Part shown: one piece after another, positions 1 to 64,000 of the stretch
How the letters are laid out: the number at the start of each line of letters is the position of its first letter
Position numbering within the stretch: position 1 is the stretch's first letter
NCBI GenBank assembly: GCA_027624915.1
Contig: JAQBTR010000002.1
Span: forward strand, 30,802 to 94,801
Origin: a bacterium
GTDB lineage: Bacteria > Patescibacteriota > Minisyncoccia > Ryanbacterales > GWA2-47-10b
Length of the DNA: 64,000 bases
Reading direction: 5' to 3'
Notes under the pieces: generated by a model
Seen by the model: the letters and a program-made list of their open reading frames with translations, nothing else
Told to the model about the DNA's origin: nothing
Database searches by the model: none
Position numbers and translations under genes: made by a program

Positions 1-28
1 GTTTTCAACCAAAAATTCGAAACTAATC

Positions 29-922
29 ATGGGACACCTTTCAGACAAAGAAGTTAAAACTCTAGAGGAAAAAGCGAATGATATTCGTATTTCACTTATA
101 GAGTCACTTATCGAGGCAAAATCAGGACATTCTGCAGGACCCTTGGGGATGGCAGATATTTTTACAGCTTTTTATTTTCATATTTTAAAACACGATCCCA
201 AAAAACCAGACTGGCCAGAACGAGATAGATTAATTTTATCTAACGGTCATATTTGTCCAGTGTTGTATGCAACAATGGCCCATTCCGGTTACTTCCCGGT
301 TGAGGAACTAAAGACCCTTCGTAAGTTTGGGTCGCGATTACAAGGACATCCACATAGAGAAAAGCTTCCAGGTCTTGAGACTTCATCTGGCCCACTAGGT
401 TCTGGGTTGTCACAGGCTGTTGGTATGGCACTTGCTGACCGCATGGATAAGAAAGAAAAGAGCAACTTCTTCTATTGTTTTATGGGTGATGGCGAACTAA
501 ATGCTGGACAGGTTTGGGAAGCTATGATGCTTGCTGGAAAAGAACGCCTTTGGAATCTTATCTCAGTAATAGATCGTAACAATATTCAAATCGATGGATT
601 TACAGAGGATATTATGCCGCTTGAGCCTCTTCGCGAAAAATTTGAATCATTTGGGTGGCACGTACTCGATATTGATGGACATAATTTTGAGGCCATTGTT
701 GATGCCGTAGAGCAAGGAAAGGCCATTTATGAAAAACCAACGATGATTATTGCACACACTATTCCGGGCAAGGGTATCGATTTTATGGAGCGACGTTTTG
801 AGTGGCATGGTAATCCACCAGGAAAGGGTATAGATGATAGAGTTTCAAAAGATAAACAGGGGGAAGTCGCCCTAAAAGAATTGCGTACACTAGGAGGTAA
901 AATTAGAAGCGAGCATGAATGA
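29..922 (+). CDS. transketolase, N-terminal (TPP-binding) subunit of a split transketolase
   Basis: N-terminal transketolase motifs (GHSAGPLGMADIF, TPP-binding region); the C-terminal subunit gene follows. Confidence 0.85.
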   Translation: MGHLSDKEVKTLEEKANDIRISLIESLIEAKSGHSAGPLGMADIFTAFYFHILKHDPKKPDWPERDRLILSNGHICPVLYATMAHSGYFPVEELKTLRKFGSRLQGHPHREKLPGLETSSGPLGSGLSQAVGMALADRMDKKEKSNFFYCFMGDGELNAGQVWEAMMLAGKERLWNLISVIDRNNIQIDGFTEDIMPLEPLREKFESFGWHVLDIDGHNFEAIVDAVEQGKAIYEKPTMIIAHTIPGKGIDFMERRFEWHGNPPGKGIDDRVSKDKQGEVALKELRTLGGKIRSEHE

Positions 923-1133
923 TCCATTTATTACAATAAATCCAAATACAAATAAGCGAGAGTTTACACTTGTAGCATTGGGTGCTGTCATACTTGTTAT
1001 TACAGGTATTATTGTTTGGCAGTGGATTGTAACTATAAATGAGATTGAGGCAATTACCGAGGGTGAGCTTAATCGCTACAGCAATTTTTTACCGCAACAG
1101 GGATTAGATGATATCAAAGATTTAGAATTATGA
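915..1133 (+). CDS. small hypothetical membrane protein between the transketolase subunit genes
   Basis: 72-aa ORF with one hydrophobic helix; overlaps both neighbours (ATGAATGA / ATGA), suggesting translational coupling. Confidence 0.35.
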   Translation: MNDPFITINPNTNKREFTLVALGAVILVITGIIVWQWIVTINEIEAITEGELNRYSNFLPQQGLDDIKDLEL

Positions 1134-2122
1134 TACCAAAAGACGCAAAACTTGTAGAACATCTTTTTGACCTAGAAAAGATTGAACAGGCCCCAACTCG
1201 TAATGGATATGGAGACGGTCTTGTTGCGGCCGCAGACGAAAACGACCAAGTGGTTGCGCTCTGTGCAGACCTTACCGAATCTACAAAGACAAATTTGTTT
1301 CGAGATAAATATCCAAACAGATTCGTAGAGGTTGGTATTGGTGAACAAAACATGGCATCAGTTGCGTCAGGTATGGCGGCAATGGGTAAGATTCCATATA
1401 TAGCCTCATATGCCATGTTTAGTCCGGGTCGTTCTTGGGAGCAGGTACGAACCACAATTTGTTATAACAATCAAAATGTAAAAATAGTTGGTGCACACTC
1501 TGGTATTTCTGTAGGGCCTGATGGCGCCACACATCAAGCTATAGAAGACATAGCTATTATGCGCGTTTTGCCAAACATGACTGTTATATCACCCTGTGAT
1601 TCCGTTGAGGCTCAAAAAGCCACTGTGGCTGCCGCAAAACATAAAGGGCCAGTATATATTCGTTTTCATAGAGAGAAGACACCAATATTTACTAGTGAAG
1701 ACACCCCATTTGAAATAGGAAAGGCTGTTATATTTTATGACCCCAAGGAAGTTACTGTTGCGGTAATCGCAACGGGTCCAATTGGCCACAATGCTTTGTT
1801 GGCGGCAAAAAATCTTGAGGAGAAAGGCATTGGAGTACGCGTAATAAATTGTCCTACGATAAAGCCGCTCGATGAAAAAATAATATTGAAGGCTGCAAAA
1901 GATGCTGGGGCAGTTGTTGTTGTTGAAGAACATCAAGCACATGGCGGGCTCGGTTCAGCTGTCGCTGAGTTATTAGCTGAAAATTATCCTGTTCCTATGG
2001 AATTTGTTGGAGTAAAAGATCGTTTTGGTGAATCAGGTCAGCTTGATGAATTATTTGAGGCATTTGGGCTTACAGTTTCAGATATAGAGAAAGCCATTAC
2101 TAGTGTCATAGATCGCAAATAG
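1130..2122 (+). CDS. transketolase, C-terminal (pyrimidine-binding) subunit
   Basis: pyrimidine-binding and C-terminal transketolase domain similarity (EVGIGEQNMASVASGMA...). Confidence 0.85.
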   Translation: MIPKDAKLVEHLFDLEKIEQAPTRNGYGDGLVAAADENDQVVALCADLTESTKTNLFRDKYPNRFVEVGIGEQNMASVASGMAAMGKIPYIASYAMFSPGRSWEQVRTTICYNNQNVKIVGAHSGISVGPDGATHQAIEDIAIMRVLPNMTVISPCDSVEAQKATVAAAKHKGPVYIRFHREKTPIFTSEDTPFEIGKAVIFYDPKEVTVAVIATGPIGHNALLAAKNLEEKGIGVRVINCPTIKPLDEKIILKAAKDAGAVVVVEEHQAHGGLGSAVAELLAENYPVPMEFVGVKDRFGESGQLDELFEAFGLTVSDIEKAITSVIDRK

Positions 2123-2173
2123 TCTCCACAAGGTCTCGTCGCTCGATATTAGTCAATATGTACGTATACAATC

Positions 2174-2479
2174 ATGAATAATCTACTCATCGCTAGCATA
2201 ATTGATTTCTTGGGATTTATTATCTCGCTTTTTGCTATTTATATTGTTGCTGATAGTTCATCTCTGCTAGTCCCACCTATACGTAGAGGAGTTCTCAATT
2301 TTATTTGGGGGCTTGGTTTTATGGGCGTGGCATTTTTTTGGAGAGTAATAAGGTTCTTTTTGCCAGCATACTATTCATTTGTAGGAGATAGCTTTATTTT
2401 GTCGTTGAGCGTACTTTTGTTGCTCGTTGCCGCTTGGGATCTATTTAGAATTAAGAAAATAAATGATCATGCAGTTTGA
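2174..2479 (+). CDS. hypothetical small membrane protein
   Basis: ORF with 2-3 predicted TM helices; no recognisable family. Confidence 0.35.
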   Translation: MNNLLIASIIDFLGFIISLFAIYIVADSSSLLVPPIRRGVLNFIWGLGFMGVAFFWRVIRFFLPAYYSFVGDSFILSLSVLLLLVAAWDLFRIKKINDHAV

Positions 2480-3464
2480 TTTTGTAGGAATTGGGGATGT
2501 TGTGACAGACGCTTTTATCAAATTGGCCGATGACAATGCCGAGGTTATTAAGGGTGTTCACCAAAAGATATGTTTGAACCATCCTGATAAGATTCCTTTT
2601 GAAAGGGCTGTTGTGGTCAAGGGTGTCGGGAATGCGGCTAATGCGTGCGTGTCTGCTTCTCGTCTTGGTTTGGCAGCGGCTTTTGTGAGCAATGTTGGCG
2701 AAGACACTTTAGGCCAAGAAATGATTCAACATTTTAAAGATGAGGGTGTTAATGCCGACAATATTATTGTTAATAAAAATAAAACTTCAAACAACCACTA
2801 TGTTCTTTGGTATAAAACAGATCGAACAATTTTAATTCATCATGAAAAGTATGTATATCACTTACCATCTTTTGAAGAACCACCAAAGTGGTTTTACTTT
2901 AGTTCCATTGGTGAAGATGCGGTTGACTTTCATGATGTTGTTTCCGAATATATTGAGCAAAATCCTGAAACAAAGCTTGCGTTTCAGCCCGGTACATTTC
3001 AGATTAGGCTCGGGCCAAAAAAACTTGCTCGCATTTATAAAAATACTGAAGTCTTTTTTTGTAATAGAGAAGAGGCAATGGAAATAACAGGAATTGAAGA
3101 CCGTGAGATTGAGGGGCTTGTGCGTGCAATGCATTCATATGGACCTAGGATGGTGATTTTGACTGATGGTCCGGATGGAGCATACGCATCTGATGGTAAG
3201 CAAATATTCTTTTTGCCTCAATATCCTGATCCAGTCCCACCCCTTGAGAGGACGGGTGCTGGTGATTCGTTTTCCTCTACAGTTATTTCGTCACTAGCAC
3301 TTGGTAATTCACTCAAGACGGCTCTCATGTGGGGTCCTGTGAATTCGATGTCTGTCGTACAACACATTGGTGCGCAAGAAGGATTGTTACGGAGAACAAA
3401 GCTTGAGCAGTATTTGGAGGCCGCACCACCTGATTATAAGTCAACTATATATAAGAAACTCTAA
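2463..3464 (+). CDS. PfkB-family carbohydrate kinase (ribokinase/fructokinase-like)
   Basis: PfkB signature GAGDSF near C-terminus; N-terminal GxG motif. Confidence 0.75.
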   Translation: MIMQFDFVGIGDVVTDAFIKLADDNAEVIKGVHQKICLNHPDKIPFERAVVVKGVGNAANACVSASRLGLAAAFVSNVGEDTLGQEMIQHFKDEGVNADNIIVNKNKTSNNHYVLWYKTDRTILIHHEKYVYHLPSFEEPPKWFYFSSIGEDAVDFHDVVSEYIEQNPETKLAFQPGTFQIRLGPKKLARIYKNTEVFFCNREEAMEITGIEDREIEGLVRAMHSYGPRMVILTDGPDGAYASDGKQIFFLPQYPDPVPPLERTGAGDSFSSTVISSLALGNSLKTALMWGPVNSMSVVQHIGAQEGLLRRTKLEQYLEAAPPDYKSTIYKKL

Positions 3465-4330
3465 TGCTAAGTTTAAAAGAAGTACTAACAAATGCTACTC
3501 GCGAGCGCTGGGCGGTTCCGCATTTTAATTTTGCAAACTCATCAATGCTTGAAGCCCTAGTAGAGGCGGCAGTTGAAGCACGCTCACCACTTCTTGTTGG
3601 AACATCTGAATCAGAAAGAGATTTTATTGGCATTGAACAATGCGTGGCACTCGTAAAGAGTTATAGAGACGAACATGATATGCCAATCTATTTGAATGCA
3701 GATCACACATATTCTGTAGAAAAAGCAAAAGAAGCAATTGATGCAGGCTACGATTCTATCCATATTGATCTATCGAAGGAATCATTTGAAGACAACCTAA
3801 GGGGTACAAAAGAGGTTGTTGAATATGCAAAAAATAAAAACCCTGAGATCTCTGTTGAGGGAGAGATTGGGTATTTGGTAACAGACTCCTCCACTATCTA
3901 CAAAGACGTTATTGATGTTCCTAAGGAGAGTCTTGCAAAGCCCGATGAGGCAAAAAGATTTGTAGATGAGACGGGAGTAAATCGTCTGGCACCAGCAGTG
4001 GGAAGTATCCATGGTATTGCCGCTAACAAGCCACACTTAGATTTTGAGCTTATCTCTACACTACGAGGTTTACTTGGCGATACGGCATTTGTGCTTCATG
4101 GTGGATCTGGCGTAACTCAAGATGAAATGAAGAAAGCGGTACAAAGTGGCATTTCGAACGTTCATATTAGTACAGACCTACGAGTAGCTTTTGTGGATAA
4201 GCTTAGGGAAGAGTTGGAGAAACACAAGGATGAGTACAGGGTGTATAAGCTTTTAAAGCCTGAAATAGAAGAGGTAAAAAAGGTTGCTCTTTACAACATA
4301 GAACTTTTTGGTAGTAGGAATAAACTCTAA
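3464..4330 (+). CDS. fba: class II fructose-bisphosphate aldolase
   Basis: class II FBA motifs (VPHFNF, NADH..., HGGSG). Confidence 0.85.
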   Translation: MLSLKEVLTNATRERWAVPHFNFANSSMLEALVEAAVEARSPLLVGTSESERDFIGIEQCVALVKSYRDEHDMPIYLNADHTYSVEKAKEAIDAGYDSIHIDLSKESFEDNLRGTKEVVEYAKNKNPEISVEGEIGYLVTDSSTIYKDVIDVPKESLAKPDEAKRFVDETGVNRLAPAVGSIHGIAANKPHLDFELISTLRGLLGDTAFVLHGGSGVTQDEMKKAVQSGISNVHISTDLRVAFVDKLREELEKHKDEYRVYKLLKPEIEEVKKVALYNIELFGSRNKL

Positions 4331-4435
4331 ATTACGAAACTCACTTCTACTACGACATTGCTGTCCTGCGAACGACAGTGAGCAGTTGACAGCAAGAAGT
4401 GCTCTTGTGGTGCGAACCCGTTTCGTAATTTAGAG
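4325..4435. promoter_or_regulatory. highly structured intergenic element: 16-bp perfect inverted repeat enclosing nested and mutually exclusive hairpins
   Basis: ctctaaattacgaaac (4325-4340) pairs with gtttcgtaatttagag (4420-4435); inner pairs cacttct/agaagtg and tgctgtc/gacagca; gacag occurs twice, giving alternative pairings. Confidence 0.4.
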
Positions 4436-4459
4436 TAAAAAAGTGTAATATAAAAACAT

Positions 4460-5443
4460 ATGGTTACTAAAATATTTGTTACGCGCAAGATTCCAGACGC
4501 AGGGATAGAAATGCTTAAGGCTCCAGGCTATGAGGTGAAGGTAAGCGATAAGGATGGTGTTTTGACGAAGGATGAATTAATCGCCGAGTTAAAAACAGGA
4601 GAGTATAATGCTGTCCTATGTCTTTTGACTGACAAAATTGATACAGAAGTCTTGGATGCAGCTGGTCCTAAATGTAAGATTTTTGCTAATTATGCAGTTG
4701 GGTATGATAACATTGATGTCGAGGAGGCTCGCAAGCGAGATATTTTTGTATCAAACACACCAGGCGTACTAACTGAAACCGTTGCTGAATATACAATCTC
4801 ACTTATGTTGTCACTTGTGAGACGCATCCCAGAGGCTGATAAATTTGTTCGCGCTGGCGAATATCATGGTTGGGCGCCAATGCTTTTAATGGGGTCTGGA
4901 CTGGCTGGCAAAACATTGGGTGTTGTAGGGTTGGGGCGTATTGGTGCTCGAGTAGCACATCATGCTGTCCGAGGGTTTGATATGAAGGTTATTTACTATG
5001 ATGTAAATAGAAATGCTGATTTTGAAAAAGAATACAATGCAGGATATCGTGCTGATGTAGATCACGTTCTTACAGATGCTGATTTTGTCAGTATTCATGT
5101 GCCACTACTTGATTCCACAAAGCACCTTATTAATGATGCTAGACTTCAGCTTATGAAGAATTCTGCCTATCTGATAAATACATCGCGTGGTCCAGTAGTC
5201 GAGGAGGCGGCACTTGGTCGCGCATTAAAAGCTGGAACGATAAGGGGTGCTGCGATTGATGTATTTGAGTTTGAGCCAAAAATTGACTCCTTACTAACCG
5301 AGTTAGATAACATTGTTTTGACACCGCACATAGCATCTGCCACAGAGGAAACACGTGGCAAGATGTCAGAGCTCGCAGCGCAGAACATATTGGAGGCTTT
5401 GAGTGGGAATATCCCTCCAAACGTCATCCAAGCTCAGGGCTAG
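4460..5443 (+). CDS. D-isomer-specific 2-hydroxyacid dehydrogenase (glyoxylate/hydroxypyruvate reductase-like)
   Basis: NAD-binding GLGRIGARVA motif; overall D-2-hydroxyacid dehydrogenase family similarity. Confidence 0.8.
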   Translation: MVTKIFVTRKIPDAGIEMLKAPGYEVKVSDKDGVLTKDELIAELKTGEYNAVLCLLTDKIDTEVLDAAGPKCKIFANYAVGYDNIDVEEARKRDIFVSNTPGVLTETVAEYTISLMLSLVRRIPEADKFVRAGEYHGWAPMLLMGSGLAGKTLGVVGLGRIGARVAHHAVRGFDMKVIYYDVNRNADFEKEYNAGYRADVDHVLTDADFVSIHVPLLDSTKHLINDARLQLMKNSAYLINTSRGPVVEEAALGRALKAGTIRGAAIDVFEFEPKIDSLLTELDNIVLTPHIASATEETRGKMSELAAQNILEALSGNIPPNVIQAQG

Positions 5444-5467
5444 ATTTTTTGGCCAGTTCTGGTATAC

Positions 5468-6175
5468 TTGGTCATTATGGAACAACTTTTGGCAGAAAAA
5501 AGAGAAGTATTCGGAAAGCAACTTTCGGGGCTCCGCGCCTCTGGGCGTGTTCCTGCTATCGTATATGGAGCAGGCTCTAAAGAGTCACTATCTCTATCAG
5601 TAGTATCAGGAGATTTTGTTCGCCTTTGGAAAAAGGCTGGCGAGTCTACAATCCTTTCTCTATCCATTGATGGCGATGGAAAAAAGAACGTTTTGATTCA
5701 CGATGTGGCAATGGATCCAGTTACTCAAAAGCCACTTCATGTAGATTTCTACGAGGTGTCTAAAGACCACAAGCTTAAGGTTAATGTGCCATTTGTATTT
5801 GATGGTGAGTCGCGTGCGGTAAAAGAGCTTGGAGGTATGCTTGAGAAGGTACTTCACGATGCAGAGGTTGAAGCATTCCCTGACAAGTTACCACATGAAC
5901 TTATTATAGATATTTCTAAAATTGCAACGTTTGATGACCACATTACACTTGGCGATATCAAAATGCCTGAGGGCGCTACTCTTACGGGTGAGCCCGAAAG
6001 TTTGGTTGCAAAAGTTAACCCTCCTCGAACACAAGAAGAGCTTGATGCTGAACTCGCAGAAACTACTGATGCAAGTCTTGATGATATTGAAGTTGAAGAG
6101 AAGGGCAAGCAAGATGATGATGAGTCTGAAGGATCTGATGAGTCCTCTGAGGGTTCAAAAGAAAAGAGTGAATAA
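5468..6175 (+). CDS. rplY: ribosomal protein bL25 (general stress protein Ctc form) with acidic C-terminal tail
   Basis: L25/Ctc N-terminal and beta-barrel region similarity; Asp/Glu-rich tail. Confidence 0.8.
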   Translation: MVIMEQLLAEKREVFGKQLSGLRASGRVPAIVYGAGSKESLSLSVVSGDFVRLWKKAGESTILSLSIDGDGKKNVLIHDVAMDPVTQKPLHVDFYEVSKDHKLKVNVPFVFDGESRAVKELGGMLEKVLHDAEVEAFPDKLPHELIIDISKIATFDDHITLGDIKMPEGATLTGEPESLVAKVNPPRTQEELDAELAETTDASLDDIEVEEKGKQDDDESEGSDESSEGSKEKSE

Positions 6176-7490
6176 AATCCTAGCAGGTGTATTAACCTTG
6201 TTAGGCCCGGTGCTGTTGTTTTCAGCGTTGGTGTTTTTTGCTCACGCACAGTCTCTTTCACAGCAGGTAATTGACCATAGAGCCGAACTTAAGCGACGTC
6301 TTGATGGTATAGAGACGGAGATTGGTGGGTGGCAAAAACTTATTACAGAGAAACAAAACGAAGCTGAAAGTTTTGAACGAGATATAGCAATTTTGGATGC
6401 AAAAATCAGTAAGGCAAAATTACAGATTCGAGCTTTTGATATTGAAGTGGAGCGTCTTCAGGGGAGAATAAACGATAAGGAAGGCACCATTGATGAAATT
6501 TTAGCAAAAGTAGAGAGGGAGAAACTTTCGCTTGCAGAGGCATTGCGTAAGATGTGGGAGTATGACGATACGTCAGTAATTGAAGCGATGTTTGCGCATG
6601 ACTCTATTTCAGATTATTTTGGGGATATTGATACTATCGATGTAGTTCAGCGAAGTCTACAGCAATCATTTGAAGAATTATATTCAACAAAAACCCAGGA
6701 GGAGGTTGCGCGTGACCAATATGTTGGGCAACGTACAGAGGCACAAGAATTAAGGTATGTCCAGGAACTTGAACGTCAAGATTTACAAAAAAATGAAAAC
6801 GAACGACAATCTTTATTGGATGCGACACGAGGCAAAGAGTCAGAATATACAAAGATTAAAAATCGTAGGCAACAAGATGCCGCCGCCATTAGGAGTCAAC
6901 TTTTCTTGTTGCAAGGTTCTCCTGCGATTCCTTTTGAGAGAGCAGTAGCATTGGCTGAAAGAGCATCTCAAAAGACTGGAGTTCGTGTGGCATTTGCCCT
7001 TGGTATAATTGCACAAGAATCAGAACTTGGTAAAAATATAGGACAGTGTAACTTGCCTGAGGACCCACCAAAATATAAGTGGTATAATATCATGAAGCCA
7101 ACCCGGGATAAGGAGCCATATCTAGCTATTACAAGTAGTCTCGGTCTCGATCCAGATCTAATGCCGCTTTCGTGTCCACTGTCTGTTGGTTGGGGAGGTG
7201 CGATGGGTCCTGCGCAATTTATCCCCTCTACTTGGATTTTATATGTCGACCGTATTGGTAGAGCAACAGGTCATGTTCCTCCCAACCCGTGGGAGCCAGA
7301 GGACGCATTTATGGCCTCTTCTCTATTTTTGTCTGACTTGGGCGCTGACAAGCGTGACGGTGAGTTTGAGGCGGCAGCTCGCTACTTTGCCGGAGGAAAC
7401 TGGAATGGGTCTCTTGGAAGGACTTATGCAAATCAAGTACTTTCTAAAGTAGAGACGTATCAGCGTCAAATTGATATAATTTCAAGGTGA
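6168..7490 (+). CDS. membrane-anchored coiled-coil protein with C-terminal MltB-like lytic transglycosylase domain
   Basis: N-terminal TM helix, long coiled-coil region, C-terminal GWGGAMGPAQFIPSTW motif typical of MltB-family lytic transglycosylases; start trimmed to in-frame GTG at 6168 (the track ORF from 5922 overlaps rplY). Confidence 0.6.
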   Translation: MNKILAGVLTLLGPVLLFSALVFFAHAQSLSQQVIDHRAELKRRLDGIETEIGGWQKLITEKQNEAESFERDIAILDAKISKAKLQIRAFDIEVERLQGRINDKEGTIDEILAKVEREKLSLAEALRKMWEYDDTSVIEAMFAHDSISDYFGDIDTIDVVQRSLQQSFEELYSTKTQEEVARDQYVGQRTEAQELRYVQELERQDLQKNENERQSLLDATRGKESEYTKIKNRRQQDAAAIRSQLFLLQGSPAIPFERAVALAERASQKTGVRVAFALGIIAQESELGKNIGQCNLPEDPPKYKWYNIMKPTRDKEPYLAITSSLGLDPDLMPLSCPLSVGWGGAMGPAQFIPSTWILYVDRIGRATGHVPPNPWEPEDAFMASSLFLSDLGADKRDGEFEAAARYFAGGNWNGSLGRTYANQVLSKVETYQRQIDIISR

Positions 7491-7569
7491 AGAGGGTACC
7501 CTGGGGTACAAGGTGAAGAGGGTACCCTGGGGTACAAGGTGAAGAGGGTACCCTGGGGTACAAGGTGAA
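7484..7569. repeat. tandem direct repeat, 26-bp unit x3.3 (aaggtgaagagggtaccctggggtac), each unit with the palindrome GGGTACCC
   Basis: three perfect contiguous copies plus a partial one read directly from the sequence; overlaps the stop codon of the upstream gene. Confidence 0.85.
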
Positions 7570-7603
7570 TTCTGTGAATCAGAATGGGGTATAAGGTAAC
7601 ATT

Positions 7604-7888
7604 ATGACGAAGCATATACATTGGGGAATAGTTCTTGTTTTTATATACTTACTAGCTATAGTTGGTTTGTTTATTTACGCGCTTAGTTGTGATGGATTTT
7701 TGTGTGGTCTGCTTGTTGTGTGGGCGGCGGCTCCATGGTCAATACTAGCTGCCTACACAGAGATAGAAGGGAACGCCCTATCAGGCGCTCTACTCTTTTT
7801 TGGTGGAATTGTTATAAATATTTTTATTCTCTACTTTACAGGTAAGCTGCTTTCTAAAAAAAAAGTTGCTTCCCCTCAAGATGAGTGA
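7604..7888 (+). CDS. hypothetical small membrane protein
   Basis: 94-aa ORF with 3 predicted TM helices. Confidence 0.4.
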   Translation: MTKHIHWGIVLVFIYLLAIVGLFIYALSCDGFLCGLLVVWAAAPWSILAAYTEIEGNALSGALLFFGGIVINIFILYFTGKLLSKKKVASPQDE

Positions 7889-7916
7889 TAGTTTGCATAT
7901 AGAATAAGGGGTAAGC

Positions 7917-8360
7917 ATGGACTGGCCGACGTATGATGACCGGCCCATAGCCGGCTCTCTTTTGCACAGTATTCATCTGCATCTAGCAGAGCTAGAAACA
8001 CTTCTACGCCAAGTAACATTTAATTATGATGATGGTGTCTACCGTTTCTATCATGGTAGTGCCAAGGTGTTTTTTCTACAGTTTGATACAGAAAAAATGA
8101 TTGAGAGATTTTGTACTCTTTTTATTGTTCCACTCAATAAAGATTTACTAACCATTGTTGAAGATGGAACTGGATTTAAGTGGCGTCTCGGTGTCCAATT
8201 TACTCTCGATGATACACGTCGAGTGGTTGAGGCATTTTTGCATGCCAAATATTTTCTTGAGATGTTGGTGATGTCAGGCAAAGGCATTATTGGGCCACTT
8301 CCTCCGGCAACCATGCCAGCTCACTGGGCATCTGTTCTTTATCTCTATAATTTGCGTTAA
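7917..8360 (+). CDS. hypothetical protein
   Basis: 147-aa ORF with coding-like composition; no family recognised. Confidence 0.4.
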   Translation: MDWPTYDDRPIAGSLLHSIHLHLAELETLLRQVTFNYDDGVYRFYHGSAKVFFLQFDTEKMIERFCTLFIVPLNKDLLTIVEDGTGFKWRLGVQFTLDDTRRVVEAFLHAKYFLEMLVMSGKGIIGPLPPATMPAHWASVLYLYNLR

Positions 8361-8388
8361 AAAAACCACCCCAACGGGGTGTTTTTTA
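8360..8388. terminator. bidirectional rho-independent terminator
   Basis: aaaaaaCCACCCCaacGGGGTGtttttt hairpin with A-run and T-run between convergent genes. Confidence 0.6.
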
Positions 8389-9123
8389 TTTCTTCTTTTT
8401 TTCGTCCGCCACCTTCCGAAAGGCTTTTATGATGGGGGAGAGGTCTCCTTCAAGAATTTTATCTATATTATGAAACTTTTTTCCAATACGATGATCTGTG
8501 ATTCTATCTTGCATAAAATTATAGGTTCGGATTTTTTCTGAGCGGTCTTGAGTTCCAATTTGCATACGGCGGTCATCTTGTACAGAACCCGCAGCCCCTT
8601 CCTGATTAAGTTCGTGTAGTTTAGAACGTAGGATTTCCATAGCCTTTTCTCGGTTGGCAAGCTGTGTCCGTTCTGAACGAGAGTTGATCACAATACCAGT
8701 TGGCTTATGGGTAAGACGAACAGCAGATTCTACTTTGTTTACGTTTTGGCCTCCAGGGCCTCCAGCTCGAGAGAAGGACACCTCGATTTCGTCTGGGCGA
8801 ATTTCTACTTCTTTTGCCTCTACAATTTTAAGAATAGCAACAGATGCGGTTGAAGTATGAACGCGTCCTGATTTTTCAGTTTTTGGTACGCGTTGGATAC
8901 GATGTACGCCACTTTCTTGTTTGAGAGATTCATATACATCCTCACCCTTAAATTCAACAACAGCTTCTTTTATTCCACCGACTTCACTTTCTGATTCATC
9001 CACAACTCGATAGCCCCAGTTTTTTTTGCCAGCAAATTTTATGTACATGTTCTCAAGCTCTTGTGCAAAGAGAGCGGCCTCATTGCCGCCAGCACCAGCG
9101 CGAATTTCTACAACTACTTTCAT
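8386..9123 (-). CDS. prfA: class I peptide chain release factor (RF1-like PKT motif, GGQ) lacking the N-terminal domain 1
   Basis: GGQ motif, RVPKTE (PxT-type) codon-recognition motif and the conserved EIRAGAGG start of domain 2; only 245 aa, with an in-frame stop 6 codons upstream of the ATG. Confidence 0.75.
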
Positions 9124-9138
9124 ATGAGGCGCGCGAAG

Positions 9139-9381
9139 TTATTTACGAGCTCGTTTGTTTCGTTTTTGGGATACAGGCGCAGCCTTAGATGCGCGCTTCT
9201 TAAACTTATCAACGCGTCCTGCAGCATCTATAAGCTTTTCTTTTCCTGTATAGAATGGGTGACAGTTGCCACAGATTTCCACCTCAATGTCTTTTTTTGT
9301 ACTACCAATATGCATGACGTTGCCGCATGCACATTGAATTTTCGCATCTGCGAAATATTGTGGGTGAATCTCTTTTTTCAT
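9139..9381 (-). CDS. rpmE: ribosomal protein bL31
   Basis: L31 family similarity with CxxC...C zinc-binding residues. Confidence 0.85.
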
Positions 9382-9667
9382 AGGATTAAGGAATTGTTCC
9401 CAAGCTCGCTTTTGTAAGTAAAATATTCAGAGTTTGAGCGAGACGAAGAGAAAATTTTGAAGTTAATACTGGAAGTATTGCTGATACATTTTCTCAAGGT
9501 CGTAGCTAAAGCCTGGAGGTTTTGGTAGAAATGGAGTTTGTGAACAGTTCCATTAAAGGTCATAATACCACCAAATATCATCATATGCAACACCTTAGAA
9601 GTATTATGACTTGTAAACCCATATTCTTGCCAATTTGGGCTCGATTCGGTATACTAGCCCAATTGTT

Positions 9668-10405
9668 ATGAATACAACAGAAATTCCTGAAATTAAGGCA
9701 AACCCAGCGACAGAGGGGCTCTATAAGGCAGGAGTCCAGTTTGGATACTCTAAGTCTCGACGTCACCCACGTATGCGTGATTTTGTTGCGGGTGTTAAGA
9801 ATAATATTGAGGTATTTCAGCTTGATAGGGTTAAGGAAAAGATCGATGAGGCTCTAGAGTTTATAGAATCCCTCGGTGAGATGAAGGCACCAATTCTGTG
9901 GGTTGGAACAAAGCCGGCTGCCGCCCTTGCTATAAAAGAGGTAGCAGATGCTCTTGGTCATCCTTATGTAAATATACGATGGCTCGGAGGAACTCTTACA
10001 AACAACAAGAATATTAGAGGCCGTGTTACATACTGGCAGGACCTTATCTCAAAACAAAAATCAGGTGAGCTTGGTAAGTATACAAAAGCAGAGCAAGTAA
10101 GACTTCAGAAAGAGAGTGACCGATTGGCTCGCTCATTTGAAGGCCTCGTTAATCTCCAGGCAATCCCAAAGGCCATGTTTGTTATAGACTCTAAAGAAGA
10201 GGATATAGCAGTGCATGAGGCTGGCAACAAAAAGATTCCAGTAGTTGCTCTTATGAATACAGATTGTGATCCAAAGAAAGTTAAGCACGCAATTCCTGGT
10301 AACGATAATGCATCAAAGAGTATTAGGTACATTCTGGAACTAGCACAAACGGCATATATTAAAGGTACAAAAAACGCTAAAACAACAGATGACGGAAAAA
10401 ATTAG
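9668..10405 (+). CDS. rpsB: ribosomal protein uS2
   Basis: S2 signature region (HPYVNIRWLGGTLTN); TATACT -10-like box upstream of the ATG at 9668. Confidence 0.9.
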   Translation: MNTTEIPEIKANPATEGLYKAGVQFGYSKSRRHPRMRDFVAGVKNNIEVFQLDRVKEKIDEALEFIESLGEMKAPILWVGTKPAAALAIKEVADALGHPYVNIRWLGGTLTNNKNIRGRVTYWQDLISKQKSGELGKYTKAEQVRLQKESDRLARSFEGLVNLQAIPKAMFVIDSKEEDIAVHEAGNKKIPVVALMNTDCDPKKVKHAIPGNDNASKSIRYILELAQTAYIKGTKNAKTTDDGKN

Positions 10406-10847
10406 TACAGAGGCAATCAAGGTATTGCGCGATAAAACATTTGCATCTATTGCCATGGTACGAAAGGCTCTTATTGAGGCAGAGGGGGACGAAACAAAAG
10501 CGCTTGAGGTTTTGAAAAAACTTGGACATGAGGCAGCCGCCAAAAAAGGTGATAGAGACCTTGGAGCTGGGCGTGTTGGAGCGTATGTTCATTCTGGAGA
10601 CAGGGTGGGTGTGCTTGTAGAGGTTCGTTCAGAAACCGACTTTGTATCACGCAATGAGGCATTTGGTGAGCTTACACACAACTTGGCAATGCATATTGCA
10701 GCTATGAATCCACAGTCAGCAGAAGAGCTGTTGAGTCAGTCATTTGTTAAGGATCCTGCCGATACCATTTCAGACCTTGTCAAAAAGGCTTCCGCACAAT
10801 TTGGTGAAAACATCCAAATTGGACAGTTTGTTCGCTTTGAGATCTAG
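10389..10847 (+). CDS. tsf: elongation factor Ts (short form)
   Basis: UBA-like N-terminus and ETDFVSRNEAF motif; only 152 aa. Confidence 0.75.
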   Translation: MTEKISTEAIKVLRDKTFASIAMVRKALIEAEGDETKALEVLKKLGHEAAAKKGDRDLGAGRVGAYVHSGDRVGVLVEVRSETDFVSRNEAFGELTHNLAMHIAAMNPQSAEELLSQSFVKDPADTISDLVKKASAQFGENIQIGQFVRFEI

Positions 10848-10864
10848 ACCTATACTGTAGTCAT

Positions 10865-11287
10865 ATGGTAATTCCATTTACTATTCTTGGAGGGGCCCTC
10901 GTTCTCATGGCGGTTATTCCACTTAGGCATCTTTCTCGTGTACGAGGAACAGAAGAAGAATATTTGGGTAGCGGACACGACAATAGTATTGCGCGAGCAC
11001 CAATCGTTGCATATCTAGATCGTTTGGAACATTGGTATCGTTTTGCATTTAAGGATGTGTGTCTACGTAGTCTTGACCGAACGCTTCGTGCCCTAGAGTA
11101 TATGACAGGGCATATTGCAGGTCAGACGAAGAAAGCCCGTTTAATGCTTCAGGAGCATTTTAAGGTTATCCCGCGCGAGTCTATGTATTGGAAAAATATT
11201 CAAACGTGGAAGAAGAATGGGACAAATAACAACGGTGAGACAAAGAATGCACCGGTTGAGGATCAGGATCTTTCAAGCCACGAATAA
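10865..11287 (+). CDS. hypothetical protein with N-terminal TM helix
   Basis: 140-aa ORF; no family recognised. Confidence 0.4.
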   Translation: MVIPFTILGGALVLMAVIPLRHLSRVRGTEEEYLGSGHDNSIARAPIVAYLDRLEHWYRFAFKDVCLRSLDRTLRALEYMTGHIAGQTKKARLMLQEHFKVIPRESMYWKNIQTWKKNGTNNNGETKNAPVEDQDLSSHE

Positions 11288-11314
11288 GTACATAAACAAT
11301 AAGCTACTTTTAAT

Positions 11315-11359
11315 GCGATCTAAGCCAGCCCTCGATTAGACAAACCGCTCAATCAGAAG
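11315..11359. repeat. bipartite intergenic repeat copy A (cgatctaagccagc-N16-cgctcaatcagaag)
   Basis: same two 14-nt boxes with identical 16-nt spacing recur at 25701-25744. Confidence 0.6.
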
Positions 11360-11390
11360 CATAAAAGTATCTTATTGTTTATAATGATAG

Positions 11391-11465
11391 GCCAGTATAG
11401 CTCAGTGGTAGAGCAATGCTTTTGTAAAGCATAGGTCGTGGGTTCGAATCCCTCTGCTGGCTCCA
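11391..11465 (+). tRNA. tRNA-Thr (anticodon TGT), CCA encoded
   Basis: cloverleaf folded by hand: acceptor gccagta/tgctggc, anticodon loop tttgtaa, T-loop ttcgaat. Confidence 0.85.
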
Positions 11466-11466
11466 A

Positions 11467-11565
11467 GTTTGAAAAACAATTTCAAGTGAGAGGGATGAGA
11501 ACAGAGTGCTGTTAGCACTCTGCGGGGTTTGTGATAGGCAAACCGAATCCCTCTGCTGGCTCCAA
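11467..11565 (+). repeat. tRNA-downstream structured element ending in a 22-nt copy of the tRNA-Thr 3' end (cgaatccctctgctggctccaa)
   Basis: hairpin agagtgc-tgtta-gcactct, then a hairpin with loop tgatagg, then an exact duplicate of the tRNA 3' end; homologous to the element at 32838-32918. Confidence 0.55.
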
Positions 11566-11606
11566 ATAATAATACGCGGTTTTGTGTCGCGTATTATTAT
11601 TTTTGT
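11566..11606 (+). terminator. rho-independent terminator
   Basis: aataataatacgcg-gttttgtgt-cgcgtattattatt followed by a T-run. Confidence 0.65.
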
Positions 11607-11621
11607 TATACTGAACATAGC

Positions 11622-12893
11622 ATGAAGAAGAACCCGGTTGTTGTTATTTTGGGTGGCGGATACGCAGGGATTCGCGCAGCCTTAGATGTTCTGCGCAAAA
11701 CACGCGCAGATGTTATTTTGGTTGATGAAAAGACGTATCATGCATTACCGACACAGTTTTATGAGTTGGCAAGTGTATACCAAGAAGAGCCCGCACTTGA
11801 AACTCTCGAGCAAAAGAAAAAAAGGTTTCATAATCTTCTTGAGAGTGTTGCAATCCCATTTAAAACAATTTTTGGTGATAGTAATAGAATTGAATTTGTA
11901 CAAGGATCTGTGCGAGTTGTACGCCCCGATGAAAATGGAGTTTTATTGAGAGACGGTCGCAAGATTGATTTTGATTATCTTGTAGTTGCCATCGGTAGCA
12001 GAACAAATTATTTTGATATTCCACATCTTAAAGAAAATTCAATTGGGCTCAAGTCTCCCGAAGAAGCTTTGAATATTAGAAATAGAATAGATGAACTTTT
12101 TCGTAATAGTCCCAAGCATAAAAAAATTACTGTTGTCATTGGTGGGGGTGGTGTAACCGGTTGTGAATTTGCAGGAGAGGCTGTTTCGTATATGAAGAAG
12201 CTTGCCGAGCTACACCAGCATCCGATTGCCAATTGGTGTTGTTTGCTTATTGAGTCTGGAGATTCAATACTTGGTAATGCATCATTGTGGGTGCAAAAAA
12301 AAGCTCGTGCGCGCTTATCAAAACGTGGGGTTACAGTTCTTACAAAAAGTCCAATCAAAGACGTGTGGCCTGGTCTTTTACACCTTGGGGATGAAAAAAA
12401 GGCAGTTCATTTTGATTTGCTTGTCTGGACTGCTGGTGTAAAGGGTAAGTGTGAGGGCGAAATTTTAGAGCATACTAAGTTATCTGCAAAAAGTTGCATC
12501 CCCGTTGGTAAAAATTTATGTATACCCCCATGTGATAATGTTTTTGTTGTGGGGGATGTGGCAGCAACATTTGATCCCAAAACTGGAAAACCAACCCCCA
12601 TGACAGCGCAAAAGGCAGTGCATGATGGCACGTATGCGGCATATGCGATTGCAAGAAGGATTAAAAACAAAAAAGCAAAGCTGAAACCATATGTACATAA
12701 ACGCTCAGACTACATTTTTCCACTCGGAGGTAAATATGCGCTTCTTCAGACACGATGGTTACATGCAAAAGGATTTAAAATATGGCTTCTCAAATACTTT
12801 GTTTTGTTCAGGTATGTTCGCACCATATTGCCAACACATAAAGCCCTTTTATTTGTCATAAAAGGAGTACGTCTCTTTACAAAAAATGACTAA
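11622..12893 (+). CDS. FAD-dependent pyridine nucleotide-disulfide oxidoreductase, type II NADH dehydrogenase (NDH-2)-like
   Basis: two Rossmann GxGxxG motifs (ILGGGYAGI, VIGGGGVTGCEFAG); C-terminal amphipathic/hydrophobic region. Confidence 0.7.
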   Translation: MKKNPVVVILGGGYAGIRAALDVLRKTRADVILVDEKTYHALPTQFYELASVYQEEPALETLEQKKKRFHNLLESVAIPFKTIFGDSNRIEFVQGSVRVVRPDENGVLLRDGRKIDFDYLVVAIGSRTNYFDIPHLKENSIGLKSPEEALNIRNRIDELFRNSPKHKKITVVIGGGGVTGCEFAGEAVSYMKKLAELHQHPIANWCCLLIESGDSILGNASLWVQKKARARLSKRGVTVLTKSPIKDVWPGLLHLGDEKKAVHFDLLVWTAGVKGKCEGEILEHTKLSAKSCIPVGKNLCIPPCDNVFVVGDVAATFDPKTGKPTPMTAQKAVHDGTYAAYAIARRIKNKKAKLKPYVHKRSDYIFPLGGKYALLQTRWLHAKGFKIWLLKYFVLFRYVRTILPTHKALLFVIKGVRLFTKND

Positions 12894-12911
12894 ATGCCCT
12901 AGTATGGGAGC

Positions 12912-13427
12912 ATGTTAAAAATAGGAGAATTAGCCCCAGAGTTTAAGCTCGAGGGCTATCACAATGGGAAATTTAGGGACTACAACCTTAAACAATATAA
13001 GAAGAAGTGGCTTGTCATCTTTTTCTACCCTCTTGATTTTACATTTGTATGCCCAACTGAAATTAAGCAGTTTTCAAAGAAACATGATGAGTTTAAGAAG
13101 TTAAAAGCAGATGTTGTTGGTGTGTCAGTAGACTCGATTCATTCGCACAAGGCATGGGTTGAGGGGTCTTTGGGAAAGCTCAATTTTCCTTTACTTGCTG
13201 ACTTCCACAAGAAGATGGCAAGAGATTATGAAATATTACTTGATGATGAGGGAGTGGCACTTCGCGGTACGTTTATTATCGACCCATATGGAAAACTTCG
13301 TTACATGGTCGTATCTGACAATGATGTTGGACGCTCAGTAGACGAGACAATTCGAGTTCTCTCGGCACTCCAAACTGGAAAGCTTTGTCCAATTGAGTGG
13401 ACACCAGGTAAAAAGACGCTTAATTAA
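12912..13427 (+). CDS. peroxiredoxin (AhpC/TSA family, 2-Cys type)
   Basis: FFYPLDFTFVCPTE peroxidatic Cys motif and C-terminal resolving Cys (GKLCPIEW). Confidence 0.85.
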   Translation: MLKIGELAPEFKLEGYHNGKFRDYNLKQYKKKWLVIFFYPLDFTFVCPTEIKQFSKKHDEFKKLKADVVGVSVDSIHSHKAWVEGSLGKLNFPLLADFHKKMARDYEILLDDEGVALRGTFIIDPYGKLRYMVVSDNDVGRSVDETIRVLSALQTGKLCPIEWTPGKKTLN

Positions 13428-13430
13428 ACC

Positions 13431-13462
13431 TAAAAAACCGTTTAGCTTAGCGGTTTTTTGAC
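13431..13462 (+). terminator. rho-independent terminator
   Basis: aaaaaccg-tttagcttag-cggtttttt hairpin plus T-run. Confidence 0.6.
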
Positions 13463-13589
13463 GGCGACAAGACCTTGACACATATGCATAATATGTGTTA
13501 GGGTTCTTACAGAAATGGCGAGGCATTTGTTTCTCGTTATAAAGATAAGATTCCGTGACCCTACGGGTCCAGCGGAAAGGAGGACCGTA

Positions 13590-14054
13590 ATGAAGTACCT
13601 TCGAATCCCAGCGGCGATCGGGGTCGCAGTTCTGTTCACTGTTTTGGCTCTGGCTACGTCTGCACGCGCGGATGCGGATCAGGCCACGTTCGTGCCGTTC
13701 GAAGACGGCACGGGTGCTGTCGTGACCTCCGAAGGAGTTTACGGGGTCGACAAGAATCGTTCGGTGGATTCTTTCGCCTCGCTCGAAGACTCGTCACAGA
13801 ACGTGGCGATCCCGCGGTGCATGCGGTCGCGCACGGAGGCCGAGGCTGCGTGTCCCCAGTTTTTCACTTACGTGAAGCAGAACTGGTTCTGCTTCTACTG
13901 CGCGCTCTGCCAGATCCGCGCTGACAACGAAATCCTCTGTCGCGAGGAAGCCAAGCCATACATCCGTGCACGTTTCGGCATCCGTTCGTCTGGCGAAAGG
14001 GCATCATCGTCTGGTGCGATTCGCTCGGGAGGTCGGCGTCTCGGCCGGCGGTAG
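13590..14054 (+). CDS. small secreted Cys-containing protein encoded in a GC-rich (about 60% GC) island
   Basis: AAGGAGG RBS 7 nt upstream; signal peptide MKYLRIPAAIGVAVLFTVLALATSARA; GC-rich codon usage unlike the flanking DNA; own GC-rich terminator downstream. Confidence 0.55.
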   Translation: MKYLRIPAAIGVAVLFTVLALATSARADADQATFVPFEDGTGAVVTSEGVYGVDKNRSVDSFASLEDSSQNVAIPRCMRSRTEAEAACPQFFTYVKQNWFCFYCALCQIRADNEILCREEAKPYIRARFGIRSSGERASSSGAIRSGGRRLGRR

Positions 14055-14090
14055 CCAAAGCTTTGAGGGGGGGGCGAACCCCTCCCAGTC

Positions 14091-14130
14091 CAGCCCTGGA
14101 TGCGTGAGCATCCAGGGCTGTTTTCTTTTT
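14091..14130 (+). terminator. GC-rich rho-independent terminator ending the GC-rich island
   Basis: cagccctggatgc-gtga-gcatccagggctg followed by ttttcttttt. Confidence 0.7.
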
Positions 14131-14153
14131 CTATTGACTCAAAGTTTTAAAAC

Positions 14154-14169
14154 ATAGATAATCATCTAT
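14154..14169. promoter_or_regulatory. palindromic candidate operator (atagat-aatc-atctat) abutting the arsR-family start codon
   Basis: perfect 6-4-6 inverted repeat immediately 5' of the ATG at 14170; TTGACT -35-like box at 14133. Confidence 0.35.
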
Positions 14170-14448
14170 ATGTCAGTGAAAGAAAAGAATTGTGTATCGT
14201 GTTTTAAGATCTTGGCAGAACCAACACGTATTTCACTTATCAAATATTTACAATCTGGTTCATATAATGTCACCGAGATAACAAAATATTTGGGTGTAAC
14301 TCAGCCAACCGTTTCTCATCACTTAAAACTTCTTGATAAATTAGGAATGGTTACCAAAGAACCTCGTGGAAGAAAGGTTGTGTATGGTTATAACCAAGAT
14401 TATCCATGTCGTGGATGTGGAGTATTTACGCTTCCAATAAAAACATGA
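14170..14448 (+). CDS. ArsR/SmtB-family transcriptional regulator
   Basis: winged-HTH with typical ArsR region (ITKYLGVTQPTVSHHLKLLDKLGMV). Confidence 0.8.
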   Translation: MSVKEKNCVSCFKILAEPTRISLIKYLQSGSYNVTEITKYLGVTQPTVSHHLKLLDKLGMVTKEPRGRKVVYGYNQDYPCRGCGVFTLPIKT

Positions 14449-15707
14449 GCAAAGAGACTGAAATAAAAAGACGAGTATATTTAGATCATGCGGCAGCCAC
14501 TCCAATGGACTTGCGAGTAAAGGAAGCTATGGATTCATACATGACTGATGAATATGGAAATGCTGGCGGCTTGTATCGCGAGGGGCGTCGAGCAAAAGAC
14601 GGCATTGATCATGCGCGCAAAAGTCTTGCGCGTATTTTGAGTTGTCGTCCTGATGAAGTTGTTTTTACCTCTGGTGGTACCGAAGGAGATGTTCTGGCGA
14701 TTATCGGTACGGCGCGTGCCAATAAAGATCGTGGAAGTCATATAGTAACAACAACAATTGAACACCAAGCCGTCCTTGAATCATGTGAAGCTCTAGAAAA
14801 AGAAGGTTTTGAGGTGACCTATGTTGATGTTGAGCCAAATGGAGTTGTTGACCCTAAAAAGATTGAAAGCGCTTTACGTGATGATACTATTTTAGTTTCT
14901 GTTATGTATGCAAATAATGAAATAGGTACGATTCAACCCATTCGTAATATTGCAAAGATTTTGAAAGACAGAAAAATTATTTTTCATACTGATGCTTGTC
15001 AGGCATCCGAATACTTAGATTTAGACGTACAAAAACTTGGCGTAGATCTTCTTGTTTTGAACGGTTCCAAGGTGTATGGCCCAAAGGGTGTCGGTGCAGT
15101 ATTTGTTCGTAATGGGACTCGCGTGAGACCCATTCTTTTTGGTGGAGCACAAGAAGGTAAGCGGCGAGCGGGAACCGAGAATGTTCCGGGTATCGTGGGT
15201 CTTGGGCGCGCTTTAGAAATTGCCGATGAGATGAAAGTTAGAGAGGGTGCACGCCTCAGTGAACTTCGCGATTATCTGATAAGTAGAATAACGAAAGAGA
15301 TAAAGCGAACCATTTTGAATGGAGACGCAAAAGAGAGGCTTCCTAATAATGTTAATATTTCTATTCTTGATATAGAGGGGGAGGCTACTCTTTTATATCT
15401 TGATAATTACGGGATTGCTTGTTCTACGGGCTCTGCATGCACCTCGGAGAGTCTTGACCCGTCTCACGTGATTTTGGCGCTTGGTAAGCCATATGAGCAT
15501 GCACACGCATCTATTCGATTTACACTTGGGAGAGGTACTAAGAAAGAAGATTTGGATTATTTGATGGAATATCTACCGGGAGTTGTTACAACATTAAGAA
15601 AAATTTCACCAATAACAGTAGAAGAAGATGCAAAGGGTATGTCGCATCCTGAAGCATTTGCTGGAGAAAATATGAGAGTAAAAGCTAATTCTAAAAACTA
15701 TAAATAA
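14445..15707 (+). CDS. cysteine desulfurase (NifS/IscS family, PLP-dependent)
   Basis: class V aminotransferase motifs (FTSGGTE, HTDACQA, SKVYGPKG); start set at ATG 14445 overlapping the arsR stop (ATGA). Confidence 0.85.
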   Translation: MSKETEIKRRVYLDHAAATPMDLRVKEAMDSYMTDEYGNAGGLYREGRRAKDGIDHARKSLARILSCRPDEVVFTSGGTEGDVLAIIGTARANKDRGSHIVTTTIEHQAVLESCEALEKEGFEVTYVDVEPNGVVDPKKIESALRDDTILVSVMYANNEIGTIQPIRNIAKILKDRKIIFHTDACQASEYLDLDVQKLGVDLLVLNGSKVYGPKGVGAVFVRNGTRVRPILFGGAQEGKRRAGTENVPGIVGLGRALEIADEMKVREGARLSELRDYLISRITKEIKRTILNGDAKERLPNNVNISILDIEGEATLLYLDNYGIACSTGSACTSESLDPSHVILALGKPYEHAHASIRFTLGRGTKKEDLDYLMEYLPGVVTTLRKISPITVEEDAKGMSHPEAFAGENMRVKANSKNYK

Positions 15708-15708
15708 T

Positions 15709-16380
15709 ATGTCAGACAAAAAAGATTTAAAAGGAGCAGACATAGATGTCATCAATCAGTATACGGGTGAAAAATGGTATTACACAGATACTGTCAAAGA
15801 ACATTTTTTTAAACCACGCAATCTTTTACTTGATGCACCCGACGAGTCTAATTTTGATGCAAACGGTATGGTTGGTAGTCCAGCATGTGGAGATATGATG
15901 AATATGTGGATGAAGGTTGATCCTAAGACTGAGAAGATAAAAGATCTCAAGTGGAAAACTTTTGGCTGTGGTTCAGCGATTGCTGCAACCAGTATGTATT
16001 CGGTTATGCTCACAGAGGAAGGTGGTATGACCATAGAGAGCGCATTGAAGGTAAAGCCACAGCATATTATGATGAGATTAGGAGGACTCCCAAACCGAAA
16101 GATTCACTGCTCTGTACTTGCTGACAAGGCATTTCAGAAGACAGTAAATGATTACTTTCGAAAGACTGACCAGCACGACCGTATAATTACAGATGGTGCT
16201 CGTGTAGTAGACGAACGATTGAACATTACAGATAAAGATATAGAGGAGGCGGTGTTGGAGGGTGCGCAGACGCTTGAGGAGGTTCAGAAGAAATTAAAAG
16301 TAGGAGTTGGAATGTCGGAAGAGTCGGTTACCGATATCGAACAATTAATTAGATTTTATGCAGAAAAATATTATGGCTGA
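15709..16380 (+). CDS. NifU/IscU-like Fe-S cluster assembly scaffold with C-terminal extension
   Basis: three conserved scaffold Cys (SPACGDMMNMW, FGCGSAIA, HCSVLA). Confidence 0.8.
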   Translation: MSDKKDLKGADIDVINQYTGEKWYYTDTVKEHFFKPRNLLLDAPDESNFDANGMVGSPACGDMMNMWMKVDPKTEKIKDLKWKTFGCGSAIAATSMYSVMLTEEGGMTIESALKVKPQHIMMRLGGLPNRKIHCSVLADKAFQKTVNDYFRKTDQHDRIITDGARVVDERLNITDKDIEEAVLEGAQTLEEVQKKLKVGVGMSEESVTDIEQLIRFYAEKYYG

Positions 16381-16612
16381 AGAACAACAAGGACATAAAA
16401 TTGCTCGTATATATGTAGATAGAGATAAGTGTATTGGCGCTGCTTCATGTGTTGCTATTGCACCTGGCGTGTTTGAGCTTGATGATGAAAATAAGGCGGT
16501 TGTAAAAGATGAACAAGGAGCAGACGATGAAACTATTTTGCTTGCAGCACAATCATGCCCAACTCAAGCAATCGTATTATTCGACTCCGCAGGAAACCAG
16601 ATATTTCCATGA
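16373..16612 (+). CDS. small ferredoxin
   Basis: CIGAASC...CP cysteine pattern of single-cluster ferredoxins; start overlaps the nifU-like stop. Confidence 0.6.
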   Translation: MAEEQQGHKIARIYVDRDKCIGAASCVAIAPGVFELDDENKAVVKDEQGADDETILLAAQSCPTQAIVLFDSAGNQIFP

Positions 16613-16698
16613 ACGAAAACATTTTAGTTCGTAATATTGGCACAATGGCTCTTATATTAGCGGTATTACCCCTTGTGTTGTTCTAGACGTTTCCTTTC

Positions 16699-16899
16699 TT
16701 GTTGCTGGGTCTAGCAGTTGTAGGATTGGGGATAGACGAGGCGGCTAATATTTTTACTATAACTGGATGGGTTATGTTTATAGTAAGTATCATTTTAGGA
16801 GTTATTGGAATTATTAAAAAAAGAAATAGAGTTGCGGCTATTTTAGCTCTACTCATTATTGCCATTCAGCTTATACCCGCTTTTCTATATTTTACTTAA
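16699..16899 (+). CDS. hypothetical small membrane protein
   Basis: 66-aa two-TM ORF with TTG start; weak. Confidence 0.3.
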   Translation: MLLGLAVVGLGIDEAANIFTITGWVMFIVSIILGVIGIIKKRNRVAAILALLIIAIQLIPAFLYFT

Positions 16900-16910
16900 A
16901 CTAAATATTT

Positions 16911-17501
16911 ATGAAAGAAGTAAAAAAACTTAACTATACAAAATTAGATGGTATTTCAGAGAGGCAACTCTCTGAACACCATGATGTACTCTACAAAGGA
17001 TATGTAGACAAAATTAACTTTATCGATGGAGAGCTGTCAAAAATTGATCGAGAAAAAGCTAATGCAACTTTGAGCCAGCTTCGTTCGTTTAAATTAGGAG
17101 AGACGTTTGCGCTCAATGGGGTGAAGCTTCATGAAGGTTATTTTGACAACATGAAAGAGGGTGGAGAGGAGTGCGATGGTAAAATAAAAGAGCTCATAGA
17201 ACGGGACTTTGGTTCGATGGAGGCATGGGAGGAAGATTTTAAGGCAATTGGTTTGGCAGCTCGAGGGTGGGTCGTCCTAACCTATGATCTAGATGAAAAG
17301 AAACTACGAAATATCCTGTGTGACTCACATAATCAGGGTGGCGTGTGGAACGCATGTTCTTTGCTTGTAATGGATGTATATGAGCACGCATATTTTATAG
17401 ATTTCGCGACAGCACGAAAGAAATACATAGAAACATTTTTCAAGAATTTAAATTGGGCATATGTTAACGAACTCATCTCAAAATATAGAATCGAAGATTA
17501 A
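16911..17501 (+). CDS. Fe/Mn-family superoxide dismutase (divergent)
   Basis: C-terminal metal-ligand motif DVYEHAYF (DxWEHAYY-like) and N-terminal HH...Y region. Confidence 0.6.
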   Translation: MKEVKKLNYTKLDGISERQLSEHHDVLYKGYVDKINFIDGELSKIDREKANATLSQLRSFKLGETFALNGVKLHEGYFDNMKEGGEECDGKIKELIERDFGSMEAWEEDFKAIGLAARGWVVLTYDLDEKKLRNILCDSHNQGGVWNACSLLVMDVYEHAYFIDFATARKKYIETFFKNLNWAYVNELISKYRIED

Positions 17502-17709
17502 AGAACTTATTGAAACTCATGTAAAACCCATGGTGGCCCTACATCGTGGCAGTATTGAGTTTGTCTCTTTTGATGACGGCATTGTAAATGTCCGTTTAGT
17601 GGGCACATGCAAAGGATGTCCGCTTTCTCAGTTAACACTTAAGGCTGGAGTTGAAACAGTTTTGAGAGATAATTTGGAAGGAATCAGGGAAGTCCGTGCG
17701 GTCGAATAA
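17461..17709 (+). CDS. Nfu/NifU C-terminal domain Fe-S biogenesis protein
   Basis: GTCKGCPLS CxxC motif within an NifU C-terminal domain-like sequence; exact start uncertain (overlaps upstream gene). Confidence 0.6.
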   Translation: MLTNSSQNIESKIKELIETHVKPMVALHRGSIEFVSFDDGIVNVRLVGTCKGCPLSQLTLKAGVETVLRDNLEGIREVRAVE

Positions 17710-17751
17710 TCTTTACAAATCAACGGATTTAGGTTATATTAAAGAAAAGTA

Positions 17752-18972
17752 ATGGAAGACCTCAATAAATCACAACTTGTACTACTTTTTATTCTTGTAA
17801 GCGTTGTTGTCTCATTTACAACGGCTATTGTGACCGCAGCACTTTATGAACAAGCACCAGTTACCTCAATTGGACAGACAATACAGAGGGTTGTAGAAAG
17901 GGTGGTACCCATTGAGAAAGATAACACCAAAATAGTGTCCGAGGAGGATAAGATAGTACGGGTTGTAGAGGAGGTATCTCCGGCTGTAGTCAGTATTATT
18001 GCCTCAAAGGATCTTCCAGTCCTTGAGCAATGTATGGTGTCTCCATTTGGAGATGGTGACGTATTTCGTCAGTTTTTCCCCGAGCTTTTGGTTCCAAGAC
18101 TCTGTGAACGTGGAACTGAGCACAGACAAGTTTCATCTGGCTCTGGTTTTATTGTTGGGGAGGATGGACTTATAGTTACCAACCGTCACGTAGTAAAAGA
18201 TACAGAAGCTACCTACACAGCAATCCTAAATGACGGTCGCCAGTTTGAGGCGACAATTCTCGCACGAGACCCACTTGAGGATTTGGCACTGCTATCTATA
18301 GATGGAGACGGATTTTCACACTTAACTCTTGGAAATTCTAATGATGTTCGCGCTGGTCAAAGTGTCATTGCCATTGGTAATGCACTTGGAGAATTTAATA
18401 ATACAGTTTCCGTTGGAGTTGTTTCTGGTTTGCGCAGGACCATTGTTGCAGGGGGTGAAGAATTCCGTTCACTCATTCAGACAGATGCCGCTATTAATCC
18501 AGGAAATTCAGGTGGGCCACTTCTTAATCTTTCAGGACAGGTTATAGGTGTTAATACGGCCGTTGCATCAAATGCAGAAAATATTGGTTTTGCTCTACCA
18601 TCACGGATAGTCCAGAAAGATATATACGACTTAGAAAAACATGGTCGCATCGTCTACCCATACTTGGGTGTTAGGTACCGTATTCTGACGAATGAAGTTA
18701 AGGATGAACTTGGCCTACCTGTAAACTATGGAGCACTTATTGTAAGTGGAGAGAGTGGAGAGCAAGCCATATCACCTGGTTCACCGGCAGCCACATCTGG
18801 GATGAAGATTGGTGATATACTATTAGAGATAGCAAGTGAGCGCATCACACGCGATAATCCTCTTGCTGAGATTCTGCAAAAGAAGTCAATAGGTGAGAAT
18901 ATATCAATTAAGCTCCTCCGTGGAGATGAGGAAATAACAATACAACTAGCATTAGGAGAAAGAAAATTTTAA
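17752..18972 (+). CDS. htrA: HtrA/DegP-family serine protease with PDZ domain
   Basis: trypsin-like catalytic triad context (TNRHVV, DLALL, GNSGGPL) plus a C-terminal PDZ-like region; N-terminal TM anchor. Confidence 0.85.
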   Translation: MEDLNKSQLVLLFILVSVVVSFTTAIVTAALYEQAPVTSIGQTIQRVVERVVPIEKDNTKIVSEEDKIVRVVEEVSPAVVSIIASKDLPVLEQCMVSPFGDGDVFRQFFPELLVPRLCERGTEHRQVSSGSGFIVGEDGLIVTNRHVVKDTEATYTAILNDGRQFEATILARDPLEDLALLSIDGDGFSHLTLGNSNDVRAGQSVIAIGNALGEFNNTVSVGVVSGLRRTIVAGGEEFRSLIQTDAAINPGNSGGPLLNLSGQVIGVNTAVASNAENIGFALPSRIVQKDIYDLEKHGRIVYPYLGVRYRILTNEVKDELGLPVNYGALIVSGESGEQAISPGSPAATSGMKIGDILLEIASERITRDNPLAEILQKKSIGENISIKLLRGDEEITIQLALGERKF

Positions 18973-19104
18973 TTCACCCGCCAAAACTTTTAAGAATAAA
19001 AGGTCAACATGAAAACACATATTAACCAAACAATCAGAATTGCACACAAAGCAGAACAATGTAATACTGCGCTTTTAGCGATTCTTAAAAGTTTAGAAGG
19101 GTAA

Positions 19105-21819
19105 ATGCCACCATTTGGAAATAACAACGGTAATCATAGTAACCCATTCAACAACTTCACCATTAAGGCGCAGGAGTCACTTAAACGTGCTCATGATTTG
19201 GCGATTGAACGAGGACAGTCCTCTTTGGGCGCGCTACATCTTTTAGCATCTCTTTTGTTGCAAGAAGAAGGTGTGATTAGTGCCGTATTAGAACGTCTTG
19301 AGATAGATTATATTCAGTTTTCTGATATAGTTTTGGATATTTTGGACGAGCGCAAGGGGACATTCGTTTTAACACCAAATCAGCAGTTTTATCTTACTCC
19401 AGAACTTGCACGAATTATTGAAGCTGCACACAAGTCAGCTAACTTCTTGAAGGATGAATATATTTCAACAGAGCACTTGTTCCTCGGTCTCTTGGAGGTT
19501 CCATCAAAGGCAAAGGAGATTCTTGAAAAGTTTAAAATTGAACGCGAGGATGTATTAAAAGCTCTTCAATCAATTCGTGGTGCGCAACATGTAACTGATG
19601 AAAATCCAGAAGCTAAGTATCAGGTTCTTGAGAAGTATGCACGCAACCTAACTGATATGGCGCGCGAGGATAAGCTTGACCCCGTTATTGGAAGAGACGA
19701 AGAAATTCGACGCGTTGTGCAGGTTCTTTCTCGCCGAACCAAAAATAATCCAGTGCTTATAGGTGAAGCTGGTGTTGGTAAGACGGCCATTGTAGATGCT
19801 ATTGCTCAACGTATTGTTGCTGATGACGTTCCAGAAAGTTTACGTGGCAAAGAAGTCGTCTCATTGGATCTTGGTTCACTTGTTGCAGGTACAAAATATC
19901 GAGGTGAATTTGAAGAGCGACTCAAGGCAGTCATGAAAGAAATTCAACGATCCAATGGGCAAATTCTTTTGTTTATTGATGAGTTACATACTCTTGTTGG
20001 CGCGGGGGCGGCGGAAGGTGCAATGGATGCTTCAAACATGTTGAAACCAGCTCTTTCACGTGGTGAACTTCGAGTTGTTGGCGCCACTACCTTAAAGGAG
20101 TATCAAAAGTATATTGAAAAAGATCCAGCGCTCACGCGTCGGTTTCAGCCGGTGTATGTTGAAGAGCCAGCCGTTGAGGATGCGATTGCAATTCTTCGTG
20201 GTCTCAAGGAAAAATATGAACTTCATCATGGAATAAAAATTACCGATTCTGCTATTCGATATTCTGTAGAACTTTCACGACGGTATATCACAGATCGGTT
20301 TTTGCCAGATAAAGCTGTAGATCTCATGGATGAGGCGGCAAGTAGTTTGCGGTTGGATCTTGAAAGTATGCCAACAGATCTTGAGAGTGTGCGACGCAAT
20401 ATCATGAGACTTGAGATTGAAAAAGAAGCGATGAAAAAAGATGGTAAGTCTAATCGCTCAATGTCTAAGCTTAATAAAGAACTTGAAACTCTCAAGGAAG
20501 AGTGTGAGAGTTTGGAAGAAAAGTGGACAAATGAAAAGGAAACCATTATGCGTATTCGCGAAATAGGCAAGGATTTAGAACGGTTACGACAAGAATCTGA
20601 TACTGCGGAACGAGACGCCGATTATAGTAAGGTGGCGGAGATTCGTTACGGTCGTATTCCGACTCTTTCTCAGTCTTTGGATGGTGAAGAAAAACGACTT
20701 AAAAAACTTCAGAATGATCGTCGTATGATTAAAGAAGAGGTTGGTCCAGAAGAGATTGCACGAGTTGTTCAGCGATGGACTGGCATTCCTGTTGAACGAA
20801 TGCTTGAAGAAGAGTCAGCAAAGCTGATGGCAATGGAGGACGAGCTCAAAAAACGAGTTGTGGGTCAGGACGCAGCAATCAAAGAAATCTCAAGTGCAAT
20901 AAGGCGCTCTCGAGCTGGTATAAGCGAAGAAGATCGACCTATCGGCTCATTTATGTTTTTGGGCCCAACCGGTGTAGGTAAAACTGAACTAGCACGCACA
21001 TTGGCAGGTTTTCTATTTAACGATGAGAAATCACTTGTACATATTGATATGTCCGAGTACATGGAAAAACATTCTGTTTCTAAATTTATTGGTTCACCAC
21101 CAGGATATGTTGGACACGATGAAGGAGGACAGTTAACGGAAACCGTGCGACATCGACCATATTCGGTTTTGCTTTTTGACGAGATTGAAAAAGCACATCC
21201 AGAAGTATTTAATATAATGCTTCAAATTCTTGATAATGGACGATTGACCGATGCCAAAGGACGTCACGTAAACTTCAAAAATACAATAATAATCATGACT
21301 TCAAACATTGGTTCTGAACTTGTTTTTGAAATGGGCAAGGTTGGTTTTCAATTGCTCGAGGAAGACGCTGACCATAAGACAAAACAAACAGAACTTCAGG
21401 ATAAAATTCGTAAAGCACTTGAGCAACGATTTCGACCTGAGTTTTTAAACCGACTTGATGGAGTCGTGGTCTTTAATTCTCTTGGTGCGAGTGAGCTAAC
21501 ACATATTGTTGATATACAGATCGAACGTGTTCGTACAAGACTTGAGAAAAAAGGTATCTCTCTCTCACTGACCACACAGGCAAAAGAGCTTTTGGTTAAG
21601 CAGGGGAATAATAAGTTTTATGGCGCACGACCACTGAAGCGGACCATCCAAAAAGAGCTCTTAAATCCCTTGGCAGAAATGCTTGTCAGTGGTAAGATGC
21701 GTGATGGCGCTACGATTACCATCGGTGTGCTTGATGGTAAATTCGTTTTTAAAACAAAACCAGCACGTAAAGTTGTATCACGTACAAAGACAAAGAAGCG
21801 TGTGATAAGCGCCAAATAA
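19105..21819 (+). CDS. clpB: ATP-dependent chaperone ClpB
   Basis: two AAA+ modules ([16 protein letters not shown] Walker A) with a long coiled-coil middle domain. Confidence 0.9.
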
Positions 21820-21823
21820 ACGC

Positions 21824-21844
21824 GCGAGTGGCGGGGTGGAAATC
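21824..21844 (+). repeat. partial duplicate of the 5' part of tRNA-Tyr
   Basis: gcgagtggcggggtggaaatc matches the tRNA-Tyr 5' region gcgagtggcggagtggacaatc (20/22). Confidence 0.5.
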
Positions 21845-21868
21845 AGGATATAAAGATATTATATACAT

Positions 21869-21954
21869 GGGCGAGTGGCGGAGTGGACAATCGCAGCAGA
21901 CTGTAAATCTGCCGGCTACGGCCTACAGGGGTTCGAATCCCTTCTCGCCCACCA
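21869..21954 (+). tRNA. tRNA-Tyr (anticodon GTA), long variable arm, CCA encoded
   Basis: acceptor gggcgag/ctcgccc, anticodon loop ctgtaaa, variable arm ggctacggcctac. Confidence 0.85.
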
Positions 21955-22027
21955 AAGTTGTAAGCAAAGCTTGCAACGTCTTCACTCGGGATGAGACAAT
22001 ATGCCAGCACATTTCTATTCCTCACTC

Positions 22028-22103
22028 GCCGTTGTAGCTCAGTTGGTAGAGCATTCCCATGGTAAGGGAAAGGTCACCGGTTCAATCCCGGTCAACGGCT
22101 CCA
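22028..22103 (+). tRNA. tRNA-Thr (anticodon GGT), CCA encoded
   Basis: acceptor gccgttg/caacggc, anticodon loop atggtaa, T-loop ttcaatc. Confidence 0.85.
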
Positions 22104-22146
22104 CCTACATATTTACAAATACTTAGTTTTATAGTACCATCCTCCC

Positions 22147-22305
22147 ATGCCACAACCGAATCTAATCAGACTCAAATGTAGCGAATGCAAGCGATATAAT
22201 TACTATGCGCACAAGAATATTCGGCGTGTAGAAAAAAAACTTGAACTCAAAAAGCACTGTAAGTGGTGCAAGACACATACTTCTCACAAAGAAAATAAGA
22301 AGTGA
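22147..22305 (+). CDS. rpmG: ribosomal protein bL33 (52 aa; not in the ORF track)
   Basis: MPQPNLIRLKCSECKRYNYYAHKNIRRVEKKLELKKHCKWCKTHTSHKE - L33 CxxC...CxxC zinc ribbon. Confidence 0.8.
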   Translation: MPQPNLIRLKCSECKRYNYYAHKNIRRVEKKLELKKHCKWCKTHTSHKENKK

Positions 22306-22336
22306 AAAAAGGAGCCCTCAAGAGGGCTCTTTTGGT
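22306..22336. terminator. bidirectional terminator
   Basis: aaaaaaggAGCCCTCaagaGAGGGCTcttttggttt between convergent genes. Confidence 0.65.
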
Positions 22337-22897
22337 TTATTGTTTCTGGTTATTCTCAGCTTCTTCGGCTCTTAGCTTGCGCTCAAGGTCAAGCAGAAGT
22401 GATAGCTCATATCGATCACGCTGATGATCTGGATCTGGAGCTTCCATCTCTCCCCGTAGAAATTCTAGGACGAGTTGCGTACAGATTTCAGAAATTTTTT
22501 CTGGCTCTATTGTGATGCCGGCTTTCTCTAGACTAGCACGATGCTCGACAAGAAATATTTGTAATTCTTCTTCATGACGCTTGAGCACTTCATCTCCATC
22601 TACAATGAAGTTTTCAATGGCGGCATGGTCTTCCGGACTCAGTGGAATCTCATCATGAGTTTCTGCAGGGTCGTCATGACGGAAAATTGATGCAAACGAT
22701 AGAAACTTATTACCTCCAGGTCCCTCTTCGTGTTGTTCAGCTCTTTGCTCTTCAAACGCCCCTCTTGGAGAGAGGCGATTGATACGCCTGGATAGACCAA
22801 GAAGTAACTCTTCAGTCTGAGTCATCTCTCTTTCCTCCATTAGGTCTTCAGGTTGTTCCGGCCCTTCCCTCATGTTTGAATTCATTGTAACTCTCAA
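22337..22897 (-). CDS. hypothetical acidic protein
   Basis: 186-aa Glu/Asp-rich ORF divergent from two HTH genes; no family recognised. Confidence 0.5.
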   Translation of the reverse strand: MRVTMNSNMREGPEQPEDLMEEREMTQTEELLLGLSRRINRLSPRGAFEEQRAEQHEEGPGGNKFLSFASIFRHDDPAETHDEIPLSPEDHAAIENFIVDGDEVLKRHEEELQIFLVEHRASLEKAGITIEPEKISEICTQLVLEFLRGEMEAPDPDHQRDRYELSLLLDLERKLRAEEAENNQKQ

Positions 22898-22936
22898 TTT
22901 TTATATTGCAATAGGAGTCGACTAATCTGTCAAAGT

Positions 22937-23227
22937 GTGGTACGGATGTGTGTGGAGGTGTACACCATGAATGGTGGAGCCATAATCGATATGTCACCTA
23001 ACAGGCCGATTGGTATCGATGCCGCATATTGTACAGGTCAGCTACAAGATGTTATTGCCGATCCTAAGGCCTTTTCAGAAGAACTCGGTCTATCTCTATC
23101 AGCTGTCTATAACTACTTAAATGGACGTATTCCAACATTGGATGTAATGTTTCGTATTGCGCAATTTTGTGATCGACCGATTGAGTCTTTTTTGGTCCGC
23201 CAACCCAGAGATGGAGGTACAGGTTAG
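22937..23227 (+). CDS. XRE-family helix-turn-helix protein (paralog 1)
   Basis: HTH_XRE-like region LGLSLSAVYNYLNGRIPTLDVMFRIAQFC. Confidence 0.55.
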   Translation: MVRMCVEVYTMNGGAIIDMSPNRPIGIDAAYCTGQLQDVIADPKAFSEELGLSLSAVYNYLNGRIPTLDVMFRIAQFCDRPIESFLVRQPRDGGTG

Positions 23228-23229
23228 TA

Positions 23230-23610
23230 ATGAATGCTACGGGATCTGCTTTCATTCGCAACGAGACGGTTTCATTCGCTATCGATACTAGATATCTGGC
23301 CGATAGAATGCGGGAAGTTGTCAGAGACGAACCAAAAGCGTTCGCCTATGGTACAGGTATTTCACTTTCAGCGGTTTACAACTACATGAATGGGCGAGTC
23401 CCAACAACTGATGTTCTTTTTCGAATCGCAAAATACACTCGTCGTCCAATGGAATGGTTCCTTGATCCAGAATTTGAAGAAGAACCCACTAAGACCAAAG
23501 TAAGTAATGGGCACGAGAGCAATATGGAACGCTTTCCGTTTTCTTCGTCAGATCGGCCAACGCTGGTACAGTCTGACTCACAAGGCAGACAATATTGGGA
23601 GACTCAGTGA
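23230..23610 (+). CDS. XRE-family helix-turn-helix protein (paralog 2, with C-terminal extension)
   Basis: GISLSAVYNYMNGRVPTTDVLFRIAKYT, clearly paralogous to the upstream ORF. Confidence 0.55.
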   Translation: MNATGSAFIRNETVSFAIDTRYLADRMREVVRDEPKAFAYGTGISLSAVYNYMNGRVPTTDVLFRIAKYTRRPMEWFLDPEFEEEPTKTKVSNGHESNMERFPFSSSDRPTLVQSDSQGRQYWETQ

Positions 23611-23675
23611 CCTCACATATGAGGTCTTTTTTTATACTCAAAATAAAGTATAATGTCGGGTACTATAAGAAATAT

Positions 23676-23790
23676 GGGGGTATAAGCTCAATGGGTTTAA
23701 GCTCCGGGGGAGCTTTAACGGGAAATGTAGTGAGTTTACGAACGTAAAGCATTTCCCCAGGTCGCGTGATAGGCGCGACCTGCTGGTCAT
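23676..23790 (+). ncRNA. candidate structured RNA element 5' of tRNA-Trp (copy 1 of a two-member family)
   Basis: three consecutive hairpins; homologous to 32545-32660 with a compensatory change in hairpin 1, a shared core acgggaaat..atttcc, and the hairpin ggtcgcg-tgatRgg-cgcgac. Confidence 0.4.
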
Positions 23791-23806
23791 AGTACTATGG
23801 AAATAT

Positions 23807-23880
23807 GGGAGATTAGTTAAGTGGTATAACATCGGTCTCCAAAACCGAGGTCGGGGGTTCAATTCCCTCATCTCCCGCCA
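23807..23880 (+). tRNA. tRNA-Trp (anticodon CCA), CCA encoded
   Basis: acceptor gggagat/atctccc, anticodon loop ctccaaa, T-loop ttcaatt. Confidence 0.85.
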
Positions 23881-23884
23881 AAAC

Positions 23885-24244
23885 ATGGATACAGAAAAAC
23901 AAAAATATACATGGCAAGAGTTTGATGAGGATGTGAACTTACTTGCAGAAAAAATAAAAGCCACCAATAAAAAATTTGATGGCATTTATGGTATCCCAAG
24001 AGGAGGTCTACCAATAGCTGTAGCATTATCTCATCGACTTGATTTACCCATGCTTATGGGTGGTGCCAACGAAAAAACACTCGTTGTTGATGACATCGCG
24101 GATTCTGGCTCGACACTAAAGCCATATAGAGATAGAAAATCAACGATTGTTACAGTTTTTTATCACCCCTCAAGTACTACAGAGCCAAATATATGGCTTA
24201 GAAATAAGGAACAGAAGTGGATTGTGTTTCCATGGGAGTCGTAA
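23885..24244 (+). CDS. gpt: xanthine-guanine phosphoribosyltransferase-like PRTase (short)
   Basis: PRPP-binding LVVDDIADSGSTL; overall resemblance to Gpt (RGGLPIA..., C-terminal WIVFPWE). Confidence 0.65.
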   Translation: MDTEKQKYTWQEFDEDVNLLAEKIKATNKKFDGIYGIPRGGLPIAVALSHRLDLPMLMGGANEKTLVVDDIADSGSTLKPYRDRKSTIVTVFYHPSSTTEPNIWLRNKEQKWIVFPWES

Positions 24245-24258
24245 TAGAATAAGCTCCG

Positions 24259-25671
24259 ATGATACGTGATGGACTTACATTCAATGATGTACTCTTGGTT
24301 CCAAAAAAGTCTGAGGTTTTTTCAAGAAAGGATATTGATACCAAGGCGTACTTAACACGACTCGTATCTATACATGTACCAATTGTCAGTGCAAACATGG
24401 ATTCTGTTACAGAATTTCAAATGGCACGAGCAATGGCAGAAAACGGTGGAATTGGAATAATCCATCGTTTTTTGTCTATTGAAGATCAGGTAGAGGAGGT
24501 TGCAAAAGTAAAGCGCGCAGAAAATACTGTCATCGAGGATCCGTACACCGTTCACCCTGATTACACTCTTTTTGATGCAAGGCGTTTTATGGAGAGCAAG
24601 TCCATATCTGGTGCCATTGTTGTAGATGACAAAAAGAAACTTGTTGGTATTATTACATCGCGAGATTTGCTTTTTGAACAAGACGACAGGAAACTTGTTA
24701 AGAATGTAATGACTCAAAAGGTGATTACAGGTGAGCCACGAATCTCACTCGATAAGGCAATTGATCTTTTGCATACTCATAGAATTGAAAAACTGCCACT
24801 CGTAACTAAAGCCGGAACATTACGAGGGCTTATTACACTTAAGGATGTTTTAAAGCGGATAAAGTATCCTCATTCTTCTAAGGATAAAAAGGGGAGACTC
24901 ATGGTGGGAGCTGCTGTTGGTGTTAAGGATGATACTTTAAAACGTACTGATGCTCTGTTACGTGCAGGGGTAGATATTATTGTTGTAGATATAGCACATG
25001 GACACAATACGCGAGCGATTACTACAACCAAGCAGATAAAAAGAAAGTTTGGTAAAAAATGTCAACTTATCGCAGGAAATGTTGCAACGCCACGTGCTGC
25101 TGAAGACTTAATAAAAGCAGGCGCTGATGGAATTAAGGTTGGCATTGGGCCAGGGGCGGCGTGTACCACGCGTATAGTAACCGGTGTTGGAGTCCCACAA
25201 CTGACAGCAATACAAGACGTTATTTCAGTGACGAAGAAGTTAAAGATTCCAATCATAGCTGATGGTGGTATTGGTAATTCGGGAGATTTTGCCAAGGCAA
25301 TAGCAGCTGGTGCACAAACAGCAATGATAGGTAGTTTGCTCGCAGGATGTGAAGAATCTCCAGGTGAATACGTTATGGAAAATGGTTCCGCATACAAACA
25401 CTACCGAGGCATGGCGAGCTATGAGGCGAGCTCTGAAAAGGTTCGTATTGATGGCGGTGGCAAAGATGGTTTTTGGCGAGCACCAGAGGGTAGGTCCGGC
25501 AAAGTTCCATACCGTGGTAAAACCTCAGGTGTTTTAAATGATCTCATGGCAGGATTGCGTAGCAGCATGAGCTATCTTGGTGCACATAATTTAAGTGAGT
25601 TTTCAAAAAACGCAGAGTTCATAAAAATGTCTCCATCTGGCATGAAAGAGTCAGATACGCGTCTTGACTAG
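24259..25671 (+). CDS. guaB: IMP dehydrogenase with CBS pair
   Basis: IMPDH catalytic loop GIGPGAACTTR, CBS domains, 470 aa. Confidence 0.85.
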   Translation: MIRDGLTFNDVLLVPKKSEVFSRKDIDTKAYLTRLVSIHVPIVSANMDSVTEFQMARAMAENGGIGIIHRFLSIEDQVEEVAKVKRAENTVIEDPYTVHPDYTLFDARRFMESKSISGAIVVDDKKKLVGIITSRDLLFEQDDRKLVKNVMTQKVITGEPRISLDKAIDLLHTHRIEKLPLVTKAGTLRGLITLKDVLKRIKYPHSSKDKKGRLMVGAAVGVKDDTLKRTDALLRAGVDIIVVDIAHGHNTRAITTTKQIKRKFGKKCQLIAGNVATPRAAEDLIKAGADGIKVGIGPGAACTTRIVTGVGVPQLTAIQDVISVTKKLKIPIIADGGIGNSGDFAKAIAAGAQTAMIGSLLAGCEESPGEYVMENGSAYKHYRGMASYEASSEKVRIDGGGKDGFWRAPEGRSGKVPYRGKTSGVLNDLMAGLRSSMSYLGAHNLSEFSKNAEFIKMSPSGMKESDTRLD

Positions 25672-25700
25672 CCACAAAAAAACAAAATTCCTGTTCCATA

Positions 25701-25744
25701 CGATCTAAGCCAGCTAGCAATGTTTCGGGACGCTCAATCAGAAG
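25701..25744. repeat. bipartite intergenic repeat copy B (cgatctaagccagc-N16-cgctcaatcagaag)
   Basis: identical boxes and spacing to 11316-11359. Confidence 0.6.
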
Positions 25745-25853
25745 TATGAACACAAATTTTGTTTTTTTGTAGTTAGCAAACGCTTGACTAGATACATATT
25801 TTAAGTTAATTTACTTGCGGACAAGGAGGTACTTATGGCACATAATTCCTGGA

Positions 25854-26147
25854 ATGAACATCGTATATCGTATTCGGGACCTACGCTCACGTCTTAATTT
25901 TACTCAAAAAGAGATAACTCCTTTACTTGGAATTATGCGTTGTACTTTTAATCGATGGGAGAATGGTCACTCGGATCCTCTACCCTTCAACTGTATTACA
26001 ATTTACAATCTTGCCAGCCCACCCGCTGAAGATGCTACACATGGTAATGGTAGAATGCCAGCTTATCTCGATGCAGGGCCACACTTCCCTGTAGATGGAG
26101 AAGTTTTCTATCCTCGAGAAAGTGAACTCGCCACAAATACAGGATAG
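25854..26147 (+). CDS. XRE-family HTH transcriptional regulator
   Basis: IRDLRSRLNFTQKEITPLLGIMRCTFNRWENGHSDP matches the HTH_XRE pattern; start set at internal ATG, the track ORF begins at a TTG. Confidence 0.5.
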   Translation: MNIVYRIRDLRSRLNFTQKEITPLLGIMRCTFNRWENGHSDPLPFNCITIYNLASPPAEDATHGNGRMPAYLDAGPHFPVDGEVFYPRESELATNTG

Positions 26148-26281
26148 CAAGATGATTCCTGCTTGCGCGTTAAGTGGTCATCAGCGAGCTCTCAATATGC
26201 AAATTTTGATTGCAGCCATGGTGAAAGCATTAGCCCAAAATTCAAGCGAAGTACAATATTCAAAGAGACGAAATAAGTAGT

Positions 26282-26308
26282 ACCTGCCCACACGGGCAGG
26301 TTTTTTGT
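26282..26308 (+). terminator. rho-independent terminator
   Basis: cctgcccacacgggcagg + tttttt. Confidence 0.6.
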
Positions 26309-26321
26309 TACAATCAAAATC

Positions 26322-29030
26322 ATGAGAAAGCAGTCAGTATGGTTTGATGCAGTTCCAGACTCTCGTACATATGAAGCGTTACAAGGAGATGCTACATCCG
26401 ATATCGTTATTATTGGTGGCGGAATCGTTGGTGTTGTGGCCGCTTGGCATTGTCGCAAGCTTGGACTAACCGTTTCTCTTGTCGAGAAGAATCATATAGG
26501 TACAGGGGATACGGGGCTTACTACTGGTTTTTTAACTCGTGTACCAGATACATCTTTGGTCGAATTAAAGGACACACACGGAGAGGATTTTGTTCATAAA
26601 TTATATAAAGCTTCGGGGGATGCACAAAAAGAACTTTTTGATTTAATTAGCTCTGAGTCTATTGATTGCGACTTTATAAAAGCTAAGAGTTATTACGGAG
26701 CTTATGAGGCTGGGAGCAAAGAGCTTGCCGAAGAATTTATTCCACTTGATGATGCGGATCCATATGCCGAATTGATACAAAGTCAGGCTCCATTTGCAGA
26801 AGCGATTGAATTTGAGGGAGAGGGACGATTTCACTCAAGAAAATTTTTGCTTGGACTTCTAAAAAAGATGAGAGGAGAGGGTTTTTCTGTATTTGAAGAA
26901 TCAGAGGTCGAATCTATACATATCGAGGAGGGTGTACTTATTAAGACAAGTGATGGTTCAATAAAGGCAAAAAAGCTGATTAATACAACTGGATTGCCCC
27001 CAGAATATTTTAGTGAACTTCAACCACTTTTTAGACAAAAAATTACATACGTAACAGCTGCCAAGTTTTTAAAACAGCCATTGCCGTTTAACCTCTATTG
27101 GGATACTGGAGACCCATATTTTTATTTTAGATTAATCGACGAGACAACAATGATTGTTGGTGGGTCTGATCATGATGTCGGTAAAGCAAAAGGAAATGAG
27201 ATTGATTTGATTAAGAACTTTATTAAAAAGACTTTTGGCGATCAACATGAAATAACGCATGAATGGTCTGGAAGTCTTTTTGAAACCAAGGACGGTCTCC
27301 CGTATATTTTTGAGCACCCACACCATAAGGGAAGGGCTTATATAGCATGTGGTTTTGGTGGCAATGGACTTGTGTTTGGGTTTTTAGCAGGTAAGTTGCT
27401 TTCATTACTAGTATCAGACAGTGAAGCTCCAAACAAAGATTTATTTTTACCATTAAGAACTGGTGAAAAAATTGGTGAACCAAAAAAAATCTCAAGAGAA
27501 ACAGGTCAAAAATCTTTTGTGAAGGTTGCCAAGGCGAGTGATGTTGTGGAGGGTAAGCCATTTGGTGTTGAAGCTGGCGGTATGAAGCTTGCACTCTTTA
27601 GAATTGGCGAGAATGTCTATGCATTTAATAACTCATGCTCACATGCAGGAGGCTCTCTTTGCGATGGAGAGATAGAAGGTAAGATTGTAACCTGTCCTTT
27701 GCATGCAGCACAATTTGATGTAACCACAGGAAGTGTTGAGGGACCACCAGCTGTTAGACCACAGACCATGTATCAAGCTCGTATACAGGGTGAGGACATA
27801 GAAGTAGAAGTTCCTGCAGGTGAGGAGCCTAAACCGGGTTTAAGCAAAATAAAACCAAGGCGTATGACACATTGGGCATCACTTTTCAAATTTGCTCTTG
27901 GTGCATTTGGATTTTTTGTTTTTGAATTTGCGCTTCAATACTTTTGGCTAACAAAGGGAGAACTAGGAGGCTCTCTTGTGAGATCATTTGCGCTTTCAGG
28001 TGCTACGTTAATAGGTGCGGCACTCCTTTCGAGCGTTGTCTTTAGAATTTTTCCAAAGACTGCGCGGCTCTGGCGACAGAGACGCTACTTAGGAGTTTCT
28101 GGTTTTGTGTTTGCACTATTTCATGCATTATCCGTGTACTATTACTTTTTTAACTGGGAAATCCAATACGTTTATTACAGCTTAAATCCCATCGAGAATC
28201 CCATAGTATTTGGTTCTATTGCGCTCTCAATATTTATGGTACTTGCACTTACTTCTACCGATTGGGCTGTACAGAAATTGACTCCAAGGGTATGGAAGTT
28301 TATACATCGTTTTGTGTACGTAGGTTTTTTGGCAAGTGTCTTTCATTTCATTACAATTAATCCAGAGCTTTTGCAGAACCCACCGGGGTATCTGCTGCTC
28401 CTAATTACGATCCTCGCGATTATTGGTCATCTTTATTTATTTATAAAAACAATTATGAAAAAAGGATTTAACACAATTGGTGCATTAGTAGGCACTGTCA
28501 TTATTGTTGGCGCTGTCATTGTTGGATACTTGGTATACCGAGATACTTTTGCTCCAGTACCAGCGAAAGAGATGGGTGAAGCAAGTGAGGGGATGGATTT
28601 AGAGGACTCTGTAAAAGAAATGAAGGAGTTTATGGAAAAGAATCCGCCGGATGCTGATGTTATGACAAAGCCAGTTCTTGAAGACCAAGGATTTGAAGGG
28701 ACTATGTCACGTTCAGGAACATTTCAAAATGTAAATTATATGACAAGTGGCGGGGCAACGCTTGAGAAGAGAGGTGATGGGCATTTTGTTGTATTTGGAG
28801 ATGATTTTGAAACGCCAAACGGTCCAGATTTGCAAATATACTTAACAAAAAATCTTACAACAACAAATCGAGGAGATATTAAGGACGGGATTATTTTGGG
28901 AAAATTAAAAAGTACAAAAGGAAAGCAAGTATACAAAATTCCATCAGGCACAAATATAGAAGAATTTAATTCTGTCTCAATTCATTGCCGAGCCTTCAAT
29001 GTTCCGTGGAGCTACGCGCCACTCAGGTAG
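26322..29030 (+). CDS. multi-domain redox protein: FAD-dependent oxidoreductase + Rieske [2Fe-2S] + His-containing polytopic TM domain (ferric-reductase-like) + C-terminal DM13-like domain
   Basis: N-terminal GGGIVGV Rossmann/DAO-like region; Rieske CSH...CPLH boxes; 6-7 TM helices with conserved His (FHALS, IHRF...FHFI, GHLY); C-terminal ~110 aa resembling the DM13 electron-transfer domain. Confidence 0.7.
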   Translation: MRKQSVWFDAVPDSRTYEALQGDATSDIVIIGGGIVGVVAAWHCRKLGLTVSLVEKNHIGTGDTGLTTGFLTRVPDTSLVELKDTHGEDFVHKLYKASGDAQKELFDLISSESIDCDFIKAKSYYGAYEAGSKELAEEFIPLDDADPYAELIQSQAPFAEAIEFEGEGRFHSRKFLLGLLKKMRGEGFSVFEESEVESIHIEEGVLIKTSDGSIKAKKLINTTGLPPEYFSELQPLFRQKITYVTAAKFLKQPLPFNLYWDTGDPYFYFRLIDETTMIVGGSDHDVGKAKGNEIDLIKNFIKKTFGDQHEITHEWSGSLFETKDGLPYIFEHPHHKGRAYIACGFGGNGLVFGFLAGKLLSLLVSDSEAPNKDLFLPLRTGEKIGEPKKISRETGQKSFVKVAKASDVVEGKPFGVEAGGMKLALFRIGENVYAFNNSCSHAGGSLCDGEIEGKIVTCPLHAAQFDVTTGSVEGPPAVRPQTMYQARIQGEDIEVEVPAGEEPKPGLSKIKPRRMTHWASLFKFALGAFGFFVFEFALQYFWLTKGELGGSLVRSFALSGATLIGAALLSSVVFRIFPKTARLWRQRRYLGVSGFVFALFHALSVYYYFFNWEIQYVYYSLNPIENPIVFGSIALSIFMVLALTSTDWAVQKLTPRVWKFIHRFVYVGFLASVFHFITINPELLQNPPGYLLLLITILAIIGHLYLFIKTIMKKGFNTIGALVGTVIIVGAVIVGYLVYRDTFAPVPAKEMGEASEGMDLEDSVKEMKEFMEKNPPDADVMTKPVLEDQGFEGTMSRSGTFQNVNYMTSGGATLEKRGDGHFVVFGDDFETPNGPDLQIYLTKNLTTTNRGDIKDGIILGKLKSTKGKQVYKIPSGTNIEEFNSVSIHCRAFNVPWSYAPLR

Positions 29031-29169
29031 ATCCCATGAAAAACACATGTGGATAAAAATGCAGTATTTTGTCTGAGGTGGGTTTTCTCCCTTAAAATAA
29101 GGGAGTTTTCTCTTGTTAAGAAACAAATAAAAATGTGTGTCAATCTATTCCATATCTCCTTGAAGGGAT

Positions 29170-31806
29170 ATGATGAGCTTAGAGTTATTAAACAAACAGA
29201 GGAGGGCCAGAATGGCTCGCTCAAATAGGAAGACACCAAAACGAAACCCACGCATACCGTGGTCTAGTTTTTCCAAGAAATTTGTAGATCGACTTTGCCG
29301 AATGGCAACCCAGGATGAAATCCTGGATGCTGTCGCGAAAGAATGTGGCACACGTCCCACATGGAACACGACAAGCGCATATTTTTCTCGTTCTGGATTA
29401 AAGCCTAAAGTTTTTGAAGTACTTCATGTTGCTGATCGTCTTGACGGCAAGCAACAAGAGAATTTTAGAAAACTTTGGACAAGTGATGCTTCCATTTCTG
29501 ATGTGGAAGAAGTATTTCCTGGCATAAAGAGAGATGATCTCCGTCGTATTGCTCAAAGGCTTAAAGTAAAGAGGGGTTCTCGTAAGGAGCAGGACACAGC
29601 GTTCGATGAAGTTATTTCACCTTTGTCGCCAGAAGAGGCACTCGCTGAGATGACGTTGCCAGAGCGTGAATGGGACGACCCACTTCAACTAGAGATGATG
29701 CCAGGCGCATGGGCTGATCGTGCCGTTCGAATCGGACTTATGTCCGGTATCGCATATGGCAATGATGGCATGCGTGGTGGTCTCATTAATCTTGCGATGG
29801 AACTTCTTCGTGATGAGGGTATCCGCCTCATCATCAATAATGCACACGTTGTCGATGGTAAGAGTGTTGTCGGTCAAGTGGCCGAACGCACCGTTGAACT
29901 TCGAGAGGAGTCTCGCGGGCGCCGTGCCACAAGGGCTGGTAGAGAAAGATATCCCGCACTTACTCAGGCTTCGCTACGCGATAAGGCTGCAGAAGATGTT
30001 GTGCAGGCAGTAGCCAGAGACCTTTCTTCACTCATACCCCAAATTCTCCGTCCTTTACCGATGCGCGAGAAAGGACGAATTCCATTTGTAAAGATGTATA
30101 CGCTCACGACTCCAGATACCCTATCTCTCTATGATGGAAAGTATGGAGAATCTATTGCGGAAGAATTGCAACATATTCGTGACGACATCATCTTGTATGG
30201 TGCTGGTGGGGACTGGATCTATATCAGAGATTTTGATATCAAGATTGGTATTTTGAATCCCAGCAGATCTCGACTTCCTGGTAAGTACCAGAGTACAGCC
30301 GGTGAAAAAGAGATTGATGAGAAAGAACGCCAGACATCTCAAGACTTCCCAGATCTTTGGATTGTGAATCCGTTTGCAGCAGCTGTATTTCAGCCGGCAG
30401 GCATTCGCGCACGTCCATACATCATGGGACCAGCACTTCGTCGTTTGGAAGAAGTCCACACGGCCGAGAATCAGGCTGGTATCATGATTCTGGAGTATAG
30501 ACCAAATAGACAGAAGATTGTTCGTAACTATTCGTTTAGAGATTTGATTAGAGCTGAGCTTAAGACGATTGTTACTCCGCGTGGCGCAACCAAGACGCAA
30601 AAACGTATTGTTGCGACAATCGGTGAGCACGGCGCTCTTCCTATTGGTACTCTCGAAGACCGTATGCCAGGAGTGAGTCGTGCAACGATTGAACGAGAGA
30701 TTTCTGGTCTTGTAAGCTCTACAGGCAAGCTTTCTACTCGTAAGACATGGCCTGGATTGGTTTTCGATTCGAGGTCAAAGAGATACTACTTCGATGACGA
30801 GTGGATCCAGCGAAAGTTAAGATATCGTTGGCCTAAGGACTTGGTTAGTGACCGTATGCTCTTCTTCGGATGTTTGCATGCTGGGTACACAACGACAGAC
30901 TACGAGCACTTCGTAAAGGAGTACCCTCGTATCATGCTCGAGTATGGTGTTGATCATCTCTTCGGACTTGGCGACATGATCGCTGGTCTAAAGCATGGTC
31001 TTGCATGTTCCGGCGAAGTATTCGGTGGGATGAATTATACCGAGCAAGAGGTTTTTGCCGCAGAACTCGTTGCAACGGTTTTGTTCAAAACCTTCAGGGC
31101 TCGTTTGGAGGTCAAGAGAGGCAAGAAGTCCTTGTCTGACCTTTCTTCCGAAGAGCTGTCGAACCTACTTTCTGATAGCCTCGTTCACTTCCACTATATT
31201 CATGGTAATCATGATTTGTGGCAGGAATATGACGGGCAAATTCCTCTTCAGCAGTTCAACGATGTGTTGGTGAGACTCTTGCATGATGAGACTCTCAAGA
31301 TGTTGATAGAGGAGCGAGCTCCTGCTATCGATCTTTTTGAGATTTTGGCTTCAAAAACTTCTTTCTATTCTGATTTTGCTGGAGTTGCCGAATTGCCGTC
31401 TGGCATCAGGGTGTCAATGCAACATCCTCAGATGGGTCGCGCTCAAACGACAACCTTGCGTGCCCAGCATGCAATGGGAACTCGCGGCGCACAAATCTCA
31501 GCTCTTGCTAACTTCCATGCGTCTGCCACTGTCGCCCAGTGGACTTCTGATCTCGGTCAGTGTGTAGCCATGCAGGCGGGGACGCAGGTCATCTATACGC
31601 GCTTCGAGCGTCGTAAGATGAAAAAAGAAGTTGATTTCGGCCCGCTCTATCTCCATGTCCAGTCCAAGGGTGGACGAATTTATATAGATGAACGAGCGGC
31701 GTTTAATGAAAGTATTTTAAAAGTAGCTCTTAATAAGAAACACGATTCTGAAGGCCTTAAGCGAAAGCTTGGTCTACTCCGACATCCGGATCTTATTGTT
31801 AGGTGA
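29170..31806 (+). CDS. large hypothetical protein (878 aa) with C-terminal calcineurin-like metallophosphoesterase motifs, on a higher-GC island
   Basis: GCLHAG / GDMIAG / IHGNHDLW resemble phosphoesterase motifs I-III (the motif I Asp is replaced by Cys); basic N-terminus; GC about 48-55% against 40% background. Confidence 0.55.
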   Translation: MMSLELLNKQRRARMARSNRKTPKRNPRIPWSSFSKKFVDRLCRMATQDEILDAVAKECGTRPTWNTTSAYFSRSGLKPKVFEVLHVADRLDGKQQENFRKLWTSDASISDVEEVFPGIKRDDLRRIAQRLKVKRGSRKEQDTAFDEVISPLSPEEALAEMTLPEREWDDPLQLEMMPGAWADRAVRIGLMSGIAYGNDGMRGGLINLAMELLRDEGIRLIINNAHVVDGKSVVGQVAERTVELREESRGRRATRAGRERYPALTQASLRDKAAEDVVQAVARDLSSLIPQILRPLPMREKGRIPFVKMYTLTTPDTLSLYDGKYGESIAEELQHIRDDIILYGAGGDWIYIRDFDIKIGILNPSRSRLPGKYQSTAGEKEIDEKERQTSQDFPDLWIVNPFAAAVFQPAGIRARPYIMGPALRRLEEVHTAENQAGIMILEYRPNRQKIVRNYSFRDLIRAELKTIVTPRGATKTQKRIVATIGEHGALPIGTLEDRMPGVSRATIEREISGLVSSTGKLSTRKTWPGLVFDSRSKRYYFDDEWIQRKLRYRWPKDLVSDRMLFFGCLHAGYTTTDYEHFVKEYPRIMLEYGVDHLFGLGDMIAGLKHGLACSGEVFGGMNYTEQEVFAAELVATVLFKTFRARLEVKRGKKSLSDLSSEELSNLLSDSLVHFHYIHGNHDLWQEYDGQIPLQQFNDVLVRLLHDETLKMLIEERAPAIDLFEILASKTSFYSDFAGVAELPSGIRVSMQHPQMGRAQTTTLRAQHAMGTRGAQISALANFHASATVAQWTSDLGQCVAMQAGTQVIYTRFERRKMKKEVDFGPLYLHVQSKGGRIYIDERAAFNESILKVALNKKHDSEGLKRKLGLLRHPDLIVR

Positions 31807-31836
31807 TGCTAAAGCATCACCTTTTTTGTTAGTGTT
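31802..31836 (+). terminator. rho-independent terminator
   Basis: ggtgatgctaaagcatcacc + tttttt. Confidence 0.65.
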
Positions 31837-31866
31837 GCTATAAGATACAAAAAAATACACCAGCTT

Positions 31867-32427
31867 TCACTGGTGTTCCCGTTTTATCTGGGCACGCATG
31901 CGTGCCATGATTCTTTGACTTGTTTTTTGGCCCTCTGCGTCTGTTTTTTGTGGGTAACGGATAGCTATATAGTTGACCAACAAAGAATCAAGCAGCTCAT
32001 CATCTGATGAATGTTTAAGGGGATTCAAGATGATGGTGTGTCTAAGAAGGTCGTACGTGGCCTCGCCTTTATAATCTCTCATGCAAATCACTCTAAAGTT
32101 GTTTCGAATAAGAAATTTCAATTGTGGGACCGCATTCTCTAGTGAGAGTGTATCCCACCAAAACTCACCATCCTGTGCCATAATGCGCTGAACTCCTTTT
32201 TTGATTGGCTTATGGTTACATCGCCATCCAGGATGTATGACATGAAGATACTCATGAATGAATGTATCCCACATTTCTTCAGAATTGCTGTGTTTCCTCG
32301 GGTCAATGATTACTGTTTTAGTATCTTCATCACAGAGACCCCATGCATGACCACCATTTTTTTCAGGGTACAGTTTGTCGTATTCTACAGACCATCCTTT
32401 GTTCATCAGCGCTTGAAGGCGCTTCAT
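31867..32427 (-). CDS. SprT-like (HExxH) zinc metalloprotease domain protein
   Basis: GLCDEDTKTVIID...FIHEYLHVIH matches the SprT-like/WLM pattern; start set at ATG 32427 with a GGGAGG RBS, the track ORF is longer. Confidence 0.55.
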   Translation of the reverse strand: MKRLQALMNKGWSVEYDKLYPEKNGGHAWGLCDEDTKTVIIDPRKHSNSEEMWDTFIHEYLHVIHPGWRCNHKPIKKGVQRIMAQDGEFWWDTLSLENAVPQLKFLIRNNFRVICMRDYKGEATYDLLRHTIILNPLKHSSDDELLDSLLVNYIAIRYPQKTDAEGQKTSQRIMARMRAQIKREHQ

Positions 32428-32544
32428 AACAGGCCTCCCTTGGCTTTTACAGTCTATACATATGCAAACATATTTTCTTTGCTTATCCAAGGGGTAGAAA
32501 TGCATAACTATTTGTGTTATAGTTGGCGCTACAATAAAAAATAG

Positions 32545-32660
32545 GGAGGAGTGGCTGAGTGGGTCACAGGTCTGGGAGAGCTGTGACGGGAAATATAGCG
32601 AGCTTGTCGAGCGTATAGTATTTCCTCGGGTCGCGTGATGGGCGCGACGACTAGCGCACA
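32545..32660 (+). ncRNA. candidate structured RNA element 5' of tRNA-Ser (copy 2 of the family); begins with an 18-nt duplicate of the tRNA-Ser 5' end
   Basis: ggaggagtggctgagtgg is identical to the tRNA-Ser start; then hairpin gtcacag...ctgtgac, core acgggaaatatag...tatttcc, hairpin gggtcgcg-tgatggg-cgcgac. Confidence 0.4.
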
Positions 32661-32701
32661 AAGTACGTAATGCTTTTCCGGAACAATTTAGATATACATA
32701 T

Positions 32702-32788
32702 GGAGGAGTGGCTGAGTGGTTGAAGGCGGCAGTCTTGAAAACTGTTAAGGGTGAAAGCCCTTCGTGAGTTCGAATCTCACCTCCTCCG
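32702..32788 (+). tRNA. tRNA-Ser (anticodon TGA), type II, CCA not encoded
   Basis: acceptor ggaggag/ctcctcc, anticodon loop cttgaaa, variable-arm hairpin aagggtgaaagcccttc. Confidence 0.85.
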
Positions 32789-32795
32789 CATCAAA

Positions 32796-32830
32796 ACAAA
32801 TGGGATACCTTGCGTATCCTTTTTTTGTTT
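32796..32830 (+). terminator. rho-independent terminator after tRNA-Ser
   Basis: tgggatac-cttgc-gtatcc + ttttttt. Confidence 0.55.
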
Positions 32831-32837
32831 TGAGATA

Positions 32838-32918
32838 GGGAAGGGATTCGAACCGGAATGCTAAACGCATTCCGCGGGTTGTCTGATAAGAGGCAACCGA
32901 ATCCCACCTTCTCCGCCA
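32838..32918 (+). repeat. tRNA-downstream structured element (copy 2 of the family seen at 11467-11565) ending in a tRNA 3'-end-like ...ccgaatcccaccttctccgcca
   Basis: hairpin ggaatgc-taaac-gcattcc, then gcgggttgtc-tgataag-aggcaacc, then gaatccc + acceptor-like 3' strand + CCA; parallel architecture to 11503-11565. Confidence 0.5.
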
Positions 32919-33062
32919 AAAAACGAAATCGGATTTTAGAGCCGAAATTGGGTCGACGCTTCGCGCCGACCCAGATTTGCGTTCAGAAACCCTTTTCGAA
33001 AAATTGCGGTGTGTATTGAACGAAGTTCGAATGTATTTTGAGTTGAAGTTTTAGAATAATTT

Positions 33063-33335
33063 TTGACACGAATTAACTCTGGGCGTAGGCTATCCAGTAG
33101 ACGAAGCGGAGACCATATGTCTAGAGACGGAGCATACTATGTTCAATTTGAGCTTGGGCGATTGAGTGGCGACATGAATACTCACACGCTTTTGATCCCG
33201 CTGCAGGCGGCTACCAACGAAGATGCGGTTAGAGAAGGTCAAAGAATGTTCATGGAACATAGAGATTTAGGACAGAGTAATCCATCCTTTAGGGTTTTTC
33301 ACCTCATACATGAAGAAAGAGCAGAAGAGAAATGA
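33063..33335 (+). CDS. hypothetical protein
   Basis: ORF only; start uncertain. Confidence 0.35.
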   Translation: MTRINSGRRLSSRRSGDHMSRDGAYYVQFELGRLSGDMNTHTLLIPLQAATNEDAVREGQRMFMEHRDLGQSNPSFRVFHLIHEERAEEK

Positions 33336-33553
33336 CGACGGAAATCCTAGAAGAGGCCTTGTGTCGTGTTACGTGCCAAAAAGGAACTACACGAACGTTT
33401 TGGATAGGATTTCCTTTAGATATGTTTCCAAAACCATCAGCAATAGAGATGGGTAGGCGTCTACTTCCCGCTGAAGATCTAGGATGCATTTCTTGTATTT
33501 TGCACGAATCGTGTGGAGAGCCGATAGACGTTAAATTAACACTCATGGGTTAA
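33332..33553 (+). CDS. hypothetical small Cys-containing protein
   Basis: ORF overlapping the upstream stop (ATGA); terminator hairpin follows. Confidence 0.35.
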   Translation: MTTEILEEALCRVTCQKGTTRTFWIGFPLDMFPKPSAIEMGRRLLPAEDLGCISCILHESCGEPIDVKLTLMG

Positions 33554-33639
33554 TACAGTCGCCATGCATGGCGGCTTTTTTGTTTTTTATATACCCAGTA
33601 TGTCTTTCAAAAAAGTAGTGCTGGGTTTACAATGCTTTT

Positions 33640-34368
33640 ATGTTTTTGATTAGAAATATAAAAGTGAAAGGAACGATAAAGAAGGGACGAGGTGTTTTTG
33701 CAACATCAGACATCAAAGCCGGAACCGTAATAGGTGATTACTTAGGAACAATACTTCCAGAAAAAGAAGACGATTTATCTCGTGGTCTTTATAGTATGGC
33801 CTGGGGAGGAGATGATGATACGATTATTTTGGCTAACCCAGATAAAAATGGTATTCATTTGATTAATCACTCTTGCGTACCTAATACATGGATGCATCCA
33901 TATAATGGACGAACGGTTTATTTTGCGTTGCGAAAAATTTTTAAGGATGAAGAGTTAACTATCAACTATCTCATAGGTGAGCCCGACGAAGATTGTAAGC
34001 CTTGTGATGACGTGTGCCACTGTGGTGATATCTTTTGTCACGGAACCCAGCATTCCTCTGAATACTTAGTAGATGCGCATGAGAAATACGAGCGTCGTAT
34101 AATTAAAAAGCAACATATACCAAGACGTCCAAAGAGTGGAACACAATTAAAAAAACTATCACGTTATCCCAAGTCTATAAGCGATGATCCTGTTTTCGTT
34201 CTTTTTTCTAATAGAAAAAAATCTCCTGTAAAAATAGAAAACGATGAGTTTCCGCCAATCAAAACTTTGCGATGTCTCATTCGAGAAACGGGGAGGTCTT
34301 TAGAGTTTTCTAAGATTGGTCTTACTGTTGTTGGCATACGAGAGGGTCATGCTATTGTAAAGACATAG
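33640..34368 (+). CDS. SET-domain protein (putative protein lysine methyltransferase) with post-SET Cys cluster
   Basis: NHSCVPN and ELTINY SET motifs; CKPCDDVCHCGDIFCHG post-SET cysteines. Confidence 0.75.
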   Translation: MFLIRNIKVKGTIKKGRGVFATSDIKAGTVIGDYLGTILPEKEDDLSRGLYSMAWGGDDDTIILANPDKNGIHLINHSCVPNTWMHPYNGRTVYFALRKIFKDEELTINYLIGEPDEDCKPCDDVCHCGDIFCHGTQHSSEYLVDAHEKYERRIIKKQHIPRRPKSGTQLKKLSRYPKSISDDPVFVLFSNRKKSPVKIENDEFPPIKTLRCLIRETGRSLEFSKIGLTVVGIREGHAIVKT

Positions 34369-34373
34369 ACCAT

Positions 34374-36047
34374 ATGAAATATTTTCTTTCCGTTACTATT
34401 TTCCTAGTACTCCCCGTGTTTCTTTTTGCTCATGGAGGTGAGGAGCACGACCCTATCATAATGACTGTAACAGATGAAGGTTTTGCTCCTAGTCAGATTA
34501 CTGTCGTTGCAGGAGAAACGGTAACTTTTGAAAACGATGGAAAGGAGGATCACTGGCCTGCATCTGATGTTCACCCAACACATGAAGCATACTCCGCTCT
34601 TGATCCAAGACGACCAATCATTCCAAGAGCATCATGGAGCTTCACATTTGAAGAGGAGGGACAATATACAATACATGACCACTTATTCCCGGATTTTGGT
34701 GGTCTCATTACTGTAAAACCTGAGGGTACAGTTATTGTTCGAGATGGTTTACCAGAACAAAAAAATATAGAAGCTCCACCAGAAGAGAAAGAGCCAGGAT
34801 TTTTTGCACGTAAATGGGTCTCCATAAAAAGATTTTTAGGGTGGGTTTTTGGTAGAAACGATAATAATCAGGAGATAGATAAAACAGAAGAGACTCAAGA
34901 AAAGATATCAGATGAGGAGGTGGTTTTGATACAAGAGGTTCGTCAAGAGATTGATACTCATTTTACAGAGCCTACTACATACAATAAAGATTTTCTGTAC
35001 AAAAGTTTTGATTTAGGCTGTACAAGTTCTAATCACGGATGTATTAGTAATTCTGTAAAAGATTTAACACGAGACTATGGTCCTGTTGCTGCTGTTGAGT
35101 TACTCGAAATTATGGTTGCCGATGGTCGTGTTTCAAGATCAATTAATGACCATCAATTATCTCATGAGATTGGTAGAGAGGCCGCGCGTTCGTATGGAGT
35201 CAACAGCGAAGCATTTTTGTTATGCCCCATGTCAGCGTTTAATGGTGGGTGTCAGCACGGTTTCTTTGAATATGTTTTAGGTAGAACAGAGTCGACATCA
35301 CAGGCAGCAGATTTAATATGCAAATCACTCGGAGATACATACTCAAATAAATTTAAATTTTACTGTTACCATGGAGTTGGTCATGGGGTTATGATGCAAC
35401 AAGCATATGACTTACAGGCATCATTAGATACTTGTGATTCATTAGACGGGCTGTCCGCACAGGATGGTTGTTGGCAAGGAGTGTTTATGGAAAATACTAA
35501 TGCTGGTATGTCTGGTGAGGCACGCGCTGGACTATTTTCTCTAGAGGACCCTCTAGCACCATGTAATCAGGTTGAGGACAAGTATCGTAATGAATGCTAT
35601 CTAAATCACGCTGGTTATTTAATGAAGTTTTTTGGCAATGATATACGTCGTGGTGCGCATTCATGTCTGGAGGCTGGAGAATGGATTCCTTCATGTCTCC
35701 AAAGTCTTGGCCTCATGGTTACAAATCCTTCATGGCAAGGTGCACTACTCCCAGGAGCCGCTCAATTAGGTGAGGTACGTTCAGCATGGGAGCTTTGCCG
35801 TATGTTTCCAACTGATCACATAAGTCAGTGTGTACAGGGTGGTGTCGACAATATAATTAACTTTGATGAGTTTGATGTCGGTCGAGCTGATGAATTTTGT
35901 AGTATAATTGATACACAGGATCAAGAGTTGTGTTTTAGAGGGATAGGTCGTAATCTTAGAAACGATTCTATAAATCAACAACAAGTAACTGATGCGTGTA
36001 ATTTGTTATCAACACAAGAGAGTAGAGACTGGTGTCTTTTAAGATAA
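34374..36047 (+). CDS. secreted protein: N-terminal cupredoxin-like domain (Cys ligand replaced) + Cys-rich repeat region (paralog A)
   Basis: signal peptide; GFAPSQITVVAGETVTFENDG...HWPASDVHPTH...YTIHDHLFPDFGGLITV cupredoxin-like; then about 24 Cys in repeating C-x-HG / C-Y-H-G-V-G-H-G units. Confidence 0.6.
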   Translation: MKYFLSVTIFLVLPVFLFAHGGEEHDPIIMTVTDEGFAPSQITVVAGETVTFENDGKEDHWPASDVHPTHEAYSALDPRRPIIPRASWSFTFEEEGQYTIHDHLFPDFGGLITVKPEGTVIVRDGLPEQKNIEAPPEEKEPGFFARKWVSIKRFLGWVFGRNDNNQEIDKTEETQEKISDEEVVLIQEVRQEIDTHFTEPTTYNKDFLYKSFDLGCTSSNHGCISNSVKDLTRDYGPVAAVELLEIMVADGRVSRSINDHQLSHEIGREAARSYGVNSEAFLLCPMSAFNGGCQHGFFEYVLGRTESTSQAADLICKSLGDTYSNKFKFYCYHGVGHGVMMQQAYDLQASLDTCDSLDGLSAQDGCWQGVFMENTNAGMSGEARAGLFSLEDPLAPCNQVEDKYRNECYLNHAGYLMKFFGNDIRRGAHSCLEAGEWIPSCLQSLGLMVTNPSWQGALLPGAAQLGEVRSAWELCRMFPTDHISQCVQGGVDNIINFDEFDVGRADEFCSIIDTQDQELCFRGIGRNLRNDSINQQQVTDACNLLSTQESRDWCLLR

Positions 36048-36052
36048 ATACC

Positions 36053-37648
36053 ATGAAAAAAAATCTACTAACAATTTTACTTTTAATGTTTTTGACAACA
36101 GCTGGTGTTGTTTTTGCTCATGAATCAGATATAACGGATACCGTTGTTATTCATATGAGCAATGATGGTTTTAATCCAAAAGAGGTGATTATACAACGCG
36201 GAGAGAAGGTTGTTTTTGAAAATGTGGGAGAAGATGAACACTGGCCAGCTTCTAATATTCACCCAACGCATCGTGCCTATCCAAAATCTGACATTAGCGA
36301 TTGTGGTACAACAAATGAGCGATTTATGTTTGATGCATGTAAACCAATAAAACCAAATCAGACATACACATTTCAATTTGATGAACTTGGTGAATGGAGA
36401 TTTCATGACCATCTTAATGCGACCTTCAGCGGTCAAATACATGTAGTAGAAAATGGTGGAGCGCAAGAAGAAAAAGTGGAAGAAAAGAAGCCAGGAATTT
36501 TAAGACGTTTTTGGAACTGGTTAAAAGGTATTTTTAGTCGTAATGAAGTTGTTGATGATATACGAGAAGACATCATAGATAGGGAAGATGAAGATTCGGC
36601 ACTTTTAGATATAGAATATGAAGAAAAGAAATGGGTGTATAATCCCAACGTTGAAGTAGACTCAACTCTGATAGCAACAGATAAGGACGAACTGTTTTCA
36701 TATGTAAAAAAATACAGCCCCTCAAGGGCTCTTGAGCAGTTGTTTTCAATTGAAAGTCAGTTCGGCAACTGTCATGATAATGCTCACTATGTAGGAAGAT
36801 TTTCTTATGAGCTTTATGATTCTGAAGCATTCAGGCAGTGTGCAATGTTATGTCAGTCTGGTTGTTATCACGGTGCGGTAGAAGCATATTTTCGTGAGCA
36901 TGGGACATCAAATCTTGCGGACAACATAAATAAACTTTGTTCTGGTAATACAAATCCATTTATTGTTCATCAATGTCGTCATGGCGTGGGGCATGGATTA
37001 TTGGCATGGTCAGACTATGCATTATTTGATGCACTAGAGGATTGCAATCTTTTGCAGCAGGGAGAGGCACAGACCTCGTGCTATAGTGGTGTGTTTATGG
37101 AAAATATTGTACAAAGTATGGCATCCTTCTTAGAAATTGAAGGACACACAACACAATACTTAAGTGATGATCCTCACTACCCATGTAATATTGTTGATGC
37201 TCAATACAAGCCCACATGTTATTTCTTACAGACCGATCGCATGGTTGAGTTGTCCGGTGGAAATTTTGCTACAGTTGCTCAAAATTGTTCTGAGGTTGAG
37301 GATGTCTTTTCTCGTCGAATGTGTTTTGAAAGTATGGGACGAACTGTTGGGGGAAGAAATAGAAATAATCCACCAGGGGCTATTAGTACTTGTTACAATG
37401 CTAACCCCGGAACAGATAGACTCGGTTGTTTGATGGGGGCGGTACAGGATACATTCTGGGATCCATCAGGGCAAGACAATGCAATTAGTTTTTGCAAATT
37501 ACTTACACCAGAAGATGAGAAGGACACTTGCTATGGAATGATTTTTGGACGAGCGCCACAGGTTCTTACCAAAGAGGCTGACCACAGAGCTTTTTGTCAA
37601 AAAGCAGAAACTACCTACCAGGGTCGTTGTCTGGCATATATTAGATAA
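36053..37648 (+). CDS. secreted cupredoxin-like + Cys-rich repeat protein (paralog B)
   Basis: signal peptide MKKNLLTILLLMFLTTAGVVFA; same architecture as 34374-36047 (GFNPKEVIIQRGEKVVFENVGEDEHWPASNIHPTH; QCRHGVGHG). Confidence 0.6.
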   Translation: MKKNLLTILLLMFLTTAGVVFAHESDITDTVVIHMSNDGFNPKEVIIQRGEKVVFENVGEDEHWPASNIHPTHRAYPKSDISDCGTTNERFMFDACKPIKPNQTYTFQFDELGEWRFHDHLNATFSGQIHVVENGGAQEEKVEEKKPGILRRFWNWLKGIFSRNEVVDDIREDIIDREDEDSALLDIEYEEKKWVYNPNVEVDSTLIATDKDELFSYVKKYSPSRALEQLFSIESQFGNCHDNAHYVGRFSYELYDSEAFRQCAMLCQSGCYHGAVEAYFREHGTSNLADNINKLCSGNTNPFIVHQCRHGVGHGLLAWSDYALFDALEDCNLLQQGEAQTSCYSGVFMENIVQSMASFLEIEGHTTQYLSDDPHYPCNIVDAQYKPTCYFLQTDRMVELSGGNFATVAQNCSEVEDVFSRRMCFESMGRTVGGRNRNNPPGAISTCYNANPGTDRLGCLMGAVQDTFWDPSGQDNAISFCKLLTPEDEKDTCYGMIFGRAPQVLTKEADHRAFCQKAETTYQGRCLAYIR

Positions 37649-37649
37649 C

Positions 37650-38561
37650 ATGGAAATAACTCCTTATACGATAAACATGCGTCAGCTCATTGAAGACGCT
37701 ATACAAAACTTTGGTTACGCACCAGAACATAATGTGTACTGGTTTGAAAATGGTGCAGAGGACGAACAAAAGCCATACTTCGTTACATTTGATGATGGCG
37801 ACGGCATGTTCGCATATAAAGAAGATAATATTTGGTATACGCTATCAGATCCAATTGCCCCCAAAAAAGATTGTGCGAAAAGAATAAATGAGTTTGCAAG
37901 AAAAGTATTTGCTGATGCATCGATCGATAAAATTGTTGTTGAATATAATACTGAGATACGTAAGGAGCTTAGTACACTTTTGGCGCCAGAATATAAAGTA
38001 AAAGCAATTAATTACACATTAGTATGGCCAGTTACTGATATGTCGAAGTTCGACCCCGAACTACCCGGTAAAAAATGGAAGAGCATACGAAATGCAAGAA
38101 ACAGGTTTTATCGTGAACATGATGTTATCGTAAAAGATATAAAAGACGTTTCAAAAGATAATTTACATTCTGTAATTAATCGTTGGGAAGATGGCCGTGG
38201 ACAAGCAGACGGAAGTAGGGGGGACATCACATATTCTGATTCATTTCATTCGATGGTGGATTCTGGATTTCCGGGATGCGATGGCGCTCGAGCAATGTTT
38301 GTAGATGGGGCTGTTGTTGGATTTAATGCTGGATGGGTTATACCCAATTCAGAAACATATTATGGCGCTATAGGGCTCCATGATTATTCAGTTCAAGATT
38401 TGGGACAAATGCTGTATCTAGAAGATCTTGTGTGGATAAAAAAATGTGGATATCCAAAAACTGATATGGCCGGAGGTGAAAAGGAGCTTACAAGTTTTAA
38501 AAATCATTTTCATCCAGATTATTGGTACAAGACGCATGCATTTTCAATAGCACGCGCGTGA
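37650..38561 (+). CDS. FemAB/BioF2-like GNAT-fold protein (putative aminoacyl/acyl transferase), paralog 1
   Basis: C-terminal region resembles the FemAB-like acetyltransferase domain (...GFNAGWVIPNSETYYGAIGLHDY...AGGEKELTSFKNHF); 1-nt overlap with its paralog. Confidence 0.45.
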   Translation: MEITPYTINMRQLIEDAIQNFGYAPEHNVYWFENGAEDEQKPYFVTFDDGDGMFAYKEDNIWYTLSDPIAPKKDCAKRINEFARKVFADASIDKIVVEYNTEIRKELSTLLAPEYKVKAINYTLVWPVTDMSKFDPELPGKKWKSIRNARNRFYREHDVIVKDIKDVSKDNLHSVINRWEDGRGQADGSRGDITYSDSFHSMVDSGFPGCDGARAMFVDGAVVGFNAGWVIPNSETYYGAIGLHDYSVQDLGQMLYLEDLVWIKKCGYPKTDMAGGEKELTSFKNHFHPDYWYKTHAFSIARA

Positions 38562-39463
38562 TGATCACTCTTCAGCCCTATACAAAAGACACAAGATCTA
38601 TTGTACTCGATACAATACAAAAGTATGGATTTTCTCCTGAACATAATATTTTTGATTTTGAGAATGTAATAGATGATTATTCCGAAGCCTTTATTGGAGT
38701 CATTGATGATGAGTATATTGTTTTAACACAAGAAGACGATGAAAAAACATGGTGGGTATTTGCAGATCCCCTAGCCCCCCCAAAAAAACGTGGAATGGCT
38801 ATCGCACAATTCTTGGAGTATGTATTTTCTAAAGAAGATGCCAAGAGAGTAACGTGCGAACTCTTTTCTGCTACAAAAGATGAGTTATTAGACCACTTGC
38901 CTAAATACTTGGATATTGAGCCGCAAGAGAACACTCTTATAGGGCCAATCTTTGAACTCGAGCAATTTGATGAAAGTCTTGGTGGTCACCAATTAAAAAA
39001 AATTCGGAGTGTTGTCCGACAGTTTAATGAAAATGTTAAGATTGAGGCGCGTCCAGCACAGAATTCACCGCATGAGGATGCTATGGGTGTCATACACCGG
39101 TGGATCCATAACCGCACCTTTAAGGATGAGGTGTTTATCGAATACTATCAGAGATTTGTTGAGAGTAACTTTGAAGGAGCCGAAGAAACACGGGTGCTCT
39201 ATGTTAATAATAAACCCGTCGCACTGAATGGTGGTTGGCGTGTGCCAAATTCGGAGACATTTTATAATGCACTTTCACTCCATGATTATTCCTTAAGGGG
39301 TCTTGGTGAGATAATAATGGTTGAAGCACTCTCGTACTTAAAAAATAAAGGATATACGTATGCAGATTTTGGTGTTGGAGAAAAAAATCTAACCTCATTT
39401 AAACAAAAATTTTGTAAAAATAAACTTCAGACGGCATATGAGTTTTCAGTAGTAAAAAAATAA
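38561..39463 (+). CDS. FemAB/BioF2-like GNAT-fold protein, paralog 2
   Basis: collinear similarity to the upstream gene (PYT..., SPEHN..., NGGWRVPNSETFYNALSLHDYS..., FGVGEKNLTSFKQKF). Confidence 0.45.
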   Translation: MITLQPYTKDTRSIVLDTIQKYGFSPEHNIFDFENVIDDYSEAFIGVIDDEYIVLTQEDDEKTWWVFADPLAPPKKRGMAIAQFLEYVFSKEDAKRVTCELFSATKDELLDHLPKYLDIEPQENTLIGPIFELEQFDESLGGHQLKKIRSVVRQFNENVKIEARPAQNSPHEDAMGVIHRWIHNRTFKDEVFIEYYQRFVESNFEGAEETRVLYVNNKPVALNGGWRVPNSETFYNALSLHDYSLRGLGEIIMVEALSYLKNKGYTYADFGVGEKNLTSFKQKFCKNKLQTAYEFSVVKK

Positions 39464-39484
39464 TAAAAACAATATAATAAAAAA

Positions 39485-40792
39485 GTGGAGTCAAAAAACA
39501 GTAATGGTAGGAAAAAAATAAAAAAATTTCTTTTTGTTTCATCTTGGGGCATGATTGGTGACCTTGCTTGGCACATTCAAAGGGAGGGAGCTGAAGTTAG
39601 GTTTTATTTGGATTGTGAAGATGATGTTCTTGATGGTTTTTTGGATAAAGTTGAAGACTGGAAAGATCATAAGGATTGGGCCGACATTATCATTTTTGAT
39701 GAGGTTGGCTATGGATACGGTAAGATTGCCGATGCCTTACGAAAAGAAGGTAAGTTTGTCATTGGTGGAAGTGCATACACAGACAAACTAGAAGAAGACA
39801 GAGAATTTGGCCAAGCTGAAATGGAGTCGGTTGGGATGACGATTTTACCCCACTGGAACTTTAGTGATTTTGATGAGGCAATAAAATTTATACAAGAGAA
39901 TCCGGGACGTTATGTCTTTAAGCCATCTGGAGATATTTCTGGTAATGAAAAAGGGATTCTGTTCATTGGAGAGGAGGAAGATGGTAACGACATTATTGAA
40001 GTCCTCGAACATAACAAAAAAAGTTGGTCCAAGAAAATAAAAAACTTTGTGCTTCAAAAGTTTGCATCGGGCGTAGAAATTGCAGTTGGAGCCTTCTTTA
40101 ATGGAAATGATTTTGTGTATCCTGTAAATGTAAATTTTGAGCATAAGAAGTTGTTCCCTGGTGATATTGGTCCATATACCGGAGAGATGGGAACGCTTAT
40201 GTTTTGGTCAGAACCTAATAATCTTTTTAAGATGACGCTCGAAAAGATGCGCGAGAAATTAAAAGAATCGGGCTATGTTGGATATATAGATATAAACTGT
40301 ATAGCAAACTCGCGCGGTATTTACCCACTTGAATTCACGGCGCGTTTTGGCTATCCGACAATCAATATACAGATGGAGGGCGTCACTAGTTTGTGGTCAG
40401 AGTTTTTTTATTCACTATCACGTGGGGAGGGGTTTGACCTTAAAACAAAGCATGGATTCCAAGTTGGCGTAGTTGTTGCGGTTCCTCCATTCCCATACCA
40501 CGCTAAAGCAGAAGTAGAGATGTATAAGGACTTTTCTATTTTATTTAAACGACCTAATCTTGAGGGGATACACTTGGGGGAGGTAAAACTTGTTGATGGT
40601 GATTGGCATTTGGCAGGGACTACCGGGTACACGCTTATCGTGACAGGAGCTAACAGTACTGTTGAGGAGGCTCGTGAGCAGGCATACAAACGAGTACGCA
40701 ATATCATGCTGCAAAATATGTTCTATCGGACAGATATAGGGGAGAAGTGGTACCACGAGAGTGACCATTTGCAAACCTGGGGTATTCTTTGA
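39485..40792 (+). CDS. purD: ATP-grasp enzyme of the phosphoribosylamine-glycine ligase (PurD) family, divergent
   Basis: HKKLFPGDIGPYTGEMG (cf. PurD HKRVGDGDTGPNTGGMG), LEFTARFGYP, C-terminal YRTDIGEKW; no other pur genes in the window. Confidence 0.6.
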   Translation: MESKNSNGRKKIKKFLFVSSWGMIGDLAWHIQREGAEVRFYLDCEDDVLDGFLDKVEDWKDHKDWADIIIFDEVGYGYGKIADALRKEGKFVIGGSAYTDKLEEDREFGQAEMESVGMTILPHWNFSDFDEAIKFIQENPGRYVFKPSGDISGNEKGILFIGEEEDGNDIIEVLEHNKKSWSKKIKNFVLQKFASGVEIAVGAFFNGNDFVYPVNVNFEHKKLFPGDIGPYTGEMGTLMFWSEPNNLFKMTLEKMREKLKESGYVGYIDINCIANSRGIYPLEFTARFGYPTINIQMEGVTSLWSEFFYSLSRGEGFDLKTKHGFQVGVVVAVPPFPYHAKAEVEMYKDFSILFKRPNLEGIHLGEVKLVDGDWHLAGTTGYTLIVTGANSTVEEAREQAYKRVRNIMLQNMFYRTDIGEKWYHESDHLQTWGIL

Positions 40793-40793
40793 G

Positions 40794-41822
40794 ATGATGC
40801 CTACTATGCCACGCATAAACACAAAATATATATCTTCTCCAAGGCAGCAAATATTACTAGGAATCGTCTTAGTTCTGTTTTTTGTATTCGGTTTTGGTTT
40901 CGGTATTATTTTTCCACCACACCCAACAAGCACCATGCCGCTTATAATAAAACGCGGGACAAGCGCTGAATCTATTTCAAATCAATTGAAGGTAGAAAAT
41001 ATAATACGCTCTAGATTTTTGTTCGTGTGGGCTACTTATCTGGGCGGAATCCATGATGAGTTAGCAGCGGGCCGTTTTCTATTTGATGAATCTATATCTA
41101 CCTTTGGTGTTTTGAGGAGACTCACGCAACCTCAGGAAGAGCTCTCTGTTTTTATCCCAGAAGGTTCAACCATACGAGAGATAGAAATAATTCTAAGACA
41201 AAATAATATACCATCGGCAGAGTTTTTAGATTCACGCAGATATCCAAATGTATACAAAGAATTTCACCCGTTCCTAGAAGTTATTCCGGAAGGTCAAGAT
41301 CTTGAAGGATTTTTGTTTCCCGATACGTATAGATTCTATGAGTACTCTTCTCCCGAAGAAATAGTAGATACAATGCTTGATAATTTTGAGCTCAAGCTCA
41401 AACCATTTGTTAGTGATATCGATGCAAGTCCACACTCGTTGTATGAGATAATCACAATGGCATCAATCTTAGAAAAAGAAGTACCCTCGGCCGATGAAAA
41501 GGCTATTGTGTCAGGAATTATGTGGAAGAGAATAAGAGAGGGGATGCCACTTCAAGTAGATGCGACACTTTTTTATGAGTTAGGAAAAACAAGTAGGGAG
41601 CTTACCCAAAGTGATTTGAAAAATGAGACTCCATACAATACATATACCTATCAAGGTCTTCCACCAGGTCCAATTTCAAACCCAGGAGCAGAATCTATAG
41701 AGGCCACACTTAATCCAAAAGAGACCCCTTTCTATTTCTATCTTTCCGATAGGGATGGCAATACATATTTTTCACGAAACTTTGAAGAACACAAAGAGAA
41801 GAAATTTAAATACTTGCGCTAG
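40794..41822 (+). CDS. mltG: endolytic murein transglycosylase MltG (YceG family)
   Basis: N-terminal TM helix and the YceG signature TPYNTYTYQGLPPGPISNPG. Confidence 0.8.
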   Translation: MMPTMPRINTKYISSPRQQILLGIVLVLFFVFGFGFGIIFPPHPTSTMPLIIKRGTSAESISNQLKVENIIRSRFLFVWATYLGGIHDELAAGRFLFDESISTFGVLRRLTQPQEELSVFIPEGSTIREIEIILRQNNIPSAEFLDSRRYPNVYKEFHPFLEVIPEGQDLEGFLFPDTYRFYEYSSPEEIVDTMLDNFELKLKPFVSDIDASPHSLYEIITMASILEKEVPSADEKAIVSGIMWKRIREGMPLQVDATLFYELGKTSRELTQSDLKNETPYNTYTYQGLPPGPISNPGAESIEATLNPKETPFYFYLSDRDGNTYFSRNFEEHKEKKFKYLR

Positions 41823-41855
41823 TCACAGAACTTTTTTTGTGGTATAACTTTTGTC

Positions 41856-42881
41856 ATGTCACAAAAGAAAGTTTTTGTTGCTATGTCAGGTGGAGTGGAT
41901 AGCTCAGTATCAGCAGCCCTCCTAAAACAAGCCGGATATGACGTATACGGTGTATTTATGCAGGGTTGGGCCAACCCTAATTTTGATTGTGAGTGGAAAG
42001 AAGAAAGGCGAGATGCAGCTCGTGTTGCGGGCGTTCTTGATATACCATTTAAGGTTTTAGATTTTTCCAGAGATTATTATGAACATGTTGTTTCGTATTT
42101 GATCAGCGAGTACAAAGCTGGACGTACACCCAATCCAGATATTATGTGCAACAAAGAAATTAAGTTTGGCCTTTTTTATAGGTGGGTCATGGCTGAGGGT
42201 GCAGATTTTGTAGCCACAGGCCACTATATACAAAAAGAAGGTGACCATGTATTTGCAGGGGCCGACAGAGGAAAAGACCAGACGTATTTTTTGTGGACAC
42301 TTACAAAAGATATTATTGAACATTCGCTTTTTCCAATAGGGAGTTATCAAAAGTCTGAGGTAAGAATTCTTGCAGAAAAATTTAAATTGCCAGTTGCTGA
42401 CAAAAAAGATTCGCAAGGGGTTTGCTTCGTTGGAGAGGGTAGTATGGTTAATTTTTTGAAGGAGAATATTAAAGCAACAGCTGGAGATATAAAAACCATT
42501 GACGGCAATGTAATTGGTCATCATGAGGGAGTTGAGCTTTTTACCATAGGACAACGTCACGGCATTGGCACTCCTGGTGGCGGAGGTGTGTATTATGTCG
42601 CCGATAAAGATTTAAAAACTGGTGTTTTGACTGTTGCTCGCGGAGATGAAGATCCAATACTACAAAAAAGTAAAATCATGTACACAAATCCTAATTGGAT
42701 TCATGGGGTTTCTTTGCCGCTCGCATGCATGGCACGAATAAGATATAGACAAACTCTTTCATCCTGCACTGTATACGAAAATACTGTTGTGTTTGATGAG
42801 CCACAGAAAGCTGTCGCTCCAGGACAATCCATTGTTTTTTACAAAGATGACGAGATGCTTGGGGGCGCGATCATCAATTAA
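41856..42881 (+). CDS. mnmA: tRNA-specific 2-thiouridylase MnmA
   Basis: PP-loop SGGVDSS at N-terminus and overall MnmA similarity. Confidence 0.85.
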   Translation: MSQKKVFVAMSGGVDSSVSAALLKQAGYDVYGVFMQGWANPNFDCEWKEERRDAARVAGVLDIPFKVLDFSRDYYEHVVSYLISEYKAGRTPNPDIMCNKEIKFGLFYRWVMAEGADFVATGHYIQKEGDHVFAGADRGKDQTYFLWTLTKDIIEHSLFPIGSYQKSEVRILAEKFKLPVADKKDSQGVCFVGEGSMVNFLKENIKATAGDIKTIDGNVIGHHEGVELFTIGQRHGIGTPGGGGVYYVADKDLKTGVLTVARGDEDPILQKSKIMYTNPNWIHGVSLPLACMARIRYRQTLSSCTVYENTVVFDEPQKAVAPGQSIVFYKDDEMLGGAIIN

Positions 42882-42923
42882 AAAGCAGTTCTCAGTAATC
42901 ATCTTGTGTGATAAACTGCTCGC

Positions 42924-44687
42924 ATGACAGCACGCGAGATACGTACAAAATTTCTAGAATATTTTGAGAAAAACGGACACACCGTTGTGCCCTCAAGCTC
43001 TCTTTTGCCAGACGATCCGTCTGTTTTGTTGACGACAGCTGGCATGCAGCAATTTAAGTCGTATTATACACGTAGCGCCGACCCAATGCGTGATTTTAAA
43101 TCACTATCTACAGCATCTGCACAAAAATCCTTTCGTACATCTGATATTGACGAAGTTGGAGATGATACACATCTTACATTCTTTGAAATGTTGGGTAACT
43201 TTTCGTTTGGCGGATACTTCAAAAAAGAAGCGATTACTTTTGCACATGAGTTTATTACAAAAGAGCTCGGACTAGATATTTCGTACGTTACTATATTTGA
43301 GGGGTCTCGTACTGTGCCAAAAGATGAAGAATCACGAGAAATTTGGAAATCACTCGGTGTTTCAGATATACGCGAAGAAGGCATGGATGACGTTTTTTGG
43401 GGCCCTACGGGTAGTTCTGGACCCTGTGGACCCACAACAGAACTGTACTGTAAGAATGCAACGGGTGAAGACGTAGAGATTTGGAACATTGTATTTAATG
43501 AATTCTTTTATCCTGGTAGCCGCGAGGAATTACTTGGAGGCTCAACCTCCAAGTCTCTTGAGCCTCTGGAGTATCCGGGGGTTGATACAGGTATGGGACT
43601 CGAGCGACTAGCGATGGTTAGTCAACAGACAAAAAATATTTTTGAAATAGACTCGTTCCAGACACTTTTTAACTTACTCCCAGACGAGCTTGATGTGCGA
43701 ACAAAGCGCATAATTTCTGATCATTTGCGAGGAGGTGTATTTCTCTTGGCTGATGGTGTGCGACCATCGAATAAAGAGGCGGGCTACATATTACGTAGGT
43801 TGTTGCGTCGCGCGCTGGCATACGAAGAAATTAATAATTTAGAAGCGAGTCTTTTTGAGTCGATGCTATTGCAGGTTATTAATACAGAAGGTGAGTTTTA
43901 TACTGAATTAAAAAGTAATAAAAATGAAATAATAAATGAATACTGGTCCGAACGAGAGAGGTTTACCAAAACTCTGAAGCGCGGGCTCGGCGAGCTTAAT
44001 AAGCTCGAAAGTATTGATGCTGTCGGTGCTTTTCGTCTATACGAATCATTTGGGCTTCCTTTCGAAATCATCAAAGAAATTGGTGGAGAGGGCGCGCACG
44101 GACTATCACGAGAGCTTTTTGATAAAGAATTTGAAAAACACCAGAAGAAGTCTCGTGCAGGTGCCGAAAAGAAGTTTGGTGGTCATGGCCTCATTCTTAA
44201 TACTGGAGAGCTAAAAGCAAAAGACACCGAAGAATTAAAAAAAGTAACACGCTTGCATTCGGCTACACATCTTATGCAAGCTGCTTTGAGAAAAGTTCTT
44301 GGTGATAGCGTAGAACAACGAGGCTCTGATATAACTGTAGAGCGTACGAGATTTGATTTGAGTTTTGATAGAAAAATTACAAAAGAAGAGTTGCGGAGGG
44401 TTGAAGATATTGTAAATGATGTAGTTGAAAGAGATCTAACGGTCACAGAAGAAGAATTGTCCTTCGAAGAGGCTATACGTAGAGGTGCTTTGCATTTTTT
44501 CAAGGAAAAGTACCCAGAGCACGTAAGGGTATATTCTTTTATGGACAAGGATGGAAAACCATTTTCCATGGAGCTGTGTGGTGGACCTCACGTTACCCAC
44601 ACCCAAGAAATCGGGAAATTCCGTATAATAAAAGAAGAGGCGTCATCGGCCGGTGTACGTCGCGTGAGAGGTACGGTAGAACCATAA
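42924..44687 (+). CDS. alaS: alanyl-tRNA synthetase, short form (catalytic + tRNA-recognition + compact editing core; no C-Ala domain)
   Basis: class II AlaRS N-terminal motifs; editing-site HSATH and CGGPH motifs; only 587 aa. Confidence 0.75.
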   Translation: MTAREIRTKFLEYFEKNGHTVVPSSSLLPDDPSVLLTTAGMQQFKSYYTRSADPMRDFKSLSTASAQKSFRTSDIDEVGDDTHLTFFEMLGNFSFGGYFKKEAITFAHEFITKELGLDISYVTIFEGSRTVPKDEESREIWKSLGVSDIREEGMDDVFWGPTGSSGPCGPTTELYCKNATGEDVEIWNIVFNEFFYPGSREELLGGSTSKSLEPLEYPGVDTGMGLERLAMVSQQTKNIFEIDSFQTLFNLLPDELDVRTKRIISDHLRGGVFLLADGVRPSNKEAGYILRRLLRRALAYEEINNLEASLFESMLLQVINTEGEFYTELKSNKNEIINEYWSERERFTKTLKRGLGELNKLESIDAVGAFRLYESFGLPFEIIKEIGGEGAHGLSRELFDKEFEKHQKKSRAGAEKKFGGHGLILNTGELKAKDTEELKKVTRLHSATHLMQAALRKVLGDSVEQRGSDITVERTRFDLSFDRKITKEELRRVEDIVNDVVERDLTVTEEELSFEEAIRRGALHFFKEKYPEHVRVYSFMDKDGKPFSMELCGGPHVTHTQEIGKFRIIKEEASSAGVRRVRGTVEP

Positions 44688-44693
44688 GTATTA

Positions 44694-45848
44694 ATGTTTT
44701 TTAACCAAGCCCCAAAAGAAAAACTAGGCGTAGCTTTTGATATTGGTACGGCATCAGTCAGTGCTGTAGTTTTTGAGGTTAGTGCTGGTGGACGGCCAAA
44801 CATCTTAAAGATATTTAGGCGCTTCCACAAAATTTCAACTACAAGAGAGTCGGGACACTTTAGTAGAGCCACCCTTTCTCATATAAGTGATACTTTAGAA
44901 GATATTCGTAAATTAACAGTTGAACTAAAAAAGCCAACACCAGAAACATTTACGATTGGTCTCTCGGCAATTTTTTATTTAGGAAAAACAATACGTTTAA
45001 AAGAATCGTATAAGAGTCAAAAAAATCTTTCAGAAAAAGATGTAAATGGATTCCTAGATAGGGCCAAGGAAAAATTTTTGAAGGACCTTGGCAGAGATGA
45101 TGTTGTTGTTTTTGAGTCTTTGATTATGAAGGCGCTTCTAAATGGATATCCGGTTGAGCGTCCGATTGGCAAGGGAACTACTGAATTAGATTTATCTGTG
45201 CATTTGGCAGCGACCTCCAAAGAGTTTTATGACAAAGTCACAGAGATTATTAATACATTTCATAGAGGTGCCAAAATTAGATTATCCACGTTTCCAGTTG
45301 TATCGTGGTCACTAATGCGCGAACTCATAACTCCTGAGCACCAAGCTCTTCTTGTAGATATAGGGGGGGAGGTCACAGAGGTCACATTTCTAGCAGATGG
45401 CGTAATGACCGAGGTACTGACTCTTCCATTTGGTGTGTATAACATTTTGCTTCGCATCGCCGAATCTGAGAAAACAGATCCAGAGAATGCCCTTTCTCTT
45501 CTTATTCAATACACCTCCGGTAAGCTTTCTAAGGCTGCACAGGCTCGAATTCAAATAATTATTAAAAAAGAGATGAAAAACTGGGAACAAATTTTTGAAC
45601 GCGTGTGGCAAAGAGCAAGTCGTGATATCATGAGTAACATCAAGGTCTTTTTCCTTGGAGGCGGCGCACTTATCGAAGATATGAAAAATTCGGTTGTTCC
45701 ACCACTACTTCATCCAGAAATTGCTCGCGGCTTACACGCCGTTACTATTGCACCGGCGGCATTTCAGGATAAATTTGGTGCCTATAGCGGTCTCGAAGGT
45801 CCAGGAGATTTTGGCTTAGTAGCTTTAGTATTAAGTTCTCAGATATGA
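44694..45848 (+). CDS. actin-like ATPase domain protein (PilM/FtsA-like)
   Basis: N-terminal GVAFDIGTASVSAVVFE phosphate-1-like motif and C-terminal FFLGGGALIEDM; weak. Confidence 0.45.
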   Translation: MFFNQAPKEKLGVAFDIGTASVSAVVFEVSAGGRPNILKIFRRFHKISTTRESGHFSRATLSHISDTLEDIRKLTVELKKPTPETFTIGLSAIFYLGKTIRLKESYKSQKNLSEKDVNGFLDRAKEKFLKDLGRDDVVVFESLIMKALLNGYPVERPIGKGTTELDLSVHLAATSKEFYDKVTEIINTFHRGAKIRLSTFPVVSWSLMRELITPEHQALLVDIGGEVTEVTFLADGVMTEVLTLPFGVYNILLRIAESEKTDPENALSLLIQYTSGKLSKAAQARIQIIIKKEMKNWEQIFERVWQRASRDIMSNIKVFFLGGGALIEDMKNSVVPPLLHPEIARGLHAVTIAPAAFQDKFGAYSGLEGPGDFGLVALVLSSQI

Positions 45849-47242
45849 TTTTTTCACGCAAACCATCAGAAGAACCAATAGATCCACAAAATCATAAGCG
45901 GATTGTATCTGATATTCGTCCTGCATACGGAAAACTTCCTACTATGGCGAAGAGAACGGCTCAACCAACAACTAAACCACGGGAAATATTTAAACGTGGC
46001 CCGCAGCCGTCTGGTCCAAAAAACCCAGTTATAAGGACTCTTCCACCTAAATTACCTCAGCAGTCTGGAAAGTTACCGCCAGTACCTCCACATAAAATAC
46101 CTAAAGTAGTATTGCCTGACGGAGGGCCGGGTTTTAAGCTTACGCGTGCTAAGGCTCTAACATTTTTAACTCCAGTCGCTATTGTTATAGTTCTTGGTGG
46201 ATACTTTTTTTGGTCATCTTCACTTACCCTTGAGATAACTCCCAAGAAGACAGCATTTGAAATTCCATCTGATCTTAAGATTGAGTTACCGGCCGAAGCA
46301 TTTACTGCTTCCGTTACAAAACGCGGAGATGGCAAGAGTCTTGAGGAGGAGAGTTTTAGTGAAAAGGCGAGCGGAATACTTCTCGTATTTAATGACTTTA
46401 ATTCGCAGTCTCAAATTTTGGTAAAAAATACTCGGTTTGAGGCTCCAAATGGATTAATATATCGCTCGATGTCTCGTATTGTTGTTCCTGGTAAAGAGGG
46501 GGACGCACCTGGCGCCACAGAGGTTACAGTTGTTGCTAGTGAACCAGGGGACAAATACAATATTGGTCTGACCGACTTTACCATTCCTGGATTTGAGGGG
46601 AGTCCTAGATTTGCAGGCTTCTTTGCACGTTCCAAAACTGAACTCGTAGGAGGGAAGGCGGGGTTTGGTAAAATTGTTGGCGCGGATGAGGCAGAAGAAC
46701 TTTTGTCTCAATTGGAATCAGAAATGACAAACGAACTTCAAGACCAGCTAAGTTCTATTGTTCCCGACTCACATATATCATTTCCGGAGAGTTATGAGCC
46801 CTCCACTGCCGTCAGGATTACTGACCCTGCCGTTGGATCACCAGCAGACGAATTTTTTGCTGAGGTAAGGGGTGAAATTAAAACACTCGGTATTGATAAA
46901 GTTACATTTAGCGAGGAGTTGGCGGAGATGCTTTTCAAGGACCAGTATGCGGCCGGCGCTTACAGGTTGCGCGAAGATGACGGAATTAGAGTTTCTGATG
47001 TCCGTATGAATTTTGACCTAGGAACCGTGAGCCTGACAATGTCAGGAAAGGCCACTTTTGAGTGGTTATTCGATCAAGGTGACCTCCAAAATAAAGTGCT
47101 GGAAGCCGAAAATCATAAGGATTTAAAGGGTGTTTTTGACTCTTACCCCGGTATTTCAAGAGTAGAGCAGACTTTCAGACCGGCACTGTTAAAAAAGATT
47201 CCTAGCAGTCCAGATAGACTTATTATTGAAATAAAGTCTTAA
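45845..47242 (+). CDS. membrane-anchored hypothetical protein with Pro-rich cytoplasmic N-terminus and large extracytoplasmic domain
   Basis: single TM helix (LTFLTPVAIVIVLGGYFFW); overlaps the upstream gene (ATGA). Confidence 0.45.
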   Translation: MIFSRKPSEEPIDPQNHKRIVSDIRPAYGKLPTMAKRTAQPTTKPREIFKRGPQPSGPKNPVIRTLPPKLPQQSGKLPPVPPHKIPKVVLPDGGPGFKLTRAKALTFLTPVAIVIVLGGYFFWSSSLTLEITPKKTAFEIPSDLKIELPAEAFTASVTKRGDGKSLEEESFSEKASGILLVFNDFNSQSQILVKNTRFEAPNGLIYRSMSRIVVPGKEGDAPGATEVTVVASEPGDKYNIGLTDFTIPGFEGSPRFAGFFARSKTELVGGKAGFGKIVGADEAEELLSQLESEMTNELQDQLSSIVPDSHISFPESYEPSTAVRITDPAVGSPADEFFAEVRGEIKTLGIDKVTFSEELAEMLFKDQYAAGAYRLREDDGIRVSDVRMNFDLGTVSLTMSGKATFEWLFDQGDLQNKVLEAENHKDLKGVFDSYPGISRVEQTFRPALLKKIPSSPDRLIIEIKS

Positions 47243-47290
47243 AATGTTGACATTTATGGATATATTCGTTACCATGCCCTACATATTCCT

Positions 47291-47521
47291 ATGCAAGACA
47301 GTAAAGGCAAAGACGACAAATCTGTAAAGGAGGGCTCAGTTTTAGAGGCCTTCAAGGGAGGTCTTTTCCGAGTTAAGATTGATGGCTCGGATGAGGAGGT
47401 TCAAGCAAACCTCGCAGGTAAAATGCGCCTTCACTATATACGCGTTCTCGTAGGAGATCGCGTGCAAGTTGAGTTCACGCCCTACGATAAAAATCGTGGA
47501 CGTATCATTCGACGACTTTGA
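47291..47521 (+). CDS. infA: translation initiation factor IF-1
   Basis: S1-like IF-1 sequence (GKMRLHYIRVLVGDRVQVEFTPYD). Confidence 0.8.
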   Translation: MQDSKGKDDKSVKEGSVLEAFKGGLFRVKIDGSDEEVQANLAGKMRLHYIRVLVGDRVQVEFTPYDKNRGRIIRRL

Positions 47522-47552
47522 TCCAGCGGACTAGTCCGTAACTATATACGTA

Positions 47553-47666
47553 ATGAAAGTACGCGCATCAGTAAAAAAAATTTGCAATCACTGCAAACTA
47601 GTAAAGCGCAATCGGCGCCTTTTTGTTATTTGTAAGGTTGCTAAGCATAAACAACGACAAGGATAA
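47553..47666 (+). CDS. rpmJ: ribosomal protein bL36 (37 aa; not in the ORF track)
   Basis: [37 protein letters not shown]. Confidence 0.8.
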
Positions 47667-47671
47667 ATTTT

Positions 47672-48058
47672 ATGGTACGAATTGCGGGAGTTAACATCCC
47701 AGATGAAAAAAAAGTAAACATCTCACTAACATATGTGTACGGTATTGGTCGTACTCGTTCGGATGAGATTTTGAAGAAAGCAAACATTACATCAGAAAAG
47801 CGCGCCAAAGAACTTACACAGGATGAGATGGCACGCTTGCGCGAAATCATTGAAAGGGATTACTCAGTAGAAGGCTCATTGCGACGAGAGATCACACTTA
47901 ACGTAAAGCGTCTTAAGGACGTGAGCTCATACCGTGGTAGTCGTCATGCACGTTCACTTCCACTTCGTGGTCAACGAACAAAGACAAATTCTCGAACCCG
48001 ACGTGGTAACAAGCGAGTAACTATGGGTTCAGGACGTAAGAAACTCGATAAGAAATAA
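47672..48058 (+). CDS. rpsM: ribosomal protein uS13
   Basis: MVRIAGVNIPDEKKVNISLTYVYGIG S13 signature. Confidence 0.9.
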   Translation: MVRIAGVNIPDEKKVNISLTYVYGIGRTRSDEILKKANITSEKRAKELTQDEMARLREIIERDYSVEGSLRREITLNVKRLKDVSSYRGSRHARSLPLRGQRTKTNSRTRRGNKRVTMGSGRKKLDKK

Positions 48059-48063
48059 TTCCT

Positions 48064-48495
48064 ATGGGAAAGAAACGCATTATCAAAAAGACAGAGGCCC
48101 CACGCGAGGGAACACCAGCTTCCCGAACGCGTACTTCAAGCCGTAAAAAGCTTGCACGTGGCTTTGTGTATATCAAATCTACATACAACAACACACTCAT
48201 TACACTTACAGATGAATTTGGTAATGCATTTGCTCAGAACTCTAGTGGTGGCTCAGGGTTTTCCGGTTCAAAAAAGGGTACTCCATATGCCGCTTCCAAA
48301 GCAGCTGATCTTCTTTCAGAACGAGCACGAGATATGGGAGTTGCTGACATTGACCTACGAGTAAAAGGAACTGGACCAGGACGAGAGGCAGCACTCCGAG
48401 TATTTGGAAACAAGGGTTTTAATATTACTTCCATTAAAGACTTAACACCGATGCCTCATGGTTTTATGAAGGCTCGCAAACCTAGACGAGTATAA
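48064..48495 (+). CDS. rpsK: ribosomal protein uS11
   Basis: S11 family similarity. Confidence 0.9.
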   Translation: MGKKRIIKKTEAPREGTPASRTRTSSRKKLARGFVYIKSTYNNTLITLTDEFGNAFAQNSSGGSGFSGSKKGTPYAASKAADLLSERARDMGVADIDLRVKGTGPGREAALRVFGNKGFNITSIKDLTPMPHGFMKARKPRRV

Positions 48496-48497
48496 AT

Positions 48498-49106
48498 ATG
48501 CGAATTTCTTGTAAAAAATGTAGACGACTTGGCACAACGGTCTGTGGACGTGAGAAATGTGCTATTCGTCGTAAGCCATACCCGCCTGGCATGCAGGGAA
48601 AGAATCGACGTCGACGTCGAGATGTTTCTGAATTTGCAAAACAGCTTCGCGAAAAGCAGGTTGTTCGTCACTCGTATGGTATTTCAGAGAGGCAGTTCCG
48701 AGGTTATGTAACCAAGGCTTTGGCAGGACACGGTGGTGATGTGGCTAAGAAGTTAACCGAATCACTTGAAATGCGACTTGATAACGTTGTATTTCGTCTC
48801 GGATTTGCAAGTAGTAGGTCTGGCGCTCGACAATTGGTTGCTCACGGACACATTTCTGTTAATGGACGCAAAGTACACACACCATCTTACAAAGTGAAAG
48901 AAGGACAAAGTATTATCGTAAACGAAAATTCACGCAGTAAGGGGGTGTTTAAAAATCAAGATATCGTATTGAAGAAGCACGAAACACCACCATGGCTTTT
49001 GCTTGAGCCAGCAAAATGGGAGGGTAACGTGACCTCTTTACCAAAAGTCGAAGATATGGTACGATTATACAATATTAAATCAATTATTGAGTACTACTCT
49101 CGTTAG
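48498..49106 (+). CDS. rpsD: ribosomal protein uS4 (with N-terminal zinc-finger cysteines)
   Basis: S4 domain and CKKCRRLGTTVCGREKC. Confidence 0.9.
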   Translation: MRISCKKCRRLGTTVCGREKCAIRRKPYPPGMQGKNRRRRRDVSEFAKQLREKQVVRHSYGISERQFRGYVTKALAGHGGDVAKKLTESLEMRLDNVVFRLGFASSRSGARQLVAHGHISVNGRKVHTPSYKVKEGQSIIVNENSRSKGVFKNQDIVLKKHETPPWLLLEPAKWEGNVTSLPKVEDMVRLYNIKSIIEYYSR

Positions 49107-49135
49107 TCGGTAGTACCGAATTTTAGTGTTTCCAT

Positions 49136-50101
49136 ATGAATTACACGATACTTTTGCCATCTCGTCCCTACATAGAGCGCGAAAAAGAGAATAGCGCTGA
49201 TATTGTTATTGACGGATTGCACCCAGGGTACGGTGTCACGCTCGGTAATGCGCTACGCCGTGTATTATTCTCTTCTCTTCCGGGAGCCGCTGTAACGCGC
49301 GTTAAGATTAAGGGTGTGAACCACGAGTTCTCAACTATTCCAGGTGTTCTAGAAGACGTTCTCTTGATTCTTCTTAACATCAAACAGCTTCGTTTCCGTG
49401 TACATACAGACGGTCCAGAGGTAGTCTCATTTGAGGCAAAGGGTGAGGGAGAGATTAAGGCTAGTGATATTAAGACTTCATCAAACTTAGAAATTGTAAA
49501 CAAAAAACAACACATCGCAACAATCACAAAGAAGGGCACTGACTTTTCAGTAGAACTTACTGTTGAGCGTGGTGTTGGTTACCGATCAAAAGAAAATATT
49601 GAGACAGAACGATTGGAGGCGGGTTCTATCGTGTTAGATTCAATCTTTACTCCAATCCGAAAGGTTAGCTATCAAGTAACAAACATGCGTGTTGGTACTG
49701 ATACTAACTACAACAAGCTTACTTTTTCTATTGAGACAGATGGTTCTATATCACCTGCAGAGGCGTTTAGCCAGTCGGTTGAGGTATTGATGAGTCAGCT
49801 AGGTGAACTTAAAGAATTTGGAAAGAAAGAAGAGTATGTAGCAGAAGAACTGGCTGCAGAACGAGAAGCTCCAACAGAGGAATCAAATGGAGGTGAGGAG
49901 TATTTGAAGATTCCAATCGAGGATGTAAAATTTTCAAGTCACACACTCAATGCACTTACACGCGCAGGACTCAACACAGTTGGTGACTTGTCTGACAAAT
50001 CAGAAAAAGATCTTAAACTTATCGACGGTATCGGAGACAAGGCTGTACAAGAGATTCACCGTGAGCTTGGAAACTTCGGTATTATGTTACCCAAAGAATA
50101 A
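49136..50101 (+). CDS. rpoA: DNA-directed RNA polymerase subunit alpha
   Basis: alpha NTD and CTD similarity. Confidence 0.9.
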   Translation: MNYTILLPSRPYIEREKENSADIVIDGLHPGYGVTLGNALRRVLFSSLPGAAVTRVKIKGVNHEFSTIPGVLEDVLLILLNIKQLRFRVHTDGPEVVSFEAKGEGEIKASDIKTSSNLEIVNKKQHIATITKKGTDFSVELTVERGVGYRSKENIETERLEAGSIVLDSIFTPIRKVSYQVTNMRVGTDTNYNKLTFSIETDGSISPAEAFSQSVEVLMSQLGELKEFGKKEEYVAEELAAEREAPTEESNGGEEYLKIPIEDVKFSSHTLNALTRAGLNTVGDLSDKSEKDLKLIDGIGDKAVQEIHRELGNFGIMLPKE

Positions 50102-50103
50102 TT

Positions 50104-50454
50104 ATGCGACACCGAAATAAGGGAAGAATTTTACAGAGAAAGAAGGGGCCACGTGTAGCGTTGCTCCGCTCCCTTTTGCGTTCGCTTATTTTGCACAAGG
50201 CTATTGTGACAACGACTGCTCGTGCAAAGGAAATTCGACCTAGGGTTGAAAAGCTTGTAACACGTGCTAAAACAGGTACGCTTGCTAACCACCGTTATAT
50301 AACAGGTGAGATTGGACTTGAGGCCGCAAAGAAACTTCGTGACGATATTGCTCCAAACTCAAAAGATCGAAAAGGTGGATATACTCGGATTGTTAAGCAC
50401 GGTGTTCGTAAGTCGGACGCGGCACAGCAGTCACATATTAGCTTTGTAGATTAA
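50104..50454 (+). CDS. rplQ: ribosomal protein bL17
   Basis: L17 family similarity. Confidence 0.9.
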   Translation: MRHRNKGRILQRKKGPRVALLRSLLRSLILHKAIVTTTARAKEIRPRVEKLVTRAKTGTLANHRYITGEIGLEAAKKLRDDIAPNSKDRKGGYTRIVKHGVRKSDAAQQSHISFVD

Positions 50455-50459
50455 TTATC

Positions 50460-50822
50460 ATGTCACAAGAACCAGTAATCTTAGATGCAAGAGGAAAGTC
50501 ATTAGGACGAGTTGCTAGCGAAGCGGCTGGTATTTTACGTGGTAAGACAAATGTAAACTTTGAGTTCCACACATTACCAGAAGAACGAGTTGTTATTACA
50601 AATGCCTCACGTATTCGTGTTACTGGTTCAAAAATGAAAGACGAGAAGCATGAGCGATATTCTGGTTATCCCGGTGGATTAAAAGAGATTCCGTATGAGA
50701 GATCTTTTAAAAAAGATCCTGCAAAATTTGTAGCCAACTCTGTTGCGGGCATGATTCCACGTAACCGATTAAAAAAAGAAATTCTTAAGCACCTAACTGT
50801 ATATGCCAACAACCAAGAGTAA
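50460..50822 (+). CDS. rplM: ribosomal protein uL13
   Basis: L13 family similarity. Confidence 0.9.
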   Translation: MSQEPVILDARGKSLGRVASEAAGILRGKTNVNFEFHTLPEERVVITNASRIRVTGSKMKDEKHERYSGYPGGLKEIPYERSFKKDPAKFVANSVAGMIPRNRLKKEILKHLTVYANNQE

Positions 50823-51222
50823 AACTAAGAAAGCTGAAAAGTATATTGAGGCCGTTGGGCGACGTAAGACGTCTGTTGCTCGTGTCCGAATCACACCAAA
50901 CGGTGAGGGGATTGTTGTAAACGATAAGCCTTACAAAGAGTATTTTCCAACTGAGGCAATGCAAAAGATTGCAGAAGACGCCTTTCGTAAGACTCGTCCA
51001 GAAACACGATTTTCAGTTTCAGCTCATCTAAGCGGTGGAGGTATCCACTCACAGGTTGAGGCCTTGCGCCACGGTATTTCACGAGCACTTAACGAATTTG
51101 ATGGTGATCTTCGCCCTCCTCTAAAACGGGCAGGTTTCCTCAAACGAGACCCACGAATGAAAGAGCGTCGTAAGTTCGGCCTCAAAAAAGCCCGTCGAGC
51201 ACCACAGTGGAGTAAACGATAA
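50803..51222 (+). CDS. rpsI: ribosomal protein uS9
   Basis: S9 family with C-terminal ...KKARRAPQWSKR. Confidence 0.9.
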   Translation: MPTTKSKTKKAEKYIEAVGRRKTSVARVRITPNGEGIVVNDKPYKEYFPTEAMQKIAEDAFRKTRPETRFSVSAHLSGGGIHSQVEALRHGISRALNEFDGDLRPPLKRAGFLKRDPRMKERRKFGLKKARRAPQWSKR

Positions 51223-51231
51223 ATCAAAAAA

Positions 51232-51262
51232 ATTACCGACATTAAGTCGGTAATTTTTTTTG
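51232..51262 (+). terminator. rho-independent terminator after rpsI
   Basis: attaccgac-atta-agtcggtaat + tttttttt. Confidence 0.65.
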
Positions 51263-51303
51263 TGGACATGGTAAGAATTGAACCCATCATAAATTGGTTA
51301 TTT

Positions 51304-51334
51304 TTCAACGGCTCATTTTTGAGCCGTTGAAAAT
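51304..51334. repeat. palindromic repeated element, copy 1 (ttcaacggctca-ttttt-tgagccgttgaaaat), core of a roughly 75-nt repeat
   Basis: near-identical copy at 57712-57742; flanking similarity extends both sides. Confidence 0.7.
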
Positions 51335-51352
51335 AGCTTAAATAAGCCATAA

Positions 51353-51391
51353 TTAGCACTCTTGACATGAGAGTGCTAAATTTTATATACT
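51353..51391 (+). promoter_or_regulatory. CIRCE operator (TTAGCACTC-N9-GAGTGCTAA) overlapping a TTGACA-N18-TATACT promoter for the hrcA operon
   Basis: perfect match to the CIRCE consensus at 51353-51379, with the -35 TTGACA inside the spacer, 7 nt upstream of the hrcA ATG region. Confidence 0.85.
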
Positions 51392-51397
51392 CTAATT

Positions 51398-52051
51398 ATG
51401 ATCGATGAGCGCAAGGATCATGTACTAGAATTACTGGTCCGCGAATATATAAAAAATGCCGAACCGGTTTCTTCTGGCACGATAGCCGAGAGACTGTCAG
51501 TAAGCCCTGCGACAATACGTAATACTCTGACAGAGCTAACCGATGAAGGCTATATCGAGCAAGCACATACTTCTGGTGGCCGAATCCCAAAAGATAGAGC
51601 GTATCGATTCTTTGTAAATCGATTACTCCTTAATCAACAGGAGCGTGCAAAAGAGTCACTTAAGAAAACTATTCGAGAGGTAGAGACTCTGCAGCATATG
51701 CTAGCTCGTCACGTACATGTTCTATCGCGATTTGGTGAACTAATGCCGATAGGATTTGATGAAATGTTCGGAGAACCGGAGTTTAGGGAGCCTTCGTTTG
51801 TACGAGAGCTTGGACGGTTTCTGGATGAATTTGAACATTATCGAGCATACTATGAACAAGATCTTGAGCCCAACTCGTTTGACGTCTTGATAGGAGAAGA
51901 AAATAATATTCAGCCAATGATACATATGAGCATTGTAGTTGCGAAGGATGGGGATGGAGAGCTATTTTTTGCAGTCGGCCCAACCCGTATGCGGTATGAT
52001 AAAATTATTAACACAATGAAGTTATGGAACAAGATACCCAAGAAGAAGTAA
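51398..52051 (+). CDS. hrcA: heat-inducible transcription repressor HrcA (short form)
   Basis: N-terminal winged-helix region (EPVSSGTIAERL..SPATIRNTLTELTDEGYIEQAHTSGGRIP) typical of HrcA; 217 aa. Confidence 0.75.
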   Translation: MIDERKDHVLELLVREYIKNAEPVSSGTIAERLSVSPATIRNTLTELTDEGYIEQAHTSGGRIPKDRAYRFFVNRLLLNQQERAKESLKKTIREVETLQHMLARHVHVLSRFGELMPIGFDEMFGEPEFREPSFVRELGRFLDEFEHYRAYYEQDLEPNSFDVLIGEENNIQPMIHMSIVVAKDGDGELFFAVGPTRMRYDKIINTMKLWNKIPKKK

Positions 52052-52515
52052 ATAATGACGAGTCTGAATTTGATACATGCCAAGCTGAGCGTGACGAATA
52101 TCTAGACGGATGGAAGCGCGCTAAGGCTGACTACCTCAATCTTGAAAAGAGTTTAGAAACACGAGTAACATCAGCGAAGAATAACGCCGAGGTGAAGATA
52201 CTCAAAGATTTTCTTGAGCTAGCTGATGCTTTTGACCAAGCATTTCTGATAGACCCTCCAGATTCTCCATGGGTGGAGGGAATTAAACAGACAAGAGAGA
52301 AGTTACATGCTACTCTCGCCAAATGTGGAGTTGTTGCAATCGGGACCGATGGACAGAAATTTGACCCCAATCAACATGAGGCCGTCGAAGTAGTTGATAC
52401 AGAGGAAGAAGACAAAGACGATGACATTATTGAGGAGGTTCAAGGGGGATATGCAATAAAAGATAGAATATTACGACCAAGTCGAGTGAAGGTAGCTAAA
52501 TATAAACAAGAATAA
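52024..52515 (+). CDS. grpE: nucleotide exchange factor GrpE
   Basis: GrpE family similarity; operon context. Confidence 0.85.
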   Translation: MEQDTQEEVNNDESEFDTCQAERDEYLDGWKRAKADYLNLEKSLETRVTSAKNNAEVKILKDFLELADAFDQAFLIDPPDSPWVEGIKQTREKLHATLAKCGVVAIGTDGQKFDPNQHEAVEVVDTEEEDKDDDIIEEVQGGYAIKDRILRPSRVKVAKYKQE

Positions 52516-52533
52516 TAAATACTAGGAAATATT

Positions 52534-54459
52534 ATGGGAAAAATTTTAGGAATTGACTTAGGAACAACCAACTCAGCAATGGCTGTTGTTGAGGGAGGTT
52601 CTCCACGCATTATCGAAAACAAAGAAGGAAATCGAACCATGCCATCTATGGTTGCTGTTTCAAAATCTAACGAAAGACTCGTTGGTCTTTTGGCAAAACG
52701 CCAAGCAGTAACAAATCCAACAGGAACTATTTTTTCGGCTAAGCGTCTTATTGGACGTAAGTTCAAGGATGCAGAAGTACAACGCGACAAAGCTTTACTT
52801 CCATATGAGATAAAAGAATCTACCAATGGTGGTGTTGAAATCAAGGTGGGTGGGGAGTGGAAACGACCGGAAGAGATCTCCGCAATGATTCTTGGAAAAA
52901 TGAAGGCTGACGCCGAAGAGAAACTCGGTGGTCCCGTAACTGACGCTATTATTACTGTTCCTGCTTACTTTGACGACTCACAGCGACAAGCAACTAAGAA
53001 CGCTGGTGAAATCGCAGGATTCAATGTTAAACGAATAATTAATGAGCCTACCGCCGCTGCTTTAGCTTATGGATTTAACACGAAGAAAGATGAAAAGATT
53101 GTAGTCTATGACTTTGGTGGTGGAACATTTGATGTTTCAGTTCTTGAAATAGCAGAAGACACAATCGAGGTAAAATCTACTGGAGGTGATACTCACCTTG
53201 GAGGCGACGATTTTGATCAAAAGATCATCGAATGGATTGTAAAAGAATATAAGAGTCAATCAGCAATTGACATATCAAAAGACACACTAGCACTCCAACG
53301 ACTTAAAGAAGCTGCTGAGAAGGCAAAGCACGAGCTATCAAGCACTGTTGAGCACGAAATTAACATTCCGTTTATTACCTCAAACGCAGATGGCCCACAA
53401 CACCTTCTTTTGAAGTTGTCTCGAGCTAAGTTTGAAGAGCTTGTTGCAGAATACATAACAAAGTCTATTAAGGTGACTGAATCTGTTGTTAAGGACGCTG
53501 GTTTTACCGTAAACGATATCAATGAAGTTATCTTGGTTGGTGGGCAAACACGAATGCCAGCAATCAAAGAAGCTGTTAAGAAATTGTTTGGTAAAGAACC
53601 AAACCTTTCAATTAACCCAGACGAGGTTGTAGCATCGGGTGCTGCTGTCCAGGGTGGTATTTTGCAAGGTGACGTTAAGGACATTTTACTTTTGGACGTA
53701 ACTCCACTTTCACTTGGTTTGGAAACTCTTGGTGGTGTGTTCACAAAACTTATTGAAAAGAACACAACTATTCCAACATCAAAGAGTCAGGTGTTTTCAA
53801 CAGCGGCAGATAGCCAGCCATCAGTAGAAATTCATGTACTCCAGGGCGTTCGAGAAATGGCAACTGACAGTAAAACTCTTGGACGATTTATTCTTGACGG
53901 TATTCCACCAGCACCACGTGGTATGCCACAAGTTGAAGTCAGTTTTGACATCGATGCGAACGGTATCCTTTCGGTAAAGGCGAAAGACAAGGGGACAGGA
54001 AAGGAACAATCTGTTCGTATTGAAGCATCAAGTGGTCTTTCTAAAGAAGATATCGAAAAGATGAAAACTGATGCTGAAGCACATGCAGCAGACGACAAGA
54101 AGAAAAAAGATATGGCGGAAGCCAAAAACATGGGGGATGCTGTCATCTATACAACAGAAAAAGCTATGGCCGACGCTGGAGATAAGGTTCCACAGGAATT
54201 GAAGAACGAAATTACAAAGGCAAAAGACCCTCTACAAGAGGCTCTTAAAACAGAAGATCTAGACAAAATAAAATCTGCAACCGAAGACTATTCTAAGATT
54301 GCCCAAAAACTTGGTGAACATGTATACAAACAAGAACAGGAGGCACCAGCAAAAGCTGGTACTACAGAACAGAAGGGTGATAATCCAGCAGATAATGCCA
54401 AGGAGGTTGAACACGAGGAGATAAAAGACGATAATAAGGGTAATGAAAGCGGTTCATAA
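52534..54459 (+). CDS. dnaK: molecular chaperone DnaK (Hsp70)
   Basis: Hsp70 signatures ([18 protein letters not shown], etc.). Confidence 0.95.
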
Positions 54460-55369
54460 AGAACTTGTAATTTTATCCTCACTTTTACTCTTTTCTCTCA
54501 TCTTTTGGCTGTCGCTTGCGACATTTTTGCCAACTGCTTCGCGCGACTCACTAACTCTTTTATGGAGCGCTGTAATCTCAGCATTTGTAATGATGGTATT
54601 GTGGTCTCTGATTGTAATTCTTGTTGAGAGTACGATACCGTTTCTTATCGTGTGGGCGTTATCTGCATATGTTGGTGTTATATGGTTTACCACGCCAGTG
54701 TTTATAGTTGGCGCAACCTTGCTCTTTTTGGCAGGAGTCGTTGGTTTCTATCGTACAAAATCTCAAGTACAAAAAACACTTGGTAGTGGACTCGTACGGC
54801 CCATACGGCGTGCGCTTCCTCTCATGGTGACATTTTTTGTCATTACGATTGCAATAGCTGGCTATGTTAAGGTTCCACGCAATGCACTTGTGATTAAAAA
54901 GTTAGTCCCCGAATACACATTTACAAAACTCCTCGGTTATATGCAACCAACAATCCGTGCATTTGACGGAGCATTTAAGGCTGATCGAACATTAACTGAA
55001 TACCTAAAGATAAAAACGGAGCGTGCAATTGACGCAGATATTACAGATGAACAACTTGCGATTCTTGTTGCAGAGTCCAAGGCAAGAACAGGAAAGCTTT
55101 TTTCTATAACCATCGATGAAAATGCGACATTGTCACATACAATGTATCAAGCAGGAACTGCTTTTCTTCAGAAAAAATTTGATATCTATGAGCAAATTAT
55201 TCCAATTACAATCGCTGTAAGTCTCTTCTTTACGTTACGTATCGCGGGACTTATTCTTTCTTGGCTAGCCATTATTATAGCTATCATGGCATTGCGATTA
55301 CTCCACCGATTTGCTATAGTCGAGCTGCGAGCAATTCCAGCTACAATCACCGCATATTCCTTCCCCTAG
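54443..55369 (+). CDS. hypothetical polytopic membrane protein inserted between dnaK and dnaJ
   Basis: 308-aa ORF with multiple TM helices, overlapping the dnaK stop. Confidence 0.45.
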
Positions 55370-55495
55370 AGCTAAAACATCCTGAGTTTCGACTGCGACT
55401 TGTCAAAAAAATCCCGCCAATACCTTTGGCATTAAGCTAAGATTTTCTTGACGGCGTCTCGCACGAAATCAGAATATTTTTAATCTAAATATATT

Positions 55496-56545
55496 ATGAA
55501 AGACTATTATGACGTGCTCGGCATAGCCCGAAACGCCTCAAAAGATGAAATAAAAAAGGCATATCGTAAGCTCGCTCATCAATTCCATCCCGATAAAAAG
55601 GGTGGGGACGAAGCTAAGTTTAAAGAAGTAAACGAGGCCTACCAAATTCTTTCAGATGATGGTAAGCGAGCACAGTATGATCAATTTGGACGAACAGGAC
55701 CTAGTGCGGGACCTGGTGGTTTTGATTTTGGAAACTTTCAAGGATTTGAAGATGTCGATATGGGTGATATCTTTGAGACATTTTTTGGTGGACGAGGAGG
55801 TCAGGGTGGCAGAAAACGTCAAAAACGAGGACGTGATATTTCTATAGATATTGAGATTCCTTTCCAAGAAGCTGTATTTGGTTCGGAGCGACGTGTTTTG
55901 ATACGAAAATTTGCTACATGTGATACGTGTTCGGGTACTGGTAAGGCGGATGGAGCAAAAGAAGTTGCCTGTGAGCAGTGTCGCGGAGCAGGAACTGTTA
56001 GGGATACAAAGCAATCATTTTTTGGAACATTTACACAAGTAGTAGAATGTTCGGCGTGTGGTGGCAGAGGTAACATTCCAGATAAAAAATGTAAGCATTG
56101 TAATGGGGATGAGGTAGCTGTTAAAAGTGAAGAAATCCATGTTATTATCCCGCAGGGTATTGAAAATGGAGAAGTGATTAGAATCGCTGGCCAAGGCGAA
56201 GCAACACGAGGAGGTGAAACGGGGGATCTGTATGCAAAGGTTCATGTTCTTGCGCATTCGGTATTTAAACGCCTAGGACACGACTTAACCATGAAGTTAG
56301 ATGTTCCACTTTCAGAAGCTCTTCTTGGCGGAGAAAGAGTAATAAATACACTTGAAAATCCACTCAAGGTAAAGATTCCTCAAGGCGTCTCCGATGGAGA
56401 AGTTCTCAAAGTACGAGGGAAAGGAATACCGCGAGAAGATGGTTCTCGCGGAGATTTGCTCATTTCGGTTATAATAAAGATGCCAAAGAAACTCTCATCG
56501 AATGTGAAGGCTCTCATTGAAGAACTTAAAAAAGAAGGGTACTAG
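55496..56545 (+). CDS. dnaJ: molecular chaperone DnaJ
   Basis: J-domain (HPD), G/F region, four CxxCxGxG zinc-finger repeats. Confidence 0.9.
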
Positions 56546-56590
56546 AGTGTTGGATTTGAAAGCCATTTCCTTTGCCTCTATACTAAATAT

Positions 56591-57106
56591 ATGGATTTCG
56601 ATTTAGCAGCAAATATTGCTCAAATAACTAGCGCCGTTGGTAACCCAGCGCTTGATATAGTTATCATTGTCTTTTTCTTGGCTGCCGGTTTTATTGCAGG
56701 ATCTTTTCAGGGGAGAAATAAGCTCATATCATTCGCACTCGCAAATTATATTACTCTTGCGCTTCAACCCATCATTATAGGACTTTTAAATGCTTACGGA
56801 CTTTTATTTACTCTTTATCGAGATCTAAGTATTTATTTGTTAATGCTTATTGTAGTCTATATGGTACTTGAGCGGACGATCTTTGAGCACGTTAGACTTA
56901 ATGTGTTGAGCTGGTGGAAATCATTTATAACAAGTTTTTCTGTAGTTGGATTTTTTGTCGCAGGCCTCTTGAATATCATGTCATTTCGGGGTATTATTGA
57001 GCTCTCACCAATTACCATTAGTTTGTTTGCGGGACCAACCGCATACTTATTTTGGGCATTGGTACCGCTTGCGGCATTTGCGTACATTGCACCCAAACAC
57101 TACTAA
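56591..57106 (+). CDS. hypothetical polytopic membrane protein
   Basis: 171-aa ORF with 5 predicted TM helices. Confidence 0.4.
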   Translation: MDFDLAANIAQITSAVGNPALDIVIIVFFLAAGFIAGSFQGRNKLISFALANYITLALQPIIIGLLNAYGLLFTLYRDLSIYLLMLIVVYMVLERTIFEHVRLNVLSWWKSFITSFSVVGFFVAGLLNIMSFRGIIELSPITISLFAGPTAYLFWALVPLAAFAYIAPKHY

Positions 57107-57126
57107 AATTTTATATCCGCCAACTT

Positions 57127-57160
57127 CGACGTTTTAGTCGGAGTCCCGACTAAAACGTCG
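57127..57160 (+). terminator. long perfect hairpin (15-bp stem), terminator-like
   Basis: cgacgttttagtcgg-agtc-ccgactaaaacgtcg. Confidence 0.5.
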
Positions 57161-57217
57161 GGATAGTCGGCAACGGTGTTTTCTATCCGCCCATTGCATA
57201 GACGTAGTGAACTTTGT

Positions 57218-57280
57218 CCGCCTGTAGCTCAGTCGGTGGAGGTGAGTCTTCTGGGAGAAGACGAACCACTTTTAAGGGGA
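57218..57280 (+). pseudogene. degenerate tRNA-Lys-like copy (first 22+ nt identical to tRNA-Lys, hairpin inserted between D-arm and anticodon loop)
   Basis: ccgcctgtagctcagtcggtggag + hairpin gtcttct-ggg-agaagac + ccacttttaagggga. Confidence 0.5.
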
Positions 57281-57321
57281 TTTGAAAATTTAATATAAAC
57301 TCGGATTATCGTTAGCAAAGT

Positions 57322-57394
57322 CCGCCTGTAGCTCAGTCGGTAGAGCAGCTCCCTTTTAAGGAGATGGTCGTAGGTTCGATTCCTACCAGGCGGA
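57322..57394 (+). tRNA. tRNA-Lys (anticodon TTT), CCA not encoded
   Basis: acceptor ccgcctg/caggcgg, D-arm gctcagtcggtagagc, anticodon loop cttttaa, T-loop ttcgatt. Confidence 0.8.
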
Positions 57395-57404
57395 CTTTGA
57401 ATGG

Positions 57405-57436
57405 GATAATCCGAGTTCGATTCCTACCAGGCGGAC
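57405..57436 (+). repeat. inverted repeat (gataatccgag, partner ctcggattatc at 57300-57310) followed by a 22-nt duplicate of the tRNA-Lys 3' end
   Basis: gttcgattcctaccaggcggac is identical to the tRNA-Lys T-arm/acceptor 3' region; 11-bp IR brackets the intact tRNA. Confidence 0.55.
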
Positions 57437-57454
57437 AAAATTCAGTACACTAAA

Positions 57455-57533
57455 ACTCAGTCGGTGGAGAATAGGAGACATAGCAGGTCTCCTATTCCAC
57501 TTTTAAGAAGCTAGCCGTAGGTTCAGGGCGGAC
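57455..57533 (+). pseudogene. second degenerate tRNA-Lys-like copy with inserted hairpin
   Basis: actcagtcggtggag + hairpin aataggagac-atagcag-gtctcctatt + ccacttttaagaag...ccgtaggttcagggcggac. Confidence 0.5.
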
Positions 57534-57711
57534 GGGGTGATATGGTCAAAAAAAGTGCTATTGTGGTTCTGAAGTACAAAAGGAGCTGAAATGGACATAG
57601 TATATGATATGCTTAGAATGATCGGTACGGTAGACTACCCTGGTAAAAAGTAATTAAATAGCAACAACTTTCAGAACCTCTTTTCTGGTGGTTAGAACTT
57701 TTATGTGAAAA

Positions 57712-57742
57712 TTCAACGGCTCATATATGAGCCGTTGAAAAT
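57712..57742. repeat. palindromic repeated element, copy 2 (ttcaacggctca-tatat-tgagccgttgaaaat)
   Basis: matches 51304-51334 except the loop; flanks also similar. Confidence 0.7.
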
Positions 57743-57752
57743 GAGCATGAGT

Positions 57753-57796
57753 AAAGCCCCGGGGCGCGAATGCCGCCGGGGCTTTGTGGTTTTGGG
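57753..57796. terminator. GC-rich hairpin terminator at the edge of the second GC-rich island
   Basis: aaagccccggggcgcgaatgccgccggggctttgtggtttt. Confidence 0.55.
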
Positions 57797-57815
57797 TCCG
57801 TAGGTTCACAGACCT

Positions 57816-57917
57816 CTAGAAGATGAAGAATGGAAGTACGATGGAGATCACGGAGAGTATGATGAGGCCAATGACAGCAGCCGTCATCTCTTCTCGCCCC
57901 TCTCGGTCTCTATTCAT
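57816..57917 (-). CDS. small hydrophobic peptide (33 aa), candidate
   Basis: MNRDREGREEMTAAVIGLIILSVISIVLPFFIF, one TM helix; lies in the GC-richer patch; below the ORF-track size cutoff. Confidence 0.3.
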   Translation of the reverse strand: MNRDREGREEMTAAVIGLIILSVISIVLPFFIF

Positions 57918-57932
57918 TACTTCTCCTTGTCG

Positions 57933-58046
57933 TCAGTGAAGACCGCTGATGCTACTCACGAACTTGAAAAGTCCGTAGCAGACGGTCGAAAAACAGATCG
58001 TGATCACCCACATCATTCTCCGCATTTCTTTCTCTTCTCTGCTCAT
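57933..58046 (-). CDS. small hydrophobic peptide (37 aa), candidate
   Basis: MSREEKEMRRMMWVITICFSTVCYGLFKFVSSISGLH, one TM helix; tandem with the previous one. Confidence 0.3.
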   Translation of the reverse strand: MSREEKEMRRMMWVITICFSTVCYGLFKFVSSISGLH

Positions 58047-58375
58047 GTGCACCTACCTCCGTTGTCGTTTCGAAGCACACAAGAAACCTCTCCACAGGAG
58101 ATCTTGATTTCGTAGACCTTCCTGTCGGCATGATTTACATGCCACGAAATGACGCTCGGAACTTCTCCCGGTAGCGCATCTCTAATTTCGTCTACCTTAG
58201 CAGAGTACGAAGACTCTCTATTCCAGATGAGCTCCTCGGCCCGTCGAAGTCGAGGTGCCGCCACCCAGTTGATCAGATTGTGGCACGCGACTCGGCTTGA
58301 ACGAACGTCGCCTAGATAGTCCAAAGCGAACCAAAGGCACATGAGAGCAACTGCAATGACTACAACCTTCTTCAT
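58043..58375 (-). CDS. small secreted protein (111 aa) encoded in a GC-richer patch
   Basis: start set at ATG 58375 with a GGAGGA RBS; signal peptide MKKVVVIAVALMCLWFAL; the 5' part of the longer track ORF is AT-rich and looks non-coding. Confidence 0.5.
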   Translation of the reverse strand: MKKVVVIAVALMCLWFALDYLGDVRSSRVACHNLINWVAAPRLRRAEELIWNRESSYSAKVDEIRDALPGEVPSVISWHVNHADRKVYEIKISCGEVSCVLRNDNGGRCT

Positions 58376-58676
58376 TCTTCCTCCAGTTGTGAACATGACT
58401 ACCATGGTCACGTGATTTGTACGGTTTGGGACTATTATACTACTTTTAAGGTATTTGTCAATCCTAAAACTAAGGTTGCTGTACAATATCATTTCCACTG
58501 CATTTCCCATTATTTTGGCTACATCCCAATAAAAATTTCTCTCCAATACCCAAGGCATTAAGTTCAAAATTTTTAGCTGTGACTCGCTCAAAATAATGAA
58601 AATTCACAAGGAAAGCATCTGGTACAACAAGCTCTGTACCTACCAAGCATTTTGAGCTTTTGTTAATCTCTACTTA

Positions 58677-59798
58677 ATGCGAAAAAATAACCTGCGAACT
58701 TGGGTAGAGGTAGACACTAAGGCCCTCGAAAAAAATTATCGTATCTTTCGGAGACTCACGGGTCGCAAAACAGCCTTGATGGCAGTTGCTAAGTCCAACG
58801 CGTATGGCCATTCTCTTCATGATTTTGCGCGAGTCATGCAAAAGTTTGGCGTGGATTGGATTGGGGCCGACTCTATAACAGAAGCTATAGCGCTACGCGA
58901 AGCAAAGATAAAGAAGCCGTTACTTGTGTTGGGCCATACCTTGCCTTTGAGATATAAAGAAGCTGCCGAAAATAATATCAGTGTTACTGTCTCCACACAC
59001 GAAGCGTTAGATGCAATCGTAAAGAAAACATTTTCTAAACCACTAAAGATCCACCTCAAAATAGACACGGGTATGTCGAGACAGGGGTTTTTTGTAGAAG
59101 ACTTGCCAGAAGTATTTGCAGAGCTCTCTCACAAGAAAGACAAAATAAAATTTGAAGGCATCTATACGCATTTTGCAGCTGCCAAAAACCCATCCTTTCC
59201 TTTTGATACACACAAACAGCTTGAGGTTTTTGACCGTGCCCTTAAGGCGGCCGAATTTGCTGGATTTAAAAATCTGATACGACATGCGGCCGCCACATCC
59301 GGCCTCATCGTGTTTCCAGAATCGAAGTTTGATATGGCACGTGTGGGGATTGGTATGTATGGTCTGTGGCCATCACGCGAAGTCGAAGCTGCTTTTTCTG
59401 ACCGAATAAAATTACAACCAGCTCTTACTTGGAAGGCTATTATTGGCGAGACCAAGACTCTCACAAAAGGAAGTGGCGTTGGGTACGACTTCACCGAAAA
59501 AGTTCAAAATGATATGCGCGTAGCCATTATTCCTATTGGGTATTGGCATGGATACCCACGAAAACTTTCAAGTATAGGCAGGGTAATAATAAAAGGTGGA
59601 GTAGCTCGCGTTGTTGGGCGTGTTTCAATGGACATGATTGTTGTCGATATTAGTGGTGTACCAAGCACTAAGGTGGGGGACGAGGTGATATTACTTGGAA
59701 AGGGCTTTTCGGCTGATGATTTTGCACTACTTTCTGATACAATAAACTATGAAGCGGTAACACAAATTAATCCTTTGATCCACCGCTTCTATAATTGA
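58677..59798 (+). CDS. alr: alanine racemase (PLP-dependent)
   Basis: PLP-lysine motif VAKSNAYGHS and alanine racemase N- and C-domain similarity. Confidence 0.85.
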   Translation: MRKNNLRTWVEVDTKALEKNYRIFRRLTGRKTALMAVAKSNAYGHSLHDFARVMQKFGVDWIGADSITEAIALREAKIKKPLLVLGHTLPLRYKEAAENNISVTVSTHEALDAIVKKTFSKPLKIHLKIDTGMSRQGFFVEDLPEVFAELSHKKDKIKFEGIYTHFAAAKNPSFPFDTHKQLEVFDRALKAAEFAGFKNLIRHAAATSGLIVFPESKFDMARVGIGMYGLWPSREVEAAFSDRIKLQPALTWKAIIGETKTLTKGSGVGYDFTEKVQNDMRVAIIPIGYWHGYPRKLSSIGRVIIKGGVARVVGRVSMDMIVVDISGVPSTKVGDEVILLGKGFSADDFALLSDTINYEAVTQINPLIHRFYN

Positions 59799-59884
59799 AA
59801 GTGAGGAGCGAATGAAAGTTTACTTTCATATCGTCCGAACGCATCAATTATATATTTATATACATATAATCTATACAAACATTT

Positions 59885-60164
59885 GTGGAAACAAAACAAT
59901 TTCAAAAACGTGTTGAGGATTTTGTATGTGAAAGGTGTGGCAATAAAATGACAGGTACTGGTTATACGAATCACTGCTCATGTAGATGAGAACCCCGGTG
60001 ATCGAGAGTCTCTATGTCACGGAATGATGGAACCCACAAGTGTCGACAAAAAAGGTGATGAGTACGTAATACAACATGTATGCAAGACATGCGGAAAAAT
60101 TATAAACAACAAGTCTGTACCCAACGACAATTTCGATATCATAATAGAGTTATCAAATAAATGA
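59885..60164 (+). pseudogene. possible frameshifted small zinc-ribbon protein gene
   Basis: frame 1 gives ...FVCERCGNKMTGTGYTNHCSCR*; after an apparent +1 shift near 59975-59990 the other frame continues ...CHGMMEP...HVCKTCGKII... to a stop at 60162. Confidence 0.25.
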
Positions 60165-60177
60165 GCTTAACAAAGGC

Positions 60178-60984
60178 GTGAGTATATTTTTAAAGGAGAT
60201 CCTTTACAACGGGCATTTACAATCGCTGGGAGTTGCTGGCCTTGTGTATATTTCTGGTGTCTATCTTTCAGTTGAGACACCGTTCATCGTCTATCTTTTG
60301 GTGTACAGTCTATTTCAGCTTATCTACAGGTTCGATGCTTTTTATGGAATGGCGCGTGATGAGTTAACTAACCATGCTCGTGTCGGATACTTGGGGTCGC
60401 ACAAAAGTTGGGCATACTCTGGTTTTTCCCTGTTCTTTATAATTTTTGTAAGTATTCTTGTGGTATCAAATGCGGGTACGATTTTGATATCTCTAGCGGT
60501 TCTTACGGCAGGAATCCTCTATCCGGTTATATTTAAAGACCTATCAAAATATATACCTCTTTTTAAGGATATATATGTATCAAGCGTGTTTGCCTTTTTT
60601 ACCATATTTCCTTTTATTGCCCTTGATATACCACTAAAAACATCTCTTGATATAAAATTACTGGCTTTGTTTGTTTTTCTTGAGTCTATGATTATGCAAA
60701 GCCTCTTAGATTTAAAAGACCTGGAGGGTGATTCACGCGATGAGTTAAAAACATTACCTGTATTACTTGGGTTTAACCGAACAGTTTTTGTGCTCACTCT
60801 TGCAAGCGTTGTCGTCCTACTCTTTTTTGGACTCACTCCACTACTTGTATTAGCAGTACCGGCACTCGTACTTAATCTTTTGTCAATTTATTTGATTACC
60901 AGTCAAAGGCGTTTTGGGTACACAGTAGCCGCATTTAAATTTATTGTTTTGGCTAGCTTATTTCTCTGGGCTCAATTCGTATGA
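60178..60984 (+). CDS. UbiA-family-like polytopic membrane prenyltransferase (tentative)
   Basis: 7-8 TM helices; Asp-rich motifs FDAFYGMARDELTN and DLKDLEGDSRDELKTLP resemble the two UbiA motifs. Confidence 0.45.
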   Translation: MSIFLKEILYNGHLQSLGVAGLVYISGVYLSVETPFIVYLLVYSLFQLIYRFDAFYGMARDELTNHARVGYLGSHKSWAYSGFSLFFIIFVSILVVSNAGTILISLAVLTAGILYPVIFKDLSKYIPLFKDIYVSSVFAFFTIFPFIALDIPLKTSLDIKLLALFVFLESMIMQSLLDLKDLEGDSRDELKTLPVLLGFNRTVFVLTLASVVVLLFFGLTPLLVLAVPALVLNLLSIYLITSQRRFGYTVAAFKFIVLASLFLWAQFV

Positions 60985-62627
60985 TGTCTTTTTTTGAAAT
61001 AGGAACTGTAAACTTGCCGTTTTTTAACCAACTTGCCGTTTTAGTTATTAATATTGTTGGAATTTCACTAGTTCTTACAGTTGTTAACCACTTGTCATTT
61101 AGGGAGCGCATTACAAAGCTATTTATAGGCCTTGGTATTTTGATGCTGACCTGGATTGATTTTGCATACCTTGCGCGTTTAATTGGAGACAACAGTCTCT
61201 ACTGGTCAGAACTTTTCTTGCGAATTGCATGGATTGTGACGCCCCTTTTCTTTGCTTTCGTCTATTTGATAACAATTGACATACTCGGCCGTACAAAGCA
61301 GTACAGCTATCTAAATAACGGAGTAATATTTATTGGGCTCTCACTTAGCGTAGTAACTGCATTTACTGACGTAATAGTTTCAGGTGTGCAATTCTCCAGT
61401 GGTAACCTAGACATTCTTTACGGAGACGGATTTTATGTTTTTTTGGGAGCTATCCTTTTTATCATAATCGCAACCCTTATTCCGCTTTTTAGAGCGGATG
61501 TAGCACCAGACAGAAAAAATCGTGTGAGAGCGTTTGTGACAGGCATCGTGATATTTTATGTTGCCAACTTCATCTTTAATATCTTGCTCCCAGCGTTTTT
61601 GAACATTACACACCTATATTTCTTTGGCGACTATTCTCTGGTCTTTGTGGTTGGGCTCACAAGCTATGCGATACTCAAATATCAATTCTTAAATATTCGT
61701 GTAATTGGTACCGAACTCATTACGCTTACTCTTTGGCTCACTCTTTTTGTTCGAGCTCTTACTTCAGAAAATACACAGGATGGAATTATCAACACCAGTA
61801 TTTTGGTACTTGCTGTTATCCTTGGAATTTTACTTATCCGATCTGTTTTGGATGAGGTAAAAACACGTGAACGTATGCAAAAACTTGCACTGGACTTAGA
61901 TGTTGCAAACCACGATTTGAAACGCCTTGATCAAGCAAAGTCTGATTTTATTTCAATCGCCTCACACCAGTTGAGGACACCCCTGTCTATCATCAAGGGG
62001 TATATTTCGATGATTAGAGAGGGAACCTTTGGTGAATATGGGGAGTCGCTAAAAGACCCTATACATAAAGTATATGTATCAACAGAGCGATTGATAACAC
62101 TTGTAAGTGACCTTTTAGATTTGTCTCGTATGGAGCGAGGAAAAATGCAGTATAGTTTTCAAATTGTAAACATCATGGATGTCTTGGAGGGTCTTGTTAG
62201 TGACTTCGAGATTGTTGCTCGAGACAAGGGCCTTCAATTTATCTGGCGACCAGAGGACGTTACTTCAAAAATAAAGGGTGATCCAAATAAACTAAGGCAG
62301 GTTGTCCTCAACCTTATTGATAACGCAGTAAAATATACACGCGTTGGTAGCGTTACAGTAAAACTTTGGGAAGAAAAAGATTTTATAAAATTCTCTGTAA
62401 CAGATACAGGTCCTGGGCTGACCGAAGAAGAGGCAAATAAACTTTTTAAAAAGTTTATTCGTGGCCCAGAAGAATCCAAAGGACATACTGAAGGACTCGG
62501 ACTCGGACTGTATGTTGCTCGTTTGATAACAGAGGCACATGGTGGTGGTCTTTCGGTGACATCTCCTGGAAAGGGTCAAGGAGCGACCTTCATGCTCAGC
62601 CTTCCGACATACACCAGCTCCGATTAA
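60981..62627 (+). CDS. sensor histidine kinase with N-terminal 7-TM sensor domain
   Basis: H-box HQLRTPLS, N-box LIDNAVKYT, G1 DTGPGL, G2 GLGLGLYV; N-terminal polytopic membrane domain. Confidence 0.8.
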   Translation: MMSFFEIGTVNLPFFNQLAVLVINIVGISLVLTVVNHLSFRERITKLFIGLGILMLTWIDFAYLARLIGDNSLYWSELFLRIAWIVTPLFFAFVYLITIDILGRTKQYSYLNNGVIFIGLSLSVVTAFTDVIVSGVQFSSGNLDILYGDGFYVFLGAILFIIIATLIPLFRADVAPDRKNRVRAFVTGIVIFYVANFIFNILLPAFLNITHLYFFGDYSLVFVVGLTSYAILKYQFLNIRVIGTELITLTLWLTLFVRALTSENTQDGIINTSILVLAVILGILLIRSVLDEVKTRERMQKLALDLDVANHDLKRLDQAKSDFISIASHQLRTPLSIIKGYISMIREGTFGEYGESLKDPIHKVYVSTERLITLVSDLLDLSRMERGKMQYSFQIVNIMDVLEGLVSDFEIVARDKGLQFIWRPEDVTSKIKGDPNKLRQVVLNLIDNAVKYTRVGSVTVKLWEEKDFIKFSVTDTGPGLTEEEANKLFKKFIRGPEESKGHTEGLGLGLYVARLITEAHGGGLSVTSPGKGQGATFMLSLPTYTSSD

Positions 62628-62671
62628 TCGGTATACCAAAAAGAAGGCACTTTTGCTATGATGAGCTTATT

Positions 62672-64000
62672 ATGGCTCGAATTGCACTAGCAGATTGCCC
62701 AGATAAGGCGGGCAAAAAAGTAGAAGTGTCTGGATGGATTGATATTCGTCGAGACCATGGAAAACTTATATTTGTTGATTTGCGTGACGAAAGCGGGATT
62801 ATTCAGGCTGTAGTTACACCAAAACAAGAAGAAGCCCACAAAATAGCTGCCGAAATTCGTCCAGAGTGGGTGGTAACCCTAAGAGGGCTTATCAAGGAAC
62901 GACCAGAGGGTATGCGAAATAAAAACATACCAACAGGGAGTATCGAATTAGAAGTTCACGAGATTGAAGTGCTCAATGAGGCTGAAACTCCTCCATTTGA
63001 GATTTCAGGGGATGCGTATGACATATCCGAAGAAGTTCGGTTGCAATATAGATATATAGACTTAAGACGAGCGCGGTTACAAAAAAACCTTCGATTACGA
63101 TCAGATTTCTCACATAAGGTAAGACAGTATTTGCATGGCGAGGGCTTTACCGAAATCGAAACACCAAATTTTACCAAATCCACACCCGAGGGTTCACGGG
63201 ACTTTTTGGTACCCTCACGAATGCAACCGGGGCACTTTTATGCGCTCCCACAAAGCCCTCAGCAGTATAAACAACTTCTCATGTCGAGTGGCTTTGAAAA
63301 GTACTTTCAGTTAGCTCGATGTTTTAGAGATGAGGACCTCCGTGCTGACCGTTCGTTTGAACATACACAAGTTGATATGGAAATGAGTTTTGTAACTCGC
63401 GAACAAATAATGAAAGTTGTCGAAGATATGTACACTTCGGTCTGTGAAGACATGGGATACAAGATTAAAGAAAAACCTTTTCCTGTATTTACATACGCTG
63501 AGGCCATAAAAAAACACGGTGCTGACAAATTTGACCTCCGCGAAAACGAAAAAGAAAGTGGGATTCTCGCTTTTGCTTGGGTGATAGATTTTCCACTCTT
63601 CGAAAAGACTGATGACGACACGTGGACGTACAGCCACAATCCGTTTACTGGCCCAAAGCCAGAAGATGAAGAAAAATTAGCATCTGGAAAAGATATAGAA
63701 AAAATTATCTCACAGCAGTGCGACCTCGTTTGTAATGGCCATGAAGTTGGAGGTGGTGGAATACGAATTAATAAAGCTGAATTATTACAGAAGGTTTTTG
63801 AAATAATTGGACACTCACCAGAAAAAGTAGATGAGCAATTCGGTCACATACTCACAGCATTTAAACATGGTGCGCCACCAGAGGGTGGTATGGGGTTAGG
63901 TCTTGATAGAATGGTTGCGATTCTTGCGGGTGAGGTCTCACTGCGTGAAGTTCAGGCTTTTCCAACTACGTCAGGTGGACGAACTGCAGTTATGGAGGCT
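62672..64000 (+). CDS. aspS: aspartyl-tRNA synthetase (3'-truncated by the window end)
   Basis: N-terminal OB anticodon-binding domain and class II motifs (FRDEDLRADR, GGGGIRINK..., GLGLDRMV); not in the track because it runs off the end. Confidence 0.85.
   Translation, partial: MARIALADCPDKAGKKVEVSGWIDIRRDHGKLIFVDLRDESGIIQAVVTPKQEEAHKIAAEIRPEWVVTLRGLIKERPEGMRNKNIPTGSIELEVHEIEVLNEAETPPFEISGDAYDISEEVRLQYRYIDLRRARLQKNLRLRSDFSHKVRQYLHGEGFTEIETPNFTKSTPEGSRDFLVPSRMQPGHFYALPQSPQQYKQLLMSSGFEKYFQLARCFRDEDLRADRSFEHTQVDMEMSFVTREQIMKVVEDMYTSVCEDMGYKIKEKPFPVFTYAEAIKKHGADKFDLRENEKESGILAFAWVIDFPLFEKTDDDTWTYSHNPFTGPKPEDEEKLASGKDIEKIISQQCDLVCNGHEVGGGGIRINKAELLQKVFEIIGHSPEKVDEQFGHILTAFKHGAPPEGGMGLGLDRMVAILAGEVSLREVQAFPTTSGGRTAVMEA

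Follow-up and report, generated by a model that had tools for sequence, protein, structure and literature searches.

A PurD-derived ATP-grasp ligase linked to SET-domain methyltransferase genes at bacterial and archaeal loci

The window analyzed in this work is a 64,000-nt stretch of contig JAQBTR010000002.1 (GCA_027624915.1), and all coordinates are window positions. As the initial annotation had it, seven consecutive genes share one strand, the forward strand, at 33640-41822. The run begins with the gene for a SET-domain methyltransferase of a long type (242 aa, 33640..34368), followed by two genes for secreted cupredoxin/Cys-rich paralogs: paralog 1 (557 aa, 34374..36047) and paralog 2 (531 aa, 36053..37648 when counted from the ATG; the longest ORF starts from GTG at 36032). 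Next come two genes for DUF2156-like proteins that resemble the MprF synthase, one of a widespread subtype (37650..38561) and one of a second, clade-restricted subtype (38561..39463), which starts on the last nucleotide of the upstream stop codon. A PurD-like ATP-grasp ligase (435 aa, 39485..40792) and an MltG/YceG endolytic transglycosylase (40794..41822) complete the run, and mnmA (41856-42881) and alaS (42924-44687) lie beyond it. On the 5' side, a terminator-like hairpin with a T-run after it (33557-33576, forward strand) and a promoter-like site (33606-33633, forward strand), both of which are consensus matches only, would mark the edge of the cluster or transcription unit. The genes had been described as partly overlapping. 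Measured from the likely ATG starts at 36053, 37650, 38561 and 40794, their packing is indeed tight, with at most 1 nt of overlap and gaps of no more than 21 nt, but most of the overlaps are artefacts that arose because the longest ORF had been chosen as the gene. All seven genes may be co-transcribed. The two tandem paralog pairs recognized earlier are real, with 29% identity within the secreted pair and 31% within the DUF2156-like pair.

The ligase combines matches to GARS_A (54.8 bits) and GARS_C in the Pfam scan, which returned no GARS_N (PF02844) at E<=0.1. PurD is its best PDB sequence match (2yw2, E=8e-24, ~25% identity) and its best fold match in Foldseek (TM 0.67), ahead of PurK, RizA and biotin carboxylase; the AlphaFold model is of moderate quality (pLDDT 74), with low-confidence loops at the putative substrate pocket. 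Its fold and its Lys, Glu and Mg-binding residues identify it as a member of the ATP-grasp superfamily: K146, E198, K221, E283 and R287 are kept family-wide, and the YRxDIG motif is retained as well. Other positions are altered. The Asn of ExN is replaced by Thr (EFN to EFT), DHKR has become EHKK, and the GGREHA loop of PurD is represented by SxESLSGDLAW in the clade consensus and by SSWGMIGDLAW in the window protein. The Prosite signature PS00184 (R-[LF]-G-D-P-E) does not match, since RFGDPE reads RFGYPT here; across the family, the D of this motif is replaced by Y or F and the E by T and other residues. The GGREHA loop, like both acidic residues, is lost in the whole family. Among the reported glycine ligands of PurD (D212, R287 and E292; PMC8880213), R287 is kept in the alignment and the positions matching D212 and E292 are changed. 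The protein ends in a family-specific C-terminal WGYL tail.

Public records annotate this protein as phosphoribosylamine--glycine ligase. Together with the PurD matches in sequence and fold and the presence of an IMPDH gene in the window, this label would suit a divergent but genuine GAR synthetase that is a remnant of, or serves, a cryptic purine pathway. We consider such a role highly improbable. The ligase reaches 113 bits against the 288-bit cutoff of the purD equivalog model (TIGR00877), and the motif losses affect its entire family. The early remark that no pur genes lie nearby holds not only for the window but also for 85 related loci, where no pur family appears among the listed neighbors of the ligase gene. 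Furthermore, haloarchaea carry an extra PurD-like protein alongside a canonical PurD, and published curation has already judged these haloarchaeal members not to be GAR synthetases (PMC3261824). The ligase is an uncharacterised enzyme descended from PurD.

Its family is large and distinct, with 476 clusters (50% identity, E<=1e-30). Sequences from Patescibacteria and DPANN archaea are 57-79% identical, the tree mixes archaeal with bacterial sequences, and a 49%-identical member occurs in a 1.7-Mb archaeal contig next to a TFIIB gene. Inteins are inserted in the catalytic motifs of some members, which, with the strong conservation across bacterial and archaeal lineages, suggests an important function. 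Several members have phage-related or composite contexts: one is a phage portal::PurD-like::MuF fusion, a 31%-identical copy closes a phage virion module, and others are fused to HAD/Pnk-phosphatase-like domains. In other branches of the family, the phosphatase and portal-MuF fusions hint that substrates may be phosphorylated or related to nucleic acids. These fusions, the virion-module copy and the intermixed tree could be read as signs that the enzyme came from viruses, acts in conflict or as an effector (it might modify host proteins or nucleic acids), has spread horizontally and does no housekeeping work. This origin is improbable given the high identity in Patescibacteria and DPANN archaea and the inteins; PADLOC returned zero matches, and neighbors at the loci inspected are ordinary cellular genes (secA, mltG, ftsX and the dnaK operon).

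The SET assignment of the first gene is secure, with PF00856 scoring 65.6 bits against a cutoff of 22.4. The SET domain occupies residues 16-110 and carries an NHSC motif and an ELTINY segment; it is followed by a post-SET cluster of four cysteines (C122, C126, C128 and C133) and by a C-terminal domain of ~100 aa. Both motifs and all four cysteines are shared without exception by the long SET proteins, and in the PDB the SET domains of KMT2A and NSD proteins match best. This long type was found at nine other loci, all of which have a DUF2156-like or class I methyltransferase gene beside the SET or the ligase gene.

Linkage between the two enzymes was assessed at 85 other ligase loci (33 archaeal-labelled and 52 others), 64 of them with full flanks. 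Altogether, 29 SET genes were located no more than 2.5 kb from the ligase gene versus four farther away in the same loci, which corresponds to a 14-fold higher density near the ligase (Poisson P ~2e-23). A nearby SET gene was observed at 20 of the 64 fully flanked loci, bacterial as well as archaeal; by label, at 5 of the 33 archaeal and 17 of the 52 other loci, with the pair also present in DPANN-labelled loci. In nine cases the two genes share a strand and are separated by no more than 60 nt. The SET genes near the ligase belong to at least three recurrent subfamilies, and two or more SET matches occur at seven loci, at one of which both are fragments of a single gene. The two are also joined in a PurD-like::SET fusion protein (P0301) encoded in a bacterium at locus L093, where another SET gene precedes it. 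Apart from SET and DUF2156-like genes, no neighbor family is enriched beside the ligase at the 85 loci, and no candidate substrate gene or other partner is conserved near it. Roughly two in three ligase loci lack a nearby SET gene; the ligase may thus act alone, and the pairing may be accessory. The conserved core is a SET gene and a PurD-like ligase gene, with or without DUF2156-like transferases, and the ligase is its conserved anchor. A ligase with such a neighbor suggests a role in a modification pathway, and not in making purines or cell wall.

For the two transferases, the initial annotation of FemAB-like GNAT paralogs was right about a GNAT-type pair, but the family is the MprF-synthase-like DUF2156 rather than FemAB. 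With scores of 44.9 and 42.5 bits, both proteins clear the LPG_synthase_C (PF09924) cutoff of 27.5 over the predicted double-GNAT region, and Acetyltransf_6 matches their second half. A FemAB match is absent from Pfam and NCBIfam at E<=0.1; kinship with FemAB is at the superfamily level only. A profile comparison with the PDB matched them to the aminoacyl-phosphatidylglycerol synthase domain of LpiA/MprF (E=9e-6); the basic residues of the alpha(+) helix and an LxGxxxKxxR segment are conserved. From sequence, both can be classed as stand-alone aminoacyl-tRNA-transferase homologues of ~300 aa.

This assignment brings lipid head groups into consideration, since the characterised DUF2156 enzymes, as far as PMC7334510 describes them, all act on lipid hydroxyl groups. 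The paralogs would then, like MprF, LysX and ErdS, transfer aminoacyl groups to a membrane lipid, here a scavenged one, and the ligase and SET enzyme would extend or methylate the new amine or the amine of an ethanolamine or serine head group, which are common to bacterial and archaeal lipids. The LpiA/MprF profile match, the conserved basic helix and a CMAS-like methyltransferase in the fusion locus favor this scheme. Nevertheless, we regard it as unlikely: Pfam scans of the SET protein, both DUF2156-like proteins and the ligase gave neither a membrane nor a flippase domain, DUF2156-like genes lie beside the ligase at just 10 of the 85 other loci, and SET enzymes are, to our knowledge, solely protein-lysine methyltransferases, with no lipid methylation among them that we know of.

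The last gene of the run encodes MltG, as annotated initially: it scores 255.7 bits with PF02618 and 229 bits with TIGR00247, for which the cutoff is 103. The run had been proposed to form an envelope module, and in other systems peptidoglycan precursors are indeed substrates of Fem-type transferases and of ATP-grasp ligases. In such a module, the DUF2156-like proteins would act as FemX and the ATP-grasp enzyme as a D-Asp/D-Ala ligase on the stem peptide, in concert with MltG; a MurB gene near the ligase at a few loci is consistent with it. However, mltG adjoins the ligase gene at only six of the 85 other loci, all of one Ryanbacteria-like clade, and in all six the order runs on into mnmA and alaS as it does here. 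MltG is a housekeeping neighbor outside the cassette. The FemAB match is lacking in the Pfam scans, it is not obvious what a SET enzyme would do in peptidoglycan synthesis, and a family member resides in an archaeal genome. Archaea have no murein, and the ligase-SET pair in DPANN-labelled loci thus argues against a peptidoglycan substrate. Modification of peptidoglycan side chains or of the envelope is, on balance, an improbable function.

The secreted paralogs have a composite architecture. Paralog 1 has a signal peptide (residues 2-19) and a predicted mature N-terminal His20, a cupredoxin-like domain (28-115), a disordered linker, and an all-alpha repeat domain (205-557) with eight Cys pairs and invariant histidines H260, H264, H295, H333 and H337; paralog 2 is built in the same way. 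Cupredoxin_1 scores are slightly below the cutoff of 27 (26.3 and 24.2 bits), and the domain adopts a cupredoxin beta-sandwich fold. The reported absence of the blue-copper Cys was borne out: the domain contains no Cys, the first one in paralog 1 not occurring before residue 216, and in its C-terminal loop, H101-D-H103, neither His varies among the 37 domain-bearing sequences. In contrast, the description of the repeat region needed correction. Instead of about 24 cysteines the proteins have 18 and 20, and the C-x-HG(V/A)GHG unit, described as periodic, occurs exactly once in each (at C331 and C315); the true periodicity consists of eight Cys pairs (C-x8-14-C) spaced every ~35 residues. A His follows the predicted cleavage site in 32 of the 39 sequences aligned there. 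These features describe a cupredoxin that has no Cys but a likely N-terminal-His site, joined to a putatively disulfide-stapled, His-rich alpha-solenoid, and the family is probably metal-binding. The homology search yielded at least 479 members of what is an orphan extracytoplasmic Cys/His-rich domain family.

Maturation or modification of these two proteins by the cytoplasmic enzymes had also been suggested. The two sets of genes adjoin each other in the window, and three close relatives, which also carry a thioredoxin-like gene, have them in rearranged order. Those three are the only ones of the 85 other ligase loci with such genes, which there lie upstream of SET and not inside the cassette, and three distant Cys-rich homologues have unrelated neighborhoods. 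A maturation system is therefore very improbable.

Gene order across relatives, a check that the initial annotation had proposed, divides the run, which that annotation had tentatively read as a single envelope or secreted-protein module; mltG and the cupredoxin/Cys-rich genes rarely accompany the ligase, and it is SET plus ligase that recurs. Our main reading, to which we assign a probability of about 0.5 with the cassette chemistry included, is that the run comprises three units: a conserved cytoplasmic amine-tailoring cassette, the secreted pair, and a housekeeping stretch, mltG-mnmA-alaS. The first unit would consist of the SET methyltransferase, the two DUF2156-type aminoacyl-tRNA transferase homologues and the PurD-derived ligase, with the other genes of the run placed between its parts in this genome. 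The domain identities, the retained and lost motifs, the gene linkage and the fusion are established by observation; with no conserved substrate gene or partner to draw on, we infer the chemistry from superfamily membership alone. For the ligase, the most likely reaction is activation of a carboxylate to an acyl-phosphate, which it would join to an amine other than phosphoribosylamine. The SET enzyme would N-methylate a lysine-type primary amine with SAM as the donor, and the DUF2156 paralogs, where present, would add aminoacyl groups from charged tRNA. Jointly, they may build or decorate an amine-bearing molecule common to bacteria and archaea. Our preferred guess for the substrate is a lysine on a cytoplasmic protein, the main alternative being a lipid head group or metabolite; neither peptidoglycan nor a purine intermediate would serve. 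It counts against this reading that the precedents fall into different substrate classes, protein lysine for SET versus small molecules and lipids for PurD and DUF2156.

A broader proposal, which we offer only tentatively, is that Patescibacteria and DPANN archaea share, via cross-domain exchange, an unrecognised but strongly conserved pathway in which the ligase acylates a lysine-type amine on a core protein or other shared molecule with an amino-acid-like group and dedicated SET enzymes methylate the amine. If so, 'purD' in metabolic reconstructions of these groups would be unrelated to purines. For ultra-small, largely uncultivated organisms, the evidence presented here makes the phosphoribosylamine--glycine ligase label wrong in any case, and the SET linkage and fusion provide a concrete handle on the function of the enzyme.

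Among known systems, Cupredoxin_1 and EfeO-type proteins are close to the secreted paralogs, and for the repeats we take Helicobacter proteins of the Hcp/Sel1 type, whose helical repeats are rich in cysteine, to be close as well. The paralogs differ from type-1 (blue) copper cupredoxins in missing the Cys ligand of the C-terminal loop; the predicted mature N-terminal His may be a metal ligand like that of the histidine-brace copper proteins (LPMO/CopC), but the fold is not that of LPMO. The DUF2156-like pair shares with the MprF/LpiA synthase domain and fungal ErdS an above-cutoff PF09924 match and the aminoacyl-tRNA-binding basic helix. Unlike these, it consists of two stand-alone paralogs of 300 aa with neither flippase nor aaRS fusion, linked to SET and an ATP-grasp enzyme.

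The ligase resembles PurD (EC 6.3.4.13) in the order of GARS_A and GARS_C and in the conserved ATP, Mg and acyl-phosphate residues, and differs in the missing GARS_N match, GGREHA loop and R[LF]GDPE signature, the WGYL tail and the lack of pur neighbors. By their published description, the haloarchaeal proteins Hlac_1553 and rrnAC0307 (PMC3261824) likewise lack GARS_N, and they too have a divergent N-terminal loop and an Asp in RFGDPE that is not conserved. Brown et al. (2011) flagged these two as mis-annotations only; their paper makes no mention of the SET link, the Patescibacteria/DPANN distribution, the inteins or the fusions. Eukaryotic TTLL12 pairs a SET-type domain with an amino-acid-ligase-type ATP-grasp domain, as do P0301 and the operons, although its ATP-grasp domain belongs, as far as PMC3520985 describes it, to the TTL rather than the PurD family; TTLL12 reportedly displayed neither histone-methylation nor tubulin-ligase activity. 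The resemblance is architectural, with no shared ancestry of the pairing indicated. The cassette may be a prokaryotic analogue of protein modification by SET plus ATP-grasp enzymes; were the shared pathway true, it would be the prokaryotic counterpart of the TTLL12 pairing.

Seven consecutive ORFs on one strand, as described in the initial annotation, were confirmed; they occupy positions 33640-41822 of the forward strand of the window, and their products were assigned to domain families with Pfam and NCBIfam. In order, they encode a SET-domain protein, two secreted proteins (34374..36047 and 36053..37648) with an N-terminal Cupredoxin_1-like domain scoring slightly below the Pfam cutoff, two LPG_synthase_C (DUF2156)/Acetyltransf_6 proteins (37650..38561 and 38561..39463), a 435-aa PurD-like ATP-grasp ligase (39485..40792) and, as the last of the seven, a clear match to MltG/YceG. 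If the likely ATG starts are taken, neighbouring genes overlap by 1 nt at the closest and are separated by 21 nt at the widest. The SET gene is directly preceded by a terminator-like hairpin and a promoter-like site, and mnmA (41856-42881), alaS (42924-44687) and an FtsA-like gene follow the cluster. The G+C content of the window is ~41%, and the best matches of its proteins come from Patescibacteria MAGs, with Ryanbacteria being closest. Since PADLOC and PHROGs returned no matches for the cluster proteins submitted, interpretation of the region as a defence island was set aside.

Several features were noted on the 5' side of the cluster. A tRNA-Ser(UGA) gene (32702-32789), followed by a terminator-like hairpin (32802-32820), precedes the SET gene by ~850 nt, and the interval contains two short ORFs without family matches. 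Two further proteins encoded just upstream lack Pfam and PADLOC matches: an 878-aa protein (29170-31806, forward strand) with metallophosphoesterase-like GD/GNHD motifs and a 264-aa protein (31867-32661, reverse strand) with an HExxH-like motif, both motifs being recognized by eye. A 902-aa fusion (26322-29030, forward strand) combines an FAD oxidoreductase (DAO), a Rieske 2Fe-2S domain, a ferric-reductase-like transmembrane domain and a DM13 electron-transfer domain, an unusual combination in a lineage believed to have no respiratory chains. The sole purine-related gene among the window proteins scanned encodes an IMP dehydrogenase with CBS domains (24259-25671, forward strand), which belongs to nucleotide interconversion and not to de novo synthesis.

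The PurD-like ligase is not PurD. It contains GARS_A and GARS_C domains without GARS_N and scores 113 bits against the 288-bit cutoff of the purD equivalog. Alignment with E. coli PurD and diverse family members showed that the ATP-grasp core is retained (K146, E198, K221, E283, R287 and YRxDIG), whereas the N-terminal GGREHA loop is substituted, RFGDPE is changed to RFGYPT with loss of both acidic residues, the Asp of DHKR is replaced by Glu, and the Asn of EFN by Thr. According to a modelling study, the glycine ligands of PurD are D212, R287 and E292 (PMC8880213); two of these three positions are altered in the ligase. In its AlphaFold model (pLDDT 74) the closest fold is PurD (TM 0.67), followed by PurK and then by L-amino-acid ligase and biotin carboxylase. 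In two haloarchaea, "extra PurD-like" proteins with the same defects as the ligase studied here were noted in 2011, when archaeal purine genes were curated, and were judged not to be GAR synthetases (PMC3261824). This haloarchaeal note was all that the literature searches yielded, and none of the papers covered, among which the 2009 amidoligase survey of Iyer and colleagues (PMC3268129) is not included, gives the family a function or connects it to SET.

The PurD-like protein was chosen as the anchor of a neighbourhood survey for its thousands of close homologues; 6475 homologues were matched, the best being 65-79% identical. In addition to the window, the survey set comprised 85 non-redundant loci, mostly from species representatives and extending up to 10 kb to either side of the ligase gene. 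Neighbours were analyzed by local ORF calling with jackhmmer and by BLAST clustering, and those that remained were run against Pfam. A SET gene was found within 2.5 kb of the ligase in 22 of the 85 loci and in 20 of the 64 loci having at least 1.5 kb on each side. Altogether 29 SET genes occur near the ligase versus four in the farther flanks, a 14-fold higher density (Poisson P ~2e-23), and the gaps between the two genes go down to -32 to +3 nt. By taxonomic label, the association was seen in 5 of 33 archaeal loci and 17 of 52 others. DUF2156-like genes were present in ten of the 85 loci, none of them archaeal-labelled.

The initial annotation had suggested that the genes might form one module for envelope modification or for an exported metalloprotein, a view that the comparison of gene order does not support. 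The cluster is composite, since SET-ligase linkage is wide while the adjacency of MltG (6/85 loci) and of cupredoxin/Cys-rich genes (3/85) is confined to the Ryanbacteria-like clade of the window. The conserved core consists of the SET and PurD-like ligase genes, with or without DUF2156-like genes; in the window, the two secreted-protein genes are inserted within this core, and mltG-mnmA-alaS represents lineage synteny. Even within the Ryanbacteria-like clade the order differs from that of the window, with Cys-rich gene(s), a stand-alone cupredoxin gene and a thioredoxin-like gene upstream of SET, and either two DUF2156 genes or one class I methyltransferase gene between SET and ligase. The neighbourhoods of three distant Cys-rich homologues are unrelated to the cluster. 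What makes these observations valuable is mainly that a SET methyltransferase and a non-purine PurD-like ligase form a conserved pair.

At loci L005, L010, L012 and L013 of Ryanbacteria-like relatives, a 199-aa class I SAM methyltransferase is encoded between a long SET gene and the ligase gene, and the same slot holds two DUF2156-like genes in the window and at loci L007 and L011, as though one tailoring enzyme had been exchanged for another type.

Partner and substrate genes were sought by applying Pfam to 118 immediate neighbours and by clustering the 810 ORFs located up to 4 kb from the ligase, all against all. Among these, SET and DUF2156-like were the only enriched families, and no conserved substrate gene was found among the 810 ORFs. 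The next commonest neighbours, namely secA, a DUF1749 hydrolase, ftsX, a ribosome hibernation factor and a MiaB-like gene, look like lineage synteny. In DPANN-labelled loci such as L032:4976-7098, the DUF1749-type alpha/beta hydrolase gene is located 3' of the ligase (six loci), and a MiaB/RimO-like radical-SAM gene occurs nearby (five loci).

The observation made in the initial annotation is largely real, with some details in need of correction. The two GNAT paralogs, previously likened to FemAB, match instead the synthase domain of MprF/LpiA: a profile built from 14 family members retrieved LpiA at E=9e-6, and their conserved LxGxxxKxxR segment aligns to the basic helix with which DUF2156 enzymes bind aminoacyl-tRNA (PMC7334510). 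For the second paralog, a word-indexed homology search gave four matches and local jackhmmer on the fetched loci gave 14. The secreted paralogs contain 18 and 20 Cys, not about 24, and the C-x-HG(V/A)GHG motif, thought to be periodic, is present once in each; the true repeat is a Cys pair, C-x8-14-C, occurring eight times with a period of ~35 residues.

Members of the secreted family number at least 479 and come from Patescibacteria, some being in Nanoarchaeota-labelled records; other forms are stand-alone helical-domain proteins of ~400 aa and longer proteins of ~860 aa. In a confident AlphaFold model (pLDDT 88.5), the signal peptide is followed by a cupredoxin sandwich (residues 28-115), which a disordered linker connects to an all-alpha repeat domain (205-557). 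The cupredoxin domain has no Cys; H67, H70, H101 and H103 are invariant, H60 is present in most sequences, and in 32 of 39 aligned sequences the residue after the predicted cleavage site of the signal peptide is His, so that a metal site involving the N-terminal His is possible. In the helical domain, H260, H264, H295, H333 and H337 are invariant, and the eight Cys pairs probably form disulfides. Extracytoplasmic metal binding or redox chemistry is our best guess for these proteins, and the orphan secreted Cys/His domain is of secondary value in this work.

The ligase family is large: an exhaustive HMMER search yielded 476 clusters (50% identity, E<=1e-30) graded from 63% to 33% identity, and the variant motifs were common to all 22 diverse members read. 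A 49%-identical member stands alone in an archaeal contig of 1.7 Mb, where TFIIB is a neighbour. Inteins, one or two per protein, interrupt the catalytic motifs of several members, with insertion points after G236/T237 and within EFTxR (E283-F-T-x-R); carriers P0246, P0248 and P0281 have Hint and LAGLIDADG domains, with two inteins in P0248. Relative P0301 from a high-G+C bacterium (L093:2781-4915, ENA ERZ26273096 contig) is a fusion in which a short SET domain forms the C-terminal part of the PurD-like protein, and a separate SET gene, a CMAS-like methyltransferase gene and an RlmN-like radical-SAM gene lie upstream, a layout resembling the SET-ligase-SET order at Patescibacteria locus L001.

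Phage-associated forms were also found. The 1236-aa relative P0310 unites a phage portal, the PurD-like ATP-grasp (residues 593-1018) and a MuF-type minor head protein in one polypeptide, which by its architecture implies a putative virion-associated version of the enzyme. In the complete 43.8-kb genome of phage MW202796.1, an ORF that carries no annotation and shares 31% identity with the ligase (L096:9001-10290, record positions 42149-43438) ends the virion module; head-closure, GNAT and tail-related genes precede it, with a gene annotated "ubiquitin" nearby. Distant family members have a small HAD/Pnk-phosphatase-like domain of ~110 aa whose DxDxT/DYDGV motifs look HAD-like by eye; it is C-terminal in relatives P0299 and P0383 and N-terminal in P0384 and P0370 (see also locus L095). 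Phage families with the labels polynucleotide kinase and phosphoheptose isomerase were matched by the domain of P0299, and 3' of P0299 there is a small ORF with a weak dsRNA-binding-motif match.

In a neighbour-joining tree, bacterial and archaeal sequences are interleaved within the Patescibacteria/DPANN clade and SET-linked loci are dispersed throughout, a pattern that fits an association which is old or has recurred, together with repeated transfer between the domains. Many ligase records bear the label Gammaproteobacteria, Methanosarcinales, Acidobacteria, Verrucomicrobia or Nitrososphaera (L016, L023, L031, L038, L053, L054, L056, L062, L067, L068 and others); their ligases nest among Patescibacteria/DPANN sequences, and the records may be mislabelled or mis-binned MAGs or true transfers.

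Catalytic motifs are retained in the SET, ligase and DUF2156 classes, their genes are linked, and one fusion is known. Judging from their superfamilies, the ligase would first make an acyl-phosphate and from it an amide, the amine not being phosphoribosylamine, the SET enzyme would methylate a lysine-like primary amine, and the DUF2156 paralogs would move aminoacyl groups off charged tRNA. Peptidoglycan is disfavoured as the substrate, because the SET-ligase pair is present in DPANN-labelled loci and archaea lack murein. A lipid head group or a metabolite is plausible, as PurD and the characterized DUF2156 enzymes work on small molecules and lipids. The RuBisCO/nucleotide-salvage pathway, EF-P/aIF5A, FtsZ, polyamines and RNA ends were considered as substrates too, with analogy as their support, and none was advanced. 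We tentatively favour protein lysine, with a probability of roughly three in ten, because the SET enzymes known to us act on proteins only, because MuF-fused phage enzymes typically modify proteins or nucleic acids, and because TTLL12 provides an architectural precedent for the pairing of SET with ATP-grasp.

What the first reader, a model, noticed from the sequence alone, without database searches (positions are those of the whole stretch)
57218..57533. tRNA-Lys locus rearranged into one intact gene bracketed by an 11-bp inverted repeat plus two degenerate copies with hairpin insertions
Within 320 bp there are four tRNA-Lys-derived pieces. First is a degenerate copy whose first 22+ nt equal the tRNA 5' end, with a 7-bp hairpin inserted between D-arm and anticodon loop. 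Second is the intact tRNA-Lys(TTT), flanked by a perfect inverted repeat ctcggattatc / gataatccgag. Third is a 22-nt exact duplicate of the T-arm and acceptor 3' end. Fourth is another degenerate copy with a different inserted hairpin (aataggagac...gtctcctatt) at the same position. Together with the partial tRNA-Tyr 5' duplicate at 21824-21844, every tRNA locus in this window carries partial self-duplications. This points to a recurrent process targeting tRNA genes: integration and excision, a tRNA-derived repeat, or an intron-like insertion.
Basis: seen in the sequence. Interest (0 to 1): 0.6.

Follow-up and report, generated by a model that had tools for sequence, protein, structure and literature searches.

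The report
Scars of tRNA-gene-invading nuclease cassettes
The broken tRNA-Lys copies around one intact gene are real and look like eroded footprints of small selfish elements (a tiny GIY-YIG nuclease gene plus hairpins) that insert into tRNA genes of Patescibacteria while rebuilding a working copy; this element family does not seem to have been described.

Summary
One intact tRNA-Lys(UUU) gene (57322-57395) sits among partial copies: a 5' copy with a hairpin (57216-57281), an exact 22-nt 3' copy (57415-57436), a hairpin-bearing copy lacking its 5' end (57456-57533), and two smaller 5' remnants further upstream. The pieces are nested: the 5' copy and the 22-nt 3' copy have complementary outer flanks, as if an older gene had been split by the present one. 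Four of the six tRNAs in the window carry such ghosts, not all six.

Related genomes explain it. In 116 Patescibacteria tRNA-Lys loci, 5' ghosts lie only upstream and 3' ghosts only downstream. In eight loci an 80-90-aa GIY-YIG nuclease gene sits between a hairpin-bearing 5' ghost and the intact tRNA. Filled and empty sites exist in related genomes. All 16 distinct family members examined abut a tRNA gene (Lys, Ala, Phe, Leu, Arg, Ile), and hairpin type tracks nuclease clade.

The window has no nuclease gene, so it holds decayed scars. A syntenic relative has an empty site and another shares the downstream ghost. The homing mechanism and the hairpin function are inferred, not shown. These are not introns, odd tRNAs or integrase att sites. 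I judge it a new variant of free-standing homing-endonuclease biology.

The parts
57116..57121 (+). Oldest 5' remnant: TCCGCC, the start of the tRNA-Lys acceptor strand plus one leader base, directly upstream of the hairpin at 57127-57160.
   Evidence: Read from the sequence and repeat D5. The equivalent position in syntenic L001 and L110 holds a longer ghost followed by a hairpin. Syntenic L103 has none.
57127..57160 (+). Perfect 15-bp hairpin made of two inverted CCGAC-N6-GTCGG units. The unit belongs to the hairpin type found next to clade-B GIY-YIG genes.
   Evidence: Inverted repeat I3. CCGACTAAAACGTCGG is identical to hairpin 2 of L123, which lies between a tRNA-Phe ghost and a GIY-YIG gene.
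57186..57192 (+). Second short 5' remnant (TCCGCCC).
   Evidence: Repeat D5 and the sequence. Weak on its own.
57204..57224 (+). Outer left arm: the leader plus 5' acceptor strand of the older, split tRNA-Lys gene. It pairs with 57428-57448.
   Evidence: Inverted repeat I2, 21 nt, 90% complementary. It forms the outermost helix of the minimum-free-energy fold (z = -7.7).
57216..57281 (+). Copy 1, a 5' ghost. It holds tRNA positions -2 to 24 (one mismatch), then a hairpin (stem 57246-57251 / 57257-57262, closed by GTGG/CCAC) in place of the 5' strand of the anticodon stem, then the anticodon loop CTTTTAAG and GGGAT.
   Evidence: L043, L036, L026, L009 and L107 have the same architecture. In L043 and L036 a GIY-YIG ORF starts 2-6 nt after the ghost.
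57282..57309 (+). Promoter-like site (TTGAAA, 16 nt, GATTAT) between the ghost and the intact gene.
   Evidence: Consensus scan, 9 of 12 matches. The number of sites in the region is not above chance, so this is tentative.
57298..57310 (+). Inner left arm (AACTCGGATTATC), a perfect complement of 57405-57417.
   Evidence: Inverted repeat I1. The fold of 57298-57417 gives -60.1 kcal/mol, z = -8.5.
57322..57395 (+). Intact tRNA-Lys(UUU), the functional gene. No CCA is encoded.
   Evidence: ARAGORN and Rfam tRNA at 72.4 bits.
57405..57417 (+). Inner right arm (GATAATCCGAGTT). Its last bases abut the T-loop break point of the 3' ghost.
57415..57436 (+). Copy 3, a 3' ghost: an exact copy of the T loop, the T-stem 3' strand, the acceptor 3' strand and one trailer base. 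It is absent from the syntenic relative L126.
   Evidence: Repeat D4, 22 of 22 identical. BLAST E = 2e-7. The alignment with L126 shows a gap here.
57428..57448 (+). Outer right arm: the 3' acceptor strand of copy 3 plus its trailer. It pairs with 57204-57224.
   Evidence: Inverted repeat I2 and the fold.
57456..57533 (+). Copy 4, a downstream ghost without a 5' acceptor strand. It holds the D loop CTCAGTCGGTGGAG, an 11-bp hairpin (57469-57479 / 57487-57497), CCACTTTTAAG, the variable region, a T arm with an internal deletion, and GGGCGGAC.
   Evidence: The hairpin folds at -20.7 kcal/mol, z = -3.9. Syntenic L126 has an orthologous ghost with identical flanks and an unrelated but still pairing hairpin.

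Best explanation
The region holds one working tRNA-Lys gene surrounded by 'ghosts', which are displaced pieces of earlier copies of the same gene. The ghosts were left by repeated insertions of a kind of selfish cassette that is common in Patescibacteria.

What an intact cassette looks like. In related genomes it consists of one or two hairpin-forming sequences and a gene for an 80-90-aa GIY-YIG nuclease that has a catalytic domain only (UPF0213/YhbQ-like). The cassette sits inside a tRNA gene and is accompanied by a fresh copy of the interrupted part, so a complete tRNA gene is always present. The displaced part remains as a hairpin-bearing ghost. This is a 5' ghost upstream when the cassette lies on the 5' side, and a 3' ghost downstream when it lies on the 3' side. 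At least one element (L124/L125) has both ghosts and carries a whole tRNA gene inside.

What happened in this window (inferred). The nuclease genes have since been deleted and only the ghosts, hairpins and spacers remain. An older tRNA-Lys gene (copy 1 plus copy 3, with its own pairing flanks) appears to be split by the segment that carries today's gene. Copy 4 and the two short upstream remnants come from earlier events.

Mechanism (inferred by analogy with free-standing homing endonucleases). The nuclease cuts an intact tRNA gene at a conserved motif in the D stem, anticodon region or T loop. Repair then copies the cassette from a donor, using the tRNA sequence itself as the homology.

Shown versus inferred. 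The anatomy, polarity, filled and empty sites, nuclease association and hairpin-clade correlation are shown. The cleavage, the homing route, the loss of the gene in this lineage and the function of the hairpins are inferred. The hairpins may be a nuclease recognition structure, a terminator or attenuator, or both.
For: 1. The pieces are real and nested.

2. The same ghost architecture recurs in independent assemblies: tRNA positions 1 to about 24, then a hairpin, then CTTTTAAG. It is seen in L043, L036, L026, L009 and L107.

3. An HMM search of 116 tRNA-Lys loci finds a GIY-YIG ORF (PF01541, E 1e-13 to 1e-16) in eight loci. In each it lies on the same strand immediately 5' of tRNA-Lys. Its stop codon is usually the TAG inside the tRNA. 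A ghost piece lies upstream in all eight, against about six of the other 108 loci.

4. Filled and empty sites exist in related genomes.
- L041 against L102 (80% identical) and L028: a 281-bp insertion with tRNA positions 1-12 present on both sides.
- L061 against L057 and L070: a 313-bp insertion with positions 1-36 duplicated.
- Within the window's own synteny group (dnaJ, 171-aa gene, tRNA-Lys): L103 is empty, L110 and L001 carry one ghost plus hairpin, and the window carries three.

5. Polarity is strict: 21 upstream 5' parts, 23 downstream 3' parts, 0 upstream 3' parts and 1 downstream 5' part among 165 tRNAs.

6. The nuclease family is large (at least 2672 proteins). Counting each gene once, all 16 distinct members examined abut a tRNA gene: Lys, Ala, Phe, Leu, Arg or Ile. 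Fifteen of them have a 5' ghost plus hairpin upstream (for L061 the exact match is only an 11-nt piece of the anticodon and variable region). The sixteenth, L122, has a hairpin-bearing 3' ghost downstream.

7. Hairpin type tracks nuclease clade. The clade-B double hairpin is inserted at the same D-stem site (TAGC^TCAG) in Lys, Ala, Phe and Ile ghosts.

8. L124/L125 show a two-ended element: 5' ghost, hairpins, nuclease gene, whole tRNA-Phe, an extra ORF, the same hairpins, 3' ghost, terminator. This is the nested layout seen in the window.

9. The window hairpin at 57146-57161 equals hairpin 2 of L123.

10. There is precedent. T4 SegB is a free-standing GIY-YIG homing endonuclease whose site contains the conserved tRNA T-psi-C motif (PMC2330249). 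Fungal mitochondrial genes are followed by degenerate endonuclease ORFs and a displaced C-terminal duplicate (PMC6279837).
Against: - No GIY-YIG gene or convincing fragment lies next to tRNA-Lys in the window. The HMM gives E > 1, and tblastn finds only a 16-aa match near tRNA-Ser at E = 0.03.
- The hairpins of copies 1 and 4 do not match any nuclease-linked hairpin type in sequence. They match only in position.
- No relative was found in which this exact ghost type still has a nuclease gene. The metagenome scan returned one locus, which also lacks it.
- The proteins have no DNA-binding domain. The rebuilt tRNA gene is identical to an uninvaded one, so self-immunity is unexplained.
- Cleavage and homing are untested.
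- The 13-bp perfect leader/trailer pairing around the intact gene is not predicted by the simple cassette model.
- Copy 4 seems to be retained between lineages. That points to a present-day function rather than a neutral scar.
Confidence: 0.67

Rival explanations
1. The downstream repeats are att-site duplications left by tyrosine-integrase elements (phage or integrative island) that integrated into the 3' part of tRNA-Lys and were later lost.
For: - Copy 3 is an exact 22-nt repeat of the tRNA 3' end, the classic attL/attR signature.
- The tRNA-Lys 3' flank is an insertion hot spot in relatives. L087 has an 815-bp insert flanked by GGGCGGACA, and L106 has about 420 bp extra.
Against: - No integrase was found among the ORFs tested around the Lys, Ser and Thr loci.
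- Only 19 bp separate the tRNA from the repeat.
- Integrases displace 3' parts, whereas half of all ghosts are 5' parts lying upstream.
- The ghosts carry hairpin insertions and are linked to GIY-YIG genes, not to integrases.
Confidence: 0.1
2. Plain tandem duplication of the tRNA gene followed by random deletions, with no mobile element involved. Only internal deletions that keep the promoter and the terminator survive.
For: - It explains the polarity: 5' pieces upstream and 3' pieces downstream.
- It explains the absence of any coding remnant in the window.
- At tRNA-Thr(tgt) the terminator follows the ghost rather than the gene.
Against: - It does not explain a hairpin at the same position in independent ghosts.
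- It does not explain conserved hairpin families shared by ghosts of different tRNA types and phyla, such as L041 and L122.
- It does not explain a nuclease gene lying exactly between ghost and gene in 16 of 16 cases.
- It does not explain clean filled and empty sites whose insert is foreign DNA.
Confidence: 0.08
3. The ghosts and flanking complements are functional RNA or DNA structure, not scars. Extended leader-trailer helices would guide pre-tRNA processing, and the hairpin plus UUUU of copies 1 and 4 would act as terminators or attenuators for the upstream gene and for tRNA-Lys.
For: - Predicted folding is very strong (z = -7.7 for the whole region and -8.5 for the inner unit).
- Copy 4 has an orthologue in syntenic L126 with identical flanks and a different but still pairing hairpin.
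- GTGG/CCAC closes both window hairpins, and each is followed by TTTT.
- A related hairpin in downstream ghosts covaries strongly: 96.5% paired, 8 of 9 pairs with compensatory changes, 0 of 500 shuffles as high.
- Short leader-trailer pairing is also present at the empty site L103.
Against: - The terminator scan does not call either hairpin, because each has only four T.
- Copy 1's hairpin folds no better than shuffled sequence (z = -0.7).
- Most relatives express tRNA-Lys without any of these features.
- Function does not explain origin. This reading is compatible with later exaptation of scars.
Confidence: 0.12
4. The degenerate copies are unusual tRNA genes, either intron-containing or of another isotype, or they are an assembly artefact.
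For: - Patescibacteria do hide tRNA genes behind group I introns (PMC13011429).
- Repeats of this kind can confuse short-read assemblers.
Against: - ARAGORN finds no further tRNA, and Rfam at E <= 10 finds no tRNA or intron match on copies 1, 3 or 4.
- Copy 1 lacks a 3' half and copy 4 lacks a 5' acceptor strand.
- Equivalent arrangements occur in dozens of independent assemblies made with different assemblers.
Confidence: 0.03

Closest known systems
Free-standing GIY-YIG homing endonucleases of T4-like phages, especially SegB (PMC2330249)
   Same: - The nuclease gene has a GIY-YIG catalytic domain and sits among or next to tRNA genes, outside any intron.
- The SegB recognition site includes the conserved tRNA T-psi-C motif.
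- The gene is present in some relatives and absent in others, and spreads together with flanking tRNA DNA.
   Different: - Seg proteins are about 200 aa or more and have a DNA-binding part. These proteins are 80-90 aa with the catalytic domain only.
- The closest solved structures are UPF0213 proteins 1zg2 and 1ywl.
- The elements are chromosomal in Patescibacteria, not in phages.
- They sit inside the tRNA gene with a partial duplication that rebuilds it.
- They come with clade-specific hairpins.
- No activity has been tested.
Homing-endonuclease ORFs in fungal mitochondrial genes that leave a displaced terminal duplicate (for example cob and atp6 in Endoconidiophora resinifera, PMC6279837)
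   Same: The layout is the same: an intact gene, then a (degenerate) endonuclease ORF, then a partial terminal copy of the same gene. The invaded gene stays functional because the interrupted end is supplied anew.
   Different: - The targets there are protein-coding genes in organelles.
- The duplicates are C-terminal.
- No hairpin modules are involved.
- Here the target is a tRNA gene, both polarities occur, and most ghosts are 5' parts.
tRNA-targeting integrative elements (tyrosine integrases; attL/attR repeats of the tRNA 3' part). This comparison rests on general knowledge.
   Same: Insertion into a tRNA gene restores the gene and leaves a direct repeat of part of it. tRNA genes act as hot spots, with serial insertions.
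   Different: - The enzyme class is different, and no integrase is present.
- The inserts are 0.3 kb rather than several kb.
- 5' parts are duplicated as often as 3' parts.
- The ghosts are interrupted by hairpins.
REP or REPIN palindromes with their RAYT transposase. This is an analogy from general knowledge, not tested here.
   Same: Short palindromic units co-occur and co-vary with one small nuclease-type gene. Copies of the unit are found at more than one place in a genome: L124 has three copies of the double hairpin.
   Different: - RAYTs are HUH Y1 enzymes, not GIY-YIG enzymes.
- REPs are not tied to tRNA genes.
- Genome-wide copy numbers of these hairpins were not measured.
Group I introns in Patescibacteria tRNA genes (PMC13011429)
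   Same: The phylum and the target (tRNA genes) are the same, and both cause standard tools to miss or mis-read tRNA loci.
   Different: - Those are self-splicing introns of 200 nt or more at position 35/36, and most lack endonuclease genes.
- Here there is no intron signature, no splicing is needed, and an uninterrupted gene is present.

Membership tests
Canonical bacterial tRNA gene (the intact copy) | Cloverleaf with a 7-bp acceptor stem, D, anticodon and T arms, and anticodon UUU. | tested here: met
   ARAGORN and Rfam RF00005 at 72.4 bits, full length.
Canonical or intron-containing tRNA (copies 1 and 4) | Detectable as a tRNA, with or without an intron, by covariance model or ARAGORN. 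| tested here: not met
   No hit at E <= 10 on 57216-57281 or 57456-57533. ARAGORN finds nothing. There is no Intron_gpI hit in the window.
Free-standing GIY-YIG homing-endonuclease cassette | An ORF with a GIY-YIG catalytic domain at the locus. | tested here: not met
   Not met in the window: the HMM gives E > 1, and the only tblastn hit is a 16-aa match near tRNA-Ser at E = 0.03. Met in relatives: PF01541 at E 1e-13 to 1e-16 and in 16 distinct genes. The window therefore holds remnants, not a member.
Free-standing GIY-YIG homing-endonuclease cassette | Presence/absence polymorphism at the same site in related genomes. | tested here: met
   Filled against empty: L041 against L102 and L028; L061 against L057 and L070; L043 and L091 against L027. 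In the window's synteny group, L103 is empty.
Free-standing GIY-YIG homing-endonuclease cassette | Site-specific cleavage of the allele that lacks the gene, followed by copying of the gene into it. | not testable with these tools
   This needs biochemistry or crosses.
Free-standing GIY-YIG homing-endonuclease cassette (Seg or I-TevI type) | A separate DNA-binding domain joined to the catalytic domain. | tested here: not met
   The proteins are 80-90 aa. The Pfam hit covers residues 2 to about 73. The best solved relatives are single-domain UPF0213 proteins.
Integrase-mediated tRNA integration (attL/attR) | A direct repeat of the tRNA 3' part downstream of the gene. | tested here: met
   22-nt exact repeat at 57415-57436.
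Integrase-mediated tRNA integration (attL/attR) | An integrase gene and element DNA between the repeats. | tested here: not met
   Only 19 bp lie between the tRNA and the repeat. There is no integrase domain in the neighbouring ORFs.
Intrinsic terminator (copies 1 and 4 hairpins) | A G+C-rich stem followed by a T run. | tested here: inconclusive
   The stems exist and are followed by CCACTTTT. The consensus scan needs at least 5 T and does not call them.

The most novel reading that the evidence does not exclude
tRNA genes of Patescibacteria, and of some other bacteria (L122), are invaded by an undescribed class of selfish element. It is a minimal, catalytic-domain-only GIY-YIG nuclease (UPF0213/SLX1-like) that works together with its own palindromic hairpin module. 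The nuclease would recognise DNA structure rather than a long sequence, either the hairpin or the cloverleaf-like fold of a tRNA gene. Insertion happens at the D stem, anticodon region or T loop of many tRNA types, and the gene is rebuilt by duplicating or carrying the interrupted part. The hairpins would be the cis-acting partner of the nuclease, in a REP/RAYT-like relationship. Hairpin-riddled ghosts then persist and are sometimes reused, for example as terminators. The window would be a fossil record of at least four such events at one gene.
Probability: 0.35. Interest if true: 0.8.

Novelty: new variant of a known kind. Interest (0 to 1): 0.6.

Why it matters
1. Annotation. tRNA loci in candidate-phyla-radiation genomes are littered with hairpin-bearing pseudo-fragments. 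These can mislead tRNA finders, att-site predictors and assemblers. Recognising the pattern explains them.

2. Protein function. The small 'GIY-YIG nuclease family protein' genes annotated in thousands of genomes have no assigned role. Their strict placement against tRNA genes, with a ghost and a clade-specific hairpin, gives a concrete and testable function. It also offers a possible example of a minimal nuclease that finds its target through DNA structure.

3. Genome evolution. Genomes under strong reduction still tolerate, and keep the scars of, selfish elements at essential single-copy genes. The rebuild-the-gene trick known from integrases and from mitochondrial endonuclease ORFs has also arisen for the 5' side of tRNA genes.

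Tried and rejected
- Group I intron or other known RNA family. Rfam on the whole window at gathering scores, and on the Lys and Ser loci and eight related loci at permissive E-values, found only tRNAs.
- Hidden tRNA or tmRNA on either strand. ARAGORN found nothing. Manual reading of the minus strand of the Thr and Ser modules gave no cloverleaf.
- Integrase or phage genes near the ghosts. Pfam on 18 neighbouring ORFs gave only housekeeping genes.
- A GIY-YIG remnant next to tRNA-Lys. The HMM with --max and tblastn with short words found nothing there. A hit at 50683-50736 lies inside a ribosomal-protein operon and is chance. The small ORFs after copy 4 (57542-57590 and 57592-57654) show no similarity.
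- Finding the window's ghost type still attached to a nuclease gene. The metagenome scan for CTCAGTCGGTGGAG..CCACTTTTAAG returned one syntenic locus, which also lacks the gene.
- The 24-nt genome scan found no second locus with both a G-variant ghost and a real gene. The window's own genome is not among the 116 matching loci.
- Terminator call for the ghost hairpins. Not made by the scan.
- RNA-guide ideas, in which the ghost acts as a spacer and the hairpin as a scaffold, as in omega-RNA or bridge RNA. Set aside because the protein is 80-90 aa and there is no evidence.
- Literature. Four of the five full-text searches looked for a description of this element in bacteria and found none, but the library is incomplete.
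Full report
**1. The observation**

The window comes from an uncultured bacterium. A 171-aa neighbour protein matches 100% a protein of a 'MAG: bacterium' contig of 106 kb. All related loci found later are Patescibacteria.

ARAGORN finds six tRNAs in the window, including tRNA-Lys(ttt) at 57322-57395. Rfam confirms that gene at 72.4 bits and finds no other RNA family in 56000-59000, even at E <= 10.

- a 26-nt 5' copy at 57216-57241 (96% identical);
- an exact 22-nt 3' copy at 57415-57436;
- a degenerate copy spread over 57444-57524;
- hairpins at 57241-57267 and 57469-57497.

BLAST of the tRNA against the window gives E = 2e-7 and 3e-6 for the two exact pieces, so this is not chance.

- The inverted repeat around the intact gene is 13 bp perfect, within 31-nt arms that prolong the acceptor stem.
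- A second pair of arms (57204-57224 / 57428-57448, 90%) joins the leader of copy 1 to the trailer of copy 3.

The predicted fold of 57195-57545 is therefore a helix within a helix (-142.5 kcal/mol, z = -7.7). Copy 1 plus copy 3 look like an older tRNA-Lys gene with its own pairing flanks, split by the segment that carries the present gene.

Upstream there are also two short acceptor-strand remnants (57116-57121 and 57186-57192) and a perfect 15-bp hairpin (57127-57160).

**2. Other tRNAs in the window**

Partial self-copies also flank three other tRNAs:
- tRNA-Thr(tgt): 21 nt exact at 11544-11564;
- tRNA-Ser: 18 nt exact at 32545-32562, plus a diverged 3' end finishing at 32927;
- tRNA-Tyr, weakly: 21824-21840.

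tRNA-Thr(ggt) and tRNA-Trp have none. The claim that 'every tRNA locus' is affected is therefore too strong. Four of six are.

The Thr and Ser 3' copies share a common layout: an antisense T-arm piece, an 8-bp hairpin with compensatory differences, and a T loop interrupted by a short insert (GGGTT..TGATA..GGCAA..CCGAATCCC).

**3. Relatives**

A scan of one genome per species for the first 24 nt of this tRNA returned 116 loci, all with an intact tRNA-Lys.

Exact partial copies of at least 11 nt within 500 bp of the gene are about 17 times denser than further away: 62 per 105 kb against 19 per 566 kb.

The copies are strictly polar. Counting all 165 tRNAs in the fetched DNA gives 21 5' parts upstream, 23 3' parts downstream, none of the 3' parts upstream and one 5' part downstream.

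Several 5' ghosts have exactly the anatomy of window copies 1 and 4: tRNA positions 1 to about 24, a hairpin in place of the 5' strand of the anticodon stem, then CTTTTAAG. Examples are L043, L036, L026, L009 and L107.

**4. The agent**

In L036, L043, L113 and L007 the ghost is followed within a few bases by an ORF of 86-90 codons that runs up to the intact tRNA. In most cases it ends at the TAG formed by tRNA positions 8-10. All four ORFs match the GIY-YIG catalytic domain (PF01541, E 1e-13 to 1e-16).

A profile search of all six-frame ORFs finds the gene in eight of the 116 loci. It is always in this position and always has a ghost piece upstream. It finds none in the window.

A search of the large protein collection with the profile returns at least 2672 proteins of about 80-95 aa, mostly annotated 'GIY-YIG nuclease family protein' from Patescibacteria.

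I looked up ten of these proteins. Two proved to be the same genes as L091 and L061. Counting each gene once gives 16 distinct genes, and every one abuts a tRNA gene: Lys, Ala(tgc), Phe, Arg(acg), Ile or Leu.
- Fifteen lie just 5' of the tRNA and have a hairpin-bearing 5' ghost of that same tRNA upstream. For L061 the exact-match evidence is only an 11-nt piece of the anticodon and variable region.
- In L122, from a 5.1-Mb non-CPR genome, the order is tRNA-Leu, nuclease gene, then a 3' ghost (positions 37-86) with a hairpin in its T loop.

The closest solved structures are single-domain UPF0213 proteins, then the I-TevI catalytic domain and SLX1.

**5. Evidence for insertion**

Related genomes give filled and empty sites.
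- L102 and L028 run from the upstream gene straight into tRNA-Lys. L041 (80% identical to L102) has 281 extra bp, consisting of hairpin, CTCAG and the nuclease gene, with tRNA positions 1-12 on both sides.
- L061 has 313 extra bp with positions 1-36 duplicated, relative to L057 and L070.

In each case the ghost keeps the original upstream flank, so it is the displaced resident 5' end.

In the window's own synteny group (dnaJ, 171-aa gene, tRNA-Lys), L103 has no ghost: the gene stops 15 nt before the tRNA. L110 and L001 have one short ghost plus hairpin. The window has three ghosts.

L001's ghost (CTCCGCCCGTAGC followed by CCCGAC..GTCGGG) is of the type that accompanies clade-B nuclease genes elsewhere.

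**6. Hairpins belong to the element**

Nuclease clades, defined by pairwise identity, go with hairpin types.
- Clade B (57-71% identical across Lys, Ala and Phe loci) goes with a double hairpin, CCCCGAC..GTCGGGG followed by nCCGAC..GTCGGn. It is inserted at TAGC^TCAG in the D stem of Lys, Ala, Phe and Ile ghosts.
- Clade C (L041 and L122) goes with CCyGCCCGACTGAA(C)GTCGTTCrGGCGGG, in a D stem in one case and a T loop in the other.
- Clade A goes with TCCGCC-N3-4-GGCGGA placed just before CTTTTAAG.

Hairpins can sit inside hairpins, as in L119.

In L124 and L125 the same double hairpin bounds both ends of an element. The order is: tRNA-Phe 5' ghost, hairpins, nuclease gene, complete tRNA-Phe, a 117-aa ORF, hairpins, tRNA-Phe 3' ghost broken in the T loop, terminator. 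This matches the nested layout of the window's Lys locus.

The window's hairpin unit CCGACTAAAACGTCGG (57146-57161) is identical to hairpin 2 of L123.

**7. What the window holds**

No nuclease gene or credible fragment lies next to tRNA-Lys. I therefore read the locus as several decayed cassettes:
- two old upstream remnants with a clade-B-type hairpin;
- copy 1 (5' ghost) and copy 3 (3' ghost) as the two ends of a split older gene;
- copy 4 as a still older downstream ghost.

L026 shows what loss of the gene looks like. It has the same ghost and hairpin as L043, but only 48 nt of spacer. That spacer keeps an ATG and the last codons that read into the tRNA.

A metagenome scan for the copy-4 signature found one locus, L126. 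It is syntenic (alanine racemase 58% identical just downstream) and has a ghost at the same place. The flanks CTCAGTCGGTGGAG and CCACTTTTAAG are identical, while the hairpin differs entirely in sequence but still pairs. L126 has no copy 3.

Copy 4 therefore predates the split of these lineages and looks retained, whereas copy 3 is younger. Because the search pattern fixed the flanks, this conservation is partly ascertained.

**8. Mechanism: what is shown and what is inferred**

Shown: the anatomy, the polarity, the nuclease association, the filled and empty sites, and the hairpin-clade correlation.

Inferred:
- The nuclease cuts intact tRNA genes at a conserved motif, and repair copies the cassette from a donor, with the tRNA sequence itself serving as homology. 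This rests on analogy with SegB, whose site contains the T-psi-C motif (PMC2330249).
- The gene stays whole because the interrupted part is supplied again. The same is seen around endonuclease ORFs in fungal mitochondrial genes (PMC6279837).

Unexplained:
- how the rebuilt gene escapes cutting;
- how an 80-90-aa protein finds its site;
- how the duplication comes to start at tRNA position 1 in different tRNA types;
- what the hairpins do.

The hairpins may be recognition structures for an SLX1-like nuclease, or terminators or attenuators. In tRNA-Lys ghosts they stand just before the T run of the anticodon loop, but the scan does not call them.

**9. Rivals**

- Integrase att sites explain the 22-nt repeat alone. 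They do not explain the 5' ghosts, the hairpins or the lack of an integrase.
- Duplication and decay explain the polarity. They do not explain the shared hairpins, the nuclease genes or the filled sites.
- A purely functional RNA reading is supported by strong folds and by the retained copy 4. It does not explain origin and is compatible with exaptation.
- Introns, odd tRNAs and misassembly are not supported.

**10. Novelty**

Five full-text searches were run. The first four looked for this arrangement in bacteria and found no description of it. The fifth looked for the fungal mitochondrial analogue. The nearest papers concern group I introns in Patescibacteria tRNA genes (PMC13011429), insertions in their rRNA genes (PMC11270868), and phage SegB. 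The library is incomplete, so prior description cannot be excluded.

I file the phenomenon as a new variant of free-standing homing-endonuclease biology. The window's locus is a set of remnants of it, not a member.

Noticed in passing
window 11480-11564, with terminator 11568-11605: tRNA-Thr(tgt) is followed by a structured 79-nt spacer: GAGGGAT, an 8-bp hairpin, and GGGGTT..tgtgataggcaaa..CCGAATCCC. After it comes an exact 21-nt copy of the tRNA's own 3' end including CCA. Only then comes the intrinsic terminator. In the predicted fold the tRNA 5' strand pairs with the second 3' copy.
   Followed up: partly
window 32545-32660 and 32837-32927: tRNA-Ser has an exact 18-nt 5' ghost followed by three hairpins; the first contains the same TCTGGGAGA as the Lys copy 1 hairpin. 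Beyond its terminator it has a diverged 3' ghost with a T-loop insert, and this ghost ends in CCA although the real gene encodes no CCA. The Ser and Thr 3' ghosts appear to share most of their sequence by eye over about 75 nt.
   Followed up: partly
window 32958-33040, minus strand: A possible fossil of a GIY-YIG gene lies next to the Ser 3' ghost. KYIRTSFNTHRNFSKRVSERKSGSARS resembles the (Y)IG..T.NL..RL.EH.SG motif of L041 (tblastn 62% over 16 aa, E = 0.03). It is interrupted by stops and is weak evidence.
   Followed up: partly
window 21822-21845: A weak 5' ghost of tRNA-Tyr (GCGAGTGGCGGGGTGGAAATC) lies 45 nt upstream of the gene, followed by an A+T-rich palindrome.
   Followed up: no
L007, L010, L016, L017, L023, L026, L029, L031, L034, L054, L075, L084, L086, L098, L105, L111, L117 (50-250 nt downstream of tRNA-Lys): These loci carry a 130-220-nt 'module' that reads as a full-length tRNA-Lys ghost riddled with hairpins. 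The order is: GTCCGCCCG-AGC, a 9-bp hairpin with a CTGC loop, the T-stem 5' strand, AATCGAA, a structured insert, GATT, the T-stem 3' strand, and the acceptor 3' strand. The 9-bp hairpin covaries strongly: 96.5% paired, 8 of 9 pairs with compensatory changes, 0 of 500 shuffles as high. There is no Rfam family. Some copies are tandem (L010, L111) or have their own terminators (L017).
   Followed up: partly
L017, L107, L026 (downstream of tRNA-Lys): Tandem units of about 90 nt begin with GTCCGAG. Each contains GGGGTCGCGAG (a GNRA-type loop) and ends with GTGACGAC.
   Followed up: no
L036, L043, L113, L007, L041, L091, L119 (3' end of the GIY-YIG ORF): The nuclease ORF ends at the TAG formed by tRNA positions 8-10, giving C-termini such as ..NRP* or ..KGR*. 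RNase P cleavage of a co-transcript would therefore remove the stop codon. The consequence for expression is unknown.
   Followed up: no
L087 compared with L013; L106 compared with L053, L064 and L088: Other insertions occur at the tRNA-Lys 3' end. One is 815 bp, flanked by GGGCGGACA, with a minus-strand ORF. Another is about 420 bp with a minus-strand ORF. The 3' flank is thus a general insertion hot spot.
   Followed up: partly
window 11375-11390, 21859-21868, 32691-32701: The -10-like boxes (TATAAT, TATATA, TATACA) lie only 3-5 nt before the mature 5' ends of tRNA-Thr(tgt), tRNA-Tyr and tRNA-Ser. This suggests transcription starts at or very near position 1 (read).
   Followed up: no
window 51304-51331 and 57712-57739: Two copies of a 28-nt palindrome, ttcaacggctcat(t/a)t(t/a)tgagccgttgaa, lie in intergenic DNA. 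One follows the rpsI terminator and the other lies 180 nt after copy 4.
   Followed up: no
L103, and window 57317-57399: Even at the empty site the leader and trailer of tRNA-Lys pair (cccaact / agttggg), prolonging the acceptor stem. This seems to be a native property of these genes.
   Followed up: no

Follow-up and report, generated by a model that had tools for sequence, protein, structure and literature searches.

What is a short, GC-rich stretch of DNA with three small hydrophobic gene products doing in the variable gap that separates tRNA-Lys from alr, in the genome of an uncultured, ultra-small bacterium of the Parcubacteria type (Patescibacteria)? The locus lies in a 64-kb window, by which is meant the whole stretch of 64,000 nucleotides that was analysed, and its flanking genes are of the housekeeping kind: hrcA-grpE-dnaK-dnaJ, tRNA-Lys, alr, a UbiA-family gene and a histidine kinase. 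An earlier note on this DNA had proposed island insertion at a tRNA locus, with toxin- or bacteriocin-like peptides as its possible cargo. The features needed to judge these proposals are the following, from the predicted promoter of the unit to the tRNA gene beyond its 3' end.

58434-58461, minus strand: predicted sigma-70 consensus promoter, 12/12 consensus match
58376-58427, minus strand: putative 5' leader of about 50 nt, read from the sequence, ending in the Shine-Dalgarno (SD) motif GGAGGA
58043-58375, minus strand: ORF1, 110 aa by translation
57933-58046, minus strand: ORF2, 37 aa, its ATG overlapping the ORF1 stop codon (ATGA)
57816-57917, minus strand: ORF3, 33 aa, with AAGGAG 5 nt upstream
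57712-57814, minus strand: 3' region with three hairpins (folding and repeat detection), putative tandem intrinsic terminators
57322-57395, plus strand: intact tRNA-Lys(UUU) (ARAGORN and Rfam, 72.4 bits)
57216-57536, plus strand: cluster of tRNA-Lys-derived fragments, forming the context of the operon and no part of it

Is the DNA really unusual for its surroundings? The window as a whole has 41.6% GC, whereas the part between 57745 and 58380 has 51.1%, in good agreement with the value of about 50% given earlier; measured at the same length, the shift amounts to z = 3.3, well outside local variation, and only one other region of the 64 kb (13241-14337) matches this level. Host genes have a GC3 of 0.325±0.037 (maximum 0.425) and a CAI of 0.71±0.026, whereas ORF1, ORF2 and ORF3 have GC3 values of 0.54, 0.66 and 0.62 and CAI values of 0.56, 0.47 and 0.47, respectively. 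The operon DNA is foreign-looking, its codon composition lying far outside the range of host genes, and the foreign composition suspected by the earlier note is borne out for all three ORFs. Within them, GC by codon position follows a coding-type pattern with GC2 lowest (0.56, 0.42 and 0.54 at the three positions of ORF1).

Could so sharp a jump in composition simply mark the point where a GC-richer fragment of another organism was misjoined into the contig? Such a chimera would also suit the N gaps of the ENA scaffold, which flank the region at about 57149 and 59977. Three assemblies (NCBI contig, ENA scaffold and Logan contig) nevertheless carry the operon joined to alr and are alike base for base across that junction, the Logan contig being 100% identical over 57842-59761. 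Moreover, a single N-bounded piece of the ENA scaffold spans the tRNA-Lys cluster, the operon and the greater part of alr, no break separates the operon from its AT-rich promoter region, and a relative (L092, see below) has a similar GC-rich gene at the same site. Because the NCBI, ENA and Logan assemblies agree, the operon is most probably no assembly artefact, and a chimera is very improbable.

On the minus strand, the three ORFs, the promoter and the terminators read as one compact operon of about 0.7 kb with three cistrons. The promoter consists of TTGACA (58461-58456) and TATAAT (58439-58434) separated by a 16-nt spacer, a perfect arrangement that occurs once on the two strands of the 64-kb window, where 0.07 occurrences would be expected by chance. 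It lies 58 nt ahead of the start codon of ORF1, inside the 5' extension of a 182-aa ORF, and would place the start of transcription near 58427. That extension had been described as AT-rich and non-coding-looking, a description that fits its GC content of 36.6%, its non-coding codon-position pattern and the 12/12 promoter that it holds. The GGAGGA ascribed to ORF1 is present at 58384-58379, at a short spacing of 3-4 nt from the ATG; the length of 111 aa given with it has to be corrected to 110 aa, the 111th codon being a stop. ORF2 has GGAGG 9 nt upstream of its own ATG. Downstream of ORF3, a short first hairpin (57814-57795) precedes a GC-rich one (57785-57753, AAAGCCCCGG...CCGGGGCTTT), which is the GC-rich terminator seen earlier, and a third follows, a perfect 14+14 palindrome (57739-57712) that runs into TTTTCAC (UUUU in RNA). 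The whole 3' region folds with a minimum free energy of -55.4 kcal/mol (z = -9.0); its last hairpin ends at 57712, and tRNA-Lys is convergent with the operon.

What kind of protein might ORF1 specify? Its product opens with MKKVVVIAVALMC, that is, with an MKK n-region and the hydrophobic VVVIAVALMCLWFAL, the 15-residue h-region having a Kyte-Doolittle hydropathy of 2.96. The earlier note had taken this for a signal peptide: the hydrophobic N-terminal segment is indeed there, but a canonical signal-peptidase cleavage site is not apparent, no small residues being found at -3/-1 after VVVIAVALMCLWFAL when the sequence is read by eye, and the same reading reveals no lipobox. The N-terminus has the look of a signal anchor that stays uncleaved, not of a signal peptide that is removed. 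C-terminal to this anchor stand about 88 residues, and cysteines occupy positions 31, 94, 99 and 109. Two AlphaFold2 single-sequence models reached a pLDDT of 63-64; the low-confidence model with a pLDDT of 64 places helices at residues 2-52 and 57-67 together with three strands, and Foldseek found no match for the models in PDB or BFVD.

Sequence searches were equally unproductive. A word-indexed search of 5.8 billion clusters returned ORF1 itself only, and an exhaustive phmmer search of 1.84 billion representatives returned ORF1 and two tandem-repeat proteins, the latter being rejected as their scores were sums over repeats; among about 15 billion proteins no homologue of ORF1 was found. Nor did ORF1 match anything in scans of genomes, metagenomes and viral contigs, in phages and plasmids (blastn and tblastn) or in a sequence search of PDB. 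All three products gave only noise (E values of at least 0.07) against Pfam, NCBIfam, PHROGs and PADLOC, and tblastn of ORF2 and ORF3 against phage genomes yielded no match. Judged by these searches, the three-gene unit is an orphan, without relatives in the databases searched. The earlier note would have yielded to a lack of conservation in relatives combined with a composition shift inside normal local variation: conservation was found nowhere, though the nearest sequenced relative shares only 63% identity in alr, but the shift clearly exceeds such variation.

The two small single-pass peptides of 33 and 37 aa that had been reported, both under the cut-off of the ORF track, are present where they had been placed. 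ORF2 begins with MSREEKEMRRMM and continues with one transmembrane stretch, ORF3 begins with MNRDREGREEM and continues with a hydrophobic tail reaching the C-terminus, and each of the three ORF products contains a single hydrophobic segment of a length to span the membrane. Among 5000 dinucleotide-preserving shuffles of the 290-nt stretch, two ORFs of at least 30 aa with an SD, an ATG and a transmembrane-like stretch arose in 0.02%, by criteria that were set after the ORFs had been seen. Are these peptides membrane-damaging type I toxins or bacteriocin-like peptides, with ORF1 or one of the peptides serving as immunity? Two such peptides in tandem, within foreign-looking DNA, would suit such a system, but the family searches for all three products, which covered Pfam, NCBIfam, PHROGs and PADLOC, turned up no toxin, bacteriocin, immunity or defence family, and the toxin- or bacteriocin-like modules proposed earlier are left without a match. 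No antitoxin RNA was found with Rfam, where searches at E<=1 reported only tRNA and a sub-threshold Plastid-ycf2 5'UTR RNA (26 versus 65.7 bits, on the strand opposite the tRNA), and a consensus scan, which is a weak test, revealed no antisense promoter-like site over ORF2 and ORF3. Neither peptide has a double-glycine (GG) leader, and the neighbourhood, with the tRNA and alr, offers no ABC transporter or peptidase; their N-termini carry acidic or mixed charge instead of being cationic and amphipathic; and they show no detectable paralogy, a pairwise comparison of the two being not significant. With strong SDs and a promoter of the consensus, constitutive type, a toxin that nothing held in check would be lethal, and the polycistronic layout behind such a promoter argues against a toxin. 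Taken as a whole, this explanation appears improbable, and a role at the surface or in the envelope is likelier than an antimicrobial or toxic one.

How might the operon have come to lie beside a tRNA gene? Three fragments accompany the intact tRNA-Lys. One is a 5' half (57216-57285), another repeats the 3'-terminal 22 nt exactly (57415-57436), and the third matches the tRNA over its full length, though in degenerate form (57444-57536). To judge from these remains, the gap between tRNA-Lys and alr bears the scars of tRNA-targeting mobile elements. The clear tRNA fragments (57216-57536) all lie on the tRNA side and leave the GC-rich unit unbracketed; the sole candidate for a bracketing repeat, 57486-57507 against 58429-58450, matches at 17/22 positions around CTTTTAAG, which is about what chance would give, its probability being roughly estimated at about 7%. 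Between 57396 and 58676 there is no integrase or other mobility ORF, and the locus has no phage gene or PHROG match. Hence, of the island insertion envisaged in the earlier note, the variable gap beside tRNA-Lys and the scars of mobile elements hold, whereas clear bracketing tRNA repeats and an integrase are wanting. The parallel that it had drawn with a first island in the same window fares similarly: each is an orphan cassette, rich in GC and self-contained, that would specify an exported protein, but the first island does not lie beside tRNA repeats, two host-like genes and 2 kb separating it from the tRNA-Thr repeat. Neither the proteins (ORF1 and that of the first island, compared pairwise) nor the DNA of the two islands show significant similarity.

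More can be learned from the gap in relatives, which was approached through loci recovered by their alr (32 from genomes and 55 from metagenomes, mostly not syntenic). The nearest sequenced relatives have an alr 60-63% identical, and the nearest genome stands at 63% for alr and 71% for DnaJ. In every relative with 60-63% alr identity, tRNA-Lys lies upstream of alr, the gap measuring 115-1282 nt, and its content differs in each related genome recovered. Two of them (L097 and L095, alr 62-63%) have an AT-rich gap empty of the unit, with a GIY-YIG remnant in that of L097; another (L090) has a GIY-YIG gene and a fragment of a large serine recombinase; and L092 has a gene for a type IV pilin-like protein of 148 aa, which points the same way as the operon. 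Because even the nearest genome is so distant, an insertion here and a loss in the others look alike at 63% alr identity, and the event has no datable age. The three-gene unit is probably peculiar to its lineage, a cargo brought by horizontal transfer to a hotspot linked to a tRNA, as far as comparison of these sequences can tell.

The gene in L092 deserves closer attention. Its protein scores 18.7 bits with TIGR02532, for which the cut-off is 16.3, its GC content is 51.2% in a locus of 39.5%, and its GC1, GC2 and GC3 of 0.557, 0.416 and 0.557 are almost the same as those of ORF1. It also ends in a GC hairpin similar to that of the operon, a motif that occurs once in the 64-kb window and, among 98 fetched loci, only in L092 (at the equivalent position) besides L001, which is an assembly of the same region as the window. 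In a scan of viral sequences the hairpin found only generic terminators of high-GC phages, and because such a hairpin is a generic design there, the likeness between the two loci may be convergent. Could ORF1 then be related to type IV pilins, but so strongly diverged as to have shed the prepilin motif, with its locus a fast-evolving positional equivalent of the L092 gene and with ORF2 and ORF3 as its membrane partners? Site, orientation, codon-position composition and terminal hairpin would all agree with such a kinship, as would the cysteines near the C-terminus of ORF1, which recall the disulfide-bonded end of many pilins. Yet ORF1 has no motif of the G|FTLIE type and no match at E<=10 in Pfam (PF07963, N_methyl) or at E<=1 among the NCBIfam pilin models; its alignment with the L092 protein is no better than with shuffled sequences (z about 1, p 0.12-0.21); the models of pLDDT 63-64 draw a blank in Foldseek; and the prepilin motif is absent throughout the 64-kb window. 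A pilin ancestry is accordingly doubtful. Nor does the 'Pam' pilus of the CPR offer a parallel, its pilins being of the Ig fold and unrelated to the operon locus.

Perhaps the unit has no function at all and is all that survives, still intact, of a mobile element or prophage formerly integrated at tRNA-Lys, being recent, useless and heading for decay. The tRNA-Lys fragments and the exact copy of the 22-nt tRNA 3' end adjoin it, GIY-YIG and serine recombinase genes occur at the site in relatives, the locus retains no mobility gene, and an orphan whose codon usage is unadapted to the host would suit a recent leftover. On the other hand, the tRNA fragments do not enclose the unit, and the unit's signals are all perfect, from the 12/12 promoter through three SDs and the ATGA coupling to the three hairpins. 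Patescibacteria with their small genomes are, moreover, generally thought to be quick to shed useless DNA, which also counts against a neutral remnant. We consider such a remnant unlikely, though it deserves to be taken seriously.

The explanation that we favour, with a confidence somewhat above even, is that of a self-contained three-cistron unit which would have come by horizontal transfer from a more GC-rich donor and settled in the hypervariable tRNA-Lys(UUU)-alr gap. It would be transcribed on its own, in the manner of a phage 'moron', with ORF2 translationally coupled to ORF1, such that three membrane proteins would be made together. ORF1 would be bitopic and display its Cys-containing alpha/beta domain of about 88 aa outside the cell, ORF2 and ORF3 would be tiny single-pass peptides with their N-termini inside, and the three would probably assemble into one small envelope complex. 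Its likeliest role may be an accessory function of the cell surface or envelope, for example in contact with host cells or in the exclusion of phages or foreign DNA. Assigning such a function to ORF1-3 is a guess, drawn from their architecture and from the occupant of the same site in L092 rather than from homology.

Morons, which are transcription units of their own added to the genomes of prophages, carry their own promoter and terminator and differ in GC content from neighbouring genes, and one of them, gene 15 of HK97, encodes gp15, an inner-membrane superinfection-exclusion protein (PMC3594210). The operon resembles them in its predicted promoter and terminator, in its deviant GC content, in its small, predicted membrane proteins like HK97 gp15, and in being extra DNA relative to L097 and L095 at the same position, distant as these relatives are (alr 62-63%). 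Unlike morons, it comprises three cistrons instead of the usual one, is unrelated in sequence to any phage protein, and lies not in a prophage but between housekeeping genes (tRNA-Lys with dnaK-dnaJ beyond on one side, alr on the other); given these flanking genes, the strict use of the term moron, which implies a prophage, does not cover it. With tRNA-linked islands it shares an adjoining tRNA gene with duplicated 3'-end fragments, an atypical composition, presence or absence among relatives, and recombinase and GIY-YIG genes at the site in relatives; it differs from them in its size of only about 0.7 kb, in having no integrase and in its one-sided fragments, which form no bracketing tRNA direct repeats. 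For the two peptides, precedents exist among membrane proteins of fewer than 50 aa that act as accessory subunits, such as KdpF, CydX and AcrZ. Like these, ORF2 and ORF3 would be single-pass proteins (33-37 aa) encoded in the same operon as a larger membrane protein, ORF2 probably in a coupled manner; unlike these, they show no sequence similarity to them, and their partner ORF1 is a small orphan and no known transporter or oxidase. ORF1, for its part, departs from type IV pilins and pseudopilins in having no prepilin cleavage/methylation motif and no detectable similarity to them.

What, finally, does the locus add? The operon is a real yet fairly ordinary case of a small, probably acquired gene cassette, and it opens no long-standing question, orphan islets of atypical composition beside tRNA genes being common. 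The ultra-small Patescibacteria spend their lives attached to other cells, and functions are known for only a minority of their surface proteins. Against this background, the operon would be a clean, small example of self-expressing membrane or surface modules picked up at a tRNA-linked hotspot, and it supplies three well-supported predicted small proteins, two of which fall under normal gene-calling cut-offs. A bolder reading, for which we see only a slim chance, is that the gap between tRNA-Lys and alr serves as a cassette-exchange site at which GC-rich, ready-to-express surface modules are swapped, ORF1-3 forming a new minimal surface complex, possibly pilin-derived, for episymbiotic contact or phage exclusion. 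This reading draws on two lineages, that of the operon and that of L092, which have near-identical codon-position composition and similar terminal hairpins.

The compact minus-strand unit between tRNA-Lys(UUU) and alr is most likely a small cassette, horizontally acquired and able to drive its own expression, within a tRNA-linked hotspot; it encodes three orphan membrane proteins, ORF1, ORF2 and ORF3. The genes of the window (41.6% GC) are typical of Parcubacteria (Patescibacteria), including ribosomal proteins, hrcA-grpE-dnaK-dnaJ, alr and scpAB, and nearly all source-named alr relatives bear the label Patescibacteria or Parcubacteria.

Features of the tRNA-Lys/alr region
58677-59798, plus strand: alr
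58461-58434, minus strand: promoter TTGACA-16-TATAAT, perfect consensus
Between promoter and ORF1, minus strand: leader of ~50 nt
58384-58379, minus strand: GGAGGA preceding ORF1
58375-58043, minus strand: ORF1, 110 aa
58046-57933, minus strand: ORF2, 37 aa; ATG overlaps the ORF1 stop (ATGA), GGAGG 9 nt upstream
57917-57816, minus strand: ORF3, 33 aa; AAGGAG 5 nt upstream
57814-57795, minus strand: hairpin 1
57785-57753, minus strand: hairpin 2, GC-rich
57739-57712, minus strand: hairpin 3, perfect palindrome followed by UUUU
57444-57536: degenerate full copy of tRNA-Lys
57415-57436: exact 22-nt copy of the tRNA-Lys 3' end
57298-57310 and 57405-57417: 13-nt perfect inverted flanks of the intact tRNA-Lys
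57322-57395, plus strand: tRNA-Lys(UUU), intact
57216-57285: 5' half copy of tRNA-Lys

The perfect promoter consensus has a single match in the 64 kb, both strands considered, against 0.07 expected by chance. It sits within the 5' extension of a 182-aa 'long ORF' in the ORF track, and since this extension is also non-coding-looking (36.6% GC), the short ORF1 start favoured in the earlier note is correct, the product being 110 rather than 111 aa long. The two tandem small hydrophobic peptides of 33 and 37 aa described there are ORF3 and ORF2, each with a Shine-Dalgarno sequence and one stretch of TM length, as also found in ORF1. A 290-nt segment, which starts 30 nt ahead of the ORF1 stop and extends to the GC hairpin, was shuffled 5000 times with dinucleotides preserved; by criteria set post hoc, two ATG-initiated ORFs, both preceded by a Shine-Dalgarno sequence, 30 aa or longer and containing a TM-like stretch, arose in 0.02% of cases. 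The GC-rich hairpin behind the earlier terminator call is likewise real (hairpin 2; 3' region folding z = -9.0), and the unit is predicted to be expressed autonomously and probably strongly. The stretch that separates the tRNA fragments from the palindromic terminator contains a candidate 20-aa plus-strand ORF (MDIVYDMLRMIGTVDYPGKK, 57582-57644) with a good AAAGGAG Shine-Dalgarno sequence.

The reported rise to about 50% GC holds: the patch 57745-58380 has 51.1% GC (z = 3.3 versus all same-length windows), a level reached elsewhere in the window only at 13241-14337, the first island. The codon-level difference is larger still. Across 29 long host ORFs, GC3 is 0.325±0.037 (maximum 0.425) and CAI 0.71±0.026 (minimum 0.654), as against GC3 of 0.54, 0.66 and 0.62 and CAI of 0.56, 0.47 and 0.47 in ORF1, ORF2 and ORF3, respectively. 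In ORF1, GC is lowest at the second codon position (GC1/2/3 = 0.559/0.423/0.541), as real coding sequence predicts. The first island (13470-14130; 60% GC, GC3 0.68) consists of one orphan gene, 13581-14054, followed by a strong terminator with a 13-bp stem at 14091-14120; its 154/157-aa product has six Cys residues and a canonical signal peptide (…ALATSARA|DAD), and no homologue appeared in a 5.8-billion-cluster search. The two units are similar in kind with no sequence in common, so the suggested mirroring stands in that respect, but not as to tRNA-derived repeats, from which the first island is separated by 2 kb and two host-like genes. The repeat in question belongs to tRNA-Thr(UGU): in the stretch 11391-11565, an exact 22-nt copy of the tRNA 3' end, 99 nt downstream at 11544-11565, is the same type of scar as at tRNA-Lys.

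How did the unit arrive? The best alr match among about 15 billion proteins is only 63% identical, and therefore no close relative has been sequenced; in the nearest relatives (alr 60-63% identical), tRNA-Lys always lies directly upstream of alr, the gap between them ranging from 115 to 1282 nt with different content in each. One relative, L097 (DnaJ 71% identical), shares the order dnaJ, p171 homologue, tRNA-Lys and alr, its gap holding just tRNA-Lys fragments and a GIY-YIG remnant, then an AT-rich spacer (224 nt, 38.8% GC); in L095 the gap is 115 nt (32.5% GC). At L097 3268-3770, the GIY-YIG remnant and a replacement tRNA-Lys lie between the 5' and 3' pieces of an older, interrupted tRNA-Lys, and each piece contains a hairpin insert. 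In L090 (1130-1641), the neighbours of tRNA-Lys are an intact GIY-YIG gene (89 aa), a gene of 71 aa and a partial large serine recombinase. This disruption, similar in type to that in the window, suggests a tRNA-Lys-targeting mobile element that brings its own tRNA copy.

In the window, tRNA-Lys-derived pieces surround the intact tRNA-Lys (57204-57536). In the pseudo-copies at 57216-57285 and 57444-57536, a hairpin takes the place of the 5' side of the anticodon stem; its location is shared by the two copies, but the hairpin itself differs. The tRNA-Lys leader, tRNA and trailer form one long stem (-60 kcal/mol, z -8.5). These scars are consistent with tRNA-targeting elements having struck here more than once, as in L097 and L090. 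The GC-rich unit is not bracketed by them, the sole candidate bracketing repeat (57486-57507 versus 58429-58450) is marginal at 17/22, and no mobility gene is present at the locus. The proposed island insertion at tRNA loci survives in general form, through foreign composition and a hypervariable tRNA-linked gap: the evidence supports lineage-specific, compositionally foreign cargo rather than a defined integration event. Rfam (E≤1, 56900-58800) returned tRNA only, plus one weak sub-threshold match opposite the tRNA strand.

What might the three proteins do? ORF1 starts with MKK followed by VVVIAVALMCLWFAL, the hydrophobic N-terminus behind the earlier signal-peptide call; no acceptable signal-peptidase site or lipobox can be read after it, and a signal anchor is therefore favoured over a cleaved signal peptide. 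The remaining ~88 residues include Cys31, 94, 99 and 109. ORF2 and ORF3, not detectable paralogues of each other, each begin with a short, charged stretch (MSREEKEMRRMM and MNRDREGREEM, respectively) followed by the hydrophobic segment. Searches of all three in Pfam, PHROGs, NCBIfam and PADLOC gave noise only; phage searches with all three, and plasmid and PDB sequence searches with ORF1, gave no match, ORF1 matched only itself among 5.8 billion clusters, and its genome, metagenome and viral contig scans were empty. The only two non-self ORF1 matches from exhaustive phmmer (1.84 billion representatives) were tandem-repeat translations with scores summed over repeats. The idea of bacteriocin, immunity or toxin modules finds no support, every testable defining feature being absent and a polycistronic unit with a consensus promoter fitting poorly. 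The earlier observation is confirmed; its functional guesses are unsupported.

The trio probably assembles into a small envelope complex that would display the ORF1 ectodomain. Our best guess is a surface or envelope accessory role, in partner-cell contact or in phage/foreign-DNA exclusion, partly because L092 has a surface filament subunit as its alternative cargo at this site. This relative, of matching order (dnaJ, tRNA-Lys, alr, histidine kinase, aaRS, scpAB), has a 148-aa type IV pilin-like gene on the minus strand at the operon's exact position, with 51.2% GC in a 39.5% locus and GC1/2/3 of 0.557/0.416/0.557, close to those of ORF1. That ORF1 itself derives from a pilin, as this shared site might imply, is nevertheless improbable: it has no prepilin motif, its low-confidence model (pLDDT 64) found no Foldseek matches, and it aligns with the L092 protein no better than shuffled sequences do. 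The L092 gene ends with a hairpin, GCCCCGGCGCATCCAGCGTCCGGGGCC, whose alignment with the operon's scores 28 (shuffle maximum 23-25); GCCCCGG-N8-16-CCGGGGC occurs once in the window and, among 98 fetched loci, only in L092 besides L001, an assembly of the same region. Such hairpins are generic terminators of high-GC phages, so the likeness may stem from donors of a similar type and not from common ancestry. A 27-aa ORF, hydrophobic throughout (MASTFLVEIFVALAFGAALFLFPFIVY; L092 1221-1304, minus strand), overlaps the pilin-like gene at its end and stops just before the hairpin in a placement that recalls ORF3; it lacks both a clear Shine-Dalgarno sequence and any significant similarity. Phage morons combine their own promoter and terminator, GC unlike their neighbours, extra DNA versus relatives and small membrane proteins (PMC3594210), all shared by the unit, which, however, is not within a prophage.

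An assembly chimera is unlikely. The operon sequence is carried by three assemblies, which may go back to one read set or to related ones: the NCBI MAG contig (MDA1334609.1, MDA1334610.1), ENA scaffold ERZ23495043 and a Logan contig (run SRR2027830), the last 100% identical over 57842-59761 and joining most of the operon to alr. N gaps at ~57149 and ~59977 in the ENA scaffold delimit a piece that holds the operon together with the tRNA cluster and most of alr. A perfect 15+15 hairpin (CGACGTTTTAGTCGG / CCGACTAAAACGTCG; 57127-57160) after the 171-aa membrane-protein gene coincides exactly with an N gap in this scaffold, which comes from the same population.
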